Positions 1 to 42,586 of a stretch of 42,586 nucleotides of DNA are shown here, one piece after another. Position numbers and translations under genes: made by a program. The notes beneath the pieces are model-generated. The model saw only the letters and a list, made by a program, of their open reading frames with translations, was not told where the DNA came from and ran no database searches. The stretch covers positions 1-42,586 of the forward strand of contig JAGVYZ010000019.1 in assembly GCA_018303025.1 (NCBI GenBank). Reading direction: 5' to 3'. Numbering within the stretch: the stretch's first letter is position 1; each line of letters starts with the position of its first letter. This DNA comes from Candidatus Woesearchaeota archaeon (lineage in GTDB: Archaea > Nanobdellota > Nanobdellia > SCGC-AAA011-G17 > GW2011-AR20).

Positions 1-74
1 TAATAATTAAATAATAATTAAATAATAATTAAATAATAATTAAATAATAATTAAATAATAATTAAATAATAATA
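1..74. repeat. 11-bp tandem repeat (TAATAATTAAA), 6 full copies plus a partial one, at the window edge
   Basis: Direct reading: positions 1-66 are six exact copies of taataattaaa, followed by the partial copy taataata. Confidence 0.9.
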
Positions 75-83
75 TAAAAGAAA

Positions 84-422
84 ATGAAAAAGAAAGAAAA
101 CAAATCATTATTTTTGAAATATTTTGGAGACACCCCCCAATTGAGAGTTATAGATTTTCTTATTGATAATCACTTTTTTGATTATCCTGTAACTGAAATA
201 GCAAGAGAAAGCAATGTAAGTTATAATTCTCTTAAATTATTCTTTTCTGATTTTATTAAATCTAAGATTGTTATAAAAACAAGAAAAATAGGAAAATCTG
301 ATTATTTCAAACTTAATCTAGAGAACCTTTTTGTTAAGAATCTGATAAAACTTGACTGGGATTTAATAAACAAAAATTCTTTTATTGAAACAGAGAAGCA
401 AACTGTTTGCATTAGCCATTAA
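84..422 (+). CDS. small winged-helix DNA-binding protein (putative transcriptional regulator)
   Basis: 112-aa ORF. The segment YPVTEIARESNVSYNSLKLFFSDFIKSKIVIKTRKIGKSDYFKLN reads as helix-turn-helix plus a beta-wing. No family assignment is possible by eye. Confidence 0.5.
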   Translation: MKKKENKSLFLKYFGDTPQLRVIDFLIDNHFFDYPVTEIARESNVSYNSLKLFFSDFIKSKIVIKTRKIGKSDYFKLNLENLFVKNLIKLDWDLINKNSFIETEKQTVCISH

Positions 423-452
423 TTATTTTTTTAAATTAAACTTAAAGGAAAA

Positions 453-641
453 TTATTGCTTATCAAGAATTGCTTTTTTCTTTCTCATTGATTCTTCTTT
501 TGCTTTTATTTCTTTTTCATAATAATTTACTAATTCTGGAAAATCATCTCTTTCTGCCTGCTCTTTTTTTATTTTATGAATCTCTATCTGCTCATTTATT
601 GATTTAATTCCTTTTTTCAATCTTTTTTTCCTATTTACCAT
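453..641 (-). CDS. small Lys/Glu-rich helical protein, second gene of the NTase module
   Basis: 62-aa ORF predicted to form one long charged helix. Its start overlaps the stop of the upstream 635..1450 gene by 7 nt, suggesting coupled expression. Confidence 0.45.
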   Translation of the reverse strand: MVNRKKRLKKGIKSINEQIEIHKIKKEQAERDDFPELVNYYEKEIKAKEESMRKKKAILDKQ

Positions 642-1450
642 TTTTTCTTAAGATTTTCAATTTCTCTTATTAATAGACCTAACAATGATTCAGCCTGATT
701 TAATTGAACTGATTCAAATGGTTTTTTATCATTTCTGACTGCCTGATAAATATTGTAAACCTTCTCATAATCAACTTGAGAATTTTTTACAATCCAGTCT
801 CTAAACATCTTTTTTGAATATAATTTTTTATTTAAAATCATGTTTACTATGAAAATTCCCCTTAGCCTTAATATTAAGGAATATATTACGCTTTCAGATG
901 CATTATTTTGTTTAAGTTTGATATCCATGTCAATTATCTTTTTATTAGAGATTATGGAATTTTCAGTGTCTTTTAAGAAATCTTTGAAGTAGCTAAAATT
1001 AACTCTTTCTTCTTTTAATTTTTTTAAATATGATGAGTTTATTATTGGTTTTGCTTCCTGCAACATTGAATAAAATAAGACAGGATTTAATTTTTTTGCT
1101 GTTTCTATTTTGTCTTCGGGAATCACTATTATTTCCATGTTTTTTTCCTTTATGCTAAATTTTTCATCTGAAATTACAAAAAAATCCATGTCTGAATCAT
1201 TATCTGCTTCATTCCTTGCATAGCTTCCAAAAAGAAAAACTGCTGTTACTTTTTCCATGTATGGACTAATAACCTTTAAAATTTCCTCTTTTGGACTTTT
1301 TTTTGGAATTCTTGTAAGAATAATTTCCTCGTTCAGCCATTCTTTTGGCGCAAACACATGAGCACCATTTCCTATTTCAGTTACTTTTCTTATTACCTTT
1401 TCCATAGTATATACTGAGTATATACTTATTTTTAAATCTTTTGGTTTCAC
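635..1450 (-). CDS. nucleotidyltransferase-domain protein with an N-terminal AbrB/SpoVT-like (DUF2080-type) domain
   Basis: Minimal NTase signature LFGSYARNEADNDSDMDFFV (GS-x9-SD-x-D). The N-terminal VTEIGNGAHVFAPKEWLNEEIILTRI resembles a swapped-hairpin DNA-binding domain. The track start at 1450 is a GTG inside a palindromic motif, so the ATG at 1405 (MEKVIRKV) is the more likely start. Confidence 0.7.
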   Translation of the reverse strand: MKPKDLKISIYSVYTMEKVIRKVTEIGNGAHVFAPKEWLNEEIILTRIPKKSPKEEILKVISPYMEKVTAVFLFGSYARNEADNDSDMDFFVISDEKFSIKEKNMEIIVIPEDKIETAKKLNPVLFYSMLQEAKPIINSSYLKKLKEERVNFSYFKDFLKDTENSIISNKKIIDMDIKLKQNNASESVIYSLILRLRGIFIVNMILNKKLYSKKMFRDWIVKNSQVDYEKVYNIYQAVRNDKKPFESVQLNQAESLLGLLIREIENLKKKW

Positions 1451-1458
1451 TTGAAACC
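1443..1458. promoter_or_regulatory. palindromic motif GGTTTCACTTGAAACC upstream of the NTase gene
   Basis: Inverted repeat GTTTC-N4-GAAAC. It belongs to the same motif family as four sites at 3184-3275 upstream of the paralogous NTase operon. Confidence 0.5.
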
Positions 1459-1556
1459 TAACATAGATTCATTTGAACTATTTCTTAGATTAATACAGAA
1501 AATTATGCGAAGACAATTCGTTGAATTTGAAGTTGAGAAATAATTACTTTTTTAAA

Positions 1557-2099
1557 TTAAACGAAAAGTAGTGGGGAAGGCACCCCTAATTTTTCTTTTA
1601 TTTTTGGAGAAGCATATAATTGACCTTGTTCGATATCAGTTCCTGAAACAGCTAAAAGTGTATATTGATTACAACCAAATGCATCTAATGCAGGGATAAT
1701 GCTTGAACTTTTGCAATATTTACATAAAGTTCTTCCCTTCTTGGTGCAAATGTTAATTCTAATGTAGGCAATTCTAAACAAATGTTTTAATCTTTCTTCT
1801 AATTGGAATGTAGAAAATGTTTTTCTTCTAAATTCATCGTCACAAGGAGCTGGATTTCTTATTGATTCACGATGATTTTTTTATGTTATTGGATAAATTC
1901 TGAAATCTGGAGTGCAATGCATTGGTACACCTAATCTTCCGATACTAGTATGGAAATCTAATTCTTTTTCTGTTGGTGGTTGTTGTCCGCCTAAAATTTG
2001 TAACATAAAATCTAAATCAAAGATTCTTCTTTTATCTTGTCCAAAATATTTTTCCCAAACATATATTGTTGCAAGACTAGCTGTAGTTTCGTAAGCCAT
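1557..2099 (-). pseudogene. unrecognised ~180-codon gene interrupted by a single in-frame TAA
   Basis: ORFs 1881..2099 and 1557..1781 share one frame. I translated the 33 codons between them and they are open, so only the TAA at 1881-1883 breaks the reading frame. Confidence 0.55.
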
Positions 2100-2180
2100 A
2101 AAATATGTTGTTTAGAAAATTATTTAAGACTTTCTTTTTTAAATTAATCTTATTGCATAAATTGAACAAAGGAATGCAAC

Positions 2181-2795
2181 TCAATATTCAATGAACTTTT
2201 TTATTTTAACTGTAATTTTGTTTTTTTTGAAAAAACTATGAAAAATATTAAAATGCTCTGAAGGAATAACAATGCAACCTTTTCCAAGTCTTTCTCCATT
2301 ATATTTTTGCAATAAACCACGATAGAACTTTTTATTCTGATTATAACCAAAAATCTGCTTGTTAAATAAAACTCTTTTTGAATTTGGCTTTATATTTTCC
2401 CATATAAGCATTGAATTATGTTTTCCTTCTTTTGTTGAGTACTTAAATTTACCATAAAGCAAAATACCATTAGAAGCTATGCTTGAATGCAAATCTTTCC
2501 AATTATCTAAACTTCCTATTTTAAGGCTTATATTGTTATTTATATCAAGAAGTTTCCAATAATTTTTATATTTGCCTGATTCAAAAAATCTTTCTATGCA
2601 TTTATTAATATCTGATTCTATTTTTTTATTTTCTTCGATTACATCTATGAAAATATCTATATCTGAATTTGGTGATTCTTCACTTCTTGCTACAGAGCCA
2701 AATAAGATTATATTTCTTATTTTATCATTAAAACTTGTTTTTTCTAACAAAAATGAAGTAAAATCCATAGCATAAGAGATTAACCTATAATTCAC
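2181..2795 (-). CDS. nucleotidyltransferase-domain protein (~205-aa paralog family, copy 1)
   Basis: Signature LFGSVARSEESPNSDIDIFIDV. It shares the GILLYGKxK block and the C-terminal FGY...G.LG....IP block with 34187..34819 and 36700..37332. It overlaps the upstream partner gene by 11 nt. Confidence 0.8.
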   Translation of the reverse strand: MNYRLISYAMDFTSFLLEKTSFNDKIRNIILFGSVARSEESPNSDIDIFIDVIEENKKIESDINKCIERFFESGKYKNYWKLLDINNNISLKIGSLDNWKDLHSSIASNGILLYGKFKYSTKEGKHNSMLIWENIKPNSKRVLFNKQIFGYNQNKKFYRGLLQKYNGERLGKGCIVIPSEHFNIFHSFFKKNKITVKIKKFIEY

Positions 2796-3183
2796 TTAAA
2801 CCAACTCCTCTAAATAATTCTTTTAGTTTGTTTAGATTTTCAATTACTTCTTGAATTAACTCTAGCTTTTGCGGTTTTCCATAACACAAAATATTTCTTT
2901 TTTCTTCAATTTTTGAAATTAAGCTAAATATTTCTGCTTTTTTATCAAAGTCAAATGGAAATTTTTCTTCTATTTTCTTTTTTGAATTAAACCATTCATG
3001 TTTTATTAAAAAACCAGGGTCAATTAAACTATTTTTATGAAGAAATATCTCTAACATGTCAATAGAAGATGCTGAAGCATTAAATCCTATGTTTCTTTGC
3101 CTTTCTGCTATTCCTTTTTCTATGCTTTCATCTATAACTTCCAGACTTTCCTTTAAATTTTTTAAATGGTCTTCTATTTTCAT
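2785..3183 (-). CDS. helical partner protein of the NTase (HEPN-like by context only)
   Basis: 132-aa ORF of helical composition, directly upstream of and overlapping the NTase gene. That is the usual position of HEPN partners. I cannot see a clean R-x4-6-H motif, so the assignment is contextual. Confidence 0.5.
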   Translation of the reverse strand: MKIEDHLKNLKESLEVIDESIEKGIAERQRNIGFNASASSIDMLEIFLHKNSLIDPGFLIKHEWFNSKKKIEEKFPFDFDKKAEIFSLISKIEEKRNILCYGKPQKLELIQEVIENLNKLKELFRGVGLSEL

Positions 3184-3275
3184 GTTTCATTTGAAACCTT
3201 ATTATAGTTTCATTTGAATCTAATATATAAATCTTATGGTTTCATTTGAAACCTTATTATAGTTTCACTTGAAAC
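3184..3275. promoter_or_regulatory. array of four GTTTCAYTTGAAAC palindromes (two 35-bp direct repeats) abutting the operon start codon
   Basis: Sites lie at 3184-3197, 3207-3220 (degenerate), 3239-3252 and 3262-3275. The unit gtttcatttgaaaccttattatagtttcayttgaa occurs twice with a 55-bp offset. The first site starts 1 nt from the ATG at 3183. Confidence 0.6.
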
Positions 3276-3281
3276 TACTTC

Positions 3282-3401
3282 TTTAAATTAAACGAAAGGT
3301 AGTGGAGAAGGCATACCTAATTTTTCTTTTGTTTTTGGAGAAGCATATAATTGACCTTATTCGATATCAGTTCCTAAAACTGCCAAAAGTGTATATTAAT
3401 T
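3282..3401 (-). pseudogene. degenerate duplicate of the 3' end of the 1557..2099 gene
   Basis: 120 nt align without gaps to 1551-1670, with about 11 mismatches by eye. The copy has a CAA-to-TAA change within the coding part and lacks the rest of the gene. Confidence 0.7.
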
Positions 3402-3535
3402 GAAAAACATTTTTTTGAATGAGATAATCAGATAAAACAAAATTTGGAATAAGAATTATATTAGTTCATAATCCTTATCCTTAAATCTTGCTTCGAAAGC
3501 AGCAAGTTGCTTAAGAACTTGCTTTTTTCTTTTTT

Positions 3536-4018
3536 TTATCTAGGTGTAGTTGGTGATTTAGCATTTTTCAAGATGTCATCGATTAATGTTTCTAGTTTAG
3601 AACAAAATTTTGAAGTGCTTATTCTTTTTATACCAATTTCATCAACTTTTTTCTTGGTATCAGAATGATTCTGTCGCATGCCACTTATAAGGTAGGTTCT
3701 ATCTTTCGGTAATCTATTTATTGCAATCTCCCATCCATTTTCGTAAAGATCAAGTGGAATAAAATAAACATCTGCTCCTATATACTCTTGTAACTTAACT
3801 GGGAAAGTATCTGAGACCTTAGAAACATCTACTCCTAATTCTAATAATTCTGAAAAATTACCAAATGAATAGAGTAAATCACTCACAGGACGACCTAGGC
3901 TCCAAGGTGGACAAATACATACTTGTATATCATACCTTTGGCTTCTATTTAGATTGCTATATAAAAATTTAATTTGTGGGGCTGAATCTCCAGCAATTAC
4001 AATTCTTGGTTTGTTCAT
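3536..4018 (-). CDS. hypothetical protein (160 aa), unrecognised
   Basis: Long ORF that looks richer in G+C than its neighbours. The N-terminal KPRIVIAGDS suggests a Rossmann-like beta1 strand. No family recognised. Confidence 0.6.
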   Translation of the reverse strand: MNKPRIVIAGDSAPQIKFLYSNLNRSQRYDIQVCICPPWSLGRPVSDLLYSFGNFSELLELGVDVSKVSDTFPVKLQEYIGADVYFIPLDLYENGWEIAINRLPKDRTYLISGMRQNHSDTKKKVDEIGIKRISTSKFCSKLETLIDDILKNAKSPTTPR

Positions 4019-4024
4019 TTTTGC

Positions 4025-4282
4025 TTACCTACCTAATCTTAGGCTTGGGCTAGAGCTGTCTCTTTCTTCTCCTCTATGAACCTTTAATTCTAGTCCAGTA
4101 GATCCATCTCTTTGTTTTATGGTTTTACTATATTCCAATCTAAATGTTCCATAGGCTGTTCTAGAACAATCTTGCTTCATTTTGTCTAATATTTCTTTTT
4201 CTTCTTCTGTTTCAGGTATTAAACAATAGGCAGATCCTCCGGTTGTATATCCTATTTGAAGTGTGTATTGTTTTATTCTCAT
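4025..4282 (-). CDS. hypothetical protein (85 aa), unrecognised
   Basis: ORF 6 nt upstream of the 160-aa gene on the same strand, so probably co-transcribed. It is divergent from the TrmB regulator. Confidence 0.5.
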   Translation of the reverse strand: MRIKQYTLQIGYTTGGSAYCLIPETEEEKEILDKMKQDCSRTAYGTFRLEYSKTIKQRDGSTGLELKVHRGEERDSSSPSLRLGR

Positions 4283-4399
4283 TTTATTTACCTCCTATTT
4301 CTACATATTACTTTATAGTAATAACATATAAGAAGTATATTAATATTTACTCTCCAATATTGGAAAGTTTTTTAAGGATTAATAATATTAAAATTAATT

Positions 4400-5131
4400 A
4401 TGGATTTAAGAGTACTAGAGGATTTAGGATTATCAACAGCAGAAGCAAAAATCTATTTAGCTCTTTTAGAAGCTGGACAATCAAAAACAGGGAAAATAAT
4501 AGATTTAACAAATTTGCAAAGTAGTACTGTTTATCATGTGCTTGGCTCTTTGATTGAAAAAGGGATTGTGAGTTATATATTAAAAGGAAAAGTAAAATAT
4601 TACCAAGCTGAAAGCCCTGAAATGTTGATAAATTTTTTAGATGAGAAAAAGAAAAAACTAAGAGAAATATTACCTGAATTAAAAGAAAAAGAAGAAATAA
4701 GCAAGCAGAAACAAAATGCTAAAGTTTATGAGGGATATAAAGGAGTTATGGCTGCTTTTAATGATGTTCTGGAAACAATGAAAAAAGGAGAGGAATATTA
4801 TTTCTTCCAATTTCCTTTTGAAACATTAAATAATGAACAAGTTAGATTATTTTTAAGAAATTATCACTTAAAAAGAGCTGAAAAAGGAATTAAGGTTAAG
4901 GGAATTGCTTCTTCTGAATGCAAAACAATAATGAAAGAAATTTATAATTTACCTTATACTGAAGTTAAATATATTGATAATCCTGCACCTACTGTTGTTG
5001 TTATTTATAAAAATAAGGTATTATTTTTAGATTGGGGGAAAATTCCAGTAGCTGTAACAATACAAAGTGAATCAATTTATAATTCACATAAGAAATTTTT
5101 CTTGGAAAAGTGGAAAATAGCTAAAAAATAA
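4400..5131 (+). CDS. trmB: TrmB-family transcriptional regulator
   Basis: The N-terminal LEDLGLSTAEAKIYLALLEAGQSKTGKIIDLTNLQSSTVYHVLGSLIEKGIV is the characteristic TrmB winged-helix. The ~240-aa length fits a C-terminal sensor domain. Confidence 0.8.
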   Translation: MDLRVLEDLGLSTAEAKIYLALLEAGQSKTGKIIDLTNLQSSTVYHVLGSLIEKGIVSYILKGKVKYYQAESPEMLINFLDEKKKKLREILPELKEKEEISKQKQNAKVYEGYKGVMAAFNDVLETMKKGEEYYFFQFPFETLNNEQVRLFLRNYHLKRAEKGIKVKGIASSECKTIMKEIYNLPYTEVKYIDNPAPTVVVIYKNKVLFLDWGKIPVAVTIQSESIYNSHKKFFLEKWKIAKK

Positions 5132-5133
5132 TT

Positions 5134-8100
5134 TTATTTCTTTAAATTAATCTTAGCAAGAACTAATTGATGCATGTTTCTTAAGAATTTCATTCTGTCT
5201 TCAAATTTTAGGATATCTGTATAACCTTGTAAGACTAAATTAAATGCAAATGGAGAAGGTATTTGAGTCTGAACTTCTTTTATTTCTATTTTTCCTTTTT
5301 CAATTTCTTCTATTATTAATTTTAGATTCTGGATATCCATTAGGTCTTCTAAGACTTCTCTTTTTGCTTCTTTTAAGATTGGAAAATCTTCTGAGATTCT
5401 TCTTATTGCTGAGATTAATAACATTGAAGAAACCTGCTGTCTTCCTACTCGCTTTTTCTTTCCTTTATATTCTTTTAATATCATTAATGAGCGAACAGCA
5501 CAATGGCGAAAACGTCTCTTTAGGATTTCTGATTTTTCAATTGCTTTGTTTAAGACTTCATTTATTTCTTTGCTTTTTATTGCTTTTAATGCTTCTATTA
5601 TATTTATTTTTGATTCTGCATTTATATAGAAACCATTATCACTTATTCCCATTTCAATGTCTTTATGATAAATTCTTGAAACAGCAAAAGCTAATGCTCT
5701 TGAGAAGCAGTCATTTACTCTTCTTCCATATAATGAATGGACAATAATCTTTTTTTCATCTTCATTATTATTGTAATGCTCAATAATTATTTTAGTATTA
5801 CTTGGAACTTCATTGCAAAATAAATATTGTTCTCTAAAGTAACTATAAACTGCTTCTCCTGCATTTTTATCAACGTAAAGATATTCGTTTATGAATTTTA
5901 AGATGTCTTCCTTGCTTCTTTTTGCATTAAATTTTCCTTCCATTAATTTCCTGAATCTACCTATTTCTAATGCTAAATCAAAAGATAATGGAAGCATTTC
6001 TGAAAACCAGGAAGGAACTGTTGGAGGTCTGTCAACTGAAACTACAACTTGAGCTGTCTGACCTTTTGCGTATCTATAAATATAAGTTTGCCCGCCTAAA
6101 ACAAAAACATCACCTGGTTTTAGTCTTTCTAGGAAAGATTCATCTATTGTTCCTATAACTTGTTCTCCTAATTTAACTAAAATATTTGATTCATCTGGAA
6201 TTGTTCCAATATTAGTCATGTAAATAACTCTGGTCATTTTACCCTTTCTTCCTAGCATTTTTGTTTCAGGGTCAAACCAGACTTTTGCATAAACATTCCT
6301 GTCTTCTAATGTTGTGTATTCACCTGTTAGATAGTTTATTACATCCATGAAATCTTTTTTTTCTAATGTTTTGTAGCAATAACATCTTTTGATTAAGGCA
6401 AATAAATTATCTATGTTTATTCTATCTATACAAGTAATGCCTACTATTTGCTGGGCTAGAACATCTAGACAATTTCTTGGAATATGAATCCTATCTATTT
6501 TTCTATCTAAACTAGATTTTAAGATTACTGAACATTCGATTAAATCATCTCTGTCTAAAACAATTATTCTTCCTTTTGCTGTTTCATGAAGTTTATGGCC
6601 GGCCCGACCGCAATTATGAGTTAAAATACTCTCAACAAAAAATGAATTTGGTTCTTCTTTGAGAGTAATATTGTAAACATATCCCTCTTCTTTTATATAA
6701 TTTATAGACTCTATTTTTGTCCAAGATAAATTAAGGTCTATGTCTTTGTCATTTTTTAAATAAGCAGGAATTATTTTACTTAAAAAAATTGATTTTTTGC
6801 CCTTTAAAGTACAATTGTTTACAAAATTTAATATATGTTTTTGCCTACTAATATAAATACAGTAAATGGTATCATAATTTATTTTTTGGATTAATTTAGA
6901 TATTTTAGCTCTTTGTTCATTAAAATAATTGTGTATTCCAACTCGGTTTAATAAATTATGCAAACCCATAGCAAATTTTTTACTTGATGTAAATATTCTT
7001 ATACTATTAGAATTAACACTACCATCACCTTCAATTACACCTTCTATAAATGGAATTATTAATTCTTTAGGTAATTTATAGAGATTATTTGAGATTTCTA
7101 CTTCATGACTTTTATTTTTAGTTTTTATACCAAAAGAGAGCATTATTTCAGCTAAAAGTTTTGAACCGCAATCTAAGGTCATAAAATTATCTTTTGTTGT
7201 TAATATTTTTGGATAAAAACCAAATTTATTTAAGATTTTTTGGCATTCTTCTAATAATTTTTTATCTTTATTACCTATCTTTATTTTTAATTCTCCTGTT
7301 TTCTTATTTTTTGTTATTGAACCATCTGTAGCAACTACTCCTGTCAACCACATGAAATCTTTATCAACTTTTAATGAAATAGGAACTCTATGATGAGATT
7401 TACTTTTTAATTCAGACAAATAAGTCAAGTAATTTATTTTATTAATTTTACAAATTTCCATAATTTTTAGAAATAGGTCTAGTCTGATGCTCTTTCTTCT
7501 TCCATTTTTTCTCATATAATTTTGAAGATGGTTTTCTCTTATACCTATATTTTTAGCTAAATTCGTATATGTAATATTACTTGATTTAACATGCTGGTCT
7601 ACTACATTTCTTAGAAAGTCTTGCTTATTTTCAACATAAAATCCTTTTTGATTAATAACTTCATAAATATATGGTGTTTGATCTATAGAAAGATCAAATA
7701 TTTCGGCTACTTCTTCATCCTCTTCAAGCTCTGAAGTTTTTTTCCATCCTTCTTTGGTAAATAAAGGATGCTCTTCAGTGCATCTTATTTTAGATCCAGA
7801 ATGTAATTTTATTTCTATTAGTTCTTTATTATTATTTTTGTGATATTCTGCTATTTTGTTTTTTATAAAACCTTTTTCTTTATCAAAAGATAATATCTCA
7901 ATATCTAACTTATTTTCAACTATTTCTCCAATTTCTTTATAAGTGCCGTCTGATAATAATAATTTAGATTCATAAGGCAGGCATCTTTGTAAGGCCCTTG
8001 AAGCTGATTTTGGAGAACCTAATAAAATTACTAAATCAATGTAACCTATATCTATACCTAATTCTAAGGATGTTGAGGTTACAACTACTTTTAATTCACC

Positions 8101-9105
8101 TTTTCTTAATCTTTCTTCTAGGTTTAATCTTAATTCTTTTGATAATGAACCATGATGAGCTCCTATGTTTTCTGTGTATTTTTTTGGATATTTTTCTTTT
8201 AAGTGATGAACTACTCGCTCTGTTGCTGCTCTTGTATTGGTAAATATTAATGTTGTTTTATGGTCCTGGATTAATGAATCTATTAAAGTGTATAATTTTG
8301 AATGCATGTCATCATAAGAAATATTGATTAAATCATCTACTGGACACATTACTTTTAAGTCCATTTTTTTTAAAAACTGGACATCTATTATTTTACAGTC
8401 ATCTTCTCCTACTAAGAACTTAGCTATTTCATCTAAAGGTGAAATAGTAGCTGATAAACCAATTGTGACTGGCTTGTTATTTGCAAAATATCTTAATCTT
8501 TCTATGCTTAGATTTAAATGAACTCCTCTTTTGTTTTCTGCTAATGCATGAACTTCATCTACTATTAGATATTTTACATCTTTTAGCAATTCTCTGAATT
8601 TAATTGAAGTTATTGCTATTGCAAAGCTTTCTGGTGTACAGATTAAAATATGAGGAGCGTGCTTTAACATTTGTGATTTTTCAGAAGCTGTTGTATCTGA
8701 TGTTCTTACACCTACTTTTATGTTTAATTTTTGCTTTGAAATTGCTTCTATTTCTTTTAATGGCTGAATTAAATTTATGCTAATATCATTTGATAATGCT
8801 TTTAATGGTGAAATGTAAATACAATATACTTTGTTTTCTAAAAAATTACCTTGAGATAGATTTGTTAATTCATTTAAGATTGAAAGAAAAGCTGTTAATG
8901 TTTTACCTGAACCTGTAGGAGAACTAACTAGAACATTTTTTTGATTATGAATTAAAGGGATAGCGTATTTCTGAGGTTCTGAAAAGTTCTTGAATTTTTT
9001 AGTAAACCATTCTTTTATAGTTGGGTTTAGTATTTTGAATATTTCTTCTTCTTTGAATGGTTTTTCTTGGTAGGTTATCATTTGTAAGGGTTTAACACCC
9101 TTCAC
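5134..9105 (-). CDS. lhr: Lhr-type ATP-dependent helicase (superfamily 2) carrying an intein
   Basis: Motifs present: Walker A SSPTGSGKT, DEVH box, SAT, and motif VI split as ALQR / CGRAGH. A long C-terminal Lhr-type domain follows. The protein is 866 aa once the intein is removed. The track start is a GTG; the ATG at 9081 (MITYQEKPF) is more likely. Confidence 0.9.
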   Translation of the reverse strand: MKGVKPLQMITYQEKPFKEEEIFKILNPTIKEWFTKKFKNFSEPQKYAIPLIHNQKNVLVSSPTGSGKTLTAFLSILNELTNLSQGNFLENKVYCIYISPLKALSNDISINLIQPLKEIEAISKQKLNIKVGVRTSDTTASEKSQMLKHAPHILICTPESFAIAITSIKFRELLKDVKYLIVDEVHALAENKRGVHLNLSIERLRYFANNKPVTIGLSATISPLDEIAKFLVGEDDCKIIDVQFLKKMDLKVMCPVDDLINISYDDMHSKLYTLIDSLIQDHKTTLIFTNTRAATERVVHHLKEKYPKKYTENIGAHHGSLSKELRLNLEERLRKGELKVVVTSTSLELGIDIGYIDLVILLGSPKSASRALQRCLPYESKLLLSDGTYKEIGEIVENKLDIEILSFDKEKGFIKNKIAEYHKNNNKELIEIKLHSGSKIRCTEEHPLFTKEGWKKTSELEEDEEVAEIFDLSIDQTPYIYEVINQKGFYVENKQDFLRNVVDQHVKSSNITYTNLAKNIGIRENHLQNYMRKNGRRKSIRLDLFLKIMEICKINKINYLTYLSELKSKSHHRVPISLKVDKDFMWLTGVVATDGSITKNKKTGELKIKIGNKDKKLLEECQKILNKFGFYPKILTTKDNFMTLDCGSKLLAEIMLSFGIKTKNKSHEVEISNNLYKLPKELIIPFIEGVIEGDGSVNSNSIRIFTSSKKFAMGLHNLLNRVGIHNYFNEQRAKISKLIQKINYDTIYCIYISRQKHILNFVNNCTLKGKKSIFLSKIIPAYLKNDKDIDLNLSWTKIESINYIKEEGYVYNITLKEEPNSFFVESILTHNCGRAGHKLHETAKGRIIVLDRDDLIECSVILKSSLDRKIDRIHIPRNCLDVLAQQIVGITCIDRINIDNLFALIKRCYCYKTLEKKDFMDVINYLTGEYTTLEDRNVYAKVWFDPETKMLGRKGKMTRVIYMTNIGTIPDESNILVKLGEQVIGTIDESFLERLKPGDVFVLGGQTYIYRYAKGQTAQVVVSVDRPPTVPSWFSEMLPLSFDLALEIGRFRKLMEGKFNAKRSKEDILKFINEYLYVDKNAGEAVYSYFREQYLFCNEVPSNTKIIIEHYNNNEDEKKIIVHSLYGRRVNDCFSRALAFAVSRIYHKDIEMGISDNGFYINAESKINIIEALKAIKSKEINEVLNKAIEKSEILKRRFRHCAVRSLMILKEYKGKKKRVGRQQVSSMLLISAIRRISEDFPILKEAKREVLEDLMDIQNLKLIIEEIEKGKIEIKEVQTQIPSPFAFNLVLQGYTDILKFEDRMKFLRNMHQLVLAKINLKK
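6613..7983 (-). mobile_element. 457-aa intein with LAGLIDADG homing endonuclease, inserted in helicase motif VI
   Basis: It begins at Cys (CLPYESKLLLSDG, codon 7981-7983) and ends THN (Asn 6613-6615), followed by the +1 Cys of CGRAGH. Block B is CTEEHP. LAGLIDADG motifs are LTGVVATDGSI and IEGVIEGDGSV. Excision restores QRCGRAGH. Confidence 0.9.
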
Positions 9106-9133
9106 GAACCCGTAAAAAATTTTTACGAACCTG
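9084..9133 (+). repeat. copy of the 5' part of tRNA-Trp intron 1
   Basis: gtaagggtttaacacccttcacgaacccgt (9084-9113) is identical to 20047-20076, and acgaacctg recurs at 9125-9133 and 20079-20087. The segment contains the hairpin AAGGGT-ttaac-ACCCTT. Confidence 0.85.
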
Positions 9134-9389
9134 CACTCTCAGTACGAACTTGGCAGGAATATGCAAAGGGCTATTTTTGTTTTTAGCAAAAAATAGAAAA
9201 AGGAAGCTTAGTGTTATAAATGTATGCTTTTGAAAACATCGGTAGTAATCACAGTAACTCTTAATTTTGCAAATACTGCATTTAGGATTTTGATTAAATA
9301 GTATATAGTCTTAAATATATATTAAAAGGTAAGGTTACAGGACAAACACCTTCTTATTCTTTATAAATTCTAAAATCTATAACTATAAG

Positions 9390-10613
9390 ATGAATCGGGA
9401 AATACATATAACTGATTTAATCCCATTTTTGAAAAATAGTCACGTTAAATTAGAATTAACTTTCTTGAAATGTTTATTGATTGATGCTTCTAAGACAGAG
9501 TTACCCCACTATAATCTTGATTTTTGTAATTATCTGGGTTGTAAAATCAATAAGAATAATAAAAAATCTTCAAATATTTATCAATGGTTAAAAGGAGAAA
9601 GAACTATTCCTTTTAAGAAATTGATAAAAATTGTTTCTTTAGCTAAAAATTATAAGTGGGATGATGTTGAAAAAAATTTAATTTCTATTAAATCAGGTAT
9701 TAAAAAAGGCGAAATATATCCCAAATTTCCATTTTATTTAGACGAAAAATTTGGATGTATAATCGGGCATATTCTGGGCGATGGTTCGATTTCAAGAACA
9801 TATGAAATTTCTTTTAATAATACTAATTCTGATTTATTAAAAGAATTTATTAATAATATGTATTTAATTTTTGGAATTTATCCAAGAATCTGGATAAAAA
9901 GGTGTAGTATAAACTTTACTGAAAAACATAAATGGGAAAAGAGAATTTATGACTTGGACAATATTCCTAAACATTATATGGCATCTTTATTTTATCCTGC
10001 AATTTGTGGAAAATTTTTACTTGGAATTTATGGCAATTTTGCTTATAGTAAATATAAAAAAATTACTAAACGAATATTTAACAGTAATAGCGAGTTTAAA
10101 CGAAGTTTAATTAGATCTTTTTATGATGATGAATCATCAGTTAATGAAAAACAGAAATTTATTCGTATTTTTCAAGATAATAAAAAACTATTATCAGACA
10201 TTAAAAAAATCTTGACAGATTTAAATATTTGTTCTAATGAAGTTAGATACTATATTAAACAAAATAAAAAAAGATATTATTTTAATATTTCAGGATATTT
10301 TATTCTTTTAGACTATTTTAACAAAATTGGATTTACTTCAAAATCAAAATCTATAAACTTAATTAGATTATTAAACAAAATATCTTCTAAACAACATTTT
10401 AGATTAAGAGTTGGTGAAATGAAAAATGTAATAATGCAATTTTTAAATACTGGACCTAAAGATACTATGTTTCTTATTTTACAATTAAGAAAGAAATATA
10501 CGTTTATGCGTTTAAATGAAGAAACTGTTAGAAAACATTTGCATAACTTACAAGATAAAGGAAAAATAGTTTCCCAAATGCAAGGTCATATTTATATCTG
10601 GAAAATTAGATAA
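9390..10613 (+). CDS. free-standing LAGLIDADG-family protein with flanking HTH-like regions
   Basis: Two LAGLIDADG motifs are present (IIGHILGDGSI and LIRSFYDDESSV). There are no Hint splicing blocks: no N-terminal Cys/Ser block and no terminal HN. The C-terminal VRKHLHNLQDKGKIV looks like a winged helix. Confidence 0.75.
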   Translation: MNREIHITDLIPFLKNSHVKLELTFLKCLLIDASKTELPHYNLDFCNYLGCKINKNNKKSSNIYQWLKGERTIPFKKLIKIVSLAKNYKWDDVEKNLISIKSGIKKGEIYPKFPFYLDEKFGCIIGHILGDGSISRTYEISFNNTNSDLLKEFINNMYLIFGIYPRIWIKRCSINFTEKHKWEKRIYDLDNIPKHYMASLFYPAICGKFLLGIYGNFAYSKYKKITKRIFNSNSEFKRSLIRSFYDDESSVNEKQKFIRIFQDNKKLLSDIKKILTDLNICSNEVRYYIKQNKKRYYFNISGYFILLDYFNKIGFTSKSKSINLIRLLNKISSKQHFRLRVGEMKNVIMQFLNTGPKDTMFLILQLRKKYTFMRLNEETVRKHLHNLQDKGKIVSQMQGHIYIWKIR

Positions 10614-11285
10614 TTATCTATGTTTATTTACCCCATTTCTTGGACAATAAGAATAAATTGGACAAACACTACACTTAGGATATAATGGCGTACATATATT
10701 TTGTCCATGAGCTACTAGTACTTTATTTATTTCTTTCCATTTATTTGAAGGGAATAAATTCATTAATGCTTTTTCTACCTTTAATGGAGTTCTTTTTTTT
10801 ACAAAACCTAATCTTATAGAAATAGTCATTACGTGTGTATCAACTGCTATTGCTGGAATATTAAAACATTCTGCTAAAATTATATTTGCCACTTTTCTTC
10901 CTACGCCTGGAATTTTGGTTAATTCTTCTAAACTTTTTGGAACTTCGCTTTTATGATATTTAATTAAATATAAGCAAGCTTGCTTTACTCTTTTTGATTT
11001 TACTTTGTAAAAACCTATTGAGTAAACTATTTTTTCTAATTGTTCTTCTTTTAACTTTACTATTTGTTCTGGAGTATCTGCTATTTCAAATAATGCTTTT
11101 GAAACTTTTTCTGTTTGCGAGTCTTTTGCTCTTGGACTTAAGATAGTTGAGATTAAAACCTTAAATGAGTTATTTGTTGTATCCTGAAAATAAGTAGAAA
11201 CAGGTTTATTGTATTTAGGATATTCTTTTTTTAATATTTCTAGGATTTTGAGTGCTTTTTCTTCCATATTATATAGATTAAACAT
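10614..11285 (-). CDS. nth: endonuclease III (HhH-GPD DNA glycosylase/lyase with a 4Fe-4S cluster)
   Basis: HhH motif LTKIPGVGRKVANIILAE, catalytic-region AVDTHV, and the C-terminal cysteine cluster CTPLYPKCSVCPIYSYC. Confidence 0.9.
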   Translation of the reverse strand: MFNLYNMEEKALKILEILKKEYPKYNKPVSTYFQDTTNNSFKVLISTILSPRAKDSQTEKVSKALFEIADTPEQIVKLKEEQLEKIVYSIGFYKVKSKRVKQACLYLIKYHKSEVPKSLEELTKIPGVGRKVANIILAECFNIPAIAVDTHVMTISIRLGFVKKRTPLKVEKALMNLFPSNKWKEINKVLVAHGQNICTPLYPKCSVCPIYSYCPRNGVNKHR

Positions 11286-11773
11286 GAGAATATTAAAACA
11301 TAATTTATTAACATGAATATTGGGTTTCCCCAGGAAATTAAACCTATATGAAAACTTGATATAGGATAGAGGAAAGGTGTTGGGAAAAATTCTTCTGAAT
11401 GACTAAAAATATCAATACTTATATGCAAGGGCCATGCTAATAGGAATAAATGGAGCTTTTTTGTTATTATGTAAACTAACAAAATAACTGCAAATGCTAT
11501 TATTAAACTATGAGTTATATTATAGGAAGCATAAACATAAGGTGGAATATTTGCTAAATGTGGTTTATTGAATACTGTTTCTTCTGAAAATAAATTTATT
11601 AGAAAAAAAGGACCGAAAGATAGCAAATCAGGCAATACTCCAAATAAAATTGCTAAAAGTTTATTTTTCTGTTTATTAAAGAGAATATAAACCCATAAGG
11701 CATGCGCGAAAATGTCCATTTTACTTGAAGATTTCTCCTGTTTCTTGGCTCCAGAACAATAAATCCAGTTCAT
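11240..11773 (-). CDS. membrane-bound metal-dependent hydrolase (DUF457/YdjM-like)
   Basis: Multi-pass hydrophobic protein with His-rich motifs (FAHALW, ITHSL, HISIDIFSH). The likely start is MDIFAH at 11719. Its 3' end overlaps the nth start. Confidence 0.55.
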   Translation of the reverse strand: MNWIYCSGAKKQEKSSSKMDIFAHALWVYILFNKQKNKLLAILFGVLPDLLSFGPFFLINLFSEETVFNKPHLANIPPYVYASYNITHSLIIAFAVILLVYIITKKLHLFLLAWPLHISIDIFSHSEEFFPTPFLYPISSFHIGLISWGNPIFMLINYVLIFSCLIYIIWKKKHSKS

Positions 11774-11818
11774 CCATGGAGATGTTTACTTTATTTGCGA
11801 AGTTTTGAAACTTATTTT

Positions 11819-12301
11819 CTATGGAATTTTGATTACTTTTAATTCTTCTAAATTCTTTAAAATATGCCTGTCTAAAATTGCTAAATTTTTGTATCCTATA
11901 TTTCTTAAAAAATGAGATGCTTCTTTATAGCCATAACCTTTTATGTTTTTTACTAGAAATTCCCTTAATTCTTTTGAATCTTTAATGTTATTTAATGCTT
12001 TTTCTATTTCTTTATAATTATTTTTTGCTTCTTTCAAATAATTTGATTTGTTATTGTGAAATCTGATTTTCTTTTCTAGAATTTTAACTGGGTTTATATC
12101 TTTATTCTTGAAATCCAGTTGCTTTAATTCTTGAATGCAGACATCTGCTCTTTTTGCACTTGATTGGGGTGTTAATAAACAAAAACATAATTCATAGAAA
12201 TAATCTTTATTATTTTCAAAATCTTTTAGTCTTGCTTTTATCTGGGATTTACTTTTTTTATAAGATTCTAAAAGTTTTTTCATTCCTTTACATGGATGCA
12301 T
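11819..12301 (-). CDS. ogg: Ogg2-type 8-oxoguanine DNA glycosylase/lyase, C-terminally truncated
   Basis: ELCFCLLTPQSSA and LVKNIKGYGYKEASHFLRNIGYKNLAILDRHILKNL match the archaeal Ogg2 (M. jannaschii type) core. The ORF stops at ...VIKIP, where characterised homologs continue for about 45 more residues. Confidence 0.7.
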   Translation of the reverse strand: MHPCKGMKKLLESYKKSKSQIKARLKDFENNKDYFYELCFCLLTPQSSAKRADVCIQELKQLDFKNKDINPVKILEKKIRFHNNKSNYLKEAKNNYKEIEKALNNIKDSKELREFLVKNIKGYGYKEASHFLRNIGYKNLAILDRHILKNLEELKVIKIP

Positions 12302-12522
12302 GAAACAGGGCAGACTGATTCAGCTTCTTTTGCTCTCTTTACTTCATTTGCTGTAATTTTTCTTGTCTCTAAAATGCCCTCTTTTACTTTTGTTTGGGTT
12401 GCTTTTTGCAATTGTGCTTTCATGCTTCCATTTTCTTCTTTCATTTTAAAGAATTCAGGACAAGCTGATTCACAGGCATAACAACCAATGCATTTCCACT
12501 TTTCATGTATAATTTCTGGCAT
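12280..12522 (-). CDS. small 4Fe-4S ferredoxin
   Basis: CIGCYACESACP plus a distal CP (ESVCPVSC), the typical single-cluster ferredoxin pattern. It heads the minus-strand run ferredoxin-ogg-hydrolase-nth. Confidence 0.7.
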   Translation of the reverse strand: MPEIIHEKWKCIGCYACESACPEFFKMKEENGSMKAQLQKATQTKVKEGILETRKITANEVKRAKEAESVCPVSCIHVKE

Positions 12523-12622
12523 AAAATCTGGTTAAATATGTTATATATAACTGTTTTGGTGGGCAATACCTACTTGTTAATGCAAATATATAAATTTATA
12601 ATCTAAAAGATTATATAATCTG

Positions 12623-13111
12623 ATGAAAAAAGGCTCTATTTTTTTAATAATTGTATTTTGGTTTTTAATATTATTACTTCTGCCTTTTATAACTGTCTTA
12701 TTAAACAAAAAATTAAATTTTGCAAATTATAACTTTATTTATTTATTCTACATTGGGATTTTTATCTTAATAATGGGAATTATGCTTCTTATTTTATCCT
12801 TATATCTACTTATTAATGCTGGAAAAGGAACACCCTTGCCTTTAGACCCTCCCAAAAAATTTGTTGCATCTGGAATCTATAAATATACCAGAAATCCAAT
12901 GGTCTTAGGATATCTATTAACAGTCCTTGGAGAATATTTGCTTATCGGAAATACTTTATTGGGAATATATGTGCTATTATTATTTTTATTATTCCACCTT
13001 TATATAGTCCTTATTGAAGAACCAGAACTTGAAAAAAGATTTGGAGATAAATATTTGTTATACAAAAAAAGAGTTCCAAGATGGTTTCCCGTGCGTATAA
13101 AAACTAAATGA
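12623..13111 (+). CDS. isoprenylcysteine carboxyl methyltransferase (ICMT)/phospholipid methyltransferase family membrane protein
   Basis: GIYKYTRNPMVLGYLL ... EEPELEKRFGDKYLLYKKRVPRWFP is the family's C-terminal signature. Hydrophobic segments precede it. Confidence 0.75.
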   Translation: MKKGSIFLIIVFWFLILLLLPFITVLLNKKLNFANYNFIYLFYIGIFILIMGIMLLILSLYLLINAGKGTPLPLDPPKKFVASGIYKYTRNPMVLGYLLTVLGEYLLIGNTLLGIYVLLLFLLFHLYIVLIEEPELEKRFGDKYLLYKKRVPRWFPVRIKTK

Positions 13112-13140
13112 AAAATAGGATAACTTTGAAGCAATAATTC

Positions 13141-13203
13141 AATCTATCTTGCAGATATCAGCAAAATAAGCTTAAGAAATTAAAGAAGCAGATGTGAGCA
13201 TTT
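13141..13203 (+). repeat. ~60-nt element, inverted copy at 42421-42480
   Basis: By-eye alignment to the reverse complement of 42421-42480 shows only a few mismatches and one 3-nt indel. It contains the near-palindrome TGCAGATATCAGCA and a second GCAGATGTGAGCA. Confidence 0.8.
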
Positions 13204-13262
13204 AAAGAAATAGTGTTTTTTCTATGGAAATAGTTATTAAATGATAAAAATTTTATTTTTTC

Positions 13263-14039
13263 ATGGGAAGAAGAGTAGAAAGTCCAAGTTCAATCAATAC
13301 ATATAAACAATGCGCCAGGAAGTATTATTATCAATATGTTACTGGATTGCCATTAAAACCTAATGTTTATTTTGCAAGAGGGCATGTTGCTCATAAAGTT
13401 CTAGAGAAATTGTTTTCTTTTAATCCTAAATCTAAAGATGAATTATATGAAACTGCTCTAAGATTGTTGAAAAAATACTGGGATGAAGAAGAATTTTTTA
13501 GAAGCAACAATCATACCAGTTATTTTCAGGAGACTTCTTTAATGATTATTAACTGGCTGAATTACTTTTCTGATAAACTGGATAAATTAAACTTACCTTT
13601 TGATGAGTCTTTTGTTGTTTTGAAGCCTATTCAAATTGAGCAGAATTATTCATCTGAAACTTTTAAAGTAAAGGGATTTATTGATGTTGTTGAAAGCTTT
13701 AATGGAAAAATAAGATTAATGGATTACAAGACATCCCAGTTATCTGAAGAAATTCCTGAAGATTATAAACTGCAATTAGCTATTTATGCTTTGCTCTTTA
13801 AAGAAAACAACAATAAAAATCCTGATGAAGTTGGAATTTATTTCTTAAGAGGCGGAGAGAAAGTTTTACAGGTTAATAATGAAATGATTGAATATGCGAA
13901 AGAAGAAGTTAATAAAGTGCATAACAAAACTGATTCCAATGACATTAATGATTATGCCTTAAATATTTCTAATTTTTGCAAGAATTGTGATTTCTATCAA
14001 AATTGTTTTGGGAAAAATAAAAGTTTGGGAATGTTTTAA
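13263..14039 (+). CDS. Cas4/RecB-like PD-(D/E)XK exonuclease with a 4-Cys cluster (no CRISPR context)
   Basis: N-terminal Cys (YKQCARKYYY), nuclease motifs GFIDVV ... MDYKTS, a QxxxY motif (QLAIYALL), and C-terminal CKNCDFYQNC (C-x2-C-x5-C). Confidence 0.75.
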   Translation: MGRRVESPSSINTYKQCARKYYYQYVTGLPLKPNVYFARGHVAHKVLEKLFSFNPKSKDELYETALRLLKKYWDEEEFFRSNNHTSYFQETSLMIINWLNYFSDKLDKLNLPFDESFVVLKPIQIEQNYSSETFKVKGFIDVVESFNGKIRLMDYKTSQLSEEIPEDYKLQLAIYALLFKENNNKNPDEVGIYFLRGGEKVLQVNNEMIEYAKEEVNKVHNKTDSNDINDYALNISNFCKNCDFYQNCFGKNKSLGMF

Positions 14040-14076
14040 CCGATAATTTTAAATAAATTTTGAACTTAATGAATAA

Positions 14077-14523
14077 ATGAGAGCTTTAACTAAAACACTG
14101 ATTGCTGTAGTATTTTCTTTAGCTTCACTTAATTGCAGCAATAGTAAATCATTTAATTTTTCTGAATCTTATCTTTGGAGTGTAAGATCGTGGGTAGAAG
14201 TTAAGGGAGATAGTTGTGGAAGATATGTATTGTTTACCAAGCCCAATAATAGAGACCAAATTACTCTTTATGATAGTGCCTATGTTGATTCTAGTGATTT
14301 TCTTAGAAAAACTGATGGGAAGGTTGACAAAATTATTTATAGTATTAAGGAAAATAGCACTATTAAAGTACTTGAAGAAGATTCAAGAGACGAATTAGAG
14401 GATTGGGCTATAGACTTTGTTGATTATTTAATGAAAAAATTTGGAGCTATTGACAGGGAAAGGCATTTTAGACCTTCTTTTCGTTTGAAACCTAGAACTA
14501 ATAATTTATATATTAGAAAATAA
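14077..14523 (+). CDS. hypothetical secreted/lipoprotein-like protein
   Basis: N-terminal hydrophobic signal-like segment ending LASLNCSN. The rest is unrecognised. Confidence 0.5.
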   Translation: MRALTKTLIAVVFSLASLNCSNSKSFNFSESYLWSVRSWVEVKGDSCGRYVLFTKPNNRDQITLYDSAYVDSSDFLRKTDGKVDKIIYSIKENSTIKVLEEDSRDELEDWAIDFVDYLMKKFGAIDRERHFRPSFRLKPRTNNLYIRK

Positions 14524-14533
14524 TTGTTTTTTC

Positions 14534-14842
14534 ATGGTTAAAGACCAAAAAAACAAAATAAAGGAAAATGCTCTGGAAAGAGTTTATGACTTGTTTAAAG
14601 AAGCTAAATCTGTTTTTAATGATGATAAAGAACTTTCTAAAAAATATGTTAAATTAGCAAGAAAAATTGCTATGAGGGTTAATTTAAGATTATCTAGAGA
14701 AATTAAAGTTCAGTTTTGCAGAAACTGCAATGCCTATCAGATGCCTGGAAAAAATTGCAGGATAAGAACTAAAAATAAGAAAGTTGTTTATTACTGCTTG
14801 GAGTGCAAACATTTCAGAAGGTATTTAATTAAGAAAAAATGA
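14534..14842 (+). CDS. rnp4: RNase P protein component 4 (Rpr2/RPP21 family)
   Basis: Helical N-terminus (YVKLARKIAMRVNLRL) followed by the zinc ribbon CRNC...CLEC, as in archaeal Rnp4. Confidence 0.75.
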   Translation: MVKDQKNKIKENALERVYDLFKEAKSVFNDDKELSKKYVKLARKIAMRVNLRLSREIKVQFCRNCNAYQMPGKNCRIRTKNKKVVYYCLECKHFRRYLIKKK

Positions 14843-14844
14843 AA

Positions 14845-16686
14845 TTATGAATTAAAAAACTTTTTTATTTTTTCAACAGGCATATTTGTTATTTCTAAGT
14901 GCATTTCTTTTGGGAAACATCTTAGATAATTATTCCAGGAATATCTTTCATCTAAGAAAGCTATAATTCCTTTGTCTGTTTCACTTCTAATGCATCTTCC
15001 ATAATTTTGGATAGATAAAATAATTGCAGGATAAATATATGCATAATCCCATCCTTTTTTGTATTTCTTTTCATAATAATCTATTAATGCTTTTGTTTCT
15101 AAATCAGGCGGGCTTAATGGAATACCAACAATAATTACTGCTTTTAAAAAATCTCCAATTAGGTCAATTCCTTCTCCAAAACTGCCTTGAGAGACAGCTA
15201 ATAAAACAGCTCCTGAATCTTTATAGTTTCTAAATTTATCTAATAATTCATCTCTTTCATTTTTATTTGATTTTTTATTTTCCTGGAAAATTGTTTTTCT
15301 GCTTAATGGTTCAAACAATGGATAAATTTCATCTCTGAATTTATAACTTGGAAAAAATATAATTGAATTTCCTTTTATTTCATTTATTATATTTGAAGAA
15401 ATTAATGCTATTTTATTGTACATCTCTTCTGTTCTTTGAGTAAATTTTGTTGTTATTCCTTTTACTATAAGATTTAATTGATTCTCTCTTGGAAATGGAC
15501 TTTTATACTCTAATAAATTTGCTCTATCTATTCCCCATAAATCTTTGTACATTTCAACAGGTATTAAAGTGCCTGACATGAAAATTGAGAAATAACTGGA
15601 TTCTACTATTGGTTTTATTAAAATTGAGGGATCTAAACAGCGATAATTTAAACTTATTACTGACCTTCCTGATTTTAAGAATCCTTTTTTTAATATTCTT
15701 ACAAAACCTTCATCTGGACCTGGCCAGGCTGCTATGAATTCTAAAATCTGGGTTAAATAAGAACGCTTTTTTTCTTCTATTATTTCTTCTGCTAAAGATT
15801 GCAAATCTAAATAAACCTGGTCAAAGTCTTCTATCTTGAAATCTTCTTTTTTTATTAGGATTTCATTATTCTGGATTGGAATATTTCTTACTAATAATTC
15901 CAGTTTATTTTTCATTTCATTCAAATTATTGGCTAATTCATTTGCTTTAAACTGGATGCATTCTTTTATTGCTAATTCCAACTGATAAGAAGAAATTGTT
16001 GAGGTTAACATGTCTCTGGCTTTTTTATTTATGTTATGGGCTTCATCAAAAATTAGAATTGTATTTGATAATTCTTTATCTGTTCTTTTCATGAATGTTT
16101 CCCTTATATGAGAATTTAGAATATGATTGTAATCTGCTATTATTATTTTTGAGGATTTAGCTAAATCAGAAGCTATTTCATATGGGCAGAGTTTTTCTAT
16201 ACTTGATTCTTTTTTTAATTCTTCTACATGAAGAATTGGATTAACTGTATCCAGGAATGATTTTACTCTTTTTTGATTATTTTTTTCTTTGTAATTTGTG
16301 TAATATTCGCAAGCACCATTATCTCTTAGTTCTTTGCAATATTCATAAAATTCAGCTGTAGAACTTTTTTCTACTCCTTCTTGCAAACATAAATGTTTTT
16401 TTCCTATTAAATCAGAAACCTGAAGATTTAGATTAAATTTGGCTTTAATTGTTCTTATTGTTTCTATTGCTAATTTATGCTGAGAATGTCTGGGTGTTAA
16501 GAATATTAATGTTAAATCTTTTTTTAACAATAAAGGAATAATTGAAGAGAAAATAGCTGCTGTTTTGCCTACACCTACTGGAACATGAGCTATTATGTTG
16601 TTTTTTGTATCTAATGAAGTTAAAATTTCTTTAATAAAATCTTCCTGAGTGTTTCTGATTTTATCATACGGAAATAATATATTCAT
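14845..16686 (-). CDS. xpd: XPD/Rad3-family 5'-3' DNA helicase with an Fe-S domain
   Basis: Walker A VPVGVGKTAA, a DEAH box (FDEAHN), four Cys between motifs I and II (HLC, EYC, GAC, KLCPYE), and a C-terminal motif VI region (QNYGRCIRS). Confidence 0.85.
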   Translation of the reverse strand: MNILFPYDKIRNTQEDFIKEILTSLDTKNNIIAHVPVGVGKTAAIFSSIIPLLLKKDLTLIFLTPRHSQHKLAIETIRTIKAKFNLNLQVSDLIGKKHLCLQEGVEKSSTAEFYEYCKELRDNGACEYYTNYKEKNNQKRVKSFLDTVNPILHVEELKKESSIEKLCPYEIASDLAKSSKIIIADYNHILNSHIRETFMKRTDKELSNTILIFDEAHNINKKARDMLTSTISSYQLELAIKECIQFKANELANNLNEMKNKLELLVRNIPIQNNEILIKKEDFKIEDFDQVYLDLQSLAEEIIEEKKRSYLTQILEFIAAWPGPDEGFVRILKKGFLKSGRSVISLNYRCLDPSILIKPIVESSYFSIFMSGTLIPVEMYKDLWGIDRANLLEYKSPFPRENQLNLIVKGITTKFTQRTEEMYNKIALISSNIINEIKGNSIIFFPSYKFRDEIYPLFEPLSRKTIFQENKKSNKNERDELLDKFRNYKDSGAVLLAVSQGSFGEGIDLIGDFLKAVIIVGIPLSPPDLETKALIDYYEKKYKKGWDYAYIYPAIILSIQNYGRCIRSETDKGIIAFLDERYSWNNYLRCFPKEMHLEITNMPVEKIKKFFNS

Positions 16687-16717
16687 AAAAATAAAAAAGA
16701 AAAAGAGAATTTAAGAC

Positions 16718-17314
16718 TTATTGTCTTGTTGAATCTGTTTGTGTAGAATCTGGTGTTGCTTCCCTTCTGAAAGGTGGGATATAAGCTGTTCTTCCTTCTA
16801 CAAAATTTCTCCAATCTGAACTATCTGCTTGCGCTAATTCTAATTGACGGTCTTGAGTTGCTTTTACTCCTCTTAATCCTTCTTGATAACTTTGAGCTAA
16901 TGAGTCTATTCTAACGTTTGCTGCATTTGTTCTTCTTCTGTTAGCTATGTTTGAGGCTAATGCAGCTCTTGCTTCGGCAGCAAGATTTGTATTTACTCTG
17001 TCTGCTAAACCATAAGCTGAGTTTGCTTTTGTATTTGCTTTATTTGCTAAGTCATAAGTTCTAGCGATACCTCTTTGAGCTGCTCTATCTTGTGCATTTA
17101 ATCTGTTAATCTGATTTATTTGAGCATTGTCAATTTCTCTTTGAGTTGGAACTCTTGGAGCTACCATTGCTGAATCTGCTGTATTTTTAGTTGCAGTTTG
17201 TTCTTCAGCACCCCATGTAATAGGATTGTACCAATGTTTTTTACAGCCTTCTGCTGTTGCTACAACTGAAAGAGTTGCTAATGTATATAAACCGGTTCTA
17301 ATATAATTATTCAT
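16718..17314 (-). CDS. Ala/Arg/Asn/Gln-rich coiled-coil protein with an N-terminal signal/anchor
   Basis: The N-terminal hydrophobic segment LYTLATLSVVATAEGC is followed by low-complexity helical sequence. The gene looks richer in G+C than flanking genes. Confidence 0.6.
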   Translation of the reverse strand: MNNYIRTGLYTLATLSVVATAEGCKKHWYNPITWGAEEQTATKNTADSAMVAPRVPTQREIDNAQINQINRLNAQDRAAQRGIARTYDLANKANTKANSAYGLADRVNTNLAAEARAALASNIANRRRTNAANVRIDSLAQSYQEGLRGVKATQDRQLELAQADSSDWRNFVEGRTAYIPPFRREATPDSTQTDSTRQ

Positions 17315-17387
17315 TTTTTATTCCCCCTAATCTTTATAATTATTAATTTAATTACTATTCTATAGAAGTTAACATTTAAAAACCTTT

Positions 17388-18650
17388 TCATTTGTTTTTG
17401 CCTATTCTTTCCAAATCTCTTAATGCTTCTTCTTCTGTCAATTCTCTTTGAGGAGTATGAGGTTGTTGTCGAGAAGGTGTTCTTCTAGCTGGTGCAACTA
17501 TTCTATTTTGTCGAGACTGCTGTAATCTTGTTCTGTTTTCTCTTGCTCTTATCTCTTCTGCTTTTCTTCTTGCAGTTTCTTCTGCTTCTCTTCTTGCCAT
17601 TGAATTTATTCTTTGATTTAATGTATTTATTGAATCCTGGTAAGTTTTTACAGTTAAAGAAGCATTAGTTGCTGTTCTTGCTCTTCTTAATGCTGTTCTA
17701 TACCTGCTTGTATCTACCCTCAATGCTTCTAATTCAATATTACGAGCAGATAAATCAAACCAATACCTTTTTGCTGATGCAGAAGCATTGGATGCTAATG
17801 TTCTTGCTTGTAATAATCTTGAATCAGAATTATGAATATATACTCCTAAAATTGTATTTCGTCTTTGTAAACTTCTATTTGCTGCTGCTAAATTTGTTGT
17901 ATCTGCTATAAGTTGGACATTCTGCTGTTGTAATGTTGTATTTTCTCTTAATCTATTTTGATATCCTACTTCTCTTGCTTCTAATGATTTTATTTTTTCG
18001 CTTTGTATTATTACTGCAGCAGCTGAAGCATTTGCGATAGATATTGCACCATATAATCTTAAGTTTGTTAAATGTTCTAAAGTTGCTAAAACAGTATTTT
18101 GCCTTCTTAAATCTCTTATATTTTTTCTATAATCAGTTGTATCTCTTCTTAATGCGGTTAGTTCTGATGAACTATTCTTTGATAATTCTTCATTTCTTCC
18201 TTCTAAAAAAAGGTTATATTGTTCTAAGGTTCTAATGTTTTGTGAAGAAAGTGCTAATAAAAGATATTGCCACAAATTATCTCTATCTGCTCTTTCTCTT
18301 AATTCTTTATCTCTTGCATTAACTTCTGTTAATGTATCTAAACTATCTTCTAATGCATTTTTTCTTTCATTTGTTCTTTCATTTAAGCTATATGCTATTT
18401 CTGCTGCTTTTTTATCTGTGTAATCTTCTACTTTTTTAAGACATCCTTTTGCATAACCAATTGTAAGTGCTAATGTTGCTACGGCTGTAAAAGTTATTAT
18501 TCTTCTTCCATATTTTCTAAGAAAAGATTTATCTTGAGGATTAGACTGAGGTTCGGCTGGAGCGAATGGAGCTATTGGTGTGCTATCTAATGGTCGTGCT
18601 TTTTGAGGTGATTCATCTTTGGGTGTTTGTTGTTTCATTTTTCTTACCAT
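17388..18650 (-). CDS. membrane-anchored coiled-coil protein with internal ~80-aa repeats
   Basis: Pro/Gln-rich N-terminus, one TM (IITFTAVATLALTIGYA), then helical sequence. It contains repeated blocks of the form DTTxYR..RRQNTVL...ANASAAA / DTTNL..RRNTIL...SNASASA / DTSRYR..TNASL. Confidence 0.6.
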   Translation of the reverse strand: MVRKMKQQTPKDESPQKARPLDSTPIAPFAPAEPQSNPQDKSFLRKYGRRIITFTAVATLALTIGYAKGCLKKVEDYTDKKAAEIAYSLNERTNERKNALEDSLDTLTEVNARDKELRERADRDNLWQYLLLALSSQNIRTLEQYNLFLEGRNEELSKNSSSELTALRRDTTDYRKNIRDLRRQNTVLATLEHLTNLRLYGAISIANASAAAVIIQSEKIKSLEAREVGYQNRLRENTTLQQQNVQLIADTTNLAAANRSLQRRNTILGVYIHNSDSRLLQARTLASNASASAKRYWFDLSARNIELEALRVDTSRYRTALRRARTATNASLTVKTYQDSINTLNQRINSMARREAEETARRKAEEIRARENRTRLQQSRQNRIVAPARRTPSRQQPHTPQRELTEEEALRDLERIGKNK

Positions 18651-18719
18651 TTAAAAGAGGTTAATTCTAAAAGTTTAGAATGTAAAAACTTATATATCTT
18701 TACTTTTTTAAATTATTAA

Positions 18720-19286
18720 ATGGAAAAAGATGTGAAAGGTAGAATTCTTGAAATTTTAAAAGATAGTTTGAATGCAATTGCTTTTAATAAAACAAATAAC
18801 TTGAGAGAATATAGTGATAAGATAATTCATTCAGCTAGCATATATCAGGATGAGAATATTGTAAGTGTTTCTGTCTTAATTTATGCATTGTCAAAAATTT
18901 ATGAAAGAAAAAATTACAGAAATTGCAGAGATTGGGAGAAATTTAATCAGATAGTTGTTATTAATCTAAAAAAAGCTGTTGAGACTTTGGAAAAAGACAA
19001 TGATTCTGATTACTATAAGGCAATAAAAGGAATATCTGAATCCATTAATGGGTTGGACAGGAAATTAAAATTATATATTGAACAGGTTTTTGAAAAAGCA
19101 AAAATTCATAGAGCTAGCAGATTGCATGAACATGGAATTTCTGTTGGAAGGACTGCTGACATTTTGGGGATAAGCAAATGGGAAATTATGGATTATATTG
19201 GACATACTGGAATAAGTGATGTCAAGGAATCAAAAACAATTGCTATTGATAGAAGACTGAAAAAGGCCAGGGAGATATTTTTATGA
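18720..19286 (+). CDS. UPF0175-like HTH protein (putative antitoxin) with a long N-terminal extension
   Basis: The C-terminal GISVGRTADILGISKWEIMDYIGHTGI resembles the UPF0175/COG2886 HTH. Its stop overlaps the start of the next gene (ATGA at 19283-19286). Confidence 0.5.
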   Translation: MEKDVKGRILEILKDSLNAIAFNKTNNLREYSDKIIHSASIYQDENIVSVSVLIYALSKIYERKNYRNCRDWEKFNQIVVINLKKAVETLEKDNDSDYYKAIKGISESINGLDRKLKLYIEQVFEKAKIHRASRLHEHGISVGRTADILGISKWEIMDYIGHTGISDVKESKTIAIDRRLKKAREIFL

Positions 19287-19963
19287 AAACTTTAGTTTTT
19301 GATACAGGAAGCATTATTTCTATTATGACTAATAATCTTATGGATGTTTTGATTAAACTAAAGGAAGAGAGCCAGGTTGATTTTATTGTGACTAATGAAG
19401 TTAAAAAAGAATTATTGGATATTCCCATACAAGGCAAAAGATTCAAATTAGAAGCAATTATGCTTGATTTTTATCTGAAAAAATATTTTAAAACACAGAC
19501 AAACATGAATTTTAACAATTTAATTAATTCTGTTCTTAGTTTGTGCAATACTCTTTTTAGTGTTAATGGGCAATATTTAAAATTAGTTGACAGGGCTGAA
19601 GTTGAAGCTTTAGTTATTGCTAGTTCAATGAGAGCAGATGCTTATGTTGTTGATGAAAGAACAATGAGGCTATTAGTTGAAAATCCAATGAAATTGCATG
19701 AATTATTTGAAAGAAAATTGCATACTAAAATTCAGATTAATAATCGGAATTTACGCGAGTTAATTGACAAATTTTCAGGAATGACTATATTAAGAAGCTG
19801 TGATTTAATGACTATTGCTTATGAAAAACAATTGTTTGTTAAGTATGATTTTCATGAAGAATTATTAGATGCACTTTTATGGGGATTGAAATTAAGAGGG
19901 TGTTCTGTTTCTGAACAAGAGATTGATGAGATTATTAAAATTGAAATAAACAAATCTGCATAA
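19283..19963 (+). CDS. PIN-like domain protein (putative toxin/nuclease)
   Basis: N-terminal LVFDTGSII, then spaced acidic residues (TNEVKKEL, VDRAEVEAL, YVVDERT), consistent with a PIN fold. Translationally coupled to the upstream HTH gene. Confidence 0.5.
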   Translation: MKTLVFDTGSIISIMTNNLMDVLIKLKEESQVDFIVTNEVKKELLDIPIQGKRFKLEAIMLDFYLKKYFKTQTNMNFNNLINSVLSLCNTLFSVNGQYLKLVDRAEVEALVIASSMRADAYVVDERTMRLLVENPMKLHELFERKLHTKIQINNRNLRELIDKFSGMTILRSCDLMTIAYEKQLFVKYDFHEELLDALLWGLKLRGCSVSEQEIDEIIKIEINKSA

Positions 19964-19972
19964 AAGAAAAGG

Positions 19973-19980
19973 TTTATAAT
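19973..19980 (+). promoter_or_regulatory. TATA-box-like element (TTTATAAT) with a purine-rich BRE-like stretch upstream of tRNA-Trp
   Basis: It lies 26-33 nt upstream of tRNA position 1 (20006) and is preceded by gaaaagg. This matches the usual archaeal promoter geometry. Confidence 0.4.
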
Positions 19981-20005
19981 TCTCGAATTAAATCATTTTT
20001 TTATT

Positions 20006-20215
20006 GGGGATATAGCACAACCCGGTTAATGCGGTCGGCTCCAGAAGTAAGGGTTTAACACCCTTCACGAACCCGTGAACGAACCTGTTAAAAACAGATT
20101 CATTGATGAAACCGATTGATTCAGGTTCAAATGAAGCTTTTCTTCGCGAAGAAAACCTTCAGGAAAAGAAGGCGAGATGAAGAAAACAAAAGCTCTGAAA
20201 GTCCTGATATCCCCA
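20006..20215 (+). tRNA. tRNA-Trp: tRNA-Trp (anticodon CCA) with two introns (about 20045-20110 and about 20132-20201)
   Basis: Exons 20006-20044, 20111-20132 and 20203-20215 assemble into a 74-nt cloverleaf. Acceptor GGGGATA/TATCCCC; D arm GCAC/ATGC; anticodon stem GTCGG/CCGAT; loop CTCCAGA; T arm TCAGG-TTCAAAT-CCTGA; discriminator A. No CCA is encoded. Confidence 0.8.
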
Positions 20216-20345
20216 GTACTTTTTCTTTTTGAAAAAGAAAACCTACGCTAAAAGAAAACATCTTGGAAAAAACCTACGCTAAAAGAAACATTTAGCAAGA
20301 AAAATCTTATGAGCAAAAAGAAAAAATTAAAGCGAAACGTTTAAA
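20216..20345. repeat. purine-rich repeat leader (AAAGAAAAC units; 21-nt direct repeat AACCTACGCTAAAAGAAA(A)CA x2)
   Basis: The direct repeats lie at 20240-20260 and 20271-20290. aaaagaaaacatcttggaaaaa (20250-20271) closely matches 27422-27444 upstream of the 853-aa surface-protein gene. Confidence 0.7.
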
Positions 20346-20373
20346 AATGTTAACTTCTTAGTGAATAAAACAA

Positions 20374-21786
20374 ATGATTATTTATAGGGGGTTATTTCAA
20401 ATGAAAACATCAAATTTAATAGGTACTGGAGTTCTTTTAGCAGCATTAGCAACAGGTGCAAAAGCTGTAGAAAATCCAAATAGATTTTTAGGAAGAGAAA
20501 ATATTCCTGCAACTTATGTTGGAATGCAAAATGGAAGAGCTGTTTTTGAAGTTAATGATGGTGATTCTACTGCATTTGGTAGATTTTCTAGAATGTTTGA
20601 AACTAAAAATGATATTTTTGAATCTGATTTTGATGGTTTAAGATTTACAAGAACAACTGTAGATTCTGCAACTGGAAATGTAACTTTAAGACCAGTAAGA
20701 GAATTAGTTGATTGCAGAGAAGAAGGAAATCCATTATATGGTTTAAATGGAATTAATCCTGATAGCGGAATTGTTGTTAGAGGATTTAAAGCAGATAATA
20801 GTCCTGGTGAAATTGTTATAACTGTAAATGAATTAGGCGAAGATATAGAAACTTGGGGTGCTAATGCTATTGTTCGATATGCAGCAAATAAAGCTGGTCT
20901 TAAAAAAGGTTTAACATTTATGACTATAAACGGAAGAAATTCTAGATTCATTGAAAACTTAGTACCTTGTTTAGGAGACATTGTAGAATTTGGCGGAGAG
21001 CATGAAAATAGTGGAGCATTTGTTCCATTAACTACTTATAATGTTCATAGGGGATTTAGAGGAGGTACAACTGTATCTGCCTTGCATCCTGTAAGAGATT
21101 CTAGGATGAAGATTAGTGTTGGTCCTAGAGGAAATCCATATTTTACTGGAACTCAAAGATTTAGTGTTGATCCTAGCAAATTAAATGATGGATTACAATT
21201 GAGAATAGAAGATTATGAATGTGATTTGGTTGCAAGAGCATTAAATGCTACTCAATTTAATGCTGGTTATGGAAGATTAAATGGACACAATGGTGTTGAA
21301 GTTGGTGCTATGGTAGACTTGCCTAATAATTTTGTAATAGGTGGAAGTGTTTACAATAGTGTAAGAGATCCAACTACAATTTCTACTTCAGAAAGAACTG
21401 CAGGACAATTTAGAGTAGTGGAAACTGATTCAACAAATGAAAAAATAAGAGCTGTTGAATTTGCCTTAGGAAGAAAAATAACTCTTGGAGATTTAGTTGT
21501 AACACCTAGTATAACAGCAATGCAGGAACAAGTATCTACTTTTATTAATGAAGGACAGCAACTTTATGGAACTGGTGGATTAAAGGAAGATAAAGTAACT
21601 CCTCGGGATACAAGAATGACTGATTATAGTGTTGGTGGAAATGTAAATGTGCAAATTCCATTAGGTAATAGATTTGGAATTTACGGAAATGCTGGTGTAA
21701 GCAATGTTATGAATCCAAAACCAACATTTAGAGCTGGTGTTTATGTTGGAGCTGGCAGAATTTATGATGGAGTTGGTAAACAATGA
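20374..21786 (+). CDS. secreted protein with a beta-barrel-like C-terminal region
   Basis: Signal peptide MKTSNLIGTGVLLAALATGAKA (likely start 20401). The last ~170 aa show Gly/aromatic-rich alternating hydrophobic strands (YSVGGNVNVQIPL, FGIYGNAGVSNV, FRAGVYVGAG). The gene looks richer in G+C than the window average. Confidence 0.65.
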   Translation: MIIYRGLFQMKTSNLIGTGVLLAALATGAKAVENPNRFLGRENIPATYVGMQNGRAVFEVNDGDSTAFGRFSRMFETKNDIFESDFDGLRFTRTTVDSATGNVTLRPVRELVDCREEGNPLYGLNGINPDSGIVVRGFKADNSPGEIVITVNELGEDIETWGANAIVRYAANKAGLKKGLTFMTINGRNSRFIENLVPCLGDIVEFGGEHENSGAFVPLTTYNVHRGFRGGTTVSALHPVRDSRMKISVGPRGNPYFTGTQRFSVDPSKLNDGLQLRIEDYECDLVARALNATQFNAGYGRLNGHNGVEVGAMVDLPNNFVIGGSVYNSVRDPTTISTSERTAGQFRVVETDSTNEKIRAVEFALGRKITLGDLVVTPSITAMQEQVSTFINEGQQLYGTGGLKEDKVTPRDTRMTDYSVGGNVNVQIPLGNRFGIYGNAGVSNVMNPKPTFRAGVYVGAGRIYDGVGKQ

Positions 21787-24095
21787 AAAAATTAATTTTA
21801 TTTTTTATTTTATTAGCATTTGTTTTACCAAGTGCTAATGCTTTAGTCATAGGAAGTCAATGGGTTAATGATGGAACAAGCATAAGTGCAAACAAAGGCG
21901 AAATAGTTTCTTTTACTTATTCTGTTTTCCCAACAATGAATAGATTTACTGATAGTTATAATATTATGATTACTTTAACTAAAGAAGATGGAACTTTCAT
22001 AAGAGAATTAGCTAATACTAATATTAATGGCGGAGATTATAGTGATACACAAAATTTTGCTGTTAACAATGCTGGAAATTATTCTGTAAACATTTTTGTT
22101 AGATATACAACTGGAAGGGATGAAAGAGACACTTCTAATTTAAATTTAAAAGTTTTAGACTCAACTACTGGAAACAATGCACCTGTTATAACAAGCACTG
22201 CTGTTACAACTGCAACTGTAAATACTCTTTATACTTATGATGTTGATGCAAGTGATGCTGATGGTGATACATTAAGTTATAGTTTAACTAATAATCCTAT
22301 TGGGATGAACATAAATTCTAATAGTGGTTTAATTTCATGGACACCCCAGAATATTGGGAGTTATGATGTAAATGTAAAAGTTTCTGATAATAAAAATGGA
22401 GTAGATGAACAATTATTTGTTATTGTTGTTTCAAGTGTTATTCCTGGAAACAATGCACCTGTTATTATAAGCAATCCTGTTTTAACTGGAACTGTAAATA
22501 CTCTTTATACTTATGATGTTGATGCTACTGATGCTGATGGTGATACATTAACTTATTCATTAGTTAGTTCTCCAAATTGGATGCAAATAAATAATGTGAA
22601 TGGATTGATTAGCGGAACTCCAACTCAAACTGGAAATTATGATGTAAATGTAAAAGTTTCTGATAATAAAGGCGGGGTAGATGAACAATCATTTGTTATT
22701 ATTGTTTCAAGTGTTATTCCTGGAAACAATGCACCTGTTATAACAAGTAATCCTGTTTTAACTGGAACTGTAAATACTCTTTATACTTATGATGTTGATG
22801 CTACTGATGCTGATAATGATGTTTTAAGTTATAGTTTAATAAATAAACCAGCTAATATGAATATAAATTCTAATAGTGGTTTAATTTCATGGACACCTAA
22901 TAATATAGGGAATTATAATGTAAATGTAAAAGTTTCTGATAATAAAGGCGGGGTAGATGAACAATCATTTGTTATTATTGTTTCAAGTGTTATTCCTGGA
23001 AACAATGCACCTTATTTTACAAATTTACCTGCTACTGTTACTGCATATAAAAATGTTTTATTTAATTATGATGTAAATGCAATTGATGCTGATGGTGATA
23101 CATTAACTTATTCATTAGTTAGTTCTCCTGATAATGTAGTCATGAACATGAATACAGGTTTAATTACATGGACACCAAATGAGGTAGGAAATTATAATAT
23201 TCAAGTCAGGGTTTCTGACAACAATGGTGGAAGTGCGGTAAGCACATTAACTGTAAATGTCAATATTATTAATCCTAATGATTTAAATGCACAAATTATA
23301 AATCCTAATGAAGGAGATATTTATTATCAAAATACTCCTGTTTTATTAGAAGGAATATCTAATCCAGTTGCTACAAATTATGAATGGAAAATATTTCAGG
23401 GAAATAGTTTAATACGAACAATAACTGGCAATATTATTGGCGGAACAATAAGCACTTTTTATAATTTTGCAGAAACAGGAATTTATCAAATATTATTTGG
23501 GGTTTCTGTTGATGATGTAAAAAGTCCATATGATAATGTTAATATTGAGGTTGTTCAACAACCTGATGTTTCAATAAAAGTAATCAGTTATGTTAACAAT
23601 GCATTAACTGTTGAAGGTGTTGTAATTGATTCAAATTTAATTGAAAAATATTTATGGGACTTTGAAGGAAGAGAAAGAGAAGGAAAAATAGTAAGCATTG
23701 AATTTACACCTGATAAGAAAAGCGTATTTGTCGTATTAACTGCTGTAGACAAATATGGGAATGATTTCATTGCTACTAAATTAATTGATTTAAGTCAATT
23801 TGATGATGGAAAAGAAACATCACAAGTTCATAAAATAAGATTGAATGACATGACTTTTATCAAATCAAATGATGCAGTGCATGTTTTTGTAAATGTAAGA
23901 AATGAAGGAAATAACGACGAGAAAGTTAGCTTGAGAGTTAATATTGGAAGATTTGTCCAGTATGATTCATTTACATTAAGCAAAAATGATGTATTACAAA
24001 GACATTTTGTCTTTAAAGAAACTGATGATCAACATGTAATAAACGCAGAAGCAACTGTAGGGAGTAAAAAGTATACTATCTACAAAGTGATGTAG
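21783..24095 (+). CDS. secreted adhesin-like protein with four cadherin-like (He_PIG/dystroglycan-type) repeats plus a CARDB-like C-terminal domain
   Basis: Signal peptide MKKLILFFILLAFVLPSANA. Four 92-aa repeats follow the pattern NAPVITS..NTLYTYDVDA.DADGDTL.YSL....GLISWTP...G.Y.VNVKVSDNKGG. The start overlaps the upstream stop (ATGA). No C-terminal TM segment. Confidence 0.8.
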   Translation: MKKLILFFILLAFVLPSANALVIGSQWVNDGTSISANKGEIVSFTYSVFPTMNRFTDSYNIMITLTKEDGTFIRELANTNINGGDYSDTQNFAVNNAGNYSVNIFVRYTTGRDERDTSNLNLKVLDSTTGNNAPVITSTAVTTATVNTLYTYDVDASDADGDTLSYSLTNNPIGMNINSNSGLISWTPQNIGSYDVNVKVSDNKNGVDEQLFVIVVSSVIPGNNAPVIISNPVLTGTVNTLYTYDVDATDADGDTLTYSLVSSPNWMQINNVNGLISGTPTQTGNYDVNVKVSDNKGGVDEQSFVIIVSSVIPGNNAPVITSNPVLTGTVNTLYTYDVDATDADNDVLSYSLINKPANMNINSNSGLISWTPNNIGNYNVNVKVSDNKGGVDEQSFVIIVSSVIPGNNAPYFTNLPATVTAYKNVLFNYDVNAIDADGDTLTYSLVSSPDNVVMNMNTGLITWTPNEVGNYNIQVRVSDNNGGSAVSTLTVNVNIINPNDLNAQIINPNEGDIYYQNTPVLLEGISNPVATNYEWKIFQGNSLIRTITGNIIGGTISTFYNFAETGIYQILFGVSVDDVKSPYDNVNIEVVQQPDVSIKVISYVNNALTVEGVVIDSNLIEKYLWDFEGREREGKIVSIEFTPDKKSVFVVLTAVDKYGNDFIATKLIDLSQFDDGKETSQVHKIRLNDMTFIKSNDAVHVFVNVRNEGNNDEKVSLRVNIGRFVQYDSFTLSKNDVLQRHFVFKETDDQHVINAEATVGSKKYTIYKVM
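22170..23273 (+). repeat. 4 x 276-bp in-frame tandem repeat inside the adhesin gene
   Basis: Repeat starts (ggaaacaatgcacct) are at 22170, 22446, 22722 and 22998. Flanks of repeats 2 and 3 are nearly identical at DNA level. The middles alternate in an ABAB pattern: R1 resembles R3 and R2 resembles R4. Confidence 0.9.
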
Positions 24096-24160
24096 TTACC
24101 AAAAAGTTTATAAACATGTTGTTACTAAAGAATTAACATAGCTTAGGGGGGAAAATTAAA

Positions 24161-25459
24161 ATGAAAAAATTATTTGTATTATTAGTATTATTATTTAGTT
24201 TAGTTAGTTTAAACACAGTTATGGCTGTTGAGCCTGTTACTGTTACAAACATAGAAATAAATGGCGTAGATGTTCAAGGATTAGATGCATTATATGTTGA
24301 AAGAGGAGACATATTAAATGTAAGAGTAACTGTTTCAGCTGATTCTAATGTTGCTGATTTAAGAATAAGAGCTTCTTTAGATGCTTCTTATGAATATGGC
24401 GGACCAATAGACCAGGATTCAGCTTTAATGAAATTAGATGCTGGAAGTTCAAGAGTAATTAATTTACAATTACAAATACCAAGTGATATTGATGCTTCTG
24501 AAGATACTTCTATTACTATAGATGTAAATGCAGATGGTGAAAGAGTAGATCTTGCTTTAGATACTTTTCCAATAAGATTACAAGAAAAAAGACATGCTGT
24601 TGAATTATTTGATGTAATTATAAATCCAGGTTTAAGTGTTAGAGATTACTTATCTGTTTCAGCTGTTGTTGAAAATATGGGTGACTGCATAGATGTTACT
24701 TCATGTGAACCTGAAAAGAATGTAATTATTGAAGCAAGCATTCCTGCATTAGGAATTAGCGTAAGAGATTCAATAGACAAATTATATCCTGACACTTTAG
24801 AAGATGATAGTGATGAAAGTGCAAGAGATTCTACTGCTAAAGTAAATTTACCTATTATAGACTTAAGCAATGCTCCTGCTGGAACTTATGAATTAAGAGT
24901 AAGAGCATACTTTAATAGAAAAAATGACTTTACTGAAAAGAAATACACTTTAGTTGTAGAAAAAGGCATTGCATCTGATTTAATATTCAATGCAGATTCA
25001 ACAAGCAAAAATGTTGAAGCTGGAGAAACTGTTGAATATAAATTAAGTGTAGCTAACTTAGGAAAGAATGACAGAACATTTTTAGTAAATGTTGAAGGTG
25101 TAAGTACATTTGGAAGCGCAAATGTTGAACCTAGAATGATTACTGTTAGAGCTGGTACTACACAAGATGTTAAATTAACTTTAGTTGCTAAAGACAATAT
25201 TCAAGGAACTAATTTGTTCAGTGTAAAATTACTTGAAAATGGACAAATGGTACAAGAATTAAATTTAGAAGCTAAAGCAAGTGATGACAACTTAGCTACT
25301 TTCAAGACAGGATTACAAGTAGGTTTCGTAATATTATTGGTTATCTTAATAATATTAGGAATAATTGTTGCTTTATCAAGAGGAAAGGATAATGGAAATG
25401 TAGAAGTTCCAACTCCTTCCAGAAAAGAAGACAACGACAAACCACAAACCTATTACTAA
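24161..25459 (+). CDS. S-layer/CARDB-like cell-surface protein with a C-terminal TM anchor
   Basis: Signal peptide MKKLFVLLVLLFSLVSLNTVMA, beta-rich acidic domains (NVEAGETVEYKLSVANLGKNDRTFLVNVEG), a C-terminal TM (FVILLVILIILGIIVAL) and a short tail. Confidence 0.75.
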   Translation: MKKLFVLLVLLFSLVSLNTVMAVEPVTVTNIEINGVDVQGLDALYVERGDILNVRVTVSADSNVADLRIRASLDASYEYGGPIDQDSALMKLDAGSSRVINLQLQIPSDIDASEDTSITIDVNADGERVDLALDTFPIRLQEKRHAVELFDVIINPGLSVRDYLSVSAVVENMGDCIDVTSCEPEKNVIIEASIPALGISVRDSIDKLYPDTLEDDSDESARDSTAKVNLPIIDLSNAPAGTYELRVRAYFNRKNDFTEKKYTLVVEKGIASDLIFNADSTSKNVEAGETVEYKLSVANLGKNDRTFLVNVEGVSTFGSANVEPRMITVRAGTTQDVKLTLVAKDNIQGTNLFSVKLLENGQMVQELNLEAKASDDNLATFKTGLQVGFVILLVILIILGIIVALSRGKDNGNVEVPTPSRKEDNDKPQTYY

Positions 25460-25553
25460 GGTTTCTTTTAGGAAAAGAAAGTCCTGAAAGAAAAATAAAG
25501 AAATCCTGAATTTTTTATTTTTTTATTTAAATTTTATACAAAAGTGAGATAAA

Positions 25554-25973
25554 ATGGCAAGAGGAAGACAACCCAAAAGAATTGTAGAAACAGTAGCTGA
25601 AAAGTTTGCTGTTTGCTTTGCTTCTGATGATGTTTCTATTGTAGTTGGTGTTACAAATGCAAATTCTGGATATAGATGTCCTGGTTTTAATTTTTTTGTG
25701 AAAGGAGATGTTTTCTTGGATATAATAAAGGATGGCAAAGATGTAGAAGTTTATTCTGCAAGACAAGACTTACATCCTTTTAATGATTTAGACAGAGCTA
25801 TACAATCTTTAGACATGATAGCTATTAACAGAACATTGGAAAAAGAAGGTATAAGCGTTATAAAACCTAGAGAATTTAAATATTTGTTTGGGCCATTATT
25901 TGTAAAATATAATCCAGGCATGAAAGGAGTGGGCAATCAAGATATTCATGAAAATTACTTGATTGTTATTTAA
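25554..25973 (+). CDS. hypothetical cytosolic protein (139 aa), unrecognised
   Basis: Longest ORF at this locus and free of low-complexity sequence. The opposing 71-aa and 79-aa ORFs look spurious. No signal peptide or TM. Confidence 0.55.
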   Translation: MARGRQPKRIVETVAEKFAVCFASDDVSIVVGVTNANSGYRCPGFNFFVKGDVFLDIIKDGKDVEVYSARQDLHPFNDLDRAIQSLDMIAINRTLEKEGISVIKPREFKYLFGPLFVKYNPGMKGVGNQDIHENYLIVI

Positions 25974-25990
25974 CTTATTTATGGAGAAAA

Positions 25991-26443
25991 ATGGCAGAAG
26001 AAAGAAAATCACCTTTAGAATCGTTTAATTATCCTAAATCCATGCATCTTGTTTTTAATCCAATGACTAAATACACCCACGTTGATAATTATTCTTTATA
26101 TGTTTTGAGACTTACAAAAGTTGAAGCTATTTATAGTGATGGAAATGATTTCAGAGGCAATCTGGCTATTGATGAAATTCCAAGAGATTATAGAGTTGAT
26201 TCAAAAGGAAATAGAGTTTTGTGTGTAGGAGAAGATGTTGTTTCTAAATTTAGCGAAGTTATTAAGGGAAATAAAAGATTAGGAGATATTGAAAGAGAAG
26301 GAATAGAAATTACTTTTAAAGTTAGAAACTGGGTAGAATTCAAATATGATGTAGGAAGACAAATAAGGCAAAAAACAGGTCTTTTAATTGATTCAGAGGA
26401 ATTACTTAGACCAATATTTGATGAGTATAGCAAAGTAATTTAA
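25991..26443 (+). CDS. hypothetical cytosolic protein (150 aa), unrecognised
   Basis: ORF 17 nt downstream of the previous gene on the same strand. No recognisable motifs. Confidence 0.55.
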   Translation: MAEERKSPLESFNYPKSMHLVFNPMTKYTHVDNYSLYVLRLTKVEAIYSDGNDFRGNLAIDEIPRDYRVDSKGNRVLCVGEDVVSKFSEVIKGNKRLGDIEREGIEITFKVRNWVEFKYDVGRQIRQKTGLLIDSEELLRPIFDEYSKVI

Positions 26444-26445
26444 TT

Positions 26446-27264
26446 TTACTTTTTTATTAAATCTTTTATTTGATTAAATAATAGTCTTTTATTGAATTTT
26501 AAGTCTTCTATGAATGATTCTGGAAGAACATCTAATTCTGGAATCTTGTTGAAAATATTATCTGTTATGTTCATGCAGCTTTCTATTTTGTTTATTGAGA
26601 ATTTATTTAATTCCAGCTTATTTTGATTTAACAAAATATTTAATTCTTTCAATTTATCAAATGAATTTATTATGCTGTTTAGGATTATTTCTGAGTTTAA
26701 TGTATCTATCTTTCTGGTATATCTGCTTTTATTTGATTTGCTTATTGTTGTATGAATATTGTTTAATGTGTCTTCAAATAGGGTTATATGTGATTGGACT
26801 TCTTCTATATCGTGTTGTTTTATTGTTTTGTTTTCTAATCTTTCAAAAACTCTTGCTAGATTCTGCCTGAATAACAATAAAGAGGATCTTATTCTACTTA
26901 TTCTTTCATTAAATGAGATTTCATAGATTTCAGATACAATTACTTCTTGTTTAATTGAGACTAATTTTGAGGTTACTAATGCAAGTAATAATAAACCCAA
27001 AATTACCTGGATTATTGCTATTATTCTGAAAAAACCTAATGGAATTATATCTCCAAAACCTGTTGTTGTTGCTGTTATGAAACTAAAATATATATCTGTT
27101 GATAACTTGGTAATTACTTCTTCTGTTTGTGTTGAGAGCAAAAAAGATGAATCATTTGAAAAGAAATGATAGATTAATCCAAAACCCGAGATAATTATTA
27201 TCCATAAAGTCAGGATATTAAGAAAAGACAATTTATCAAGCCAAGTTTCTAGTTTAAAGTTCAT
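26446..27264 (-). CDS. two-TM potassium channel with a cytoplasmic C-terminal domain
   Basis: Selectivity filter TATTTGFGDIIP flanked by TM helices (LTLWIIIISGFGLIYHFF and IIAIIQVILGLLLLALV). Confidence 0.8.
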   Translation of the reverse strand: MNFKLETWLDKLSFLNILTLWIIIISGFGLIYHFFSNDSSFLLSTQTEEVITKLSTDIYFSFITATTTGFGDIIPLGFFRIIAIIQVILGLLLLALVTSKLVSIKQEVIVSEIYEISFNERISRIRSSLLLFRQNLARVFERLENKTIKQHDIEEVQSHITLFEDTLNNIHTTISKSNKSRYTRKIDTLNSEIILNSIINSFDKLKELNILLNQNKLELNKFSINKIESCMNITDNIFNKIPELDVLPESFIEDLKFNKRLLFNQIKDLIKK

Positions 27265-27299
27265 TAGGCTCTTTCACTTTGATGTTAAATTTATAAACT

Positions 27300-27470
27300 T
27301 TATCCATAAGGTTTTTCTTTTGGTCGAGAAAGCAAAGCTTTCTAGACTCCAGAAAACTAAAGTTTTCTTGAGTAAAAGAAAACCCTGATAAAGAAAACAC
27401 TTAGGAAAAGAAAAGTTCTGAAAAAGAAAACATTTTTGGAAAAAGTCTTGAAAAAGAAAAGAAAATTTGA
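27300..27470. repeat. purine-rich repeat leader related to 20216-20345 and 25470-25490
   Basis: AAAGAAAAC-type units at 27374-27383, 27390-27398 and 27421-27431. AGGAAAAGAAAAGTTCTGAAAAAG is at 27403-27426. Hairpins AGAAAGC-aaa-GCTTTCT and AGAAAAC-taaa-GTTTTCT are also present. Confidence 0.7.
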
Positions 27471-27552
27471 TATTTGCTATTAAATATATTCTAATTACAT
27501 AAACTTTAAATAGGAATGACTTTCTTTGAGTAATAAAGGGGAGTTGTTTTAA

Positions 27553-30114
27553 ATGAATGGTAAATATATAATAATATTAATGATTTTTGCAATGCTTGCT
27601 ATAAACGTAAATGCTGATTTTACTTTAAGTTCTGATACTTTAGAACAGACTGTATGTCAGGGTAATACTGTTTTGTTCACAACTAAAGTTTTAGGTTCTG
27701 GATTATTTTCTGTTAACCAAGAAGGAAATGGAGCTTCATTTTCTACAACTGTTCCTTTAAATGCCCAGTCAAATGGAGTATTTTACACTTATATGACACC
27801 TTCTTCTTTAACTTTGCCTGGAAATTATAACTTAAATGTTGTTGTTAATGATGGTGCAACTGTAAAAAAAGCAAATTATGCATTAAATGTGCAGGATTGC
27901 CATGCAATGCAAATTAAAGCTGAGACTGTAAAGGATATTTGCGAATGCGGGAGTGAAAGAATTGGCTTTAAGATTAAGAATAATGGGAAGTTTACTGAAA
28001 CCTATACATTAAGCTTAACTGGCTCTGGAAAAGATATTGCTAAACTAGCTTCTGATTCAGTTAGCTTGGATGCTAATGAAGAAAAAGAAGTTACTGTTAA
28101 TGTTGATGCTCCATGCAATCTGGAAAGTGCTTTTGATTTAACATTAAATGTTGTTTCCAAGAATAGCGATGCTAGTTCTAGTTTTACTACTTTAATTAAT
28201 GTAAACAAATGCTATGGCTTTGATGCTAATCTTGAAAAAAGCTATTTGAGTTTATGCGAGAAAGAAGATACTTCCTTAAAATTAGACATTACTAATTTAG
28301 GTGTTTATGATAATAATTTCAAAATTAAAGTTGATGGTGTAAACTGGATTAATGTTGAGAAGAATGAAGTTTCTATTCTACAAAAAGGAAAAGAGAGTGT
28401 TAACTTGCTTATTAAACCTGGCTCTAATATTGGAAACTTTACTGCTAAAGTAAAAATAAGCACCAAAGACAATAATATTGTAAAAGAGGGCGAGTTAAAA
28501 GTTGATATTAGAAAATGCTATGGTGTTAATTTAAATGTTGATTCTGAATTTAAAGTTTGCAATGCATTTGTTTCTTCAAAAGAGATTGAAGTTAAAAATC
28601 CAGGTGAATTTGCTGAAACTTTTATGATTAAGGGCGGTTATGACTGGATAGAAGAAGAGAATATAACTCTACAAAGCAAAGAGACTAAAAAAGTATTATT
28701 GAGATTAAATCCTGAAAATCTAAAAGAAGGAGATTATAGAACTCAAATTACTGTTACTAATGTCAAAGATGATAATTTGAAAGAAGAAAAAACAGTAACA
28801 ATAACTGTTGTTGACAAAATCAATTGCTATGGTGTTAGTTTGACTCTTGATAAAAATATTGATGTCAAAAGAGATTCTTCAAAATTAGTCACTGTTACTT
28901 TGAAAAATAATGGTTTTGAAGATGGAAAATATTTACTTGAATTAAATGGAAACACTAATTTTGTACAGGTAAATCCTTCTATTTTAGAAATAGAACATGG
29001 AAAATCAGCTAATACTTATTTATACATTGCACCTTCAAAATCAGTTGAAGAAGGTGTTTATGAGGTAATATTGAAAGTTAAATTAGAGGATAATACTTTA
29101 ATTAAAGAAGAAAGACTTAATATTAAAGTTGGAACAGAAAGCAAAGTTGTTTCTTCTAATACAACTTCTTTTTGGAGTAAAATAACTGGATGGTTTACTT
29201 TTGAAGTTAAAAATGAAACCAAAGTACAACCTGTAAAAACAGTTAAATTAAATGCTAATGGTGTAAAGGTTAAAGCTAATACTTCATTTATTATTGGAAA
29301 TGAAACACATTCATTTGAGATTGTTGAAATGGATAATGAGAGTGCTACAATTGTCTTTAAATCTGATCCTGTTGTAGTTTCTTTAGATAATAATGAGACT
29401 ATTAAAGTTGATTTAAATCAAGATGGGAAAGAGGATGTTTCTGTAACTTATCTTAATAATGAGTTTTTAATTAAACAAATTGCTGAAGAAAAAGAATCTT
29501 TTTTTAACCAGAGAAATTTGATAATAATAGGGGTAATTATTGGTGTTTTAATATTAGGAATATTGCTTTACTTCATGATTGCTTCTGATAGTGAAGAAGA
29601 AACAAAAGAAGAAAAGTTTGAACTTGAGGAAGAGGAAGAAGGCGGTTATAGGATAGGAAGATGGATATTGGGATTGATTGCAATTGGTGTTTTAGCTTAT
29701 TATTTCAAAGATTCTATTAATTGGAAGGATTATCTACTTGCTTATAAAAACTATATTATAATTGGCTTAATCTGCTTAATTGGAATTGTTATATTAGCTA
29801 AATACTGGAAACAAATTAATAATTTTTTAGATGATTTAGACGAGGAAGAGAAGAAGCCTCTTGATAAAAGCCTTAAAAGAACAAGTTCTTCTAGCAGAAG
29901 CCTTTTAGAAAAAGCCTTCAGGGAAAAGCAAAGCTTAACACTTCAGGGAAAAGAGAAAGAAAAGAAAAGACTTATTGTTAGGCATACTAAAGAAGTTGAA
30001 AAAAAACATGCTGTGAAAAAAGAGGTTATTGTAAAAAAACCTGTTAATGAAGAGAAAAAAAGAGGAAGACCTAAGAAAGTTGAAGAGAATACAGAAGATA
30101 ATATTGAAGAATGA
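27553..30114 (+). CDS. large S-layer/CARDB-like surface protein with three TM segments and a Lys-rich cytoplasmic tail bearing an AT-hook
   Basis: Signal peptide. Repeated ~100-aa beta domains are each introduced by a C(Y/H)G/A motif (VQDCHAM, VNKCYGF, IRKCYGV, KINCYGV). TM segments begin near residue 655. The tail contains KKRGRPKK (RGRP at 30061-30072). Confidence 0.8.
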   Translation: MNGKYIIILMIFAMLAINVNADFTLSSDTLEQTVCQGNTVLFTTKVLGSGLFSVNQEGNGASFSTTVPLNAQSNGVFYTYMTPSSLTLPGNYNLNVVVNDGATVKKANYALNVQDCHAMQIKAETVKDICECGSERIGFKIKNNGKFTETYTLSLTGSGKDIAKLASDSVSLDANEEKEVTVNVDAPCNLESAFDLTLNVVSKNSDASSSFTTLINVNKCYGFDANLEKSYLSLCEKEDTSLKLDITNLGVYDNNFKIKVDGVNWINVEKNEVSILQKGKESVNLLIKPGSNIGNFTAKVKISTKDNNIVKEGELKVDIRKCYGVNLNVDSEFKVCNAFVSSKEIEVKNPGEFAETFMIKGGYDWIEEENITLQSKETKKVLLRLNPENLKEGDYRTQITVTNVKDDNLKEEKTVTITVVDKINCYGVSLTLDKNIDVKRDSSKLVTVTLKNNGFEDGKYLLELNGNTNFVQVNPSILEIEHGKSANTYLYIAPSKSVEEGVYEVILKVKLEDNTLIKEERLNIKVGTESKVVSSNTTSFWSKITGWFTFEVKNETKVQPVKTVKLNANGVKVKANTSFIIGNETHSFEIVEMDNESATIVFKSDPVVVSLDNNETIKVDLNQDGKEDVSVTYLNNEFLIKQIAEEKESFFNQRNLIIIGVIIGVLILGILLYFMIASDSEEETKEEKFELEEEEEGGYRIGRWILGLIAIGVLAYYFKDSINWKDYLLAYKNYIIIGLICLIGIVILAKYWKQINNFLDDLDEEEKKPLDKSLKRTSSSSRSLLEKAFREKQSLTLQGKEKEKKRLIVRHTKEVEKKHAVKKEVIVKKPVNEEKKRGRPKKVEENTEDNIEE

Positions 30115-30440
30115 GAGTTGAAATACATCAACATAATAGTGAAGTGGTTTTAACAGGTGTTCCATTTTGGTGTACACCAAGAAGAGTTGCAGATACTTTA
30201 GCAAGATTGTCTGGTGTTGCTTGCAGAATTGATAGAAGTGAAGAAGGTGATTATAATGTTTCCAGGCAAGATTCTAATGGCGGTCCTATTTTTAATGTAA
30301 ACTCAATGGGACATGGAGAAATAATTGTTTGGTATAAGGGATTAAGTTCTTATGCTTCAGTCGAAGTAGTTCGGGACTTGCCTGGAGAAATAAGAAACCC
30401 CTTTTATGGATTTTTAAAATCTTTTAGGCAAGGACTATAA
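30111..30440 (+). CDS. hypothetical cytosolic protein (109 aa), translationally coupled to the surface protein
   Basis: Its ATG overlaps the upstream TGA (ATGA at 30111-30114). Unrecognised. It looks richer in G+C than its surroundings. Confidence 0.5.
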   Translation: MRVEIHQHNSEVVLTGVPFWCTPRRVADTLARLSGVACRIDRSEEGDYNVSRQDSNGGPIFNVNSMGHGEIIVWYKGLSSYASVEVVRDLPGEIRNPFYGFLKSFRQGL

Positions 30441-30897
30441 AAATAATATCTTTTCCTTCATCAATTTCTTTAATATTTTTAAAATGTTTTTTCATTAATT
30501 TTCTGAAATTATTCAGTTTTTTTGATTTTTTTAAAAAAGTAATGCAAATGTTATTGTTTTTAGATACTCGCTTTGTTTCTTTTATTGCTTTTTCTAAATT
30601 ATTTACATTTTGAAATGCTGTAACTGAGATTATTGTTGAAAATGACTTGTTTTTGAATTTTAATGATTCTGCATTGCCTTCTATACAGTTTTTTCCTGCT
30701 AATTTTAACATTTCTTTATTATTGTCTATGCCTATTGCTTTTACTTTGAAGAATTTTGTTGAAATGCCTGTTCCACAGCCAATATCTAATAAAGGGGGGA
30801 TAATCTTCATATTTTCTTTTATCACTCTCAATTTCTTTAATTGTTCTTCTTCGTATAAGTTATTATATCCTTTTGCTAATCCTGAGTAAAAGTCCAT
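30424..30897 (-). CDS. class I SAM-dependent methyltransferase
   Basis: Motif I LLDIGCGTGISTKFF followed by an acidic post-I residue (IGIDNN). The short 157-aa Rossmann-type layout fits the class. Confidence 0.8.
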   Translation of the reverse strand: MDFYSGLAKGYNNLYEEEQLKKLRVIKENMKIIPPLLDIGCGTGISTKFFKVKAIGIDNNKEMLKLAGKNCIEGNAESLKFKNKSFSTIISVTAFQNVNNLEKAIKETKRVSKNNNICITFLKKSKKLNNFRKLMKKHFKNIKEIDEGKDIIFIVLA

Positions 30898-30949
30898 ATT
30901 TCTTATTAAAAAGATAGACTTATAAATTTATTACTATTTGGTTATCTAA

Positions 30950-31351
30950 ATGAATAAAGACTTGTTAAAAAATAAATGGATTTTAGCTGGTTTACTTTTA
31001 GTAATAGGCATTATTGTTAGTTTAATAATCTGGTTAATCATTAAATTTATCTTTCATTCAGATAGCACTATTGCAAGTGCTATAGGCGGGATTATTGGTG
31101 CTAATATAGTAGGCATGATATATTATTCAAATTTTAAAGAGATTATGCCTAAAACTCTCAGAAGAAATGTTACTTTAATCTATATGTCTTTACAAGTTTT
31201 AATCCTTATATTGGTTATCTTAGTCTATTACTTATTTCTAGGTTTGGGCTTAAACTATATAGTTTTTTTAATTATTTTAAGTATTTTAATCCTTTTTGTT
31301 TATGGATTTATTATTTATCATGGTTTGAAGTATCCTTATAAAATTAAATAA
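30950..31351 (+). CDS. hypothetical membrane protein (about 4 TM)
   Basis: 133-aa ORF dominated by hydrophobic helices. Confidence 0.55.
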   Translation: MNKDLLKNKWILAGLLLVIGIIVSLIIWLIIKFIFHSDSTIASAIGGIIGANIVGMIYYSNFKEIMPKTLRRNVTLIYMSLQVLILILVILVYYLFLGLGLNYIVFLIILSILILFVYGFIIYHGLKYPYKIK

Positions 31352-31360
31352 AAAGAAAAA

Positions 31361-31729
31361 TTATTGCCTTGCTTCTACAGGCAAATTTGCATTTATCCTT
31401 GTTCTTGCACTATCTGGAGTAGAATTATCAAATGGCAAGACATATTCTCCATTTTGAAATATTTCTGCAAATGTGCACCTTGTTGGATAAACCCTGACAT
31501 TTATTTTATCTTGAGTTAATGTACTTGCATTTGGCAAGAATGTCAAATCATAACCCTTGTTTGTTGAATCAATTTGGCCTGGACATGTATATTTGAATAC
31601 ATCCAAACGAGGATTGCCTCTTACTATTTGGGAATAAACAGAAGAAATATCTGATGCTATGCTTGCAGATGCTAAACTAACTGCGAGTGTTAAACTTGTT
31701 GCGAATTTTGCAAATGTTCTCATTATCAA
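31361..31729 (-). CDS. small secreted 2-Cys protein, paralog of 31784..32191
   Basis: Signal peptide MRTFAKFATSLTLAVSLASASIA (likely start at the third codon). It shares the MRTFAK leader, two Cys and the layout of the neighbouring gene. Confidence 0.6.
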   Translation of the reverse strand: MIMRTFAKFATSLTLAVSLASASIASDISSVYSQIVRGNPRLDVFKYTCPGQIDSTNKGYDLTFLPNASTLTQDKINVRVYPTRCTFAEIFQNGEYVLPFDNSTPDSARTRINANLPVEARQ

Positions 31730-31783
31730 TTAATGTAAAAAACTATTTTAAGCATTTCGTTTAATTATTAGAAACCTTAAGGT

Positions 31784-32191
31784 TTATTGATGGTTTCTTG
31801 CTGCTTGTAATTCTGAATCGAATCTTGTTTTAACTGAATCTGGAAAATTTCTAGGAGATTGGTTTAATGGATACCAAGCACCATTAACATAAAAAGTAAG
31901 AGTGTCTGTGCAAATACTGACTGGCGGATGATAATCAGCTTGGACTGTAATTTGAGTAACAGAAGTATCAGAAGGTGTAAATGTTAAACTATGCACTGTA
32001 TATCCAATTTGATTTAATCCTTGTCTGCAATTAGCCTTATACTCTGTTATTTTTAATTCTCCTCTTTTTAGTTGAGAGAAAACTTCTGAAACAGAAGGTC
32101 TTGCTTGTTCTTGTTGTCTGGAAGCGACTCGTGCTGCTGTTAAACTTGCAATTATAGAAAAAATTGCAGCTATTTTTGCAAATGTTCTCAT
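31784..32191 (-). CDS. small secreted 2-Cys protein, paralog of 31361..31729
   Basis: Signal peptide MRTFAKIAAIFSIIASLTAARVA. Arranged in tandem with its paralog. Confidence 0.6.
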   Translation of the reverse strand: MRTFAKIAAIFSIIASLTAARVASRQQEQARPSVSEVFSQLKRGELKITEYKANCRQGLNQIGYTVHSLTFTPSDTSVTQITVQADYHPPVSICTDTLTFYVNGAWYPLNQSPRNFPDSVKTRFDSELQAARNHQ

Positions 32192-32274
32192 GTATTTTTA
32201 GCATATTTGGTTTATATAAACATTTATGTGTTGTATTAGAAATATTTAAATTCTGATATTAAATTATTATAATA

Positions 32275-32772
32275 ATGATTTTAACAAAAAAAGAGATTTT
32301 AGAAGAAATCAAGCTTGGAAATTTAGAGATAAAACCTTTAAATAAAAACCAGATTAATGAGGTTTCTATTGATTTAACATTAGATAATGAGTTTAGGATA
32401 TTTGATAAAAGAGATTTAATTAAATTAGATTCTGATTACAAAAAATTTTCTAAAGTTGTGAAGAAAAAAGAATTAATAATACAACCAGGTGATTTTGTCT
32501 TGGGAATAACTAAAGAGAAAATACATTTGCCTTCGAATATTGCTGGTCTTTTAGAAGGAAGGAGCAGGTTTGCAAGATTAGGGGTTTTAATTCATGTTAG
32601 TGCATCTATTATAAAACCTGGTGTTAATAACAAGCAGGTTCTAGAGATTAAGAATTTGGGTAATTCTGATATTTTATTAAAAGCAGGAACAAGGATATGC
32701 CAGTTATTATTAATGAGGACTGAGAGCAATACTTCTTATCATGGGAAGTTTAAGAAACAGGACAAGATTTAG
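32275..32772 (+). CDS. dcd: dCTP deaminase (dUTPase superfamily)
   Basis: SIDLTLDNEFRIF, GLLEGRSRFARLGVLIHVSA and NKQVLEIKNLG match the Dcd/dUTPase-fold motifs. Confidence 0.8.
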   Translation: MILTKKEILEEIKLGNLEIKPLNKNQINEVSIDLTLDNEFRIFDKRDLIKLDSDYKKFSKVVKKKELIIQPGDFVLGITKEKIHLPSNIAGLLEGRSRFARLGVLIHVSASIIKPGVNNKQVLEIKNLGNSDILLKAGTRICQLLLMRTESNTSYHGKFKKQDKI

Positions 32773-32807
32773 ATAAACTTTTAAGTTCTTTTCTTATTAA
32801 TTTTAAT

Positions 32808-33176
32808 ATGAATAAAAGACAGGTTTATGGAAGTAATTATTTTAAATATGGTTCTTTTGCTACTGCTATTTTGGCAGGTCTTTTGTTTGCTGGAACTTTT
32901 GTAAAAATAGCTTATATATCTCCTTCTCAACCAGCTAATATTTTATCTTTGGAAAGAGAATTAGTTAGAAAATTAAAGAATTCTTCTGATGAACTATCTA
33001 GAAGAAGAGTTACTGTTTCTTTGGATAGTTTAGGGGGGTTACCTGAATATAAAACAGGTAAAGAACAAGAAAGAGAAGACATTGTTAATTATTTGGTTCT
33101 TGGTTTAGAATTTGTAATTTTTACTGCTGGTTTAGTTGGCATGGATTTAAATGATAAATCTAAGGAACATAGTTAA
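32808..33176 (+). CDS. hypothetical membrane protein (2 TM)
   Basis: 122-aa ORF with N- and C-terminal hydrophobic helices. Confidence 0.5.
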   Translation: MNKRQVYGSNYFKYGSFATAILAGLLFAGTFVKIAYISPSQPANILSLERELVRKLKNSSDELSRRRVTVSLDSLGGLPEYKTGKEQEREDIVNYLVLGLEFVIFTAGLVGMDLNDKSKEHS

Positions 33177-33206
33177 TATTATAAGTTTTTTCTTTGTTTA
33201 AACTGA

Positions 33207-33473
33207 ATGAGCAAATATAGCCCTAAAAGATTTGAATTAACATTGCTTATTGGTTTAACTTTGTTTGCTGGCGGGATGACTTCTAGTATAATCAATACTC
33301 TTAATGAATCCAGAAGAGTTAAAAATAATTTAGCTGAAAAAACATTAACAGAAAATGATTATGAAAGAAGAATGTACATGGGTTTTGGAACAGCTGCAGT
33401 AGGTTATATTATTCTTATGTCTGGGATGGTGTACAGTATAAAAGAAAATAATAATTCAGATGAAAATCAATGA
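33207..33473 (+). CDS. hypothetical membrane protein (2 TM)
   Basis: 88-aa ORF with the same layout as the preceding gene: TM, charged linker, TM. Confidence 0.45.
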   Translation: MSKYSPKRFELTLLIGLTLFAGGMTSSIINTLNESRRVKNNLAEKTLTENDYERRMYMGFGTAAVGYIILMSGMVYSIKENNNSDENQ

Positions 33474-34147
33474 TGTTTTAATTTAAACTGTTTTTCTAAG
33501 ATGATAATATAAGTTAAGATGAAAATACCTAGGAAAAATCCTGCTAAAACATCTGAAAACCAATGAACTTTTAGGTATAATCTTGAGAAAGAAATTGTAA
33601 TCATTAATAAAATGTTTATTATTATAAATGAATATCTTATTATTTTGTTTTTTATTTCATTTTTGAAAACATAGATTAAGAAGCCAAAAATTAATGCTGC
33701 AAACAATGCATGACCACTTGGAAAGGAAAATTCTGTTTCTTCTATTAACATATTCATTGGACGGGCTCTTTGTATTAATTCTTTAATTACTGTTTTAAAG
33801 AATAAACCTGCTATTAATGAATAAAACAAGATTCTTGCCCTAATGTAATATTTCTTTTTTATGAAAAAAGCTAATAATATTAATGCTATTATTATTACTG
33901 AAATTGTATTTACTATGTTTGTGAAAAATATCATTAATGTTTTATATGCTAAATTGAAATCTAATTGGTTAATTTTAATGTCTAAATTAAATAGAAATTC
34001 TCTTTGAGTAAAGTAAAAAACAGCTAGTAATAAGATTAAGGAGAGAATGTTTAAGGTTAAAACTGAGTTCTTTAATGGTTTATTCCTTATTTTGTATAAT
34101 AGGAAAAGTTCTGCTATAATGAAAAATATTATTAGGTAGGTGAACAT
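33467..34147 (-). CDS. PAP2-family (type 2 phosphatidic acid/undecaprenyl-PP) phosphatase
   Basis: All three PAP2 motifs are present: KELIQRARP, FPSGHA and SRLYLKVHWFSDV. The protein is polytopic. Confidence 0.8.
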   Translation of the reverse strand: MFTYLIIFFIIAELFLLYKIRNKPLKNSVLTLNILSLILLLAVFYFTQREFLFNLDIKINQLDFNLAYKTLMIFFTNIVNTISVIIIALILLAFFIKKKYYIRARILFYSLIAGLFFKTVIKELIQRARPMNMLIEETEFSFPSGHALFAALIFGFLIYVFKNEIKNKIIRYSFIIINILLMITISFSRLYLKVHWFSDVLAGFFLGIFILTYIIILEKQFKLKHH

Positions 34148-34186
34148 GTAATCTTTAATATTTGTTAATTTAAAAAAGGTTTCTAA

Positions 34187-34819
34187 TCATTGACTTTGGT
34201 CTGTCCAGAATTCAAAGAGCGTATAATCAATTTTTTCTAAGTTTAATATATTTATTATTTCATTGGAATTTTCCAAAGGAACCATAAATGATAAAGGAGT
34301 TAATTGTTTTCCCTTTATTTTTTCCAATATACCTTCTGAAGAGTAAGATTTTTCTTTTCTTCCAAACAAGATTCTTATTATCTTATTTCTTTTTGCTATA
34401 TTTTTTATTGGTTTTATGTTAAAATAAGTATATCCTTTTGTTTTTTCAGGCAATGCTTTATATTTTCCATAAAGCAAAATTCCAGAACTAATGATGCTTC
34501 TTTTTAACTTCCACTTGTCCAAATTTCCAACCTCTATATTTATTGGATTTTTTATGCCCTTTAAAGAGAATATTTCATAGAATTTTGAATTGTAATAAGG
34601 TTTCAATTCATTTTTTATCTTGTTTTTTAATTCTCTTTCTTCATTTTTATTTTTTACATCAAAGAATAAGTCTATATCACTTTCTAATGTTGCTTCATTT
34701 CTTGCTGCTGAACCAAATAATATTATTTCATTTATGTTTATTTCTTCCAGCTTAGGCAGGATAAATGCTATAAATGATTCTGCGTAAGCTATTAACAATT
34801 TATAATTCGAATTTTTCAT
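34187..34819 (-). CDS. nucleotidyltransferase-domain protein (~205-aa paralog family, copy 2; no partner gene)
   Basis: LFGSAARNEATLESDIDLFFDV, GILLYGKYK, and the conserved C-terminal block ILFGR...GILEKIKGKQL....VPLE. Confidence 0.8.
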   Translation of the reverse strand: MKNSNYKLLIAYAESFIAFILPKLEEININEIILFGSAARNEATLESDIDLFFDVKNKNEERELKNKIKNELKPYYNSKFYEIFSLKGIKNPINIEVGNLDKWKLKRSIISSGILLYGKYKALPEKTKGYTYFNIKPIKNIAKRNKIIRILFGRKEKSYSSEGILEKIKGKQLTPLSFMVPLENSNEIINILNLEKIDYTLFEFWTDQSQ

Positions 34820-34892
34820 TTTTGTATAAACTTATAAACGCTATTAAACTTTTCGGATTAATTTATACCTTCTTTTGGTATATTTTATACCT

Positions 34893-35198
34893 TCATCTTT
34901 GAAAATAAGCTATTTCCTGTTGATTTGGTCTTCTTACTTTGCCTGCAATTAGGTAACATGGACTTCCGTGTGTTATACCACATGCTATAAAATTTTCCTG
35001 AGCAATTTCAGGGTTATTATCTTTATTTGAATCAAATAAAAATATTGGATTTACACTAAACTGAGACTCCATGTATATTTTTTCAGGAAAACCATATTTT
35101 AATATTGTTGGAATTGTGCTAACCAAATTATGTATTGGGATTGAAGCTATTAATGCTAATCCACTAATACTACCTAATAACTTTATTTTTCTGTTCAT
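34893..35198 (-). CDS. hypothetical secreted protein (101 aa)
   Basis: N-terminal hydrophobic segment LLGSISGLALIASIPI. Unrecognised. Confidence 0.45.
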   Translation of the reverse strand: MNRKIKLLGSISGLALIASIPIHNLVSTIPTILKYGFPEKIYMESQFSVNPIFLFDSNKDNNPEIAQENFIACGITHGSPCYLIAGKVRRPNQQEIAYFQR

Positions 35199-35208
35199 TT
35201 TTCTCCTA

Positions 35209-35459
35209 TCACTTTCTTTTATTATCTATTAATTCTTTGGGAACACTAATCAGGACTTCATCCTTAGCAACCTTATTTTCCAATCCAAAGTCTTTTGGAT
35301 TTAATAGTTTAAATAGTTTACCAATTATTAAGTAAGTATCTTCTAGTTTTATTTTACTAGTTTTTACTTTAACTTTTTTATTTTGTAAATTGCTGGACAT
35401 CCTCCAAGTACACACAATATATTCTCTGGTGTTATCTCCTTTAGTTCATATTTTTCCAT
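35209..35459 (-). CDS. small gene split over two frames at an A_AAA_AAG heptamer (candidate -1 frameshift, or indel/pseudogene)
   Basis: Frame A (ATG at 35459) gives MEKYELKEITPENILCVLGGCPAIYKIKKLK and then a stop at 35364-35366. The -1 frame continues VKVKTSKIKLEDTYLIIGK...VPKELIDNKRK down to 35209. The frames switch at aaaaaag (35373-35379). Confidence 0.5.
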
Positions 35460-35593
35460 TTTTCTTCACCTTTATTTATAGTTTTATGTTATATATAGAA
35501 ATTCCTTCTTAATTTTCCTTAAAACCTAAATAAAAAAGCTAATTAGTTTAGTAAAATAGGAATATTTATAAATAACTAACTAATTACCAGTAT

Positions 35594-36541
35594 ATGAAAC
35601 TGGATGAAACAGACAGGAAATTGCTAGCTTATTTGTATCATAATTATAGAGAGCCCCTAACTAAAATAGCAAAAGAGTGCAGGATTTCAAGAGACCAGGT
35701 TGATTATAGACTAAAGAAGTATGAAAAAGATGGAGTTATACAAAAATACTTTACTATTTTTAATTATAACTCTTTAGGTTATAATTATTTTATTAATCTT
35801 TTTATTAAAACTAAGACTAGAAATGAAAATTTAATCAATAAACTAAAAGAAATAAAAAATGTAATTTCTTTTGGCGATATTGTTTCTAATTATGATTTTT
35901 TTATTACTATGGTTGTTTATGATCTGGTTGAATTCCAGGAAATTTATTATAATCTATTAAATGAATTTAAAGAAGATATTGAAGAGTCTGATTATTTTAT
36001 AATAACAAATGGGTTATTATTTCCTATCAAGATGTTTGGAAAATACAAGGATGAAAATTATAATTTAATTGGAAAAAATGAAAAAGCAAAAATAGATAAT
36101 GAAGAAATTAAGATATTAAAAGCTTTAGAAAAAAATAGCAGGATAAGGATTGTTGATTTGGCTAAAGAAGTCAAAATGTCTCCTGAATTAATTTTGTATA
36201 AACTGAAGCAATTAAAAAATAAAGGCATTATTTTGGGTTCCAGAATCCAGTTTAATATGAAATTACTAGGATTTTATTTTGCTGTTATAAGATTTAATCT
36301 AAAAATTTTGAATAAAAAAGAAATGCACAAGATTAGTGAGTATAGCAAACAGCATAAATATGTAAATAGTGTTTCTTTTGGGATTTCTGATTATAACTGT
36401 ATGATACAGATATTTTACCAGAATGAAGAAGAGTTAAGGAATAGTGTTTTGGACATAAAAAATGGGCTAAAGGGCAATATAAATAAATTAGAGGTTATAC
36501 ATGTTGGAGAAGATGAATTTATTAAAACCTTGCCAATATGA
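35594..36541 (+). CDS. tandem-duplicated Lrp/AsnC-family transcriptional regulator
   Basis: Two HTH_AsnC-type N-domains (DETDRKLLAYLYHNYREPLTKIAKECRISRDQVDYRLKKYEKDGVI and DNEEIKILKALEKNSRIRIVDLAKEVKMSPELILYKLKQLKNKGII). Each is followed by a RAM/ACT-like segment. Confidence 0.75.
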   Translation: MKLDETDRKLLAYLYHNYREPLTKIAKECRISRDQVDYRLKKYEKDGVIQKYFTIFNYNSLGYNYFINLFIKTKTRNENLINKLKEIKNVISFGDIVSNYDFFITMVVYDLVEFQEIYYNLLNEFKEDIEESDYFIITNGLLFPIKMFGKYKDENYNLIGKNEKAKIDNEEIKILKALEKNSRIRIVDLAKEVKMSPELILYKLKQLKNKGIILGSRIQFNMKLLGFYFAVIRFNLKILNKKEMHKISEYSKQHKYVNSVSFGISDYNCMIQIFYQNEEELRNSVLDIKNGLKGNINKLEVIHVGEDEFIKTLPI

Positions 36542-36580
36542 TAAGTATCTATGTTACTTATAACATAAATTATGTGATAA

Positions 36581-36703
36581 ATCACAGAAAAGTATTTAAA
36601 TTTATTTAACAGGTTATGCTATGGAAAAGAAAAGAAAGCAGATATTGTAAATTCTGCAATAAAAAATTTATTTGAACTGAAAAAACTGGAGGAAGAAGAA
36701 TGA
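36581..36703 (+). pseudogene. C-terminal remnant of an NTase partner (HEPN-like) gene
   Basis: A 40-codon open stretch with no start codon reads EKYLNLFNRLCYGKEKKADIVNSAIKNLFELKKLEEEE. It parallels the C-terminus of 2785..3183 (EEKRNILCYGKPQKLELIQEVIENLNKLKELF). Its TGA overlaps the NTase ATG (ATGA). Confidence 0.6.
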
Positions 36704-37332
36704 AAGAGATAATTGCATATGTTTATGACTTTTTGTCTATGGTTTTTGAAGATGAAGTTAAGGAAAAAATAAAGGAAGTTATTTTATTTGGCTCTGTTGC
36801 AAAAGGCACTTTTGACAAAAAAAGCGATATTGACTTATTTTTTAATATTAAAGAAAAGAAAGATGAGAAAGAGATAGAAGAGAAACTGAAAAGTATATTA
36901 AAAAGTTTTGAAGTAAAATCAGAAAAAACATGGGCTTTAAAAAATATTAAACTTCCTATAAGCTTTATTGCTGGAAATTTAGAAGATAAAACCTGGAAGA
37001 ACATAAAGGAGGAGATTATAAGCTCTGGAATTTTGCTTTATGGAGAATACAAAGAAAATCCTGAAGGTTTAAATCATAATTATTTATTTTATTATTCATT
37101 AAGTAATTTGCATAGAAAGAATAAAATGAAATTTATAAGAATAATGTTTGGTTATAGTTTAAAAAAAGGCAGTAGTAATTATGAGCAAGAAGGTCTTTTG
37201 AAACAAATCAAGGGCTTAAAATTAGGTTCAAATGCAATTTTAATTCCCTCTTATGAGATTCTTAAAATAAAAAAAGTATTTAATGATTTTAAGATTAATT
37301 ATAAGATTATTGAAGCATGGCTGAGATTATAA
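36700..37332 (+). CDS. nucleotidyltransferase-domain protein (~205-aa paralog family, copy 3)
   Basis: LFGSVAKGTFDKKSDIDLFFNI, GILLYGEYK, and the C-terminal block IMFGY...GLLKQIKGLKLGSNAILIP. Confidence 0.8.
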   Translation: MKEIIAYVYDFLSMVFEDEVKEKIKEVILFGSVAKGTFDKKSDIDLFFNIKEKKDEKEIEEKLKSILKSFEVKSEKTWALKNIKLPISFIAGNLEDKTWKNIKEEIISSGILLYGEYKENPEGLNHNYLFYYSLSNLHRKNKMKFIRIMFGYSLKKGSSNYEQEGLLKQIKGLKLGSNAILIPSYEILKIKKVFNDFKINYKIIEAWLRL

Positions 37333-37423
37333 CAGGGGAATATTTAAAAAGTAAGCCTTTCTTTTAAAGAAAGCCTTAAGGGAAAGAATAAAAAGAAGAG
37401 TTTATTAAAAATAGTGGTGATAA

Positions 37424-40400
37424 ATGACAAAAATAACGAGCTTATATGCTAAAGGATTCAAATCATTTGCAAAACCTACTGAATTAATGTTTTCTGATGG
37501 ATATAATTGTATTATAGGACCAAATGGCGCAGGAAAAAGCTTGTCTTACGATACAGTAGTTACTTTATCTAATGGAAAAGAGATAGAAATAGGTAAATTA
37601 GTAGAAGACAAGTTAAAAGAATCTAAGGAAATAAAAACATTAAAAGATGGAATTTATGTTGATGGTGATGATCTTTCTATAATTTCTATAAATCCAATAA
37701 CAATGAAGGCAGAGGAAATTAAAATTGCTAAATATGTTAAAAGAGAAGGCGAGAAGTTATATAAAATAGCTACAAGAAGCGGAAAAGAAGTAAAAGCAAC
37801 AGGATGTCATCCGGTCATGGTTTTCAAGGAAGGTGTATTAAAGAGTGTTCTAATTAATGAGATTAATGTCCATGATTATATTGTAACTCCAAGAAAAATA
37901 GTTACTAATTCCAAAACTGGATTTGATAAAGATGAAGGAAGATTACTTGGACTTCTTATTGGTGATGGAGTAATTTCAGAGAGAATTATTAGATTTACAA
38001 ATCAGGATGAGAATATTATCAATAATATGATAGAAATCTTAGACAATAGGTTTAAGATAAAAACTAAAAAAAATCATTACAAGCCTGGAAATACAATTGA
38101 TTTATATTGGTATGATAAATCACTTCTTAATTGGACAAAAAAATTATTTTCAGGATCTCTTAATGCAGAAAATAAATTTATTCCTAATCAGATATTAGAA
38201 TCAGATTTGAATGTGGTAGGAAATTTTTTAGCTGGATTATTTGACACTGATGGAAGTGTTAGAAAAGATTTAGCTATAATTGAATTTTGCTCTAAGAGCA
38301 AGCAATTAAGTTATCAAGTACAAAGATTATTGTTAAGATTTGGAATTTTATCCAAAGTAAAGAAAAGAATGTGCTGTGCAAGTAATACTATAAATAAAAC
38401 AAAAAGAGAATACTTTTATGTTTATATTTACGGCTATGAGAATATAAAGAAATTTTATATGAATATTCCTTTAAAATGCCAACATAAAAAAGAAAATCTG
38501 GAATTATTATTAAACAAAAATGTTATTGCAAATCCAAATGTTGATTTATTGCCTAAAGAGACTAATATATTAGTTAAAAATGCTGTAAAGCTATTAGGAA
38601 TAAAAGTCAAATTATTAAGGAAAGATTATCCTAAATTATCTGCTTATGTTGAAAACAGATGCAATCCAACAAGAAATGGTTTAAATGAAATATTGCCTAT
38701 TTTAGACAATAAATTAATGCTTTTGTATGATTCTAAACTTGGAATAAAAAAAGAAGTCTTTGGATTAATTAATTTAATGGACAATATGCATATTTCTGGA
38801 AGAAGTGCAAGTTCTTCTTTGGGTTTAAGTAATCAGGTTGTAAGAACACATTGGGCTTCTGGAAAGTTTTTACCTAAAGAAGAGAATTTAAATTATTTTT
38901 ATGAATTCATTAAAGAGACTGTAACTGAGAGATTAGAAGAATTAAAACAAGTAATGAATTCTTTGCATTATCTGGCTGAATCTGACATTTTCTGGGATGA
39001 AGTTAAGGAAGTAAAAGAAGTAGAAGAAGAAAAATATGTTTATGATTTAACTATTCCTGAAAATCATAATTTTATTGGAAATGGGATATTTGTGCATAAT
39101 AGCAATATTGTTGATTTAATTACATTTGTTTTAGGAAAAAGCTCTGCAAAAGCAATGAGGGCTGAGAAATCACCTCATTTGATTTATAATGGCGGGAAGT
39201 CTAAAGATCCTGCCAAAGAAGCTGTTGCTACTATTACTTTTGACAATACTAATCATGAATTTGCTTCAAAAGAGAAAGAGGTTAAGGTTTCAAGAGTAAT
39301 AAAACAGTCTGGAAATTCTGTTTATAGACTAAATAATGATGTTGTTACAAGACAGCAAATTTTAGATTTATTAAATTCTGCTAAAATTGACCCTGATGGA
39401 CATAATATTGTTCTACAAGGTGATATTGTACACTTTATGGATATGAAACCATATGAAAGAAGAAAGATATTAGAGGAAGTTGCTGGTATTTCTGTTTATG
39501 ATGAGAAAAAAGAGAAATCTCTTCATGAATTAGAGAAAGTTGATGTTAAGCTAAATGAAGCTGACATTATATTAAAAGAAAGAGGAAATTACCTTAAAGA
39601 ATTAAAGAATGACAGAGATGATGCTTTAAGGTATAAAGAAGCTCAGGATGAGATTAAGAGGAATAAAGCTACTTTGCTTAATTTGCAGATTAAAGCTAAG
39701 GAAGAGTTGAAAAACGATATTGAGAAAAGAATTTCACAAAGCGAGGAAGAGAAAGGCAAAATACAAGAAAAGATCGATTCTTTGAAAACAGAGATTGTTG
39801 ATAATAAGAATGAGATTAAAAAAATAAATGCTGAGATTGATACTAAAGGAGAGAAAGAGCAGGTAGAGGTACATCATTCTGTTGAAGAGTTAAGAACATC
39901 TATTATTAAAAAAGAATCCAGGATATCAATATTAGAGAATGAGATACAAAGAGTTAATGAAAGGAAGAAACAGTTAAGGGTTAGTCATAATGAAACTAAT
40001 GCTAAGATTAGTTCATTAGAGAAAGAGATTAATAATTTAGAAAGGAAAAATGAAGTTTCTGAAAAAGAATTGAAAAGGATTGAGAATGAGATTTTAAGGT
40101 TTAAAGAGAAAAACAATATTACTGATTATGATTCATTAGACAAAAGCCAGGATGAGTTTTTGAAATTAAAAGATGAACAGCAGAGAGTTTTAAGAGAGAA
40201 TGATAAATTAGTATATCAACTAAATGAGATTGATTCAAAATTAGCTAATTCCAAAAATGTAGATAATAAAGATTTAAGGAAGAAGTTCAAAGAAGCTACT
40301 GCTGCTTTGTCTAAAGCATTAAATGATGATGCAATGTATGCTTCTCTTTTAGGTAGGGGAAGAAGAGAGGTTGTTGAAAAAGAAGAGGAATTAGCTAAAA

Positions 40401-42379
40401 TAAATATTAAAAATTTCTCTGCTAATGAGAAAATATCTGCTTCTTTAGCTGTTGATAAAATCTTAAATTCTGGAATTAAAGGAGTTTACAATACTATTCA
40501 CAAATTAGGTGAAGCTGATCCTAAGTATGGGATGGCTTTAGAAGTTGCTGCTGGTGCAAGAATTTTAAGCTTGGTTACTCAAGATGATACTGTAGCTGCT
40601 AAATGCATTAAATACTTGAAAGAGAATAAATTAGGGGTAGCTACATTCTTGCCACTAAATAAAATGAATAGTAAATCTTCTGATGTAAAATCATTAGTTG
40701 GACAGAAAGGTGTTATTAATTTAGCTATTAATTTAGTTAGGTTTGATCCTAAGTTCAGGTCTGCTTTTGAATATGTTTTTGGAAGCACTTTAGTTGTGGA
40801 TGATATTGAAACAGCCAGGTATGTTGGCATAGGAAAAGCAAGAATGGTTACATTAGAGGGAGACCTAACTGAAACTTCTGGTGCAATGATTGGTGGACAT
40901 AGAAAATCATTAGGTTTAAGCTTTAAAGAAAAAGGTTCTGATGACAAAATTGCTTTACTTGAAAATGAAGTTTCTCAACTTAAACAAGAGATTACTGCTT
41001 TAGAAAATAAAAGAATGAAGAATGAAGAGTTAATTTCTACTTTAAGACAAGAGAAAGGCAATCTTGAAGGGGAGATTATGAAGATTGAGAAAGCTTTTGG
41101 TGGTTTTGATTTAGAGGGATTACAAAAAGAAAGAAATGAATTGAATTTTAAAGTTAAGGAATATACTTCTTTATTAAAAGAAATGGATGTTAAGATTAAT
41201 TCTTTGGATAAAATATTAACTAATTTGAAGGATAAGAAACAGAAGTTTAATGTTGAAGGAAAAGAGAAACTTGAGGAACTTGAAGGAAATAGAGCTAAAT
41301 TAAAAGAAGAGACTATTAAGTTTAGTTCTGATTTGAAATCCTTAAAAGACCAGAAAGAAACAATACATATGCCTGAACTTGCTAAAGTACAGAATATATT
41401 AGTTTCTCAGGATAAGGAATTAAATGATTTTGATGAAGAGTTAAATTCTGTAAAAGAAGAGATTAAGAATGGCAATATTGAATTAAAAGATAAAGAGAAG
41501 AAAGAGAAAGAATTCTATAATCAATTTAGAAGCTTGTTTGGAAAAAGAGACAAGGTTAATTTAGAGATACAAAAATTAGAGACTAATTTAGTTAGAGAAG
41601 AAGAAAGAATAAGGATGGTTGATGCTCGTTTCAATAATATTAACATTGATAAAGCAAGAATTAATGCTGAACTAAAAACTATAGTTGATGAGTTTGAGAA
41701 TTTTAAAGATGTTTCTTTGAAAAGAGGTTTAGATATTGATTCATTGAAAACAGAGATTAATTCTTTGGAAAAAGAAATGACTAAGATGGGTAATGTTAAT
41801 ATGAGAGCTTTGGAAGTTTATAATGAGATATTTACTGAATTTGAAGTATTAAAAGAAAAGGCTGACAGGTTAAGAGTTGAGAAAGTTGATGTTCTTAATT
41901 TAATTAATGAGATTGAGACTAAAAAGAAAGGTTTGTTTATGAAGACATATAAAAATATTGCTGGTGATTTTTCTAAGATATTTTCTAATTTAACTACAAA
42001 AGGAAATGCTACTTTAGAATTAGAAGATGAGGAAGAGCCATTAAAGGAAAATAATGGTGTTGCTATTAAAGTTAGGTTAAATACTAATAAATATTTAGAT
42101 TTGAAATCACTTTCTGGTGGAGAGAAGACACTTGCTGCACTTTCTCTTATTTTTGCTATACAAGAGTATATGCCTGCTTCTTTTTACTTATTTGATGAAG
42201 TTGATGCTGCTTTAGATAAGAGAAATTCTGAATTATTATCTAAATTAATTGCTCAGTATTCTAAGAAAGCACAGTATTTAGTTGTTAGTCATAATGATTC
42301 TGTTATTGGAGAAGCTGAATCTGTTTATGGTGTTTCTATGACTGATGGTGTTTCAAAAGTGGTTAGTTTGAAACTTTAG
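37424..42379 (+). CDS. smc: SMC chromosome segregation ATPase carrying an intein in the Walker A loop
   Basis: Walker A GPNGAGK / SNIVDLITFVLG is split by the insert. Long coiled coils flank a hinge (GVYNTIHKLGEADPKYGMALEVAAG...ATFLPLNKM). Signature LSGGEKTLAALSLIFAIQ and Walker B FYLFDEVDAALD are present. The protein is 1130 aa without the intein. Confidence 0.95.
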   Translation: MTKITSLYAKGFKSFAKPTELMFSDGYNCIIGPNGAGKSLSYDTVVTLSNGKEIEIGKLVEDKLKESKEIKTLKDGIYVDGDDLSIISINPITMKAEEIKIAKYVKREGEKLYKIATRSGKEVKATGCHPVMVFKEGVLKSVLINEINVHDYIVTPRKIVTNSKTGFDKDEGRLLGLLIGDGVISERIIRFTNQDENIINNMIEILDNRFKIKTKKNHYKPGNTIDLYWYDKSLLNWTKKLFSGSLNAENKFIPNQILESDLNVVGNFLAGLFDTDGSVRKDLAIIEFCSKSKQLSYQVQRLLLRFGILSKVKKRMCCASNTINKTKREYFYVYIYGYENIKKFYMNIPLKCQHKKENLELLLNKNVIANPNVDLLPKETNILVKNAVKLLGIKVKLLRKDYPKLSAYVENRCNPTRNGLNEILPILDNKLMLLYDSKLGIKKEVFGLINLMDNMHISGRSASSSLGLSNQVVRTHWASGKFLPKEENLNYFYEFIKETVTERLEELKQVMNSLHYLAESDIFWDEVKEVKEVEEEKYVYDLTIPENHNFIGNGIFVHNSNIVDLITFVLGKSSAKAMRAEKSPHLIYNGGKSKDPAKEAVATITFDNTNHEFASKEKEVKVSRVIKQSGNSVYRLNNDVVTRQQILDLLNSAKIDPDGHNIVLQGDIVHFMDMKPYERRKILEEVAGISVYDEKKEKSLHELEKVDVKLNEADIILKERGNYLKELKNDRDDALRYKEAQDEIKRNKATLLNLQIKAKEELKNDIEKRISQSEEEKGKIQEKIDSLKTEIVDNKNEIKKINAEIDTKGEKEQVEVHHSVEELRTSIIKKESRISILENEIQRVNERKKQLRVSHNETNAKISSLEKEINNLERKNEVSEKELKRIENEILRFKEKNNITDYDSLDKSQDEFLKLKDEQQRVLRENDKLVYQLNEIDSKLANSKNVDNKDLRKKFKEATAALSKALNDDAMYASLLGRGRREVVEKEEELAKINIKNFSANEKISASLAVDKILNSGIKGVYNTIHKLGEADPKYGMALEVAAGARILSLVTQDDTVAAKCIKYLKENKLGVATFLPLNKMNSKSSDVKSLVGQKGVINLAINLVRFDPKFRSAFEYVFGSTLVVDDIETARYVGIGKARMVTLEGDLTETSGAMIGGHRKSLGLSFKEKGSDDKIALLENEVSQLKQEITALENKRMKNEELISTLRQEKGNLEGEIMKIEKAFGGFDLEGLQKERNELNFKVKEYTSLLKEMDVKINSLDKILTNLKDKKQKFNVEGKEKLEELEGNRAKLKEETIKFSSDLKSLKDQKETIHMPELAKVQNILVSQDKELNDFDEELNSVKEEIKNGNIELKDKEKKEKEFYNQFRSLFGKRDKVNLEIQKLETNLVREEERIRMVDARFNNINIDKARINAELKTIVDEFENFKDVSLKRGLDIDSLKTEINSLEKEMTKMGNVNMRALEVYNEIFTEFEVLKEKADRLRVEKVDVLNLINEIETKKKGLFMKTYKNIAGDFSKIFSNLTTKGNATLELEDEEEPLKENNGVAIKVRLNTNKYLDLKSLSGGEKTLAALSLIFAIQEYMPASFYLFDEVDAALDKRNSELLSKLIAQYSKKAQYLVVSHNDSVIGEAESVYGVSMTDGVSKVVSLKL
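37538..39100 (+). mobile_element. 521-aa intein with LAGLIDADG homing endonuclease in the SMC P-loop
   Basis: It starts at Ser (SLSYDTVVTLSNG; agc at 37538-37540) and ends VHN (aat at 39098-39100), followed by the +1 Ser of SNIVD. Block B is ATGCHP. LAGLIDADG motifs are LLGLLIGDGVI and FLAGLFDTDGSV. Excision restores GPNGAGKSNIVD. Confidence 0.9.
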
Positions 42380-42384
42380 TTTCC

Positions 42385-42408
42385 AATTGTGGCATATTTG
42401 CCATAATT
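42385..42408 (+). terminator. hairpin just after the SMC stop (aattgtGGCAtattTGCCataatt) followed by an A/T-rich tract
   Basis: 10-bp inverted repeat with one mismatch and a 4-nt loop, starting 6 nt after the TAG stop. Its function as a terminator is inferred only. Confidence 0.3.
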
Positions 42409-42420
42409 AAAATTATTTTT

Positions 42421-42480
42421 AAATGCTCACATCTGCTTTTATTTCTTAAGTTTAATTTGCTTATATCTGCAGGATAGAAG
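42421..42480 (-). repeat. inverted copy of the 13141-13203 element
   Basis: The reverse complement reads cttctatcctgcagatataagcaaattaaacttaagaaataaaagcagatgtgagcattt, which aligns to 13141-13203. It lies in the convergent gap between smc and a minus-strand gene. Confidence 0.8.
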
Positions 42481-42481
42481 T

Positions 42482-42586
42482 TTAAAAAGATTTAAATTTA
42501 AGATAATTATCTAAGTTTATGTTTAAATTTTTTAAAGAATTCTTTGAAAAAGAACCTAAAATTTTCTTAACTTCAGATTTGCATTT
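42482..42586 (-). CDS. 3' end of a minus-strand gene running off the window (partial, 34 codons)
   Basis: My translation of the minus strand from 42586 is open (KCKSEVKKILGSFSKNSLKNLNINLDNYLKFKSF) until the TAA at 42482-42484. It is too short to identify or to be sure it is coding. Confidence 0.3.
   Translation of the reverse strand, partial: KCKSEVKKILGSFSKNSLKNLNINLDNYLKFKSF

Follow-up and report, generated by a model that had tools for sequence, protein, structure and literature searches.

How can a tRNA gene serve the cell when its sequence is broken twice, once in the anticodon loop and once in the T loop? This question is raised by positions 20006-20215 of a contig assigned to a Candidatus Woesearchaeota archaeon, a small archaeon from groundwater (assembly GCA_018303025.1, JAGVYZ010000019.1), of which we analysed a stretch of 42,586 nt, called the window here. 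Run on the raw 42.6-kb sequence, neither ARAGORN nor Rfam at its gathering threshold reports a tRNA, which is to be expected when an insert lies elsewhere than in the anticodon loop.

A tRNA-Trp(CCA) gene in three exons

Joining 20006-20044, 20111-20131 and 20202-20215 of the plus strand gives a tRNA-Trp(CCA) of 74 nt. The features of the locus are as follows.

19973..19979, plus strand: TATA-like box TTTATAA, 27-33 nt 5' of tRNA position 1, a putative assignment by sequence reading
20006..20044, plus strand: exon 1, tRNA positions 1-37 (acceptor 5' strand, D arm, anticodon stem 5' strand, loop CTCCAG)
20045..20110, plus strand: intron 1, 66 nt at 37/38; A20045 equals A20111, and the cut can be written one base rightward
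20047..20098, plus strand: repeat GTAAGGG-loop-CCCTTCAYGAACC followed by the CTGnTAAAAnCAG hairpin, which fills most of intron 1
20111..20131, plus strand: exon 2, positions 38-59 (A38, anticodon stem 3' strand, variable loop, T stem 5' strand, T loop TTCAAA)
20132..20201, plus strand: intron 2, 70 nt, in the T loop at 59/60; T20132 equals T20202, hence 60/61 is equivalent
20133..20161, plus strand: hairpin repeat GAAGC-TTTTCTT..AAGAAAA-CTTCR at the 5' end of intron 2
20202..20215, plus strand: exon 3, positions 60-73 (T60, T stem 3' strand, acceptor 3' strand, discriminator A)
20220..20230, plus strand: T-rich run TTTTTCTTTTT, a likely terminator judging from its sequence

The acceptor stem pairs GGGGATA (20006-20012) with TATCCCC (20208-20214), followed by the discriminator A20215; CCA is not encoded at the 3' end. 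The anticodon stem is formed by GTCGG (20034-20038) and CCGAT (20112-20116) around the loop CTCCAG...A, and the T stem by TCAGG (20121-20125) and CCTGA (20203-20207). The spacing of the TATA-like box is that of archaeal promoters, and the trailer that holds the T-rich run is common to other T-loop-intron tRNA genes of the genome. A 20-nt direct repeat, AAAACCTACGCTAAAAGAAA, is present in two copies just 3' of the gene (20238-20257 and 20269-20288); this unit and the trailer GTACTTTTTCTTT also lie 3' of other tRNA genes with T-loop introns (contigs C4, C28 and C50).

With the T-loop insert taken out, ARAGORN recognises a tRNA-Trp(cca) whose 66-nt intron lies at 37/38, and all coordinates hold for the three exons that a sequence-only reading of this DNA had assembled into a normal 74-nt cloverleaf. 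Gap-free alignments of the spliced 74-mer with intronless tRNA-Trp genes from relatives show 65/74, 62/74 and 57/74 identical positions, and the junctions of the 74-mer, CTCCAG/ACCGAT and GGTTCAAA/TCCTG, are identical to those of the intronless orthologues. G37 of exon 1 agrees with the CTCCAGA loop of these orthologues, whose junctions fix G37 and A38 and so settle the one-base ambiguity of intron 1, which the sequence-only reading had placed at 37/38 with an ambiguous A. The orthologue junctions also agree with 20132-20201 as the second intron, previously described as about 70 nt long and near 59/60.

Acceptor pairs 5-7 and T-stem pair 49:65 have changed on both sides relative to the orthologues, so exon 3 has stayed matched to exons 1 and 2. 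Judged from these paired changes, the gene is under selection as a single tRNA. Its cloverleaf, its anticodon CCA, its discriminator A and its 65/74 identity to an intronless orthologue place it among tRNA-Trp genes. It had been presumed to be the only one, and no second tRNA-Trp was found in the assembly, which is 87.5% complete, a level at which the missing part could contain another tRNA-Trp or another endonuclease subunit.

The T-loop intron has a strict bulge-helix-bulge motif

The junctions of intron 2 had been read as a textbook bulge-helix-bulge (BHB), and geometry, folding energy and covariation among 14 paralogous introns bear this out. The central helix consists of TTCA (20126-20129) and TGAA (20196-20199), with four of four Watson-Crick pairs, and is flanked on opposite strands by the bulges AAT (20130-20132) and AGT (20200-20202). 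The outer helix is the 5-bp T stem. The inner helix has 8 bp, made up of G20133:C20195 and of AGCTTTT (20135-20141) paired with AAAAGCT (20188-20194), with A20134 bulged. Two 3-nt bulges, a 4-bp helix, both flanking helices and compensating changes are thus all present, which is the composition of the strict motif (hBHBh').

Cleavage after the second bulge base is the register of canonical archaeal introns, and this register is borne out by the Trp introns of relatives (GGAG facing CTCC) and by the genome's own tRNA-Gly(GCC) intron. Cleavage of this kind places intron 2 at 59/60 and would leave TTCAAAT, the regenerated 7-nt T loop that the sequence-only reading had predicted. The 59/60 site may be regarded as the structural twin of 37/38, as the T arm and the anticodon arm both comprise a 5-bp stem and a 7-nt loop.

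The pairing also stands up to thermodynamic folding: for an 87-nt T-arm substrate, the BHB fold has a free energy of -18.5 kcal/mol versus -18.8 kcal/mol for the minimum free energy (MFE) structure, 0.3 kcal/mol above it. An unconstrained fold of the whole precursor forms neither intron's central helix. The nearest-neighbour model penalises two 3-nt bulges, and the missing 4-bp helix of intron 2 in that fold is therefore unsurprising.

A sub-threshold Rfam match to the box C/D RNA sR17 lies within 20173-20202 of the plus strand, in intron 2 (15.3 bits, with a cutoff of 36). The matching string is GAGATGA, 14 nt and CTGA; the CTGA is not kept in the paralogous introns, and the match is probably due to chance. 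No Rfam family scores above threshold at the locus, and a scan by E-value gave chance-level matches only.

The same T-loop insert occurs in at least 14 tRNA genes

The genome comprises 1.06 Mb at 29% G+C, and a standard search detects 15-16 tRNAs in it. A scan for hidden tRNAs, which looks for acceptor and T-stem pairing with any spacing between them, shows that at least 14 tRNA genes carry an insert of 43-92 nt at the identical T-loop site. Among the tRNAs concerned are Leu(CAG), Leu(UAG), Gly(CCC), Gly(UCC), Gly(GCC), Lys(UUU) and Glu(UUC), and removal of the T-loop insert alone is enough for ARAGORN to recognise 12 of the 14 genes.

When the 14 T arms are aligned, the BHB structure leaves 94.7% of cells paired, versus 81.8% after shuffling. 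The covariation score is 0.411, compared with 0.143 for the shuffled alignments, and is reached by none of 500 shuffles, a count that is not a probability, the arms being non-independent paralogues. In slid controls, with partners moved by one to three columns, pairing is at most 60%. Position 57 pairs with the intron as A:U in seven arms and as G:C in five, and is unpaired in two.

The introns themselves are alike. A core of six T-loop introns shows 85-94% mutual identity across isotypes (Leu, Ala-like and others), and intron 2 of tRNA-Trp is 73-76% identical to this core, with shuffled copies reaching at most 59%. Similar introns across isotypes, together with tRNA-Trp genes free of a T-loop intron in 14 relatives, are the marks of a transposed-intron family.

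Several other tRNA genes of the genome are of interest in their own right. A 252-nt gene on contig C52 (19985-20236, plus strand) apparently has three inserts, in the D loop, the anticodon region and the T loop, and ARAGORN cannot call it even without the T-loop insert. ARAGORN reads contig C3 3225-3391 (minus strand) as tRNA-Ala with anticodon AGC once its T-loop intron is removed; this anticodon is unusual for archaea, and there may be an error in where the intron was placed or in the isotype assigned. On contig C8 (13264-13359, minus strand), a tRNA-Arg(UCG) gene shares about 93% identity with tRNA-Trp in the D arm and anticodon stem. Its 22-nt intron splits the anticodon between 35 and 36 and has a strict BHB, the helix being 4/4 and the flanks 3/3 and 4/4. 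We had considered this gene as a Trp-like paralogue with anticodon UCA that would read UGG and UGA, and rejected the idea, given that BHB splicing yields the anticodon UCG and hence Arg. A lenient enumeration of BHB motifs was unsuitable for counting introns across the genome, as false solutions were too numerous.

The anticodon-loop intron has a relaxed motif

The sequence-only reading had doubted that intron 1 forms a canonical BHB, and the doubt was justified. In the canonical register, CTCC (20039-42) faces GATG (20105-08), giving C:G, U.U, C.A and C:G, so that two of four positions, the C:G pairs at the ends, are paired in place of the 4-bp central helix of a canonical 37/38 motif. The rest of the architecture is retained. 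The intron sits at 37/38, its bulges are AGA (20043-45) and AAA (20109-11), the outer helix is the anticodon stem with five of five pairs, and the inner helix, which includes AGT (20046-48) and ATT (20102-04), has four of five. This register ranks 17th of 15931 and has the best score among those that leave a 7-nt loop. Cuts placed one base to the left or right were rejected, as judged by hand, for breaking the outer helix.

Folding is less favourable than for the T-loop intron, with -14.4 kcal/mol for the BHB register versus -21.2 kcal/mol for an alternative structure, 6.8 kcal/mol apart. The alternative pairs C35 with G and A36 with U, stacked with tandem G.A pairs; a K-turn on these tandem pairs was considered and rejected, as its C stem is out of register by eye. 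The other checkable 37/38 introns of the genome have at most one mismatch (0-1) in the central helix. The Trp introns of relatives end in GAAG/AAA, with one C34.A mismatch, or in GGAG, with none, in the same register. From these comparisons, the site and 3' end of intron 1 look ancestral, and a further A to T change appears to have weakened the helix here. Intron 1 thus has a relaxed motif that retains the canonical spacing, and of all the steps of splicing, recognition of this intron is the least secure.

A UGAUGA string lies at the 3' end of intron 1 (20104-20109), with no D box downstream. A box C/D guide RNA in either intron was rejected, as no Rfam family reaches threshold and the required D-box arrangement is missing.

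A single endonuclease gene and the proposed processing of the precursor

The inventory of splicing genes is short. The genome has one EndA gene, encoding 176 aa (contig C52, PF02778 and PF01974), with an RNase Z gene adjoining it, and an RtcB gene; no EndA paralogue was found in the genome. The protein aligns without gaps to the α4 EndA of M. jannaschii (1a79) over residues 28-176, with the catalytic Tyr, His and Lys aligned. Its best match is the α subunit of N. equitans, which has a 6-residue insert before the catalytic His that is absent here. By this alignment, the enzyme would be α4-like and without insert loops. Counting this genome and 40 relatives, the search gave exactly one EndA hit in 35 of 41 (two single-contig genomes among them), two in one and none in five.

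Loop-less enzymes cut relaxed motifs poorly, and α4 enzymes in DPANN are associated with disrupted tRNA genes (Kaneta et al., PMC5829648). The strict motif at 59/60 fits a strict enzyme of this kind; the relaxed motif of intron 1 fits less well.

We place the probability at about 85% that the locus encodes a functional tRNA-Trp(CCA), the only one found in the assembly, made from a precursor of about 210 nt by the splicing of two introns. Transcription would yield this precursor with both introns in place. Each would be excised by the α4-like EndA, in whichever order, the exons would be ligated by RtcB, and CCA would be added afterwards. The strict BHB of intron 2 should be acceptable to a strict endonuclease. 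Intron 1 would be an expanded form of the intron of 12-39 nt that relatives carry at 37/38, brought to 66 nt by a hairpin repeat; its central helix would have decayed to two C:G pairs around U.U and C.A, making recognition the weak step.

The locus is not particular to this assembly. Contigs from the runs of other studies cover 19931-20245 (X14) and 20018-20233 (X18) with zero differences, and a diverged strain also has the repeat at the start of intron 1. No joined, spliced form occurs among the contigs of DNA runs aligned to the locus, and a look for RNA runs containing it found none.

Other explanations of the locus

Given the state of intron 1, the gene might be functional while this intron is no standard BHB substrate, and its removal might need a relaxed specificity, not expected of this loop-less α4 enzyme, or a helper, for example a protein that keeps the RNA in the BHB register, or might be slow, in which case the supply of tRNA-Trp would be limiting. 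A central helix with two of four pairs points this way, as do the 6.8 kcal/mol that the BHB register costs relative to the alternative fold, the 0-1 mismatch of the other canonical introns and the lack of any insert in EndA relative to that of M. jannaschii. However, the flanking helices and 3-nt bulges keep the canonical spacing, and relatives in the order that have a single EndA widely keep the C34.A mismatch (GAAG versus CTCC), so imperfect central helices are tolerated in the order. We consider this account unlikely.

One could also imagine that the locus is a pseudogene in decay, a former tRNA-Trp gene into which two mobile repeats have inserted, with the working gene in the unassembled 12.5% of the genome. 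Both inserts are indeed made of genome-wide repeats, the assembly is incomplete and the motif of intron 1 is degraded. Yet all four stems are intact and differ from the orthologues by two-sided changes, the gene still has a TATA-like box and a T-rich terminator, and the T-loop insert retains a strict BHB. The same insert is found in 13 other tRNA genes, with no uninterrupted copy among the matches for the isotypes that ARAGORN can call. No other Trp gene was found in the assembly, and the locus is identical in independent samples. Decay on this scale seems very unlikely to us. Least credible is an assembly artefact, in which shared repeats led the assembler to stitch repeat copies into a tRNA gene: the region is repeat-rich, but single contigs of the other studies span both introns and all three exons without differences. 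A spliced, functional tRNA-Trp gene remains our reading of the locus.

Both introns consist largely of genome-wide repeats

We wondered where the two inserts came from. The repeat in intron 1 has 72 copies in the genome by regular-expression search, mostly at gene edges. One copy lies within the window at 9084-9116 (minus strand, 97% match), and its module is also present in the intron of the tRNA-Gly(GCC) gene on contig C54 (2269-2485). The hairpin repeat of intron 2 has 82 copies, compared with 2 in a shuffled genome; 14 of them directly follow the T-loop sequence GTTCRAWN and 68 lie elsewhere. The copy at 9084-9116 is directly 5' of the ATG of an ORF for a 1323-aa Lhr-like helicase (5134-9105), and a free-standing 407-aa ORF with LAGLIDADG-like text follows at 9390-10613.

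The tRNA-Trp genes of relatives give a baseline for this comparison. Among 60 related genomes searched by BLAST, 14 were found to have a tRNA-Trp(CCA) gene; five of these genes are uninterrupted (73-74 nt), eight have a single intron of 12-39 nt at 37/38 and one has a D-loop intron in addition to one at 37/38. None of the 14 has an insert in the T loop. An intron of 12-13 nt, as in some of these relatives, plus a module of about 54 nt would yield the 66 nt of intron 1.

A strict two-ended pattern for the T-loop intron occurs at 10 sites in this genome, whereas a search of 200 further genomes of the order gave no match. As the pattern was built from the introns found here, the null is a narrow one and says just that this exact intron family was not found in those 200 genomes. 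Scanning GTDB species genomes with the 5' half of the pattern returned mostly chance bacterial matches and a conserved Asgard protein gene, along with real T-loop introns that have the same hairpin start in tRNA-Val(UAC) of Aenigmatarchaeota and in an uncultured archaeon with a 0.9-Mb genome. In the Aenigmatarchaeota genes (contigs L086 and L055), the T-loop intron is about 60 nt long and begins with a GAGGC-hairpin module. The uncultured archaeon has a 291-nt tRNA-Trp(CCA) gene on the minus strand of CAZJKT010000001.1, with a 175-nt intron at 37/38 and a 43-nt T-loop intron built on TTCA/TGAA with bulges AAT and AAT. By eye, the exons of that gene are more diverged from ours than are those of the order-level orthologues. 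As these closer relatives have no T-loop intron, the two-intron tRNA-Trp of both archaea looks, from the sequences, like an independent gain.

In a further survey, Rfam at E <= 1e-5 detected 13-53 tRNAs each in this genome and 30 relatives of the order, with 31 and 33 in the single-contig genomes. Interrupted tRNA genes hidden from such searches may be common across the order.

These observations suggest a tentative account, to which we assign somewhat less than even odds, in which both introns reflect the birth and growth of introns from selfish DNA, with a repeat spread to at least 14 tRNA genes, by a route used repeatedly in DPANN. The GAAGC-hairpin-CTTCR repeat would have landed in a T loop, where the T arm mimics the anticodon arm and a strict BHB would result; a plain α4 endonuclease could then excise the insert at once. 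From there, the insert would have spread to at least 14 tRNA genes of the lineage. The second repeat, that with 72 copies, would have inflated an old 37/38 intron of tRNA-Trp from about 12 to 66 nt. The Aenigmatarchaeota tRNA-Val introns and the second double-intron tRNA-Trp suggest repeated use of the route in DPANN archaea. If true, this would be a visible route by which tRNA introns arrive, a question that a 2026 preprint on Asgard archaea describes as still open (10.64898/2026.10.13.758758).

Comparison with known interrupted tRNAs

Archaeal tRNA introns at 59/60, multiple introns in one gene and similar introns across isotypes are established (PMC4090602, PMC5829648, PMC3239211); the sequence-only reading had mentioned multiple introns and non-canonical ones for some archaea. 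A gene with a canonical and a 59/60 intron is therefore of a known kind, ordinary in some archaea. Multi-intron tRNAs of Thermoproteales and other Crenarchaeota (Marck & Grosjean 2003; Sugahara et al. 2008) are treated in PMC4090602. As in the present gene, those tRNAs have a BHB at the junctions, 59/60 among the listed sites, up to three introns per gene, and canonical and non-canonical introns within one gene. In contrast to the single insert-less α4-like EndA found here, the endonucleases of those lineages are (αβ)2 with a Crenarchaea-specific loop, and many of their motifs are relaxed. The distribution of motifs also differs, being strict at the non-canonical position and relaxed at the canonical one in our gene.

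The transposed tRNA introns of Thermoproteales, known from 2010 work cited in PMC4090602, are very similar across isotypes. Likeness across isotypes, and a Trp T-loop intron that is absent from the orthologues of relatives, are in keeping with that system. Unlike in that system, all copies here are at 59/60, and the 5' module occurs about 68 times outside T loops. To our knowledge, no link between introns and genome-wide repeats has been reported for Thermoproteales.

A T-loop intron at 59/60 in a DPANN archaeon has a precedent in pre-tRNA-Cys(GCA) of ARMAN-2 (Micrarchaeota) (PMC5829648; Fujishima et al. 2011, PMC3239211). That intron has a relaxed motif (hBH) and is cut by an ε2 enzyme with a specific loop, with α'2 and loop-less enzymes failing in vitro, whereas the present one combines a strict hBHBh' motif with an α4-like enzyme. 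The canonical intron has a possible counterpart of another sort. It shares the 37/38 site with the tRNA-Trp intron of Haloferax volcanii, and UGAUGA is present in intron 1, but it has no D box in the required arrangement and is not a member of that class. In that class, reportedly described by Clouet d'Orval et al. in 2001, the tRNA-Trp intron carries a box C/D guide RNA, in Haloferax volcanii as in other Euryarchaeota.

Implications

Compared with the sequence-only reading, which concerned a single gene with two introns, the analysis adds a T-loop intron family in at least 14 tRNAs, a largely repetitive make-up of both introns, and an intron 1 site that looks ancestral and is common to relatives. 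What is less usual is the strict motif at a non-canonical site alongside a plain α4-like enzyme, the lineage-limited burst of introns at one position, and the match between introns and repeats.

Non-canonical intron positions are usually linked to endonucleases of broad specificity. A plain α4-like enzyme together with many strict T-loop introns fits the view that it is the motif, and not the position, that limits the enzyme. For genomes of this kind, annotations would miss essential tRNAs, as standard finders report none in the window and about 15 in the genome. The sequence shared between introns and repeats offers a concrete and testable source of new tRNA introns. The cell would presumably need the splicing of this tRNA: if tRNA-Trp is truly single-copy, it relies on the splicing of two introns, of which one has a degraded motif.

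Follow-up and report, generated by a model that had tools for sequence, protein, structure and literature searches.

A probable cell-envelope and adhesin gene neighbourhood in a Pacearchaeota-like DPANN archaeon

The window analysed here is a stretch of 42,586 nt, and the block under study occupies about 10 kb of it (20,374-30,440). This block is probably a gene neighbourhood for the cell envelope and adhesins of an uncultivated groundwater DPANN archaeon that is Pacearchaeota-like (class Nanoarchaeia), and not a dedicated multi-part contact machine. All eight open reading frames of the preliminary description were found again, with one correction, to the start of gene A. As proposed there, four of them encode signal-peptide proteins (A, 461 aa; B, 770 aa; C, 432 aa; G, 853 aa); the others are three orphans (D, E and H) and a 2-TM K+ channel (F). 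At least four separate promoters or transcription units are present. Domain content and topology agree with the earlier view of a surface or envelope protein block, and the assignment to a DPANN-type archaeon agrees with archaeal traits of the window: an intron-bearing tRNA, inteins in Lhr and SMC, TrmB/Lrp regulators and BRE/TATA promoters. Overall it resembles an ordinary envelope/adhesin locus that evolves rapidly, with one unusual member, A, the tail of which has a predicted fold similar to that of bacterial outer-membrane barrels. The functions given below for the block genes are putative, drawn from sequence and prediction, as would be any role in host contact.

The coupled genes A and B

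Gene A (20401..21786, + strand) was taken to start at 20401 (M10) and not at 20374, because the 461-aa form is used by gene calls in 22 metagenome contigs and because a GGGGG Shine-Dalgarno sequence, spacer and ATG align across three species. Its promoter and 5′UTR (20333..20400, + strand), with the BRE/TATA element CGAAACGTTTAAAAAT and this Shine-Dalgarno sequence, showed 79% mean column identity in the three-species alignment. The protein has a Sec-type signal peptide ending …ATGAKA before VE, a variable N-region rich in Gly, Ala, Arg and Pro, and a beta-rich C-terminal domain of 195 aa (residues 267-461, nt 21199-21783, + strand). A single distant relative, P0026, with 38% identity, was found among 1.84 billion representatives. 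The C-terminal domain also resembles that of A′ (SW z=7.2; 0/300 shuffles), an A-like protein encoded on L022, a 242-kb metagenome contig of a relative whose housekeeping proteins are 54-71% identical.

The C-terminus of A had been described as beta-barrel-like. AF2, working from a 2-sequence alignment, gave a medium-confidence model of the domain (pLDDT 62, pTM 0.50), a meander of long antiparallel hairpins. The top Foldseek matches of this model in both PDB and BFVD were outer-membrane beta-barrels of the OmpX/Ail/OmpA type (prob ~1.0, TM 0.4-0.57), with RMSD values of 7-11 Å and PDB E-values >0.001. Sequence tests of barrel identity all fell below threshold; Pfam OMP_b-brl scored 17.8 bits with full-length A and 22.6 bits with the domain alone, against a cutoff of 28.7. 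In predicted fold the 195 aa are like OmpX, Ail, the OmpA TM domain and Thermus TtoA (8-stranded barrels; OMP_b-brl, PF13505). Ail and OmpX are tied to adhesion, and context suggests that A may be too. The A domain differs from these small barrels in its archaeal host, its sequence score, the medium confidence of its model and its C-terminus, which ends GVGKQ without an aromatic residue. DPANN archaea are not known to have an outer membrane or BAM.

Gene B (21783..24095, + strand) encodes a signal peptide, an N-domain, He_PIG repeats and C-terminal Ig-like domains, and its start overlaps the stop of A (ATGA). Its earlier portrayal as an A-coupled, anchorless, adhesin-like protein with four cadherin-like repeats proved accurate. 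He_PIG was matched in four stretches (Pfam, E=3e-56), four He_PIG/cadherin-like repeats of 92 aa span aa 131-498 (a 276-nt unit in 3.4 copies by TRF), and no TM, sortase-type or PGF/PEF-type anchor signal was seen. With these tandem units, far above threshold, B resembles the He_PIG and bacterial cadherin-like repeat adhesins (PF05345; Big_9, PF17963), from which it differs in being anchorless, archaeal and coupled to an orphan upstream gene. Repeat number typically varies in stalk-type adhesins, and it does so in B: a 678-aa variant in another assembly has exactly one 92-aa unit fewer, the rest being 99.7% identical. Repeat collapse in short-read assemblies could produce such a copy-number difference. 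The L022 counterpart, B′, is 39% identical and has two He_PIG stretches.

Tight A-B coupling was observed in three species. The sister species L015 has the same ATGA overlap as the window, with a partner gene that begins with a B-like signal peptide, and in L022 the stop of A′ adjoins or overlaps the start of B′; in every case B is translated directly after A. A′ holds a He_PIG-like domain of its own, the domain type of B, at a sub-threshold score (20.4 bits, cutoff 24). It is intimin-like in layout, with signal peptide, N-region, He_PIG and C-terminal beta domain in one polypeptide, whereas in the window the anchor-like and repeat parts are divided between A and B. Autotransporter and intimin-invasin adhesins follow a common logic, a beta-barrel-like anchor domain joined to Ig/cadherin-like repeats, but the likeness of A-B to them is architectural only: there is no Pfam autotransporter or intimin match, the predicted barrel is nearer the 8-stranded OmpX types, and no outer membrane is known for the organism. 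A and B may form a stoichiometric pair, in which the beta-rich C-terminal domain of A would tether the complex to a membrane or the coat and the repeat stalk of B would project a binding domain outward.

Membrane-anchored proteins and gene order in relatives

Gene C (24161..25459, + strand) encodes a signal peptide, Ig-like beta-sandwich domains with weak matches, a single TM near the C-terminus (389-405), followed by a short tail that ends QTYY. Its L022 counterpart, C′, is 58% identical, of equal length, and also ends QTYY. The signal peptide, Ig-like domains and TM fit the previous label of a TM-anchored S-layer/CARDB-like protein; CARDB and COG1361 were not recovered in domain searches, and the NCBIfam model of the putative S-layer protein PACE-CTERM-PROT scored 55 bits (E=5e-15), half its cutoff of 110. 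C′ scored 47 bits (E=1e-12) with the same model. Both proteins match the C-terminal ~340 positions of this Pacearchaeota model (NF033506), including the TM end, and share with its members a signal peptide, beta-sandwich domains of Ig-like type and a TM anchor at the C-terminus. C differs in having 432 aa against 627 model positions, the N-terminal half being unmatched, and in a score far under the curated cutoff. It is the best-conserved member of the block and a candidate S-layer-type protein.

Gene G (27553..30114, + strand) was predicted to have a signal peptide, an ectodomain of ~630 aa with Cys-bracketed Ig-like repeats, three hydrophobic segments (656-672, 701-717 and 733-749) and a basic, K/E-rich cytoplasmic tail of 100 aa (29 K+R), a topology matching the 853-aa surface protein with three TM segments and a tail that had been claimed. 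The juxtamembrane motif KYW..IN.FLD.LDEE is conserved and present also in L018, and G′ of L022 is 46% identical over 785 aa. No PDB relatives of C or G were found. Both carry several Ig domains and are anchored in the cell membrane through TM helices at the C-terminus, and C, possibly also G, may build or anchor an S-layer-type coat.

The conserved right-hand boundary of the block is a gene for a SAM-dependent methyltransferase (MT, 157 aa; 30424..30897, − strand). In all relatives having flanks it is convergent with a TM-anchored surface-protein gene, and even at 63-70% MT identity the convergent gene encodes an Ig protein with signal peptide, TM and basic tail. More distant relatives keep MT and one surface protein, and nothing more. 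In the family-level relative L022, the gene order is MT / small ORF / G′ / small ORF / C′ / B′ / A′, so that the core of four Sec-exported proteins, A, B, C and G, keeps its order and orientation beside the same methyltransferase. A check for conserved gene order, proposed at the outset, thus succeeded for these four genes and failed for the remainder, as the L022 block has no K+ channel, tRNA, D/E/H homolog or purine-rich leader repeats. The flanking housekeeping genes dCD, Lrp and SMC are collinear in L022 too; the conserved order is therefore no specific evidence of a functional module, and may be merely inherited collinearity.

The inclusion of housekeeping flanks in this synteny, together with the lone surface gene beside MT in distant relatives, the multiple promoters or units and the lack of conservation of the orphans, would also fit a chance neighbourhood, in which unrelated surface genes and fast-turnover orphans adjoin by accident, a common situation in small DPANN genomes with many hypothetical surface proteins, and coupling extends at most to A-B. 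We consider this rather unlikely, given that A-B coupling persists in three species at 23-38% identity, that A′ has the domain type of B, and that the four core genes have stayed together even where housekeeping proteins are 54-71% identical. An envelope and adhesin neighbourhood is preferred.

Orphan genes, K+ channel and leader repeats

In line with the initial proposal, the whole block might be read as a co-regulated host-contact apparatus, comprising the surface proteins, the K+ channel and three orphan partners, switched via purine-rich leader elements. Gene D (139 aa; 25554..25973, + strand) has a coding-type codon pattern (GC1>GC2>GC3), and its similarity to L022 X175 was not significant. 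Gene E (150 aa; 25991..26443, + strand) is a strict orphan that found only itself among 5.8 billion clusters. Gene H (109 aa; 30111..30440, + strand) is coupled to G start to stop (ATGA), as reported before, with an overlap of 17 nt at the 3′ end of the MT gene. None of the three matched Pfam, NCBIfam, PHROGs, PADLOC or PDB sequences or showed a signal peptide or TM, and they remain unrecognisable proteins of cytosolic type. Their proposed role as dedicated cytosolic partners gained no comparative support, with no homologs in L022 and H absent also from L018. The coupling of H to G speaks for such an apparatus, as do the conserved cytoplasmic juxtamembrane motif of G, which could dock a partner, and the L022 small ORFs, which lack signal peptide and TM and lie at the two corresponding places, one behind C′ and one close behind G′. 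However, none of these ORFs, which include an unrelated one of 128 aa at the H position, is similar in sequence to D, E or H (z<=2.2).

Gene F (272 aa; 26446..27264, − strand) encodes a 2-TM K+ channel with the pore TATTTGFGD (Ion_trans_2, E=3.7e-11, 43.2 bits against a cutoff of 22.5) and a cytosolic domain of ~170 aa of unknown type. The channel is present as claimed; against its membership of a module stand its absence from the L022 block and its location on the opposite strand.

Three leaders had been said to share purine-rich repeats. Leader 1 (20216..20332, + strand) has a T-rich/A-rich hairpin (20216-20246) followed by a purine-rich array of 17-nt period (AAAAGAAAACCTACGCT, 3.5 copies). 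Leader 2 (25460..25553, + strand) comprises a TTTCTTTT/AAAAGAAA hairpin, two purine-rich units AAGTCCTGAA and a T-rich/TATA region. Leader 3, the divergent F/G spacer (27265..27552, + strand), contains hairpins, a purine-rich array of 15-16-nt period (27367-27470), and then the G promoter, 5′UTR and SD (~27475-27552), which align with L022, where the repeats are absent. In leaders 1 and 3, TRF detected arrays with a period of 15-17 nt. Eight copies of AAAGAAAAC were present against 2.7 expected, a number reached in 0/100 shuffles, and five of the eight lie in leaders 1 and 3; AGGAAAAGAA occurs three times where 0.61 are expected, its sites being tRNA intron 2 and leaders 2 and 3. The repeat family is therefore statistically real and concentrated in the three leaders, which favours the apparatus. 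Against it, purine-rich repeats also lie inside tRNA intron 2, the leader 1 array is absent from the orthologous leaders of L015 and L022, and L015 has repeats upstream of the tRNA, not in the A leader. The conserved part of the leaders is the BRE/TATA-5′UTR-SD segment. Co-regulation via the repeats thus lacks comparative support, and with the channel, D, E, H and the repeats all absent from the L022 block we regard the apparatus as improbable. As to F, D, E, H, tRNA-Trp and the spacer repeats, no link to the core emerged, and they are probably lineage-specific neighbours.

tRNA-Trp, base composition and divergence

A tRNA-Trp(CCA) gene with two introns (20006..20215, + strand) adjoins the block and lies outside it. 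No tRNA was detected in the unspliced window by ARAGORN or Rfam; 20006-20215 minus both introns gave 74 nt, which ARAGORN called tRNA-Trp(CCA). The exons (20006-20044, 20111-20132 and 20203-20215, + strand) are separated by intron 1 (20045-20110, 66 nt), at the canonical 37/38 site, and intron 2 (20133-20202, 70 nt), after the T-loop. L015 has the same two-intron gene (68/74 exon bases identical; introns of 106 and 115 nt). The position of the block directly downstream of tRNA-Trp was confirmed in the window, after intron removal, but not as a conserved feature, as there is no tRNA near A′ in L022.

Several block genes are, as first noted, richer in G+C than housekeeping genes, to a modest degree (A 0.335, H 0.358, D 0.314; gene mean 0.282, sd 0.035). 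This excess, though real, is slight and is confined to codon positions 1 and 2; GC3 of these genes is 0.09-0.17, at or below the genome norm, and the L022 orthologs show the same pattern. It arises from amino-acid composition, the proteins being rich in Gly, Ala, Arg and Pro while GC3 is low, and marks neither foreign origin nor an island. A genomic island or provirus that integrated at tRNA-Trp and brought in foreign, higher-G+C surface genes would account for a block that begins right after a tRNA, contains above-average G+C in A, D and H and many orphans, and has different content downstream of the tRNA in the more distant relative L016, where unrelated genes follow. It is nonetheless very improbable. 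Besides the composition, searches of the block showed neither an integrase nor a recombinase, there was no att repeat and no second copy of the tRNA 3′ end within 3 mismatches, L022 has the core without any tRNA, and there were no PHROG matches or relatives on viral contigs.

A and nearby Gly/Ala/Arg/Pro-rich secreted proteins diverge far faster than neighbouring housekeeping genes. With L015, identity is 37-38% for A against 88-90% for XPD, p188 and p226; with L017, it is 38% for s135 and 84% for MT. In Nanoarchaeota, hypothetical cell-surface proteins are reported to show higher non-synonymous variation (Jarett et al. 2018, PMC6142677). The block is alike in that secreted or TM hypotheticals outpace housekeeping genes in an ultra-small, probably symbiotic archaeon, although that study measured within-population non-synonymous SNP density, whereas the contrast here is between species, the population being nearly clonal. 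Rapid divergence of the surface proteins may reflect host or virus pressure. The envelope and adhesin neighbourhood is lineage-specific, and its moderate interest rests mainly on the A-B pair.

Source contig and the tRNA-Trp gene

The window is a complete NCBI contig of 42,586 bp, and near-identical copies of it lie on contigs of up to 53.9 kb from Rifle aquifer groundwater metagenomes. A two-intron tRNA-Trp, inteins in the Lhr helicase and SMC genes, TrmB- and Lrp-type regulators, BRE/TATA-like promoters and a match of surface protein C to a Pacearchaeota NCBIfam model, together with the fact that the sole genome-collection relative of a neighbouring gene belongs to a 'Candidatus Nanoarchaeia archaeon', indicate that the source organism is, judged by its sequence, a DPANN-type archaeon. 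The inteins in the Lhr-type helicase (5134-9105, minus strand) and in SMC (37424-42379, plus strand) each carry a LAGLIDADG homing-endonuclease domain, and a free-standing LAGLIDADG open reading frame (9390-10613, plus strand) adjoins the Lhr gene. The SMC ortholog on L022, a contig from a more diverged relative, is of equal length (1650 aa), so that the SMC intein is probably common to both. The contig opens with a tandem array of about seven copies of TAATAATTAAA (1-83), which is probably the reason that assembly ended there. Two intergenic or pseudogene-like stretches (1451-2180 and 3184-3535) lie beside nucleotidyltransferase (NTP_transf_2/Polbeta) genes and have in common a near-identical segment of about 130 nt (…taaattaaacgaaa[ag]gtagtgg[ag]gaaggca…ggagaagcatataattgacctt…); the second also contains gtttcatttgaaac in three to four copies. 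Both may be remnants of HEPN/MNT toxin-antitoxin cassettes that have decayed, or else a small repeat element.

No tRNA was called in the unspliced window by ARAGORN or Rfam. When positions 20045-20110 and 20133-20202 were removed by manual splicing, ARAGORN called tRNA-Trp(CCA) in 20006-20215, with an intron of 66 nt at the canonical 37/38 position and a second of 70 nt after the T-loop. The acceptor stem and the intron hairpins are visible in the minimum free energy fold. A two-intron ortholog is present on a sister-species contig (L015, 3284-3578), with 68 of 74 exon bases identical and introns of 106 and 115 nt. The spliced form accepted by ARAGORN and this ortholog bear out the tRNA-Trp gene that had been proposed upstream of the block. 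On the more distant contig L016 the tRNA-Trp gene was found directly by ARAGORN. Intron 2 contains a half C/D-box-like arrangement, GAUGA-14 nt-CUGA (20173-20202); a C/D-box sRNA here is a weak candidate, its sole basis being one weak Rfam match (sR17, 15.3 bits, E=0.38). Intron 1 contains two tandem copies of the motif ACGAACC(C/T)G (20067-20090), and two to three copies of the same type recur in the spacer between the Lhr and LAGLIDADG genes (9106-9160; gaacccgt…acgaacctg…acgaacttg). The sequence CTTCACGAACCCG is kept in intron 1 of the L015 tRNA.

Gene order, composition and spacers of the surface-protein block

The open reading frames reported earlier are present at their positions, with the exception of the start of A (461 aa), the first signal-peptide protein after the tRNA. 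It starts at 20401 (M10), as in 22 metagenome gene calls, behind a GGGGG Shine-Dalgarno sequence that aligns in three species. In the sister species (L015 and L017), XPD, the two genes upstream of the tRNA (p188 and p226) and the SAM-dependent methyltransferase at the right-hand boundary of the block (MT, 30424-30897, minus strand) are 84-90% identical to those of the window, A is 37-38% identical, and the small secreted protein s135 is 38% identical. L015 keeps the order p188, p226, tRNA, A and coupled gene, and its coupled gene starts with a signal peptide like that of B.

L022 belongs to a contig of 242 kb whose housekeeping proteins are 54-71% identical to those of the window. Its genes run in the order MT, 128-aa open reading frame, G', 175-aa open reading frame, C', B' and a 611-aa A', and G', C' and B' are 46%, 58% and 39% identical to their counterparts. 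C' has the length of C and the same QTYY end, and B' contains two He_PIG stretches. A' is a signal-peptide protein whose C-terminal 185 aa or so resemble those of A (Smith-Waterman z=7.2, 0 of 300 shuffles); this shuffle-controlled C-terminal comparison was the only significant one, and the profile comparison of A with A' was marginal (hhalign probability 2.6%). The promoter and 5' UTR of A' can be aligned with those of A, and A' itself has a weak He_PIG match below threshold (20.4 bits, cutoff 24). The K+ channel gene and the tRNA are absent from L022, and no homologs of the cytosolic proteins D, E and H were found there. The two small open reading frames in equivalent positions look coding and are unrelated in sequence; their homology to D, E and H was rejected by BLASTP and shuffle z-scores.

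Since A, B, C, G and MT are kept in L022 and the other parts are not, the conserved core appears to be A-B-C-G beside MT, as judged from this one long relative contig. The flanking housekeeping genes dCD, Lrp and SMC are also collinear in L022, so that the order of the core may have been inherited rather than selected. Gene order is thus conserved for the four surface-protein genes and MT, but not for F, D, E, H, the tRNA or the leader repeats. As F, D, E, H and the repeats are missing from L022, there is no support for reading the whole block as one undescribed contact apparatus that includes a channel and dedicated cytosolic partners. What remains is a putative envelope or adhesin neighbourhood, lineage-specific and fast-evolving. 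It has a core of four genes, several strict orphans and, in A, a potentially unusual family.

In more distant relatives MT is 63-75% identical. On L018 a G-like tail abuts MT, without H. Five contigs (L019-L021, L024 and L026) encode a protein of 581-593 aa, with signal peptide, TM segment and basic tail, that is convergent with MT, and they are without C, B and A. Comparison of G with these 581/593-aa MT-adjacent proteins was not significant (z 0.8-2.1). In every flanked relative (L019-L021 and L024-L026), and in the window (30111-30897), the 3' end of MT converges on a gene for a surface protein of this kind, often overlapping it, and this holds even where no homology to G is detectable.

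On the other side of the block, p188, which has a weak HTH_7 match, overlaps p226 and is followed by tRNA-Trp in the window (18720-19963, plus strand; tRNA at 20006), L015 (1683-3013) and L016 (801-2181). On L016 the trio is followed by unrelated genes. When a genome collection was scanned with p226, a single short contig, from a Nanoarchaeia MAG, was returned, and its tRNA is not followed by a surface block; the trio is kept from the window to this MAG at 45-47% identity. Both p188 and p226 match the PADLOC candidate system PDC-S70 weakly (E=1e-5 and 1e-4), and may therefore be a toxin-antitoxin-like or defence pair. Upstream of p188 lie p198 and p420 (16718-18650, minus strand), which are Gly/Ala/Arg/Pro-rich proteins. 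In L015 (552-1630) their place is taken by two other proteins, one of 191 aa that is barely related to p198 (z=5.1) and one of 150 aa that is unrelated, although the flanking XPD is 89% identical. This region appears to form another hypervariable patch, flanking the conserved trio on the side away from the block. Two paralogous small secreted proteins, s122 and s135 (31361-32191, minus strand; z=23), are encoded between MT and dCTP deaminase (dCD). The sister-species copy (L017, 156-542) is 38% identical, compared with 84% for MT. On L018-L023 dCD lies about 50-870 nt from MT, and no homolog of s122 or s135 was detected between them.

Several genes of the block are richer in G+C than their surroundings, as had been noticed: A has a G+C content of 0.335, H 0.358 and D 0.314, against a gene mean of 0.282, and p198, p420, s122 and s135 outside the block are also above the mean. 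The excess lies at codon positions 1 and 2 because the proteins consist of 24-34% Gly, Ala, Arg and Pro. GC3 of the G+C-rich genes is 0.09-0.195, within or below the range of other genes. The position of the excess, the low GC3 and an equal pattern in the L022 orthologs argue against recent import. No integrase and no duplicated tRNA 3' end (att) were found, and the block gave no PHROG matches and no viral-contig relatives. A tRNA-integrated genomic island or provirus is very unlikely on these grounds, GC3 not being elevated. An att site formed by GAAAGTCCTGA, which is common to the tRNA end and leader 2, was rejected, as there is no extended match.

The small proteins of the block fit their initial description. 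F is a 2-TM K+ channel, with an Ion_trans_2 match (PF07885) of 43.2 bits against a cutoff of 22.5. Its hydrophobic segments 15-31 and 81-97 enclose the sequence TATTTGFGD, which contains a TxGxGD selectivity filter. D, E and H are unrecognisable, presumably cytosolic proteins: they have neither signal peptide nor TM segment, nothing in Pfam, NCBIfam, PHROGs, PADLOC or the PDB sequences matches them, scans of viral contigs with them gave nothing, and E has no relative among 5.8 billion clusters. Codon-position G+C was used in place of within-population pN/pS to judge their coding status; the population is nearly clonal. All three have GC1>GC2>GC3, as do real genes in this A+T-rich genome.

The spacers before A (leader 1, from 20216), before D (leader 2, from 25460) and between F and G (leader 3, 27265-27552) had been said to share a purine-rich repeat family. 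The family is statistically real, but it is neither specific to the block nor conserved. AAAGAAAAC is found 8 times where 2.7 would be expected, and 5 of these copies lie in leaders 1 and 3, whereas AGGAAAAGAA is limited to tRNA intron 2, leader 2 and leader 3. Leaders 1 and 3 contain periodic arrays of 15-17 nt detected by TRF, and each leader opens with a hairpin of the TTTTCTTTT/AAAAGAAAA type just after the preceding gene. Purine-rich repeats also occur within tRNA intron 2. In L015 they are found upstream of the tRNA and in intron 2 and are absent from the A leader; in L022 they are absent from the orthologous A' and G' leaders. The conserved part of the leader is a segment of about 70 nt comprising BRE/TATA, 5' UTR and Shine-Dalgarno sequence. 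In our reading the arrays are probably minisatellite-like spacer sequence peculiar to the lineage, although a regulatory role, so far unsupported, is conceivable.

Surface proteins B, C and G

The topologies first proposed for these three proteins were reproduced. C (432 aa) has a signal peptide, weak Ig-like matches and one C-terminal TM segment, and is thus TM-anchored. Its match to the PACE-CTERM-PROT putative S-layer protein model (NF033506) reached 55.1 bits, and that of C' 47.3 bits, below the curated cutoff of 110 and covering model positions of about 281-622 alone. C, whose conservation equals that of the housekeeping genes, is the leading candidate for a structural coat protein of the S-layer type. 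CARDB, suggested earlier for this type of protein, gave no match at E<=0.01 in Pfam or NCBIfam. Other Ig-like families were matched weakly and mostly below cutoff (FixG_C, 30.2 bits in C and 24.6 in G; NPCBM_assoc; choice_anch_T). Searches of PDB sequences with C and G gave nothing meaningful.

G (853 aa) has a signal peptide, three hydrophobic segments and a basic tail of 100 aa, consistent with a large surface protein with three TM segments and a cytoplasmic tail. By prediction it is a larger protein of Ig repeats, anchored by three TM segments, and its cytoplasmic motif KYW..IN.FLD.LDEE is conserved. Identity of the anchor with the FILTED domain (NF052597) was rejected, the scores of G (15.1 bits) and G' (26 bits) being below the cutoff of 40. 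A word-indexed homolog search with G, as with A and E, returned the protein itself or near-identical cluster members. The cytoplasmic tail contains KKRGRPKK (30060-30085, residues ~836-844), which resembles an AT-hook with its GRP core; the G' tail is Lys-rich and is without KKRGRPKK.

B (770 aa) matches He_PIG (PF05345) in Pfam with 188.2 bits against a cutoff of 24 (E=3e-56) in four stretches, and no TM anchor was found, in agreement with four cadherin-like repeats and no anchor of its own. The repeat unit is 276 nt, present in 3.4 copies. Forms of B of 770 and 678 aa differ by exactly one unit, a difference that collapse of the repeat in short-read assembly could also produce. An apparent 412-aa variant was rejected as a scaffold-gap artefact containing 100 Ns. 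The joint translation of A and B, seen in three species, the lack of an anchor in B and the occurrence in A' of the domain type of B suggest that A tethers B. The beta-rich C-terminal domain of A would keep B at the surface, and B, as a stalk of 2-4 units, would display a binding domain; we infer all such functional steps for A, B, C and G. Divergence of the A-B pair, and of the other Gly/Ala/Arg/Pro-rich secreted proteins, has been far more rapid than that of the genes beside them. This rapid divergence matches the elevated non-synonymous variation reported for hypothetical surface proteins of Nanoarchaeota (PMC6142677). It would fit pressure from hosts or viruses, or replacement of alleles.

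The C-terminal domain of A

An exhaustive search of 1.84 billion representatives with A returned its own cluster and a single distant relative, P0026, so that with A' on L022 three A-type proteins were found. Searches of PDB sequences with A and with a profile of its domain gave nothing meaningful. Full-length A gave an unusable AF2 model (pLDDT 33). The C-terminal 195 residues were modelled with pLDDT 62 and pTM 0.50, rising to pLDDT 70-83 across the central 110 residues or so, from a shallow alignment and with two of five models above pLDDT 58. The model consists of very long antiparallel hairpins. Its Foldseek neighbours in the PDB are OmpX, Ail, the OmpA TM domain and Thermus TtoA (probability ~1.0, TM 0.4-0.57, E >=2e-3), and its best BFVD matches are phage-encoded 'outer membrane protein beta-barrel' proteins (E=1.4e-4). 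The sole family match of A is Pfam OMP_b-brl (PF13505), below the cutoff of 28.7 bits both at full length (17.8 bits) and for the C-terminal domain (22.6 bits). The preliminary description of a beta-barrel-like C-terminus is therefore fair to the prediction, but the sub-threshold scores do not establish membership of a barrel family.

These models raise the prospect that A-type proteins are true membrane-inserting barrels of the OmpX/Ail type, anchoring the coupled adhesin B either in the membrane of a host cell or in an outer layer of the archaeal envelope that has gone unrecognised. P0026 and A' gave no OMP_b-brl match, and the three C-termini (…GVGKQ, …GGRQ and …GVGK) are without the terminal aromatic residue of a beta-signal. 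A dyad-amphipathicity count in A-type proteins was not above shuffles or Ig controls (z=1.0-1.9), so that this test was non-discriminating. No outer membrane or BAM is known in DPANN archaea. The shallow alignment, with reasonable models in two of five cases, the missing terminal aromatic residue, the non-discriminating dyad test and the lack of a known DPANN outer membrane or BAM count against a true membrane barrel, which we consider improbable.

Little is known of the ways in which ultra-small DPANN archaea attach to their hosts and exploit them, and their surface proteins are mostly unannotated. The locus offers a concrete candidate set: the coat protein candidate C, the predicted Ig-repeat protein G with its cytoplasmic motif, and the fast-evolving pair formed by A, an orphan beta-domain protein, and B, an anchorless cadherin-like adhesin. 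Should the barrel of A not be real, the locus would be typical of 'two-speed' evolution in DPANN surface proteomes, and the C-terminal domain of A, now searchable as a profile, would be of use in annotation all the same. If the OmpX-like barrel were real, its fold would be unexpected in an archaeal envelope and would point to a mechanism of membrane contact; A and B would then be a BAM-independent archaeal equivalent of the barrel-anchored adhesins of bacteria, and would give the attachment of DPANN archaea to their hosts a physical basis.

Follow-up and report, generated by a model that had tools for sequence, protein, structure and literature searches.

The window analysed here is a stretch of 42,586 nucleotides from a Woesearchaeota contig, and all coordinates refer to it. 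On its forward strand, an open reading frame at 20374-21786 encodes a secreted, two-domain protein (hereafter the target). The earlier note on this DNA had described the frame and a clear signal peptide, and both are real. The likely true start is the ATG at 20401 (MKTSNL...; gene 20401..21786, + strand), where the 461-aa product of the gene callers (P0001) begins at M10 of the mechanical frame. A Shine-Dalgarno-like AGGGGG at 20386-20391 lies ahead of it. Strand and AlphaFold positions given below are numbered on the 470-residue frame (ORF-470). A putative archaeal BRE/TATA promoter of the target-adhesin operon (CGAAACG TTTAAAAA, 20333..20347, + strand) was assigned from the archaeal promoter consensus, and the block AACGAAACGTTTAAAAAT-TTAACTT is kept in both the window and the diverged L003 upstream region, with different flanks. 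RNA evidence was sought in metatranscriptomes of the same studies, which had no words in common with the target gene.

The downstream gene (21783..24095, + strand) overlaps the target by ATGA at 21783. It encodes a secreted adhesin-like protein with a signal peptide, four He_PIG/Big_9 Ig repeats (Pfam He_PIG, E = 3e-56) and no C-terminal transmembrane anchor, in agreement with the coupling to an anchorless adhesin that had been read from the DNA. The overlap and the partner are both kept in the sister lineage, whose orthologue is 55% identical to the adhesin; the lengths are 770, 536 and 665 aa, and copy number is variable. Neighbouring surface proteins of 432 and 853 aa do carry a C-terminal hydrophobic helix, unlike the target, in which neither such a helix nor an archaeal sorting motif (PGF-CTERM/archaeosortase) was found. 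Two genes for coiled-coil proteins lie on the reverse strand. The protein of 16718..17314 (- strand) is Arg-/Ala-rich (R/(R+K) 0.77), has an N-terminal anchor with a Cys (...ATAEGC) and ends in ...TRQ; its 191-aa positional homologue in L003/L025 ends in ...RRQ, and its place beside the locus is kept. The protein of 17388..18650 (- strand) is Arg-rich and, from its translation and composition, has one transmembrane helix and an extracytoplasmic coiled coil of ~330 aa. No family matched either protein. The first is a possible envelope partner of the target locus, and for the second we infer the same possibility. Several of the lineage-specific, fast-evolving Arg-rich envelope proteins share a C-terminal [K/R/H]Q. 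The idea of a universal C-terminal ...Q sorting tag was weakened by the sister orthologue of small secreted paralogues, which ends in ...KELK, and no set of ...Q-ending proteins was found in other Woesearchaeota.

The context is archaeal, as the earlier note had held. Genes for Lhr helicase and SMC, each with a LAGLIDADG intein, are accompanied by XPD, TrmB and Lrp. A two-intron tRNA-Trp lies directly upstream of the target, and a conserved 226-aa neighbour matches eight Woesearchaeota MAGs. Codon use of the target is native (GC3 0.09, AGR Arg codons). The target gene is real and native to a groundwater DPANN archaeon (Woesearchaeota). We rejected recent bacterial horizontal transfer or contamination because the GC3 is native, the synteny recurs in independent assemblies and the gene is flanked by archaeal DNA on either side.

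When 1.84 billion representative proteins were searched exhaustively with HMMER, the target family turned up in two archaeal lineages only, with no detectable bacterial donor or homologue. Together with the native codons and the conserved BRE/TATA-like promoter, this speaks against a bacterial acquisition, one of the origins suggested earlier. The sole relative, P0002, is a full-length homologue with 36-38% identity. GTDB genomes and metagenome contigs held no further members, the eight syntenic Woesearchaeota loci no relative, and ordinary archaeal S-layer homologues did not turn up. Synteny with the sister lineage extends over ~20 kb, the target-adhesin overlap included; the target is 36% identical between the two, versus 78-90% for housekeeping neighbours. 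By these comparisons, the target family is tiny and very fast-evolving.

By inspection of the sequence, we assigned to the target a Sec signal peptide, MKTSNLIGTGVLLAALATGAKA (20401..20466, + strand), cut after AKA to give a mature start at VENP. The peptide is of the classical AxA type, and its h-region and AxA site are kept in P0002, where the cut falls between VRA and AENP. The following N-terminal domain (20467..21174, + strand; about 235-260 aa, mixed alpha/beta) is an orphan without family assignment, with no match in Pfam, NCBIfam or PDB sequences even at E 10. OmpA_C, SLH and MOSP domains were not detected in the target. The AlphaFold model of the full-length protein, made from a 2-sequence alignment, has a pLDDT of 30 and is unusable. 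The inter-domain linker contains an 89-nt polymorphic, recombinant-looking patch (21176..21264, + strand). All 17 nucleotide differences from the L001/L002 copies fall within it and cause 7 amino-acid changes; outside it, the gene and the 1.8 kb before it match those copies exactly. An assembly-graph bubble at 21146-21294 (runs X9 and X13) spans the patch. We rejected hypermutation of the DGR type, since the changes are not confined to A and 6 of the altered codons are synonymous.

The C-terminal domain (21250..21783, + strand; 178 aa) is Gly-rich and all-beta, and AlphaFold, Foldseek, Pfam and strand-face analysis together predict an 8-stranded OmpX/OmpA-like antiparallel barrel. The six beta segments quoted in the earlier note are all in the translation. 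The last 170 residues contain 13.5% Gly, 12.4% Val, 8.8% Thr and 7.6% Asn, which bears out the richness in Gly and Asn that had been claimed for them; the richness in aromatics was overstated because aromatics make up only ~7% and Trp is absent. Pfam OMP_b-brl (PF13505) matched the C-domain alone with E = 1.2e-4 (22.7 bits) and the full protein with E = 0.0039 (17.8 bits), both under the gathering cutoff of 28.7 bits, and did not match the C-domain of P0002. The match is order-specific, since none was obtained with any of 10 control sequences (reversed, shuffled, or shuffled with parity preserved). An amphipathic-strand scan found ~2 segments per 100 aa alike in the C-domain, in neighbouring Ig-type surface proteins and in OmpA/OmpX. 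Because the density is equal in these proteins, amphipathic alternation by itself is not distinctive of the C-domain; the ordered sequence is distinctive.

These results bear on a rival explanation that we regard as rather unlikely, namely that the C-domain is a soluble or wall-associated beta module (an open meander sheet, a soluble barrel, or an S-layer or adhesin docking domain) and that the OMP-like prediction is a false positive from Gly-rich amphipathic hairpins. The common alternation density and a Pfam match that is under threshold and absent in P0002 are in line with such a module, and the failure of all ten controls to reproduce the match argues against it. Comparison of the C-domain profile by hhalign with E. 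coli OmpX and OmpA-TM and with OMP207, a second protein described below, gave P values of 0.18-0.65; this lack of significance also favours a soluble module, and the values, obtained with single-sequence templates, are uninformative. PDB sequence searches with the full target, the C-domain and the C-domain profile returned nothing meaningful, the target had no matches in NCBIfam or PHROGs, and a word-seeded homology search with the C-domain profile gave no matches and did not recover the query itself. The target ends in ...GRIYDGVGKQ and P0002 in ...VNFKLGGRQ, neither with an aromatic beta-signal at the end, an absence that was already pointed out for the target and counts against the barrel reading; a Y/F 7 residues from the end is common to the two.

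AlphaFold modelled the C-domain as all-beta with strands of up to 29 residues (pLDDT 72.4, pTM 0.57). At an alignment depth of 2, two of the five models converged. Barrel closure is the least certain feature of the model because the last two strands have a pLDDT of 53-60 and the tail 39. The three failed models and the low confidence of the closing strands would suit a soluble module. Foldseek against the PDB matched the model to OmpX (E = 6e-5, TM 0.50/0.58), Ail (E = 1.3e-4) and OmpA-TM (TM-score 0.60/0.62), and also to NspA, OprF-N and TtoA. The best 50 matches are all outer-membrane barrels or pores, and lipocalins, avidins and sandwiches are not among the top structural matches. In the viral library BFVD, the best matches are phage 'outer membrane protein beta-barrel' proteins. 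The structure prediction called for in the earlier note gave neither a soluble beta-sandwich nor a jelly-roll, and top matches that are all outer-membrane barrels argue against the soluble explanation.

DSSP analysis of the model places eight membrane-body strands at ORF-470 residues ~294-302, 305-316, 320-330, 359-371, 374-384, 418-430, 434-443 and 451-464, and long protruding hairpins at residues ~335-358 and 385-417 (all + strand). In this topology, both termini and three turns of 2-3 residues (PNN, GD and GNR) lie on the same side and the long hairpins on the opposite one. The short turns are flanked on both sides by large hydrophobic residues that are kept in P0002 (L/F, L/L and L/F), and all indels between the two C-domains fall in predicted turns or loops. 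Read from the sequence, a clean hydrophobic face of 5 or more alternating residues is present on six of the eight strands of both homologues; putative strands 1 and 4 have weak hydrophobic faces with one conserved Arg each, a point against the barrel reading, and the aromatics F, F, F and Y sit at the turn-side rim of the predicted barrel. The opposite strand face is rich in Gly, Ser, Asn and Tyr, like OMP interiors; a polar face rich in Gly/Ser/Asn and not in Lys/Glu/Asp would be unusual for a solvent-exposed surface, which is a further point against a soluble module. The last ~170 residues are thus predicted to form an OmpX/OmpA-type 8-stranded barrel, and the resemblance to a small bacterial outer-membrane barrel seen at first reading is sustained by the sub-threshold OMP_b-brl match and by the AlphaFold, Foldseek and BFVD results. 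That archaea are normally OMP-free (PMC2703889) favours the soluble explanation.

A second barrel gene lies ~2 kb to the left of the window in the same genome. Its 207-aa product, OMP207 (NCBI MBS3140961.1, 'outer membrane beta-barrel protein [Candidatus Woesearchaeota archaeon]'), is a bona fide OMP_b-brl protein (PF13505, E = 7.1e-12, 46 bits, cutoff 28.7). Like the target, OMP207 is Gly-rich and of small barrel size, with native codon use and a Sec signal peptide, which ends in ...KAKA. Unlike the target, it is a true PF13505 member with a single domain and a ...LRLGF C-terminus, and profile comparison found no significant sequence similarity between it and the target C-domain. Archaeal genes surround the OMP207 gene on at least 24 contigs, and tblastn of OMP207 against plasmids gave no match. 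A tandem repeat, (ATTTAATTATT)n, bears on the joining of OMP207 and the window, and Logan unitigs break at it. The presence of a genuine OMP_b-brl protein in the genome counts against the soluble explanation for the target. The unusual envelope raised as a possibility in the earlier note gains weight from this canonical gene just outside the window, while staying a hint. The search for BamA/Omp85 and lipoprotein-sorting genes, covering the called genes of ~75 kb of the genome, gave no match to Omp85/BamA, POTRA, Skp or Lol. To our knowledge, no outer membrane or BAM machinery has been described for Woesearchaeota, a further point against the barrel reading, and in the literature we found no prior report of OMP-type barrels in this group.

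We propose, at about an even chance, that the target is a lineage-restricted, fast-evolving envelope protein with an OmpX/OmpA-type barrel anchor in a bilayer outside the cytoplasmic membrane. The sequence shows that, once exported by Sec and freed of its signal peptide, the protein consists of the orphan N-domain, the short polymorphic linker and the all-beta, Gly-rich C-domain. The C-terminal ~170 residues would fold into an 8-stranded up-down barrel with two long hairpins opposite the termini, and a belt of aliphatic and aromatic residues facing outward, as we infer it, would embed the barrel in this lipid bilayer. The bilayer could belong to the archaeon itself, as an outer-membrane-like layer, or to a partner cell. 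As a passive anchor and not a pore, the barrel would keep the N-domain of ~235 aa in the cis-side space. Envelope components, most plausibly the anchorless He_PIG adhesin of the same operon, could dock to the N-domain there, and the protruding hairpins would be exposed on the trans side. OMP207 would sit in the same membrane as the target.

Two narrower readings differ in the membrane involved. In the first, which we judge improbable, the Woesearchaeote lineage is itself diderm and has OMP207 and the target as proteins of its outer membrane; the target is an OmpA/OmpM-like tether whose N-domain binds inner-envelope parts, for example the coiled-coil proteins encoded next to it. The occurrence in one genome of two OMP-type barrels with native codons, the canonical C-terminal Phe signal kept in OMP207 and the Arg-rich secreted or anchored orphan proteins around the locus are consistent with this reading, and the order of N-terminal domain, linker and C-terminal barrel parallels that of bacterial tethers. 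A family confined to two lineages and evolving extremely fast is unlike a core envelope component, however, and the absence of relatives from the 8 other Woesearchaeota loci and of Omp85/BamA, Skp or Lol matches from the ~75 kb also counts against it. In its favour, ARMAN and Altiarchaeum are among the archaea reported to be diderm (PMC8871954).

In the second narrower reading, which we rate lower still, the barrel is directed at a host: it is released at the contact site and inserts into the partner-cell membrane, either to fasten the episymbiont there or to place the N-domain and adhesin on the host surface. The divergence (36% vs 78-90% identity) and the intra-population polymorphic patch are typical of interaction proteins, the target shares an operon with a copy-number-variable adhesin, and small 8-stranded barrels are generally known to fold into bilayers without BAM in vitro. 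On the other side, a barrel arriving from outside would enter an LPS leaflet only with difficulty, the C-terminal Phe signal of OMP207 points to periplasm-side assembly, and nothing in the locus resembles a delivery system. In favour of the host-directed reading, PMC11291902 and PMC11329633 describe DPANN archaea as typically obligate ectosymbionts.

OMP-type transmembrane beta-barrels count as a defining trait of diderm bacteria and their organelle descendants. Barrel genes in a Woesearchaeote come as a surprise, since archaea are generally considered not to need OMPs, and archaea serve as OMP-free negative controls in predictor benchmarks (PMC2703889). In the genome studied here, one DPANN archaeon natively encodes two predicted OMP-type proteins, one canonical and one of a novel two-domain form. 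They offer a testable case for an outer-membrane-like compartment in some DPANN archaea or for barrels at the interface with a partner cell. Either, if true, would bear on episymbiont attachment and the exchange of material with hosts, on BAM-free assembly of small barrels and on the frequency of second membranes in Archaea. A broader idea seems improbable to us: the lineage would build a bilayer resembling an outer membrane, or join its membrane stably to that of a diderm partner, and OMP207 and the target would be true barrels there, accompanied by fast-evolving Arg-rich envelope proteins. If true, no functional, natively encoded barrels of the OMP type would have preceded these two in Archaea, and an unknown barrel-insertion route or BAM-independent assembly would be implied. 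Should the barrel prediction fail, what remains is a polymorphic operon of fast-evolving surface proteins in an uncultured symbiont, of modest interest only.

Among known systems, the beta-pore-forming toxins are distant. The target has no match to their families, Foldseek TM-scores to RCD-1 and OlyA/PlyB are 0.17-0.20, and the four consecutive hairpins of the model would fit a monomeric barrel better than a pore-forming toxin. Type Va autotransporters resemble the target in having an N-terminal extracytoplasmic part followed by a C-terminal beta-barrel and in their association with adhesion. Their barrels have 12 strands, ~250-300 aa and a pore-filling linker, whereas that of the target is predicted to have 8 strands in ~170 aa; the target has no PF03797 match, and its Foldseek TM-scores to NalP and BrkA are 0.18-0.31. 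Barrels of the 8-stranded OmpX/OmpA size class have no translocation pore. Display of the adhesin through the target, as once suggested, is therefore implausible, and the adhesin has its own signal peptide.

Outer-membrane tethers (OmpA, OprF, OmpM/SlpA and Treponema Tpr/MOSP) share a two-domain plan with the target as predicted here, in which a membrane barrel is joined to a soluble domain at the periplasmic (cis) face. In Tpr/MOSP, BamA and LptD, that domain precedes the barrel, as it does in the target. The N-domain of the target differs from those of the tethers in being an orphan without OmpA_C, SLH or MOSP, and archaea have no peptidoglycan for a tether domain to bind. With respect to OmpX, Ail and OmpA-TM (clan MBB; PF13505, PF06316 Ail_Lom and PF01389 OmpA_membrane), the target stands apart in being archaeal, in scoring under the Pfam threshold, in its GKQ end, in its low aromatic content without Trp and in the ~260-aa orphan domain in front of the barrel. 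It is like them in its ~170-aa size and predicted 8-strand up-down meander, in the predicted placement of the protruding hairpins (an OmpX-like 'flag') opposite the termini and short turns, in a predicted Gly-rich inward and hydrophobic outward face, and in its Sec signal peptide.

The open reading frame at 20374-21786 on the forward strand is confirmed as real by mechanical ORF listing. Its start is probably the ATG at 20401, giving a 461-aa product, because an AGGGGG motif lies 10 nt 5′ of this codon and the database copy of the protein (P0001) begins at the same Met. The N-terminus (MKTSNLIGTGVLLAALATGAKA, followed by VENP) has the classical form of a Sec signal peptide, including an AxA site, and both are kept in P0002, the sole relative. 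All six C-terminal segments quoted in the earlier note are found in the translation. The last 170 residues, which fall in the C-domain, contain 13.5% Gly, 12.4% Val, 8.8% Thr, and 7.6% Asn; the richness in aromatics was overstated, since these account for only ~7%. The protein ends in GVGKQ and thus lacks a C-terminal aromatic residue, as previously stated. The next gene (21783-24095) does overlap this one at ATGA, and the sequence of the encoded adhesin bears out its lack of a membrane anchor; it carries its own signal peptide and four He_PIG/Big_9 Ig repeats. Adhesin length varies among strains and lineages (770 aa in the window, 536 aa in L001, another copy of the locus, and 665 aa in L025, a related locus), presumably through variation in the copy number of the Ig repeats.

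The window has a GC content of ~27%, and its archaeal markers include an Lhr helicase (5134-9105, reverse strand) and an SMC protein (37424-42379, forward strand), each interrupted by an intein that contains a LAGLIDADG homing endonuclease, as well as XPD/Rad3 and TrmB and Lrp/AsnC regulators. A free-standing LAGLIDADG ORF (9390-10613, forward strand) lies near the intein-bearing genes. A further archaeal marker, directly upstream of the secreted-protein gene, is a tRNA-Trp(CCA) (20006-20215, forward strand) with two introns, one following position 37/38 (~66 nt) and one within the T-loop (~69 nt). It was overlooked by ARAGORN and Rfam, and ARAGORN accepts the intron-free version. In L003, a diverged copy of the locus, the exons are retained, base changes in the anticodon stem compensate one another, and the introns are longer, at 106 and 114 nt. 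A C/D-box sRNA (sR17) is weakly matched by intron 2 (E 0.37), which recalls the guide RNAs that introns of archaeal tRNA-Trp can encode. Two direct ~19-nt copies (AAACCTACGCTAAAAGAAA) are present at 20237-20290, between the tRNA and the promoter of the secreted-protein gene.

The highly conserved 226-aa neighbour upstream of this gene has matches in eight MAGs, seven of which are labelled Woesearchaeota (39-49% identity), and the locus is present in many groundwater metagenomes. The gene itself has a GC3 of 0.09 and encodes 31 of its 33 Arg residues by AGA/AGG, in keeping with the genome at large; the block CGAAACG-TTTAAAAA, which precedes it, is kept in L003; and its position is unchanged in independent assemblies and in the sister lineage, with synteny over ~20 kb. 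These features argue that it is a native archaeal gene, and they rule out contamination or recent transfer. Bacterial acquisition, raised in the earlier note, is unsupported because no bacterial homologue is detectable: HMMER, run exhaustively against 1.84 billion representative proteins, returned only two clusters, both archaeal, namely the protein's own and P0002.

P0002 shares 36-38% identity with the protein over its full length and has an identical architecture. No further relatives were found by word-seeded searches, in GTDB genomes, in metagenome contigs, or in eight Woesearchaeota loci. Identity between the two lineages is 78-90% for housekeeping genes, 72-74% for TM-anchored surface proteins, 55% for the adhesin, and 36% for this protein, which therefore evolves exceptionally fast. 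Within the population of the window, the window and the L001/L002 alleles of this gene differ at 17 nucleotides, all of them in an 89-nt patch of the inter-domain linker (21176-21264), where they produce seven amino-acid changes and six synonymous codons. Individual groundwater samples contain both alleles, seen as an assembly bubble at 21146-21294. The patch looks like a recombination tract rather than a product of DGR mutagenesis.

Six Arg-rich orphan ORFs, including this gene, are the fastest-evolving genes of the region (16718-17314, 17388-18650, 31361-31729, and 31784-32191 on the reverse strand; 20401-21786 and 30111-30440 on the forward strand). Although GC3 is very low, their R/(R+K) is 0.64-0.83, whereas values elsewhere are about 0.1-0.5. 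Five carry an N-terminal signal or anchor sequence, and four end in [K/R/H]Q, as against one of 34 other ORFs. This ending is kept in two L003 homologues, not kept in the a129 orthologue, and absent from the other Woesearchaeota loci compared. Several nucleotidyltransferase genes in the window (NTP_transf_2/Polbeta, MntA-like; 635-1450, 2181-3183, and 34187-34819, reverse strand; 36700-37332, forward strand) hint at multiple toxin-antitoxin or defence modules of the MNT-HEPN type.

The C-domain had been likened to a small outer-membrane barrel on account of its strict alternation. The alternation itself is not evidence for a barrel, as amphipathic-strand density in a simple scan is equal in the C-domain, the adjacent Ig-type surface proteins, and OmpA/OmpX; the likeness is supported instead by a profile match, a structural model, and the matches of that model. 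Pfam OMP_b-brl matches the C-domain with an E-value of 1.2e-4 and 22.7 bits, under the 28.7-bit cutoff, and matches none of ten control sequences (reversed, fully shuffled, or shuffled with parity preserved), so residue order matters beyond composition or pattern. The P0002 C-domain does not match this profile, and hhalign of the C-domain against OmpX, OmpA, and OMP207 (a 207-aa protein encoded left of the window) gave no significant match. With an alignment depth of two sequences, AlphaFold failed on the full-length protein (pLDDT 30), while the C-domain alone gave an all-beta model with strands of up to 29 residues (pLDDT 72.4, pTM 0.57; two of the five models). Foldseek matched this model in the PDB to OmpX (E 6e-5, TM 0.50/0.58) and OmpA-TM (TM 0.60/0.62), as well as Ail, NspA, OprF-N, and TtoA; the top 50 matches are all outer-membrane barrels or pores, and a viral structure library returned phage-encoded OMP barrels.

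The DSSP string of the model, with strands 28-38 and 43-51 (C-domain numbering) counted as one kinked long strand, gives a predicted eight-strand up-down meander with both termini on the same side. Three turns of 2-3 residues (PNN, GD, GNR) are predicted on that side, and two long hairpins lie opposite, as in OmpX. Paired large hydrophobics flank each short turn and are kept in P0002, and all indels between the two C-domains fall within predicted turns or loops. Six of the eight strands have a clean hydrophobic face versus a Gly/Ser/Asn/Tyr face; the hydrophobic face is poor on strands 1 and 4, each of which carries a conserved Arg. Barrel closure is uncertain because the last two strands have a pLDDT of 53-60. 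The main rival explanation, in which the C-domain would be a beta module that does not enter a membrane and the barrel a prediction artefact, is in our judgement rather unlikely.

A canonical barrel gene, that of OMP207, was found by extending the contig leftwards via the window's first complete protein. It lies ~1.5-2.1 kb to the left of the window's first position (L016:12291-12914, reverse strand, equivalent to L019:10001-10624, forward strand, on two contigs carrying it). OMP207 matches Pfam OMP_b-brl over model positions 2-171 of 175 (E 7.1e-12, 46.3 bits), has a signal peptide ending in KAKA and a C-terminus, GGGLRLGF, canonical for OMPs, and is entered at NCBI as MBS3140961.1, 'outer membrane beta-barrel protein [Candidatus Woesearchaeota archaeon]'. 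The gene shows native codon usage, with a GC3 of 0.16 and AGR as the sole type of Arg codon, and its neighbours are NUDIX, PRPP synthase, archaeal-type PTH2, LeuRS, and MutS genes (at least 24 contigs). Since it belongs to a bacterial family, a bacterial ancestry, long since ameliorated, is more likely. Linkage of OMP207 to the window crosses a tandem repeat with an 11-nt unit, (TAATAATTAAA)n / (ATTTAATTATT)n (window 1-70 and L016 ~11380-11590), which is the end point of the window and of most assemblies of the population. One scaffold spans it with 100 N, the same repeat flanking both sides; Logan unitigs gave no bridge across it. No Omp85-like genes were found within the ~75 kb of genome surveyed, a non-decisive absence at that coverage. 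The presence of OMP207 raises the prior for a barrel-hosting membrane in this organism.

We propose, with about evenly balanced confidence, that the secreted protein is a two-domain envelope protein whose C-terminal OmpX/OmpA-like barrel would serve as its anchor in a bilayer lying beyond the cytoplasmic membrane, with the N-domain on the cis side and the barrel hairpins exposed on the trans side. Eight-strand barrels of this ~170-aa size class are not known to have a translocation pore. Display of the adhesin through the barrel, as suggested earlier, is thus not supported, and docking of the adhesin to the N-domain would be the plausible way of coupling the two. The host of such a barrel may be the archaeon's own outer layer, for which the diderm archaea ARMAN and Altiarchaeum offer precedents (PMC8871954), or it may be the membrane of a partner cell, DPANN archaea being typically ectosymbionts (PMC11291902, PMC11329633); less likely, it may be the archaeon's cytoplasmic membrane, on its outer face.

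Archaea serve as OMP-free controls (PMC2703889), and no report of OMP-type barrels in Woesearchaeota was found in the literature. The barrel type itself is already known; what is new is a native archaeal protein that fuses a predicted OMP-type barrel to an orphan domain, in a genome that also encodes a canonical OMP.
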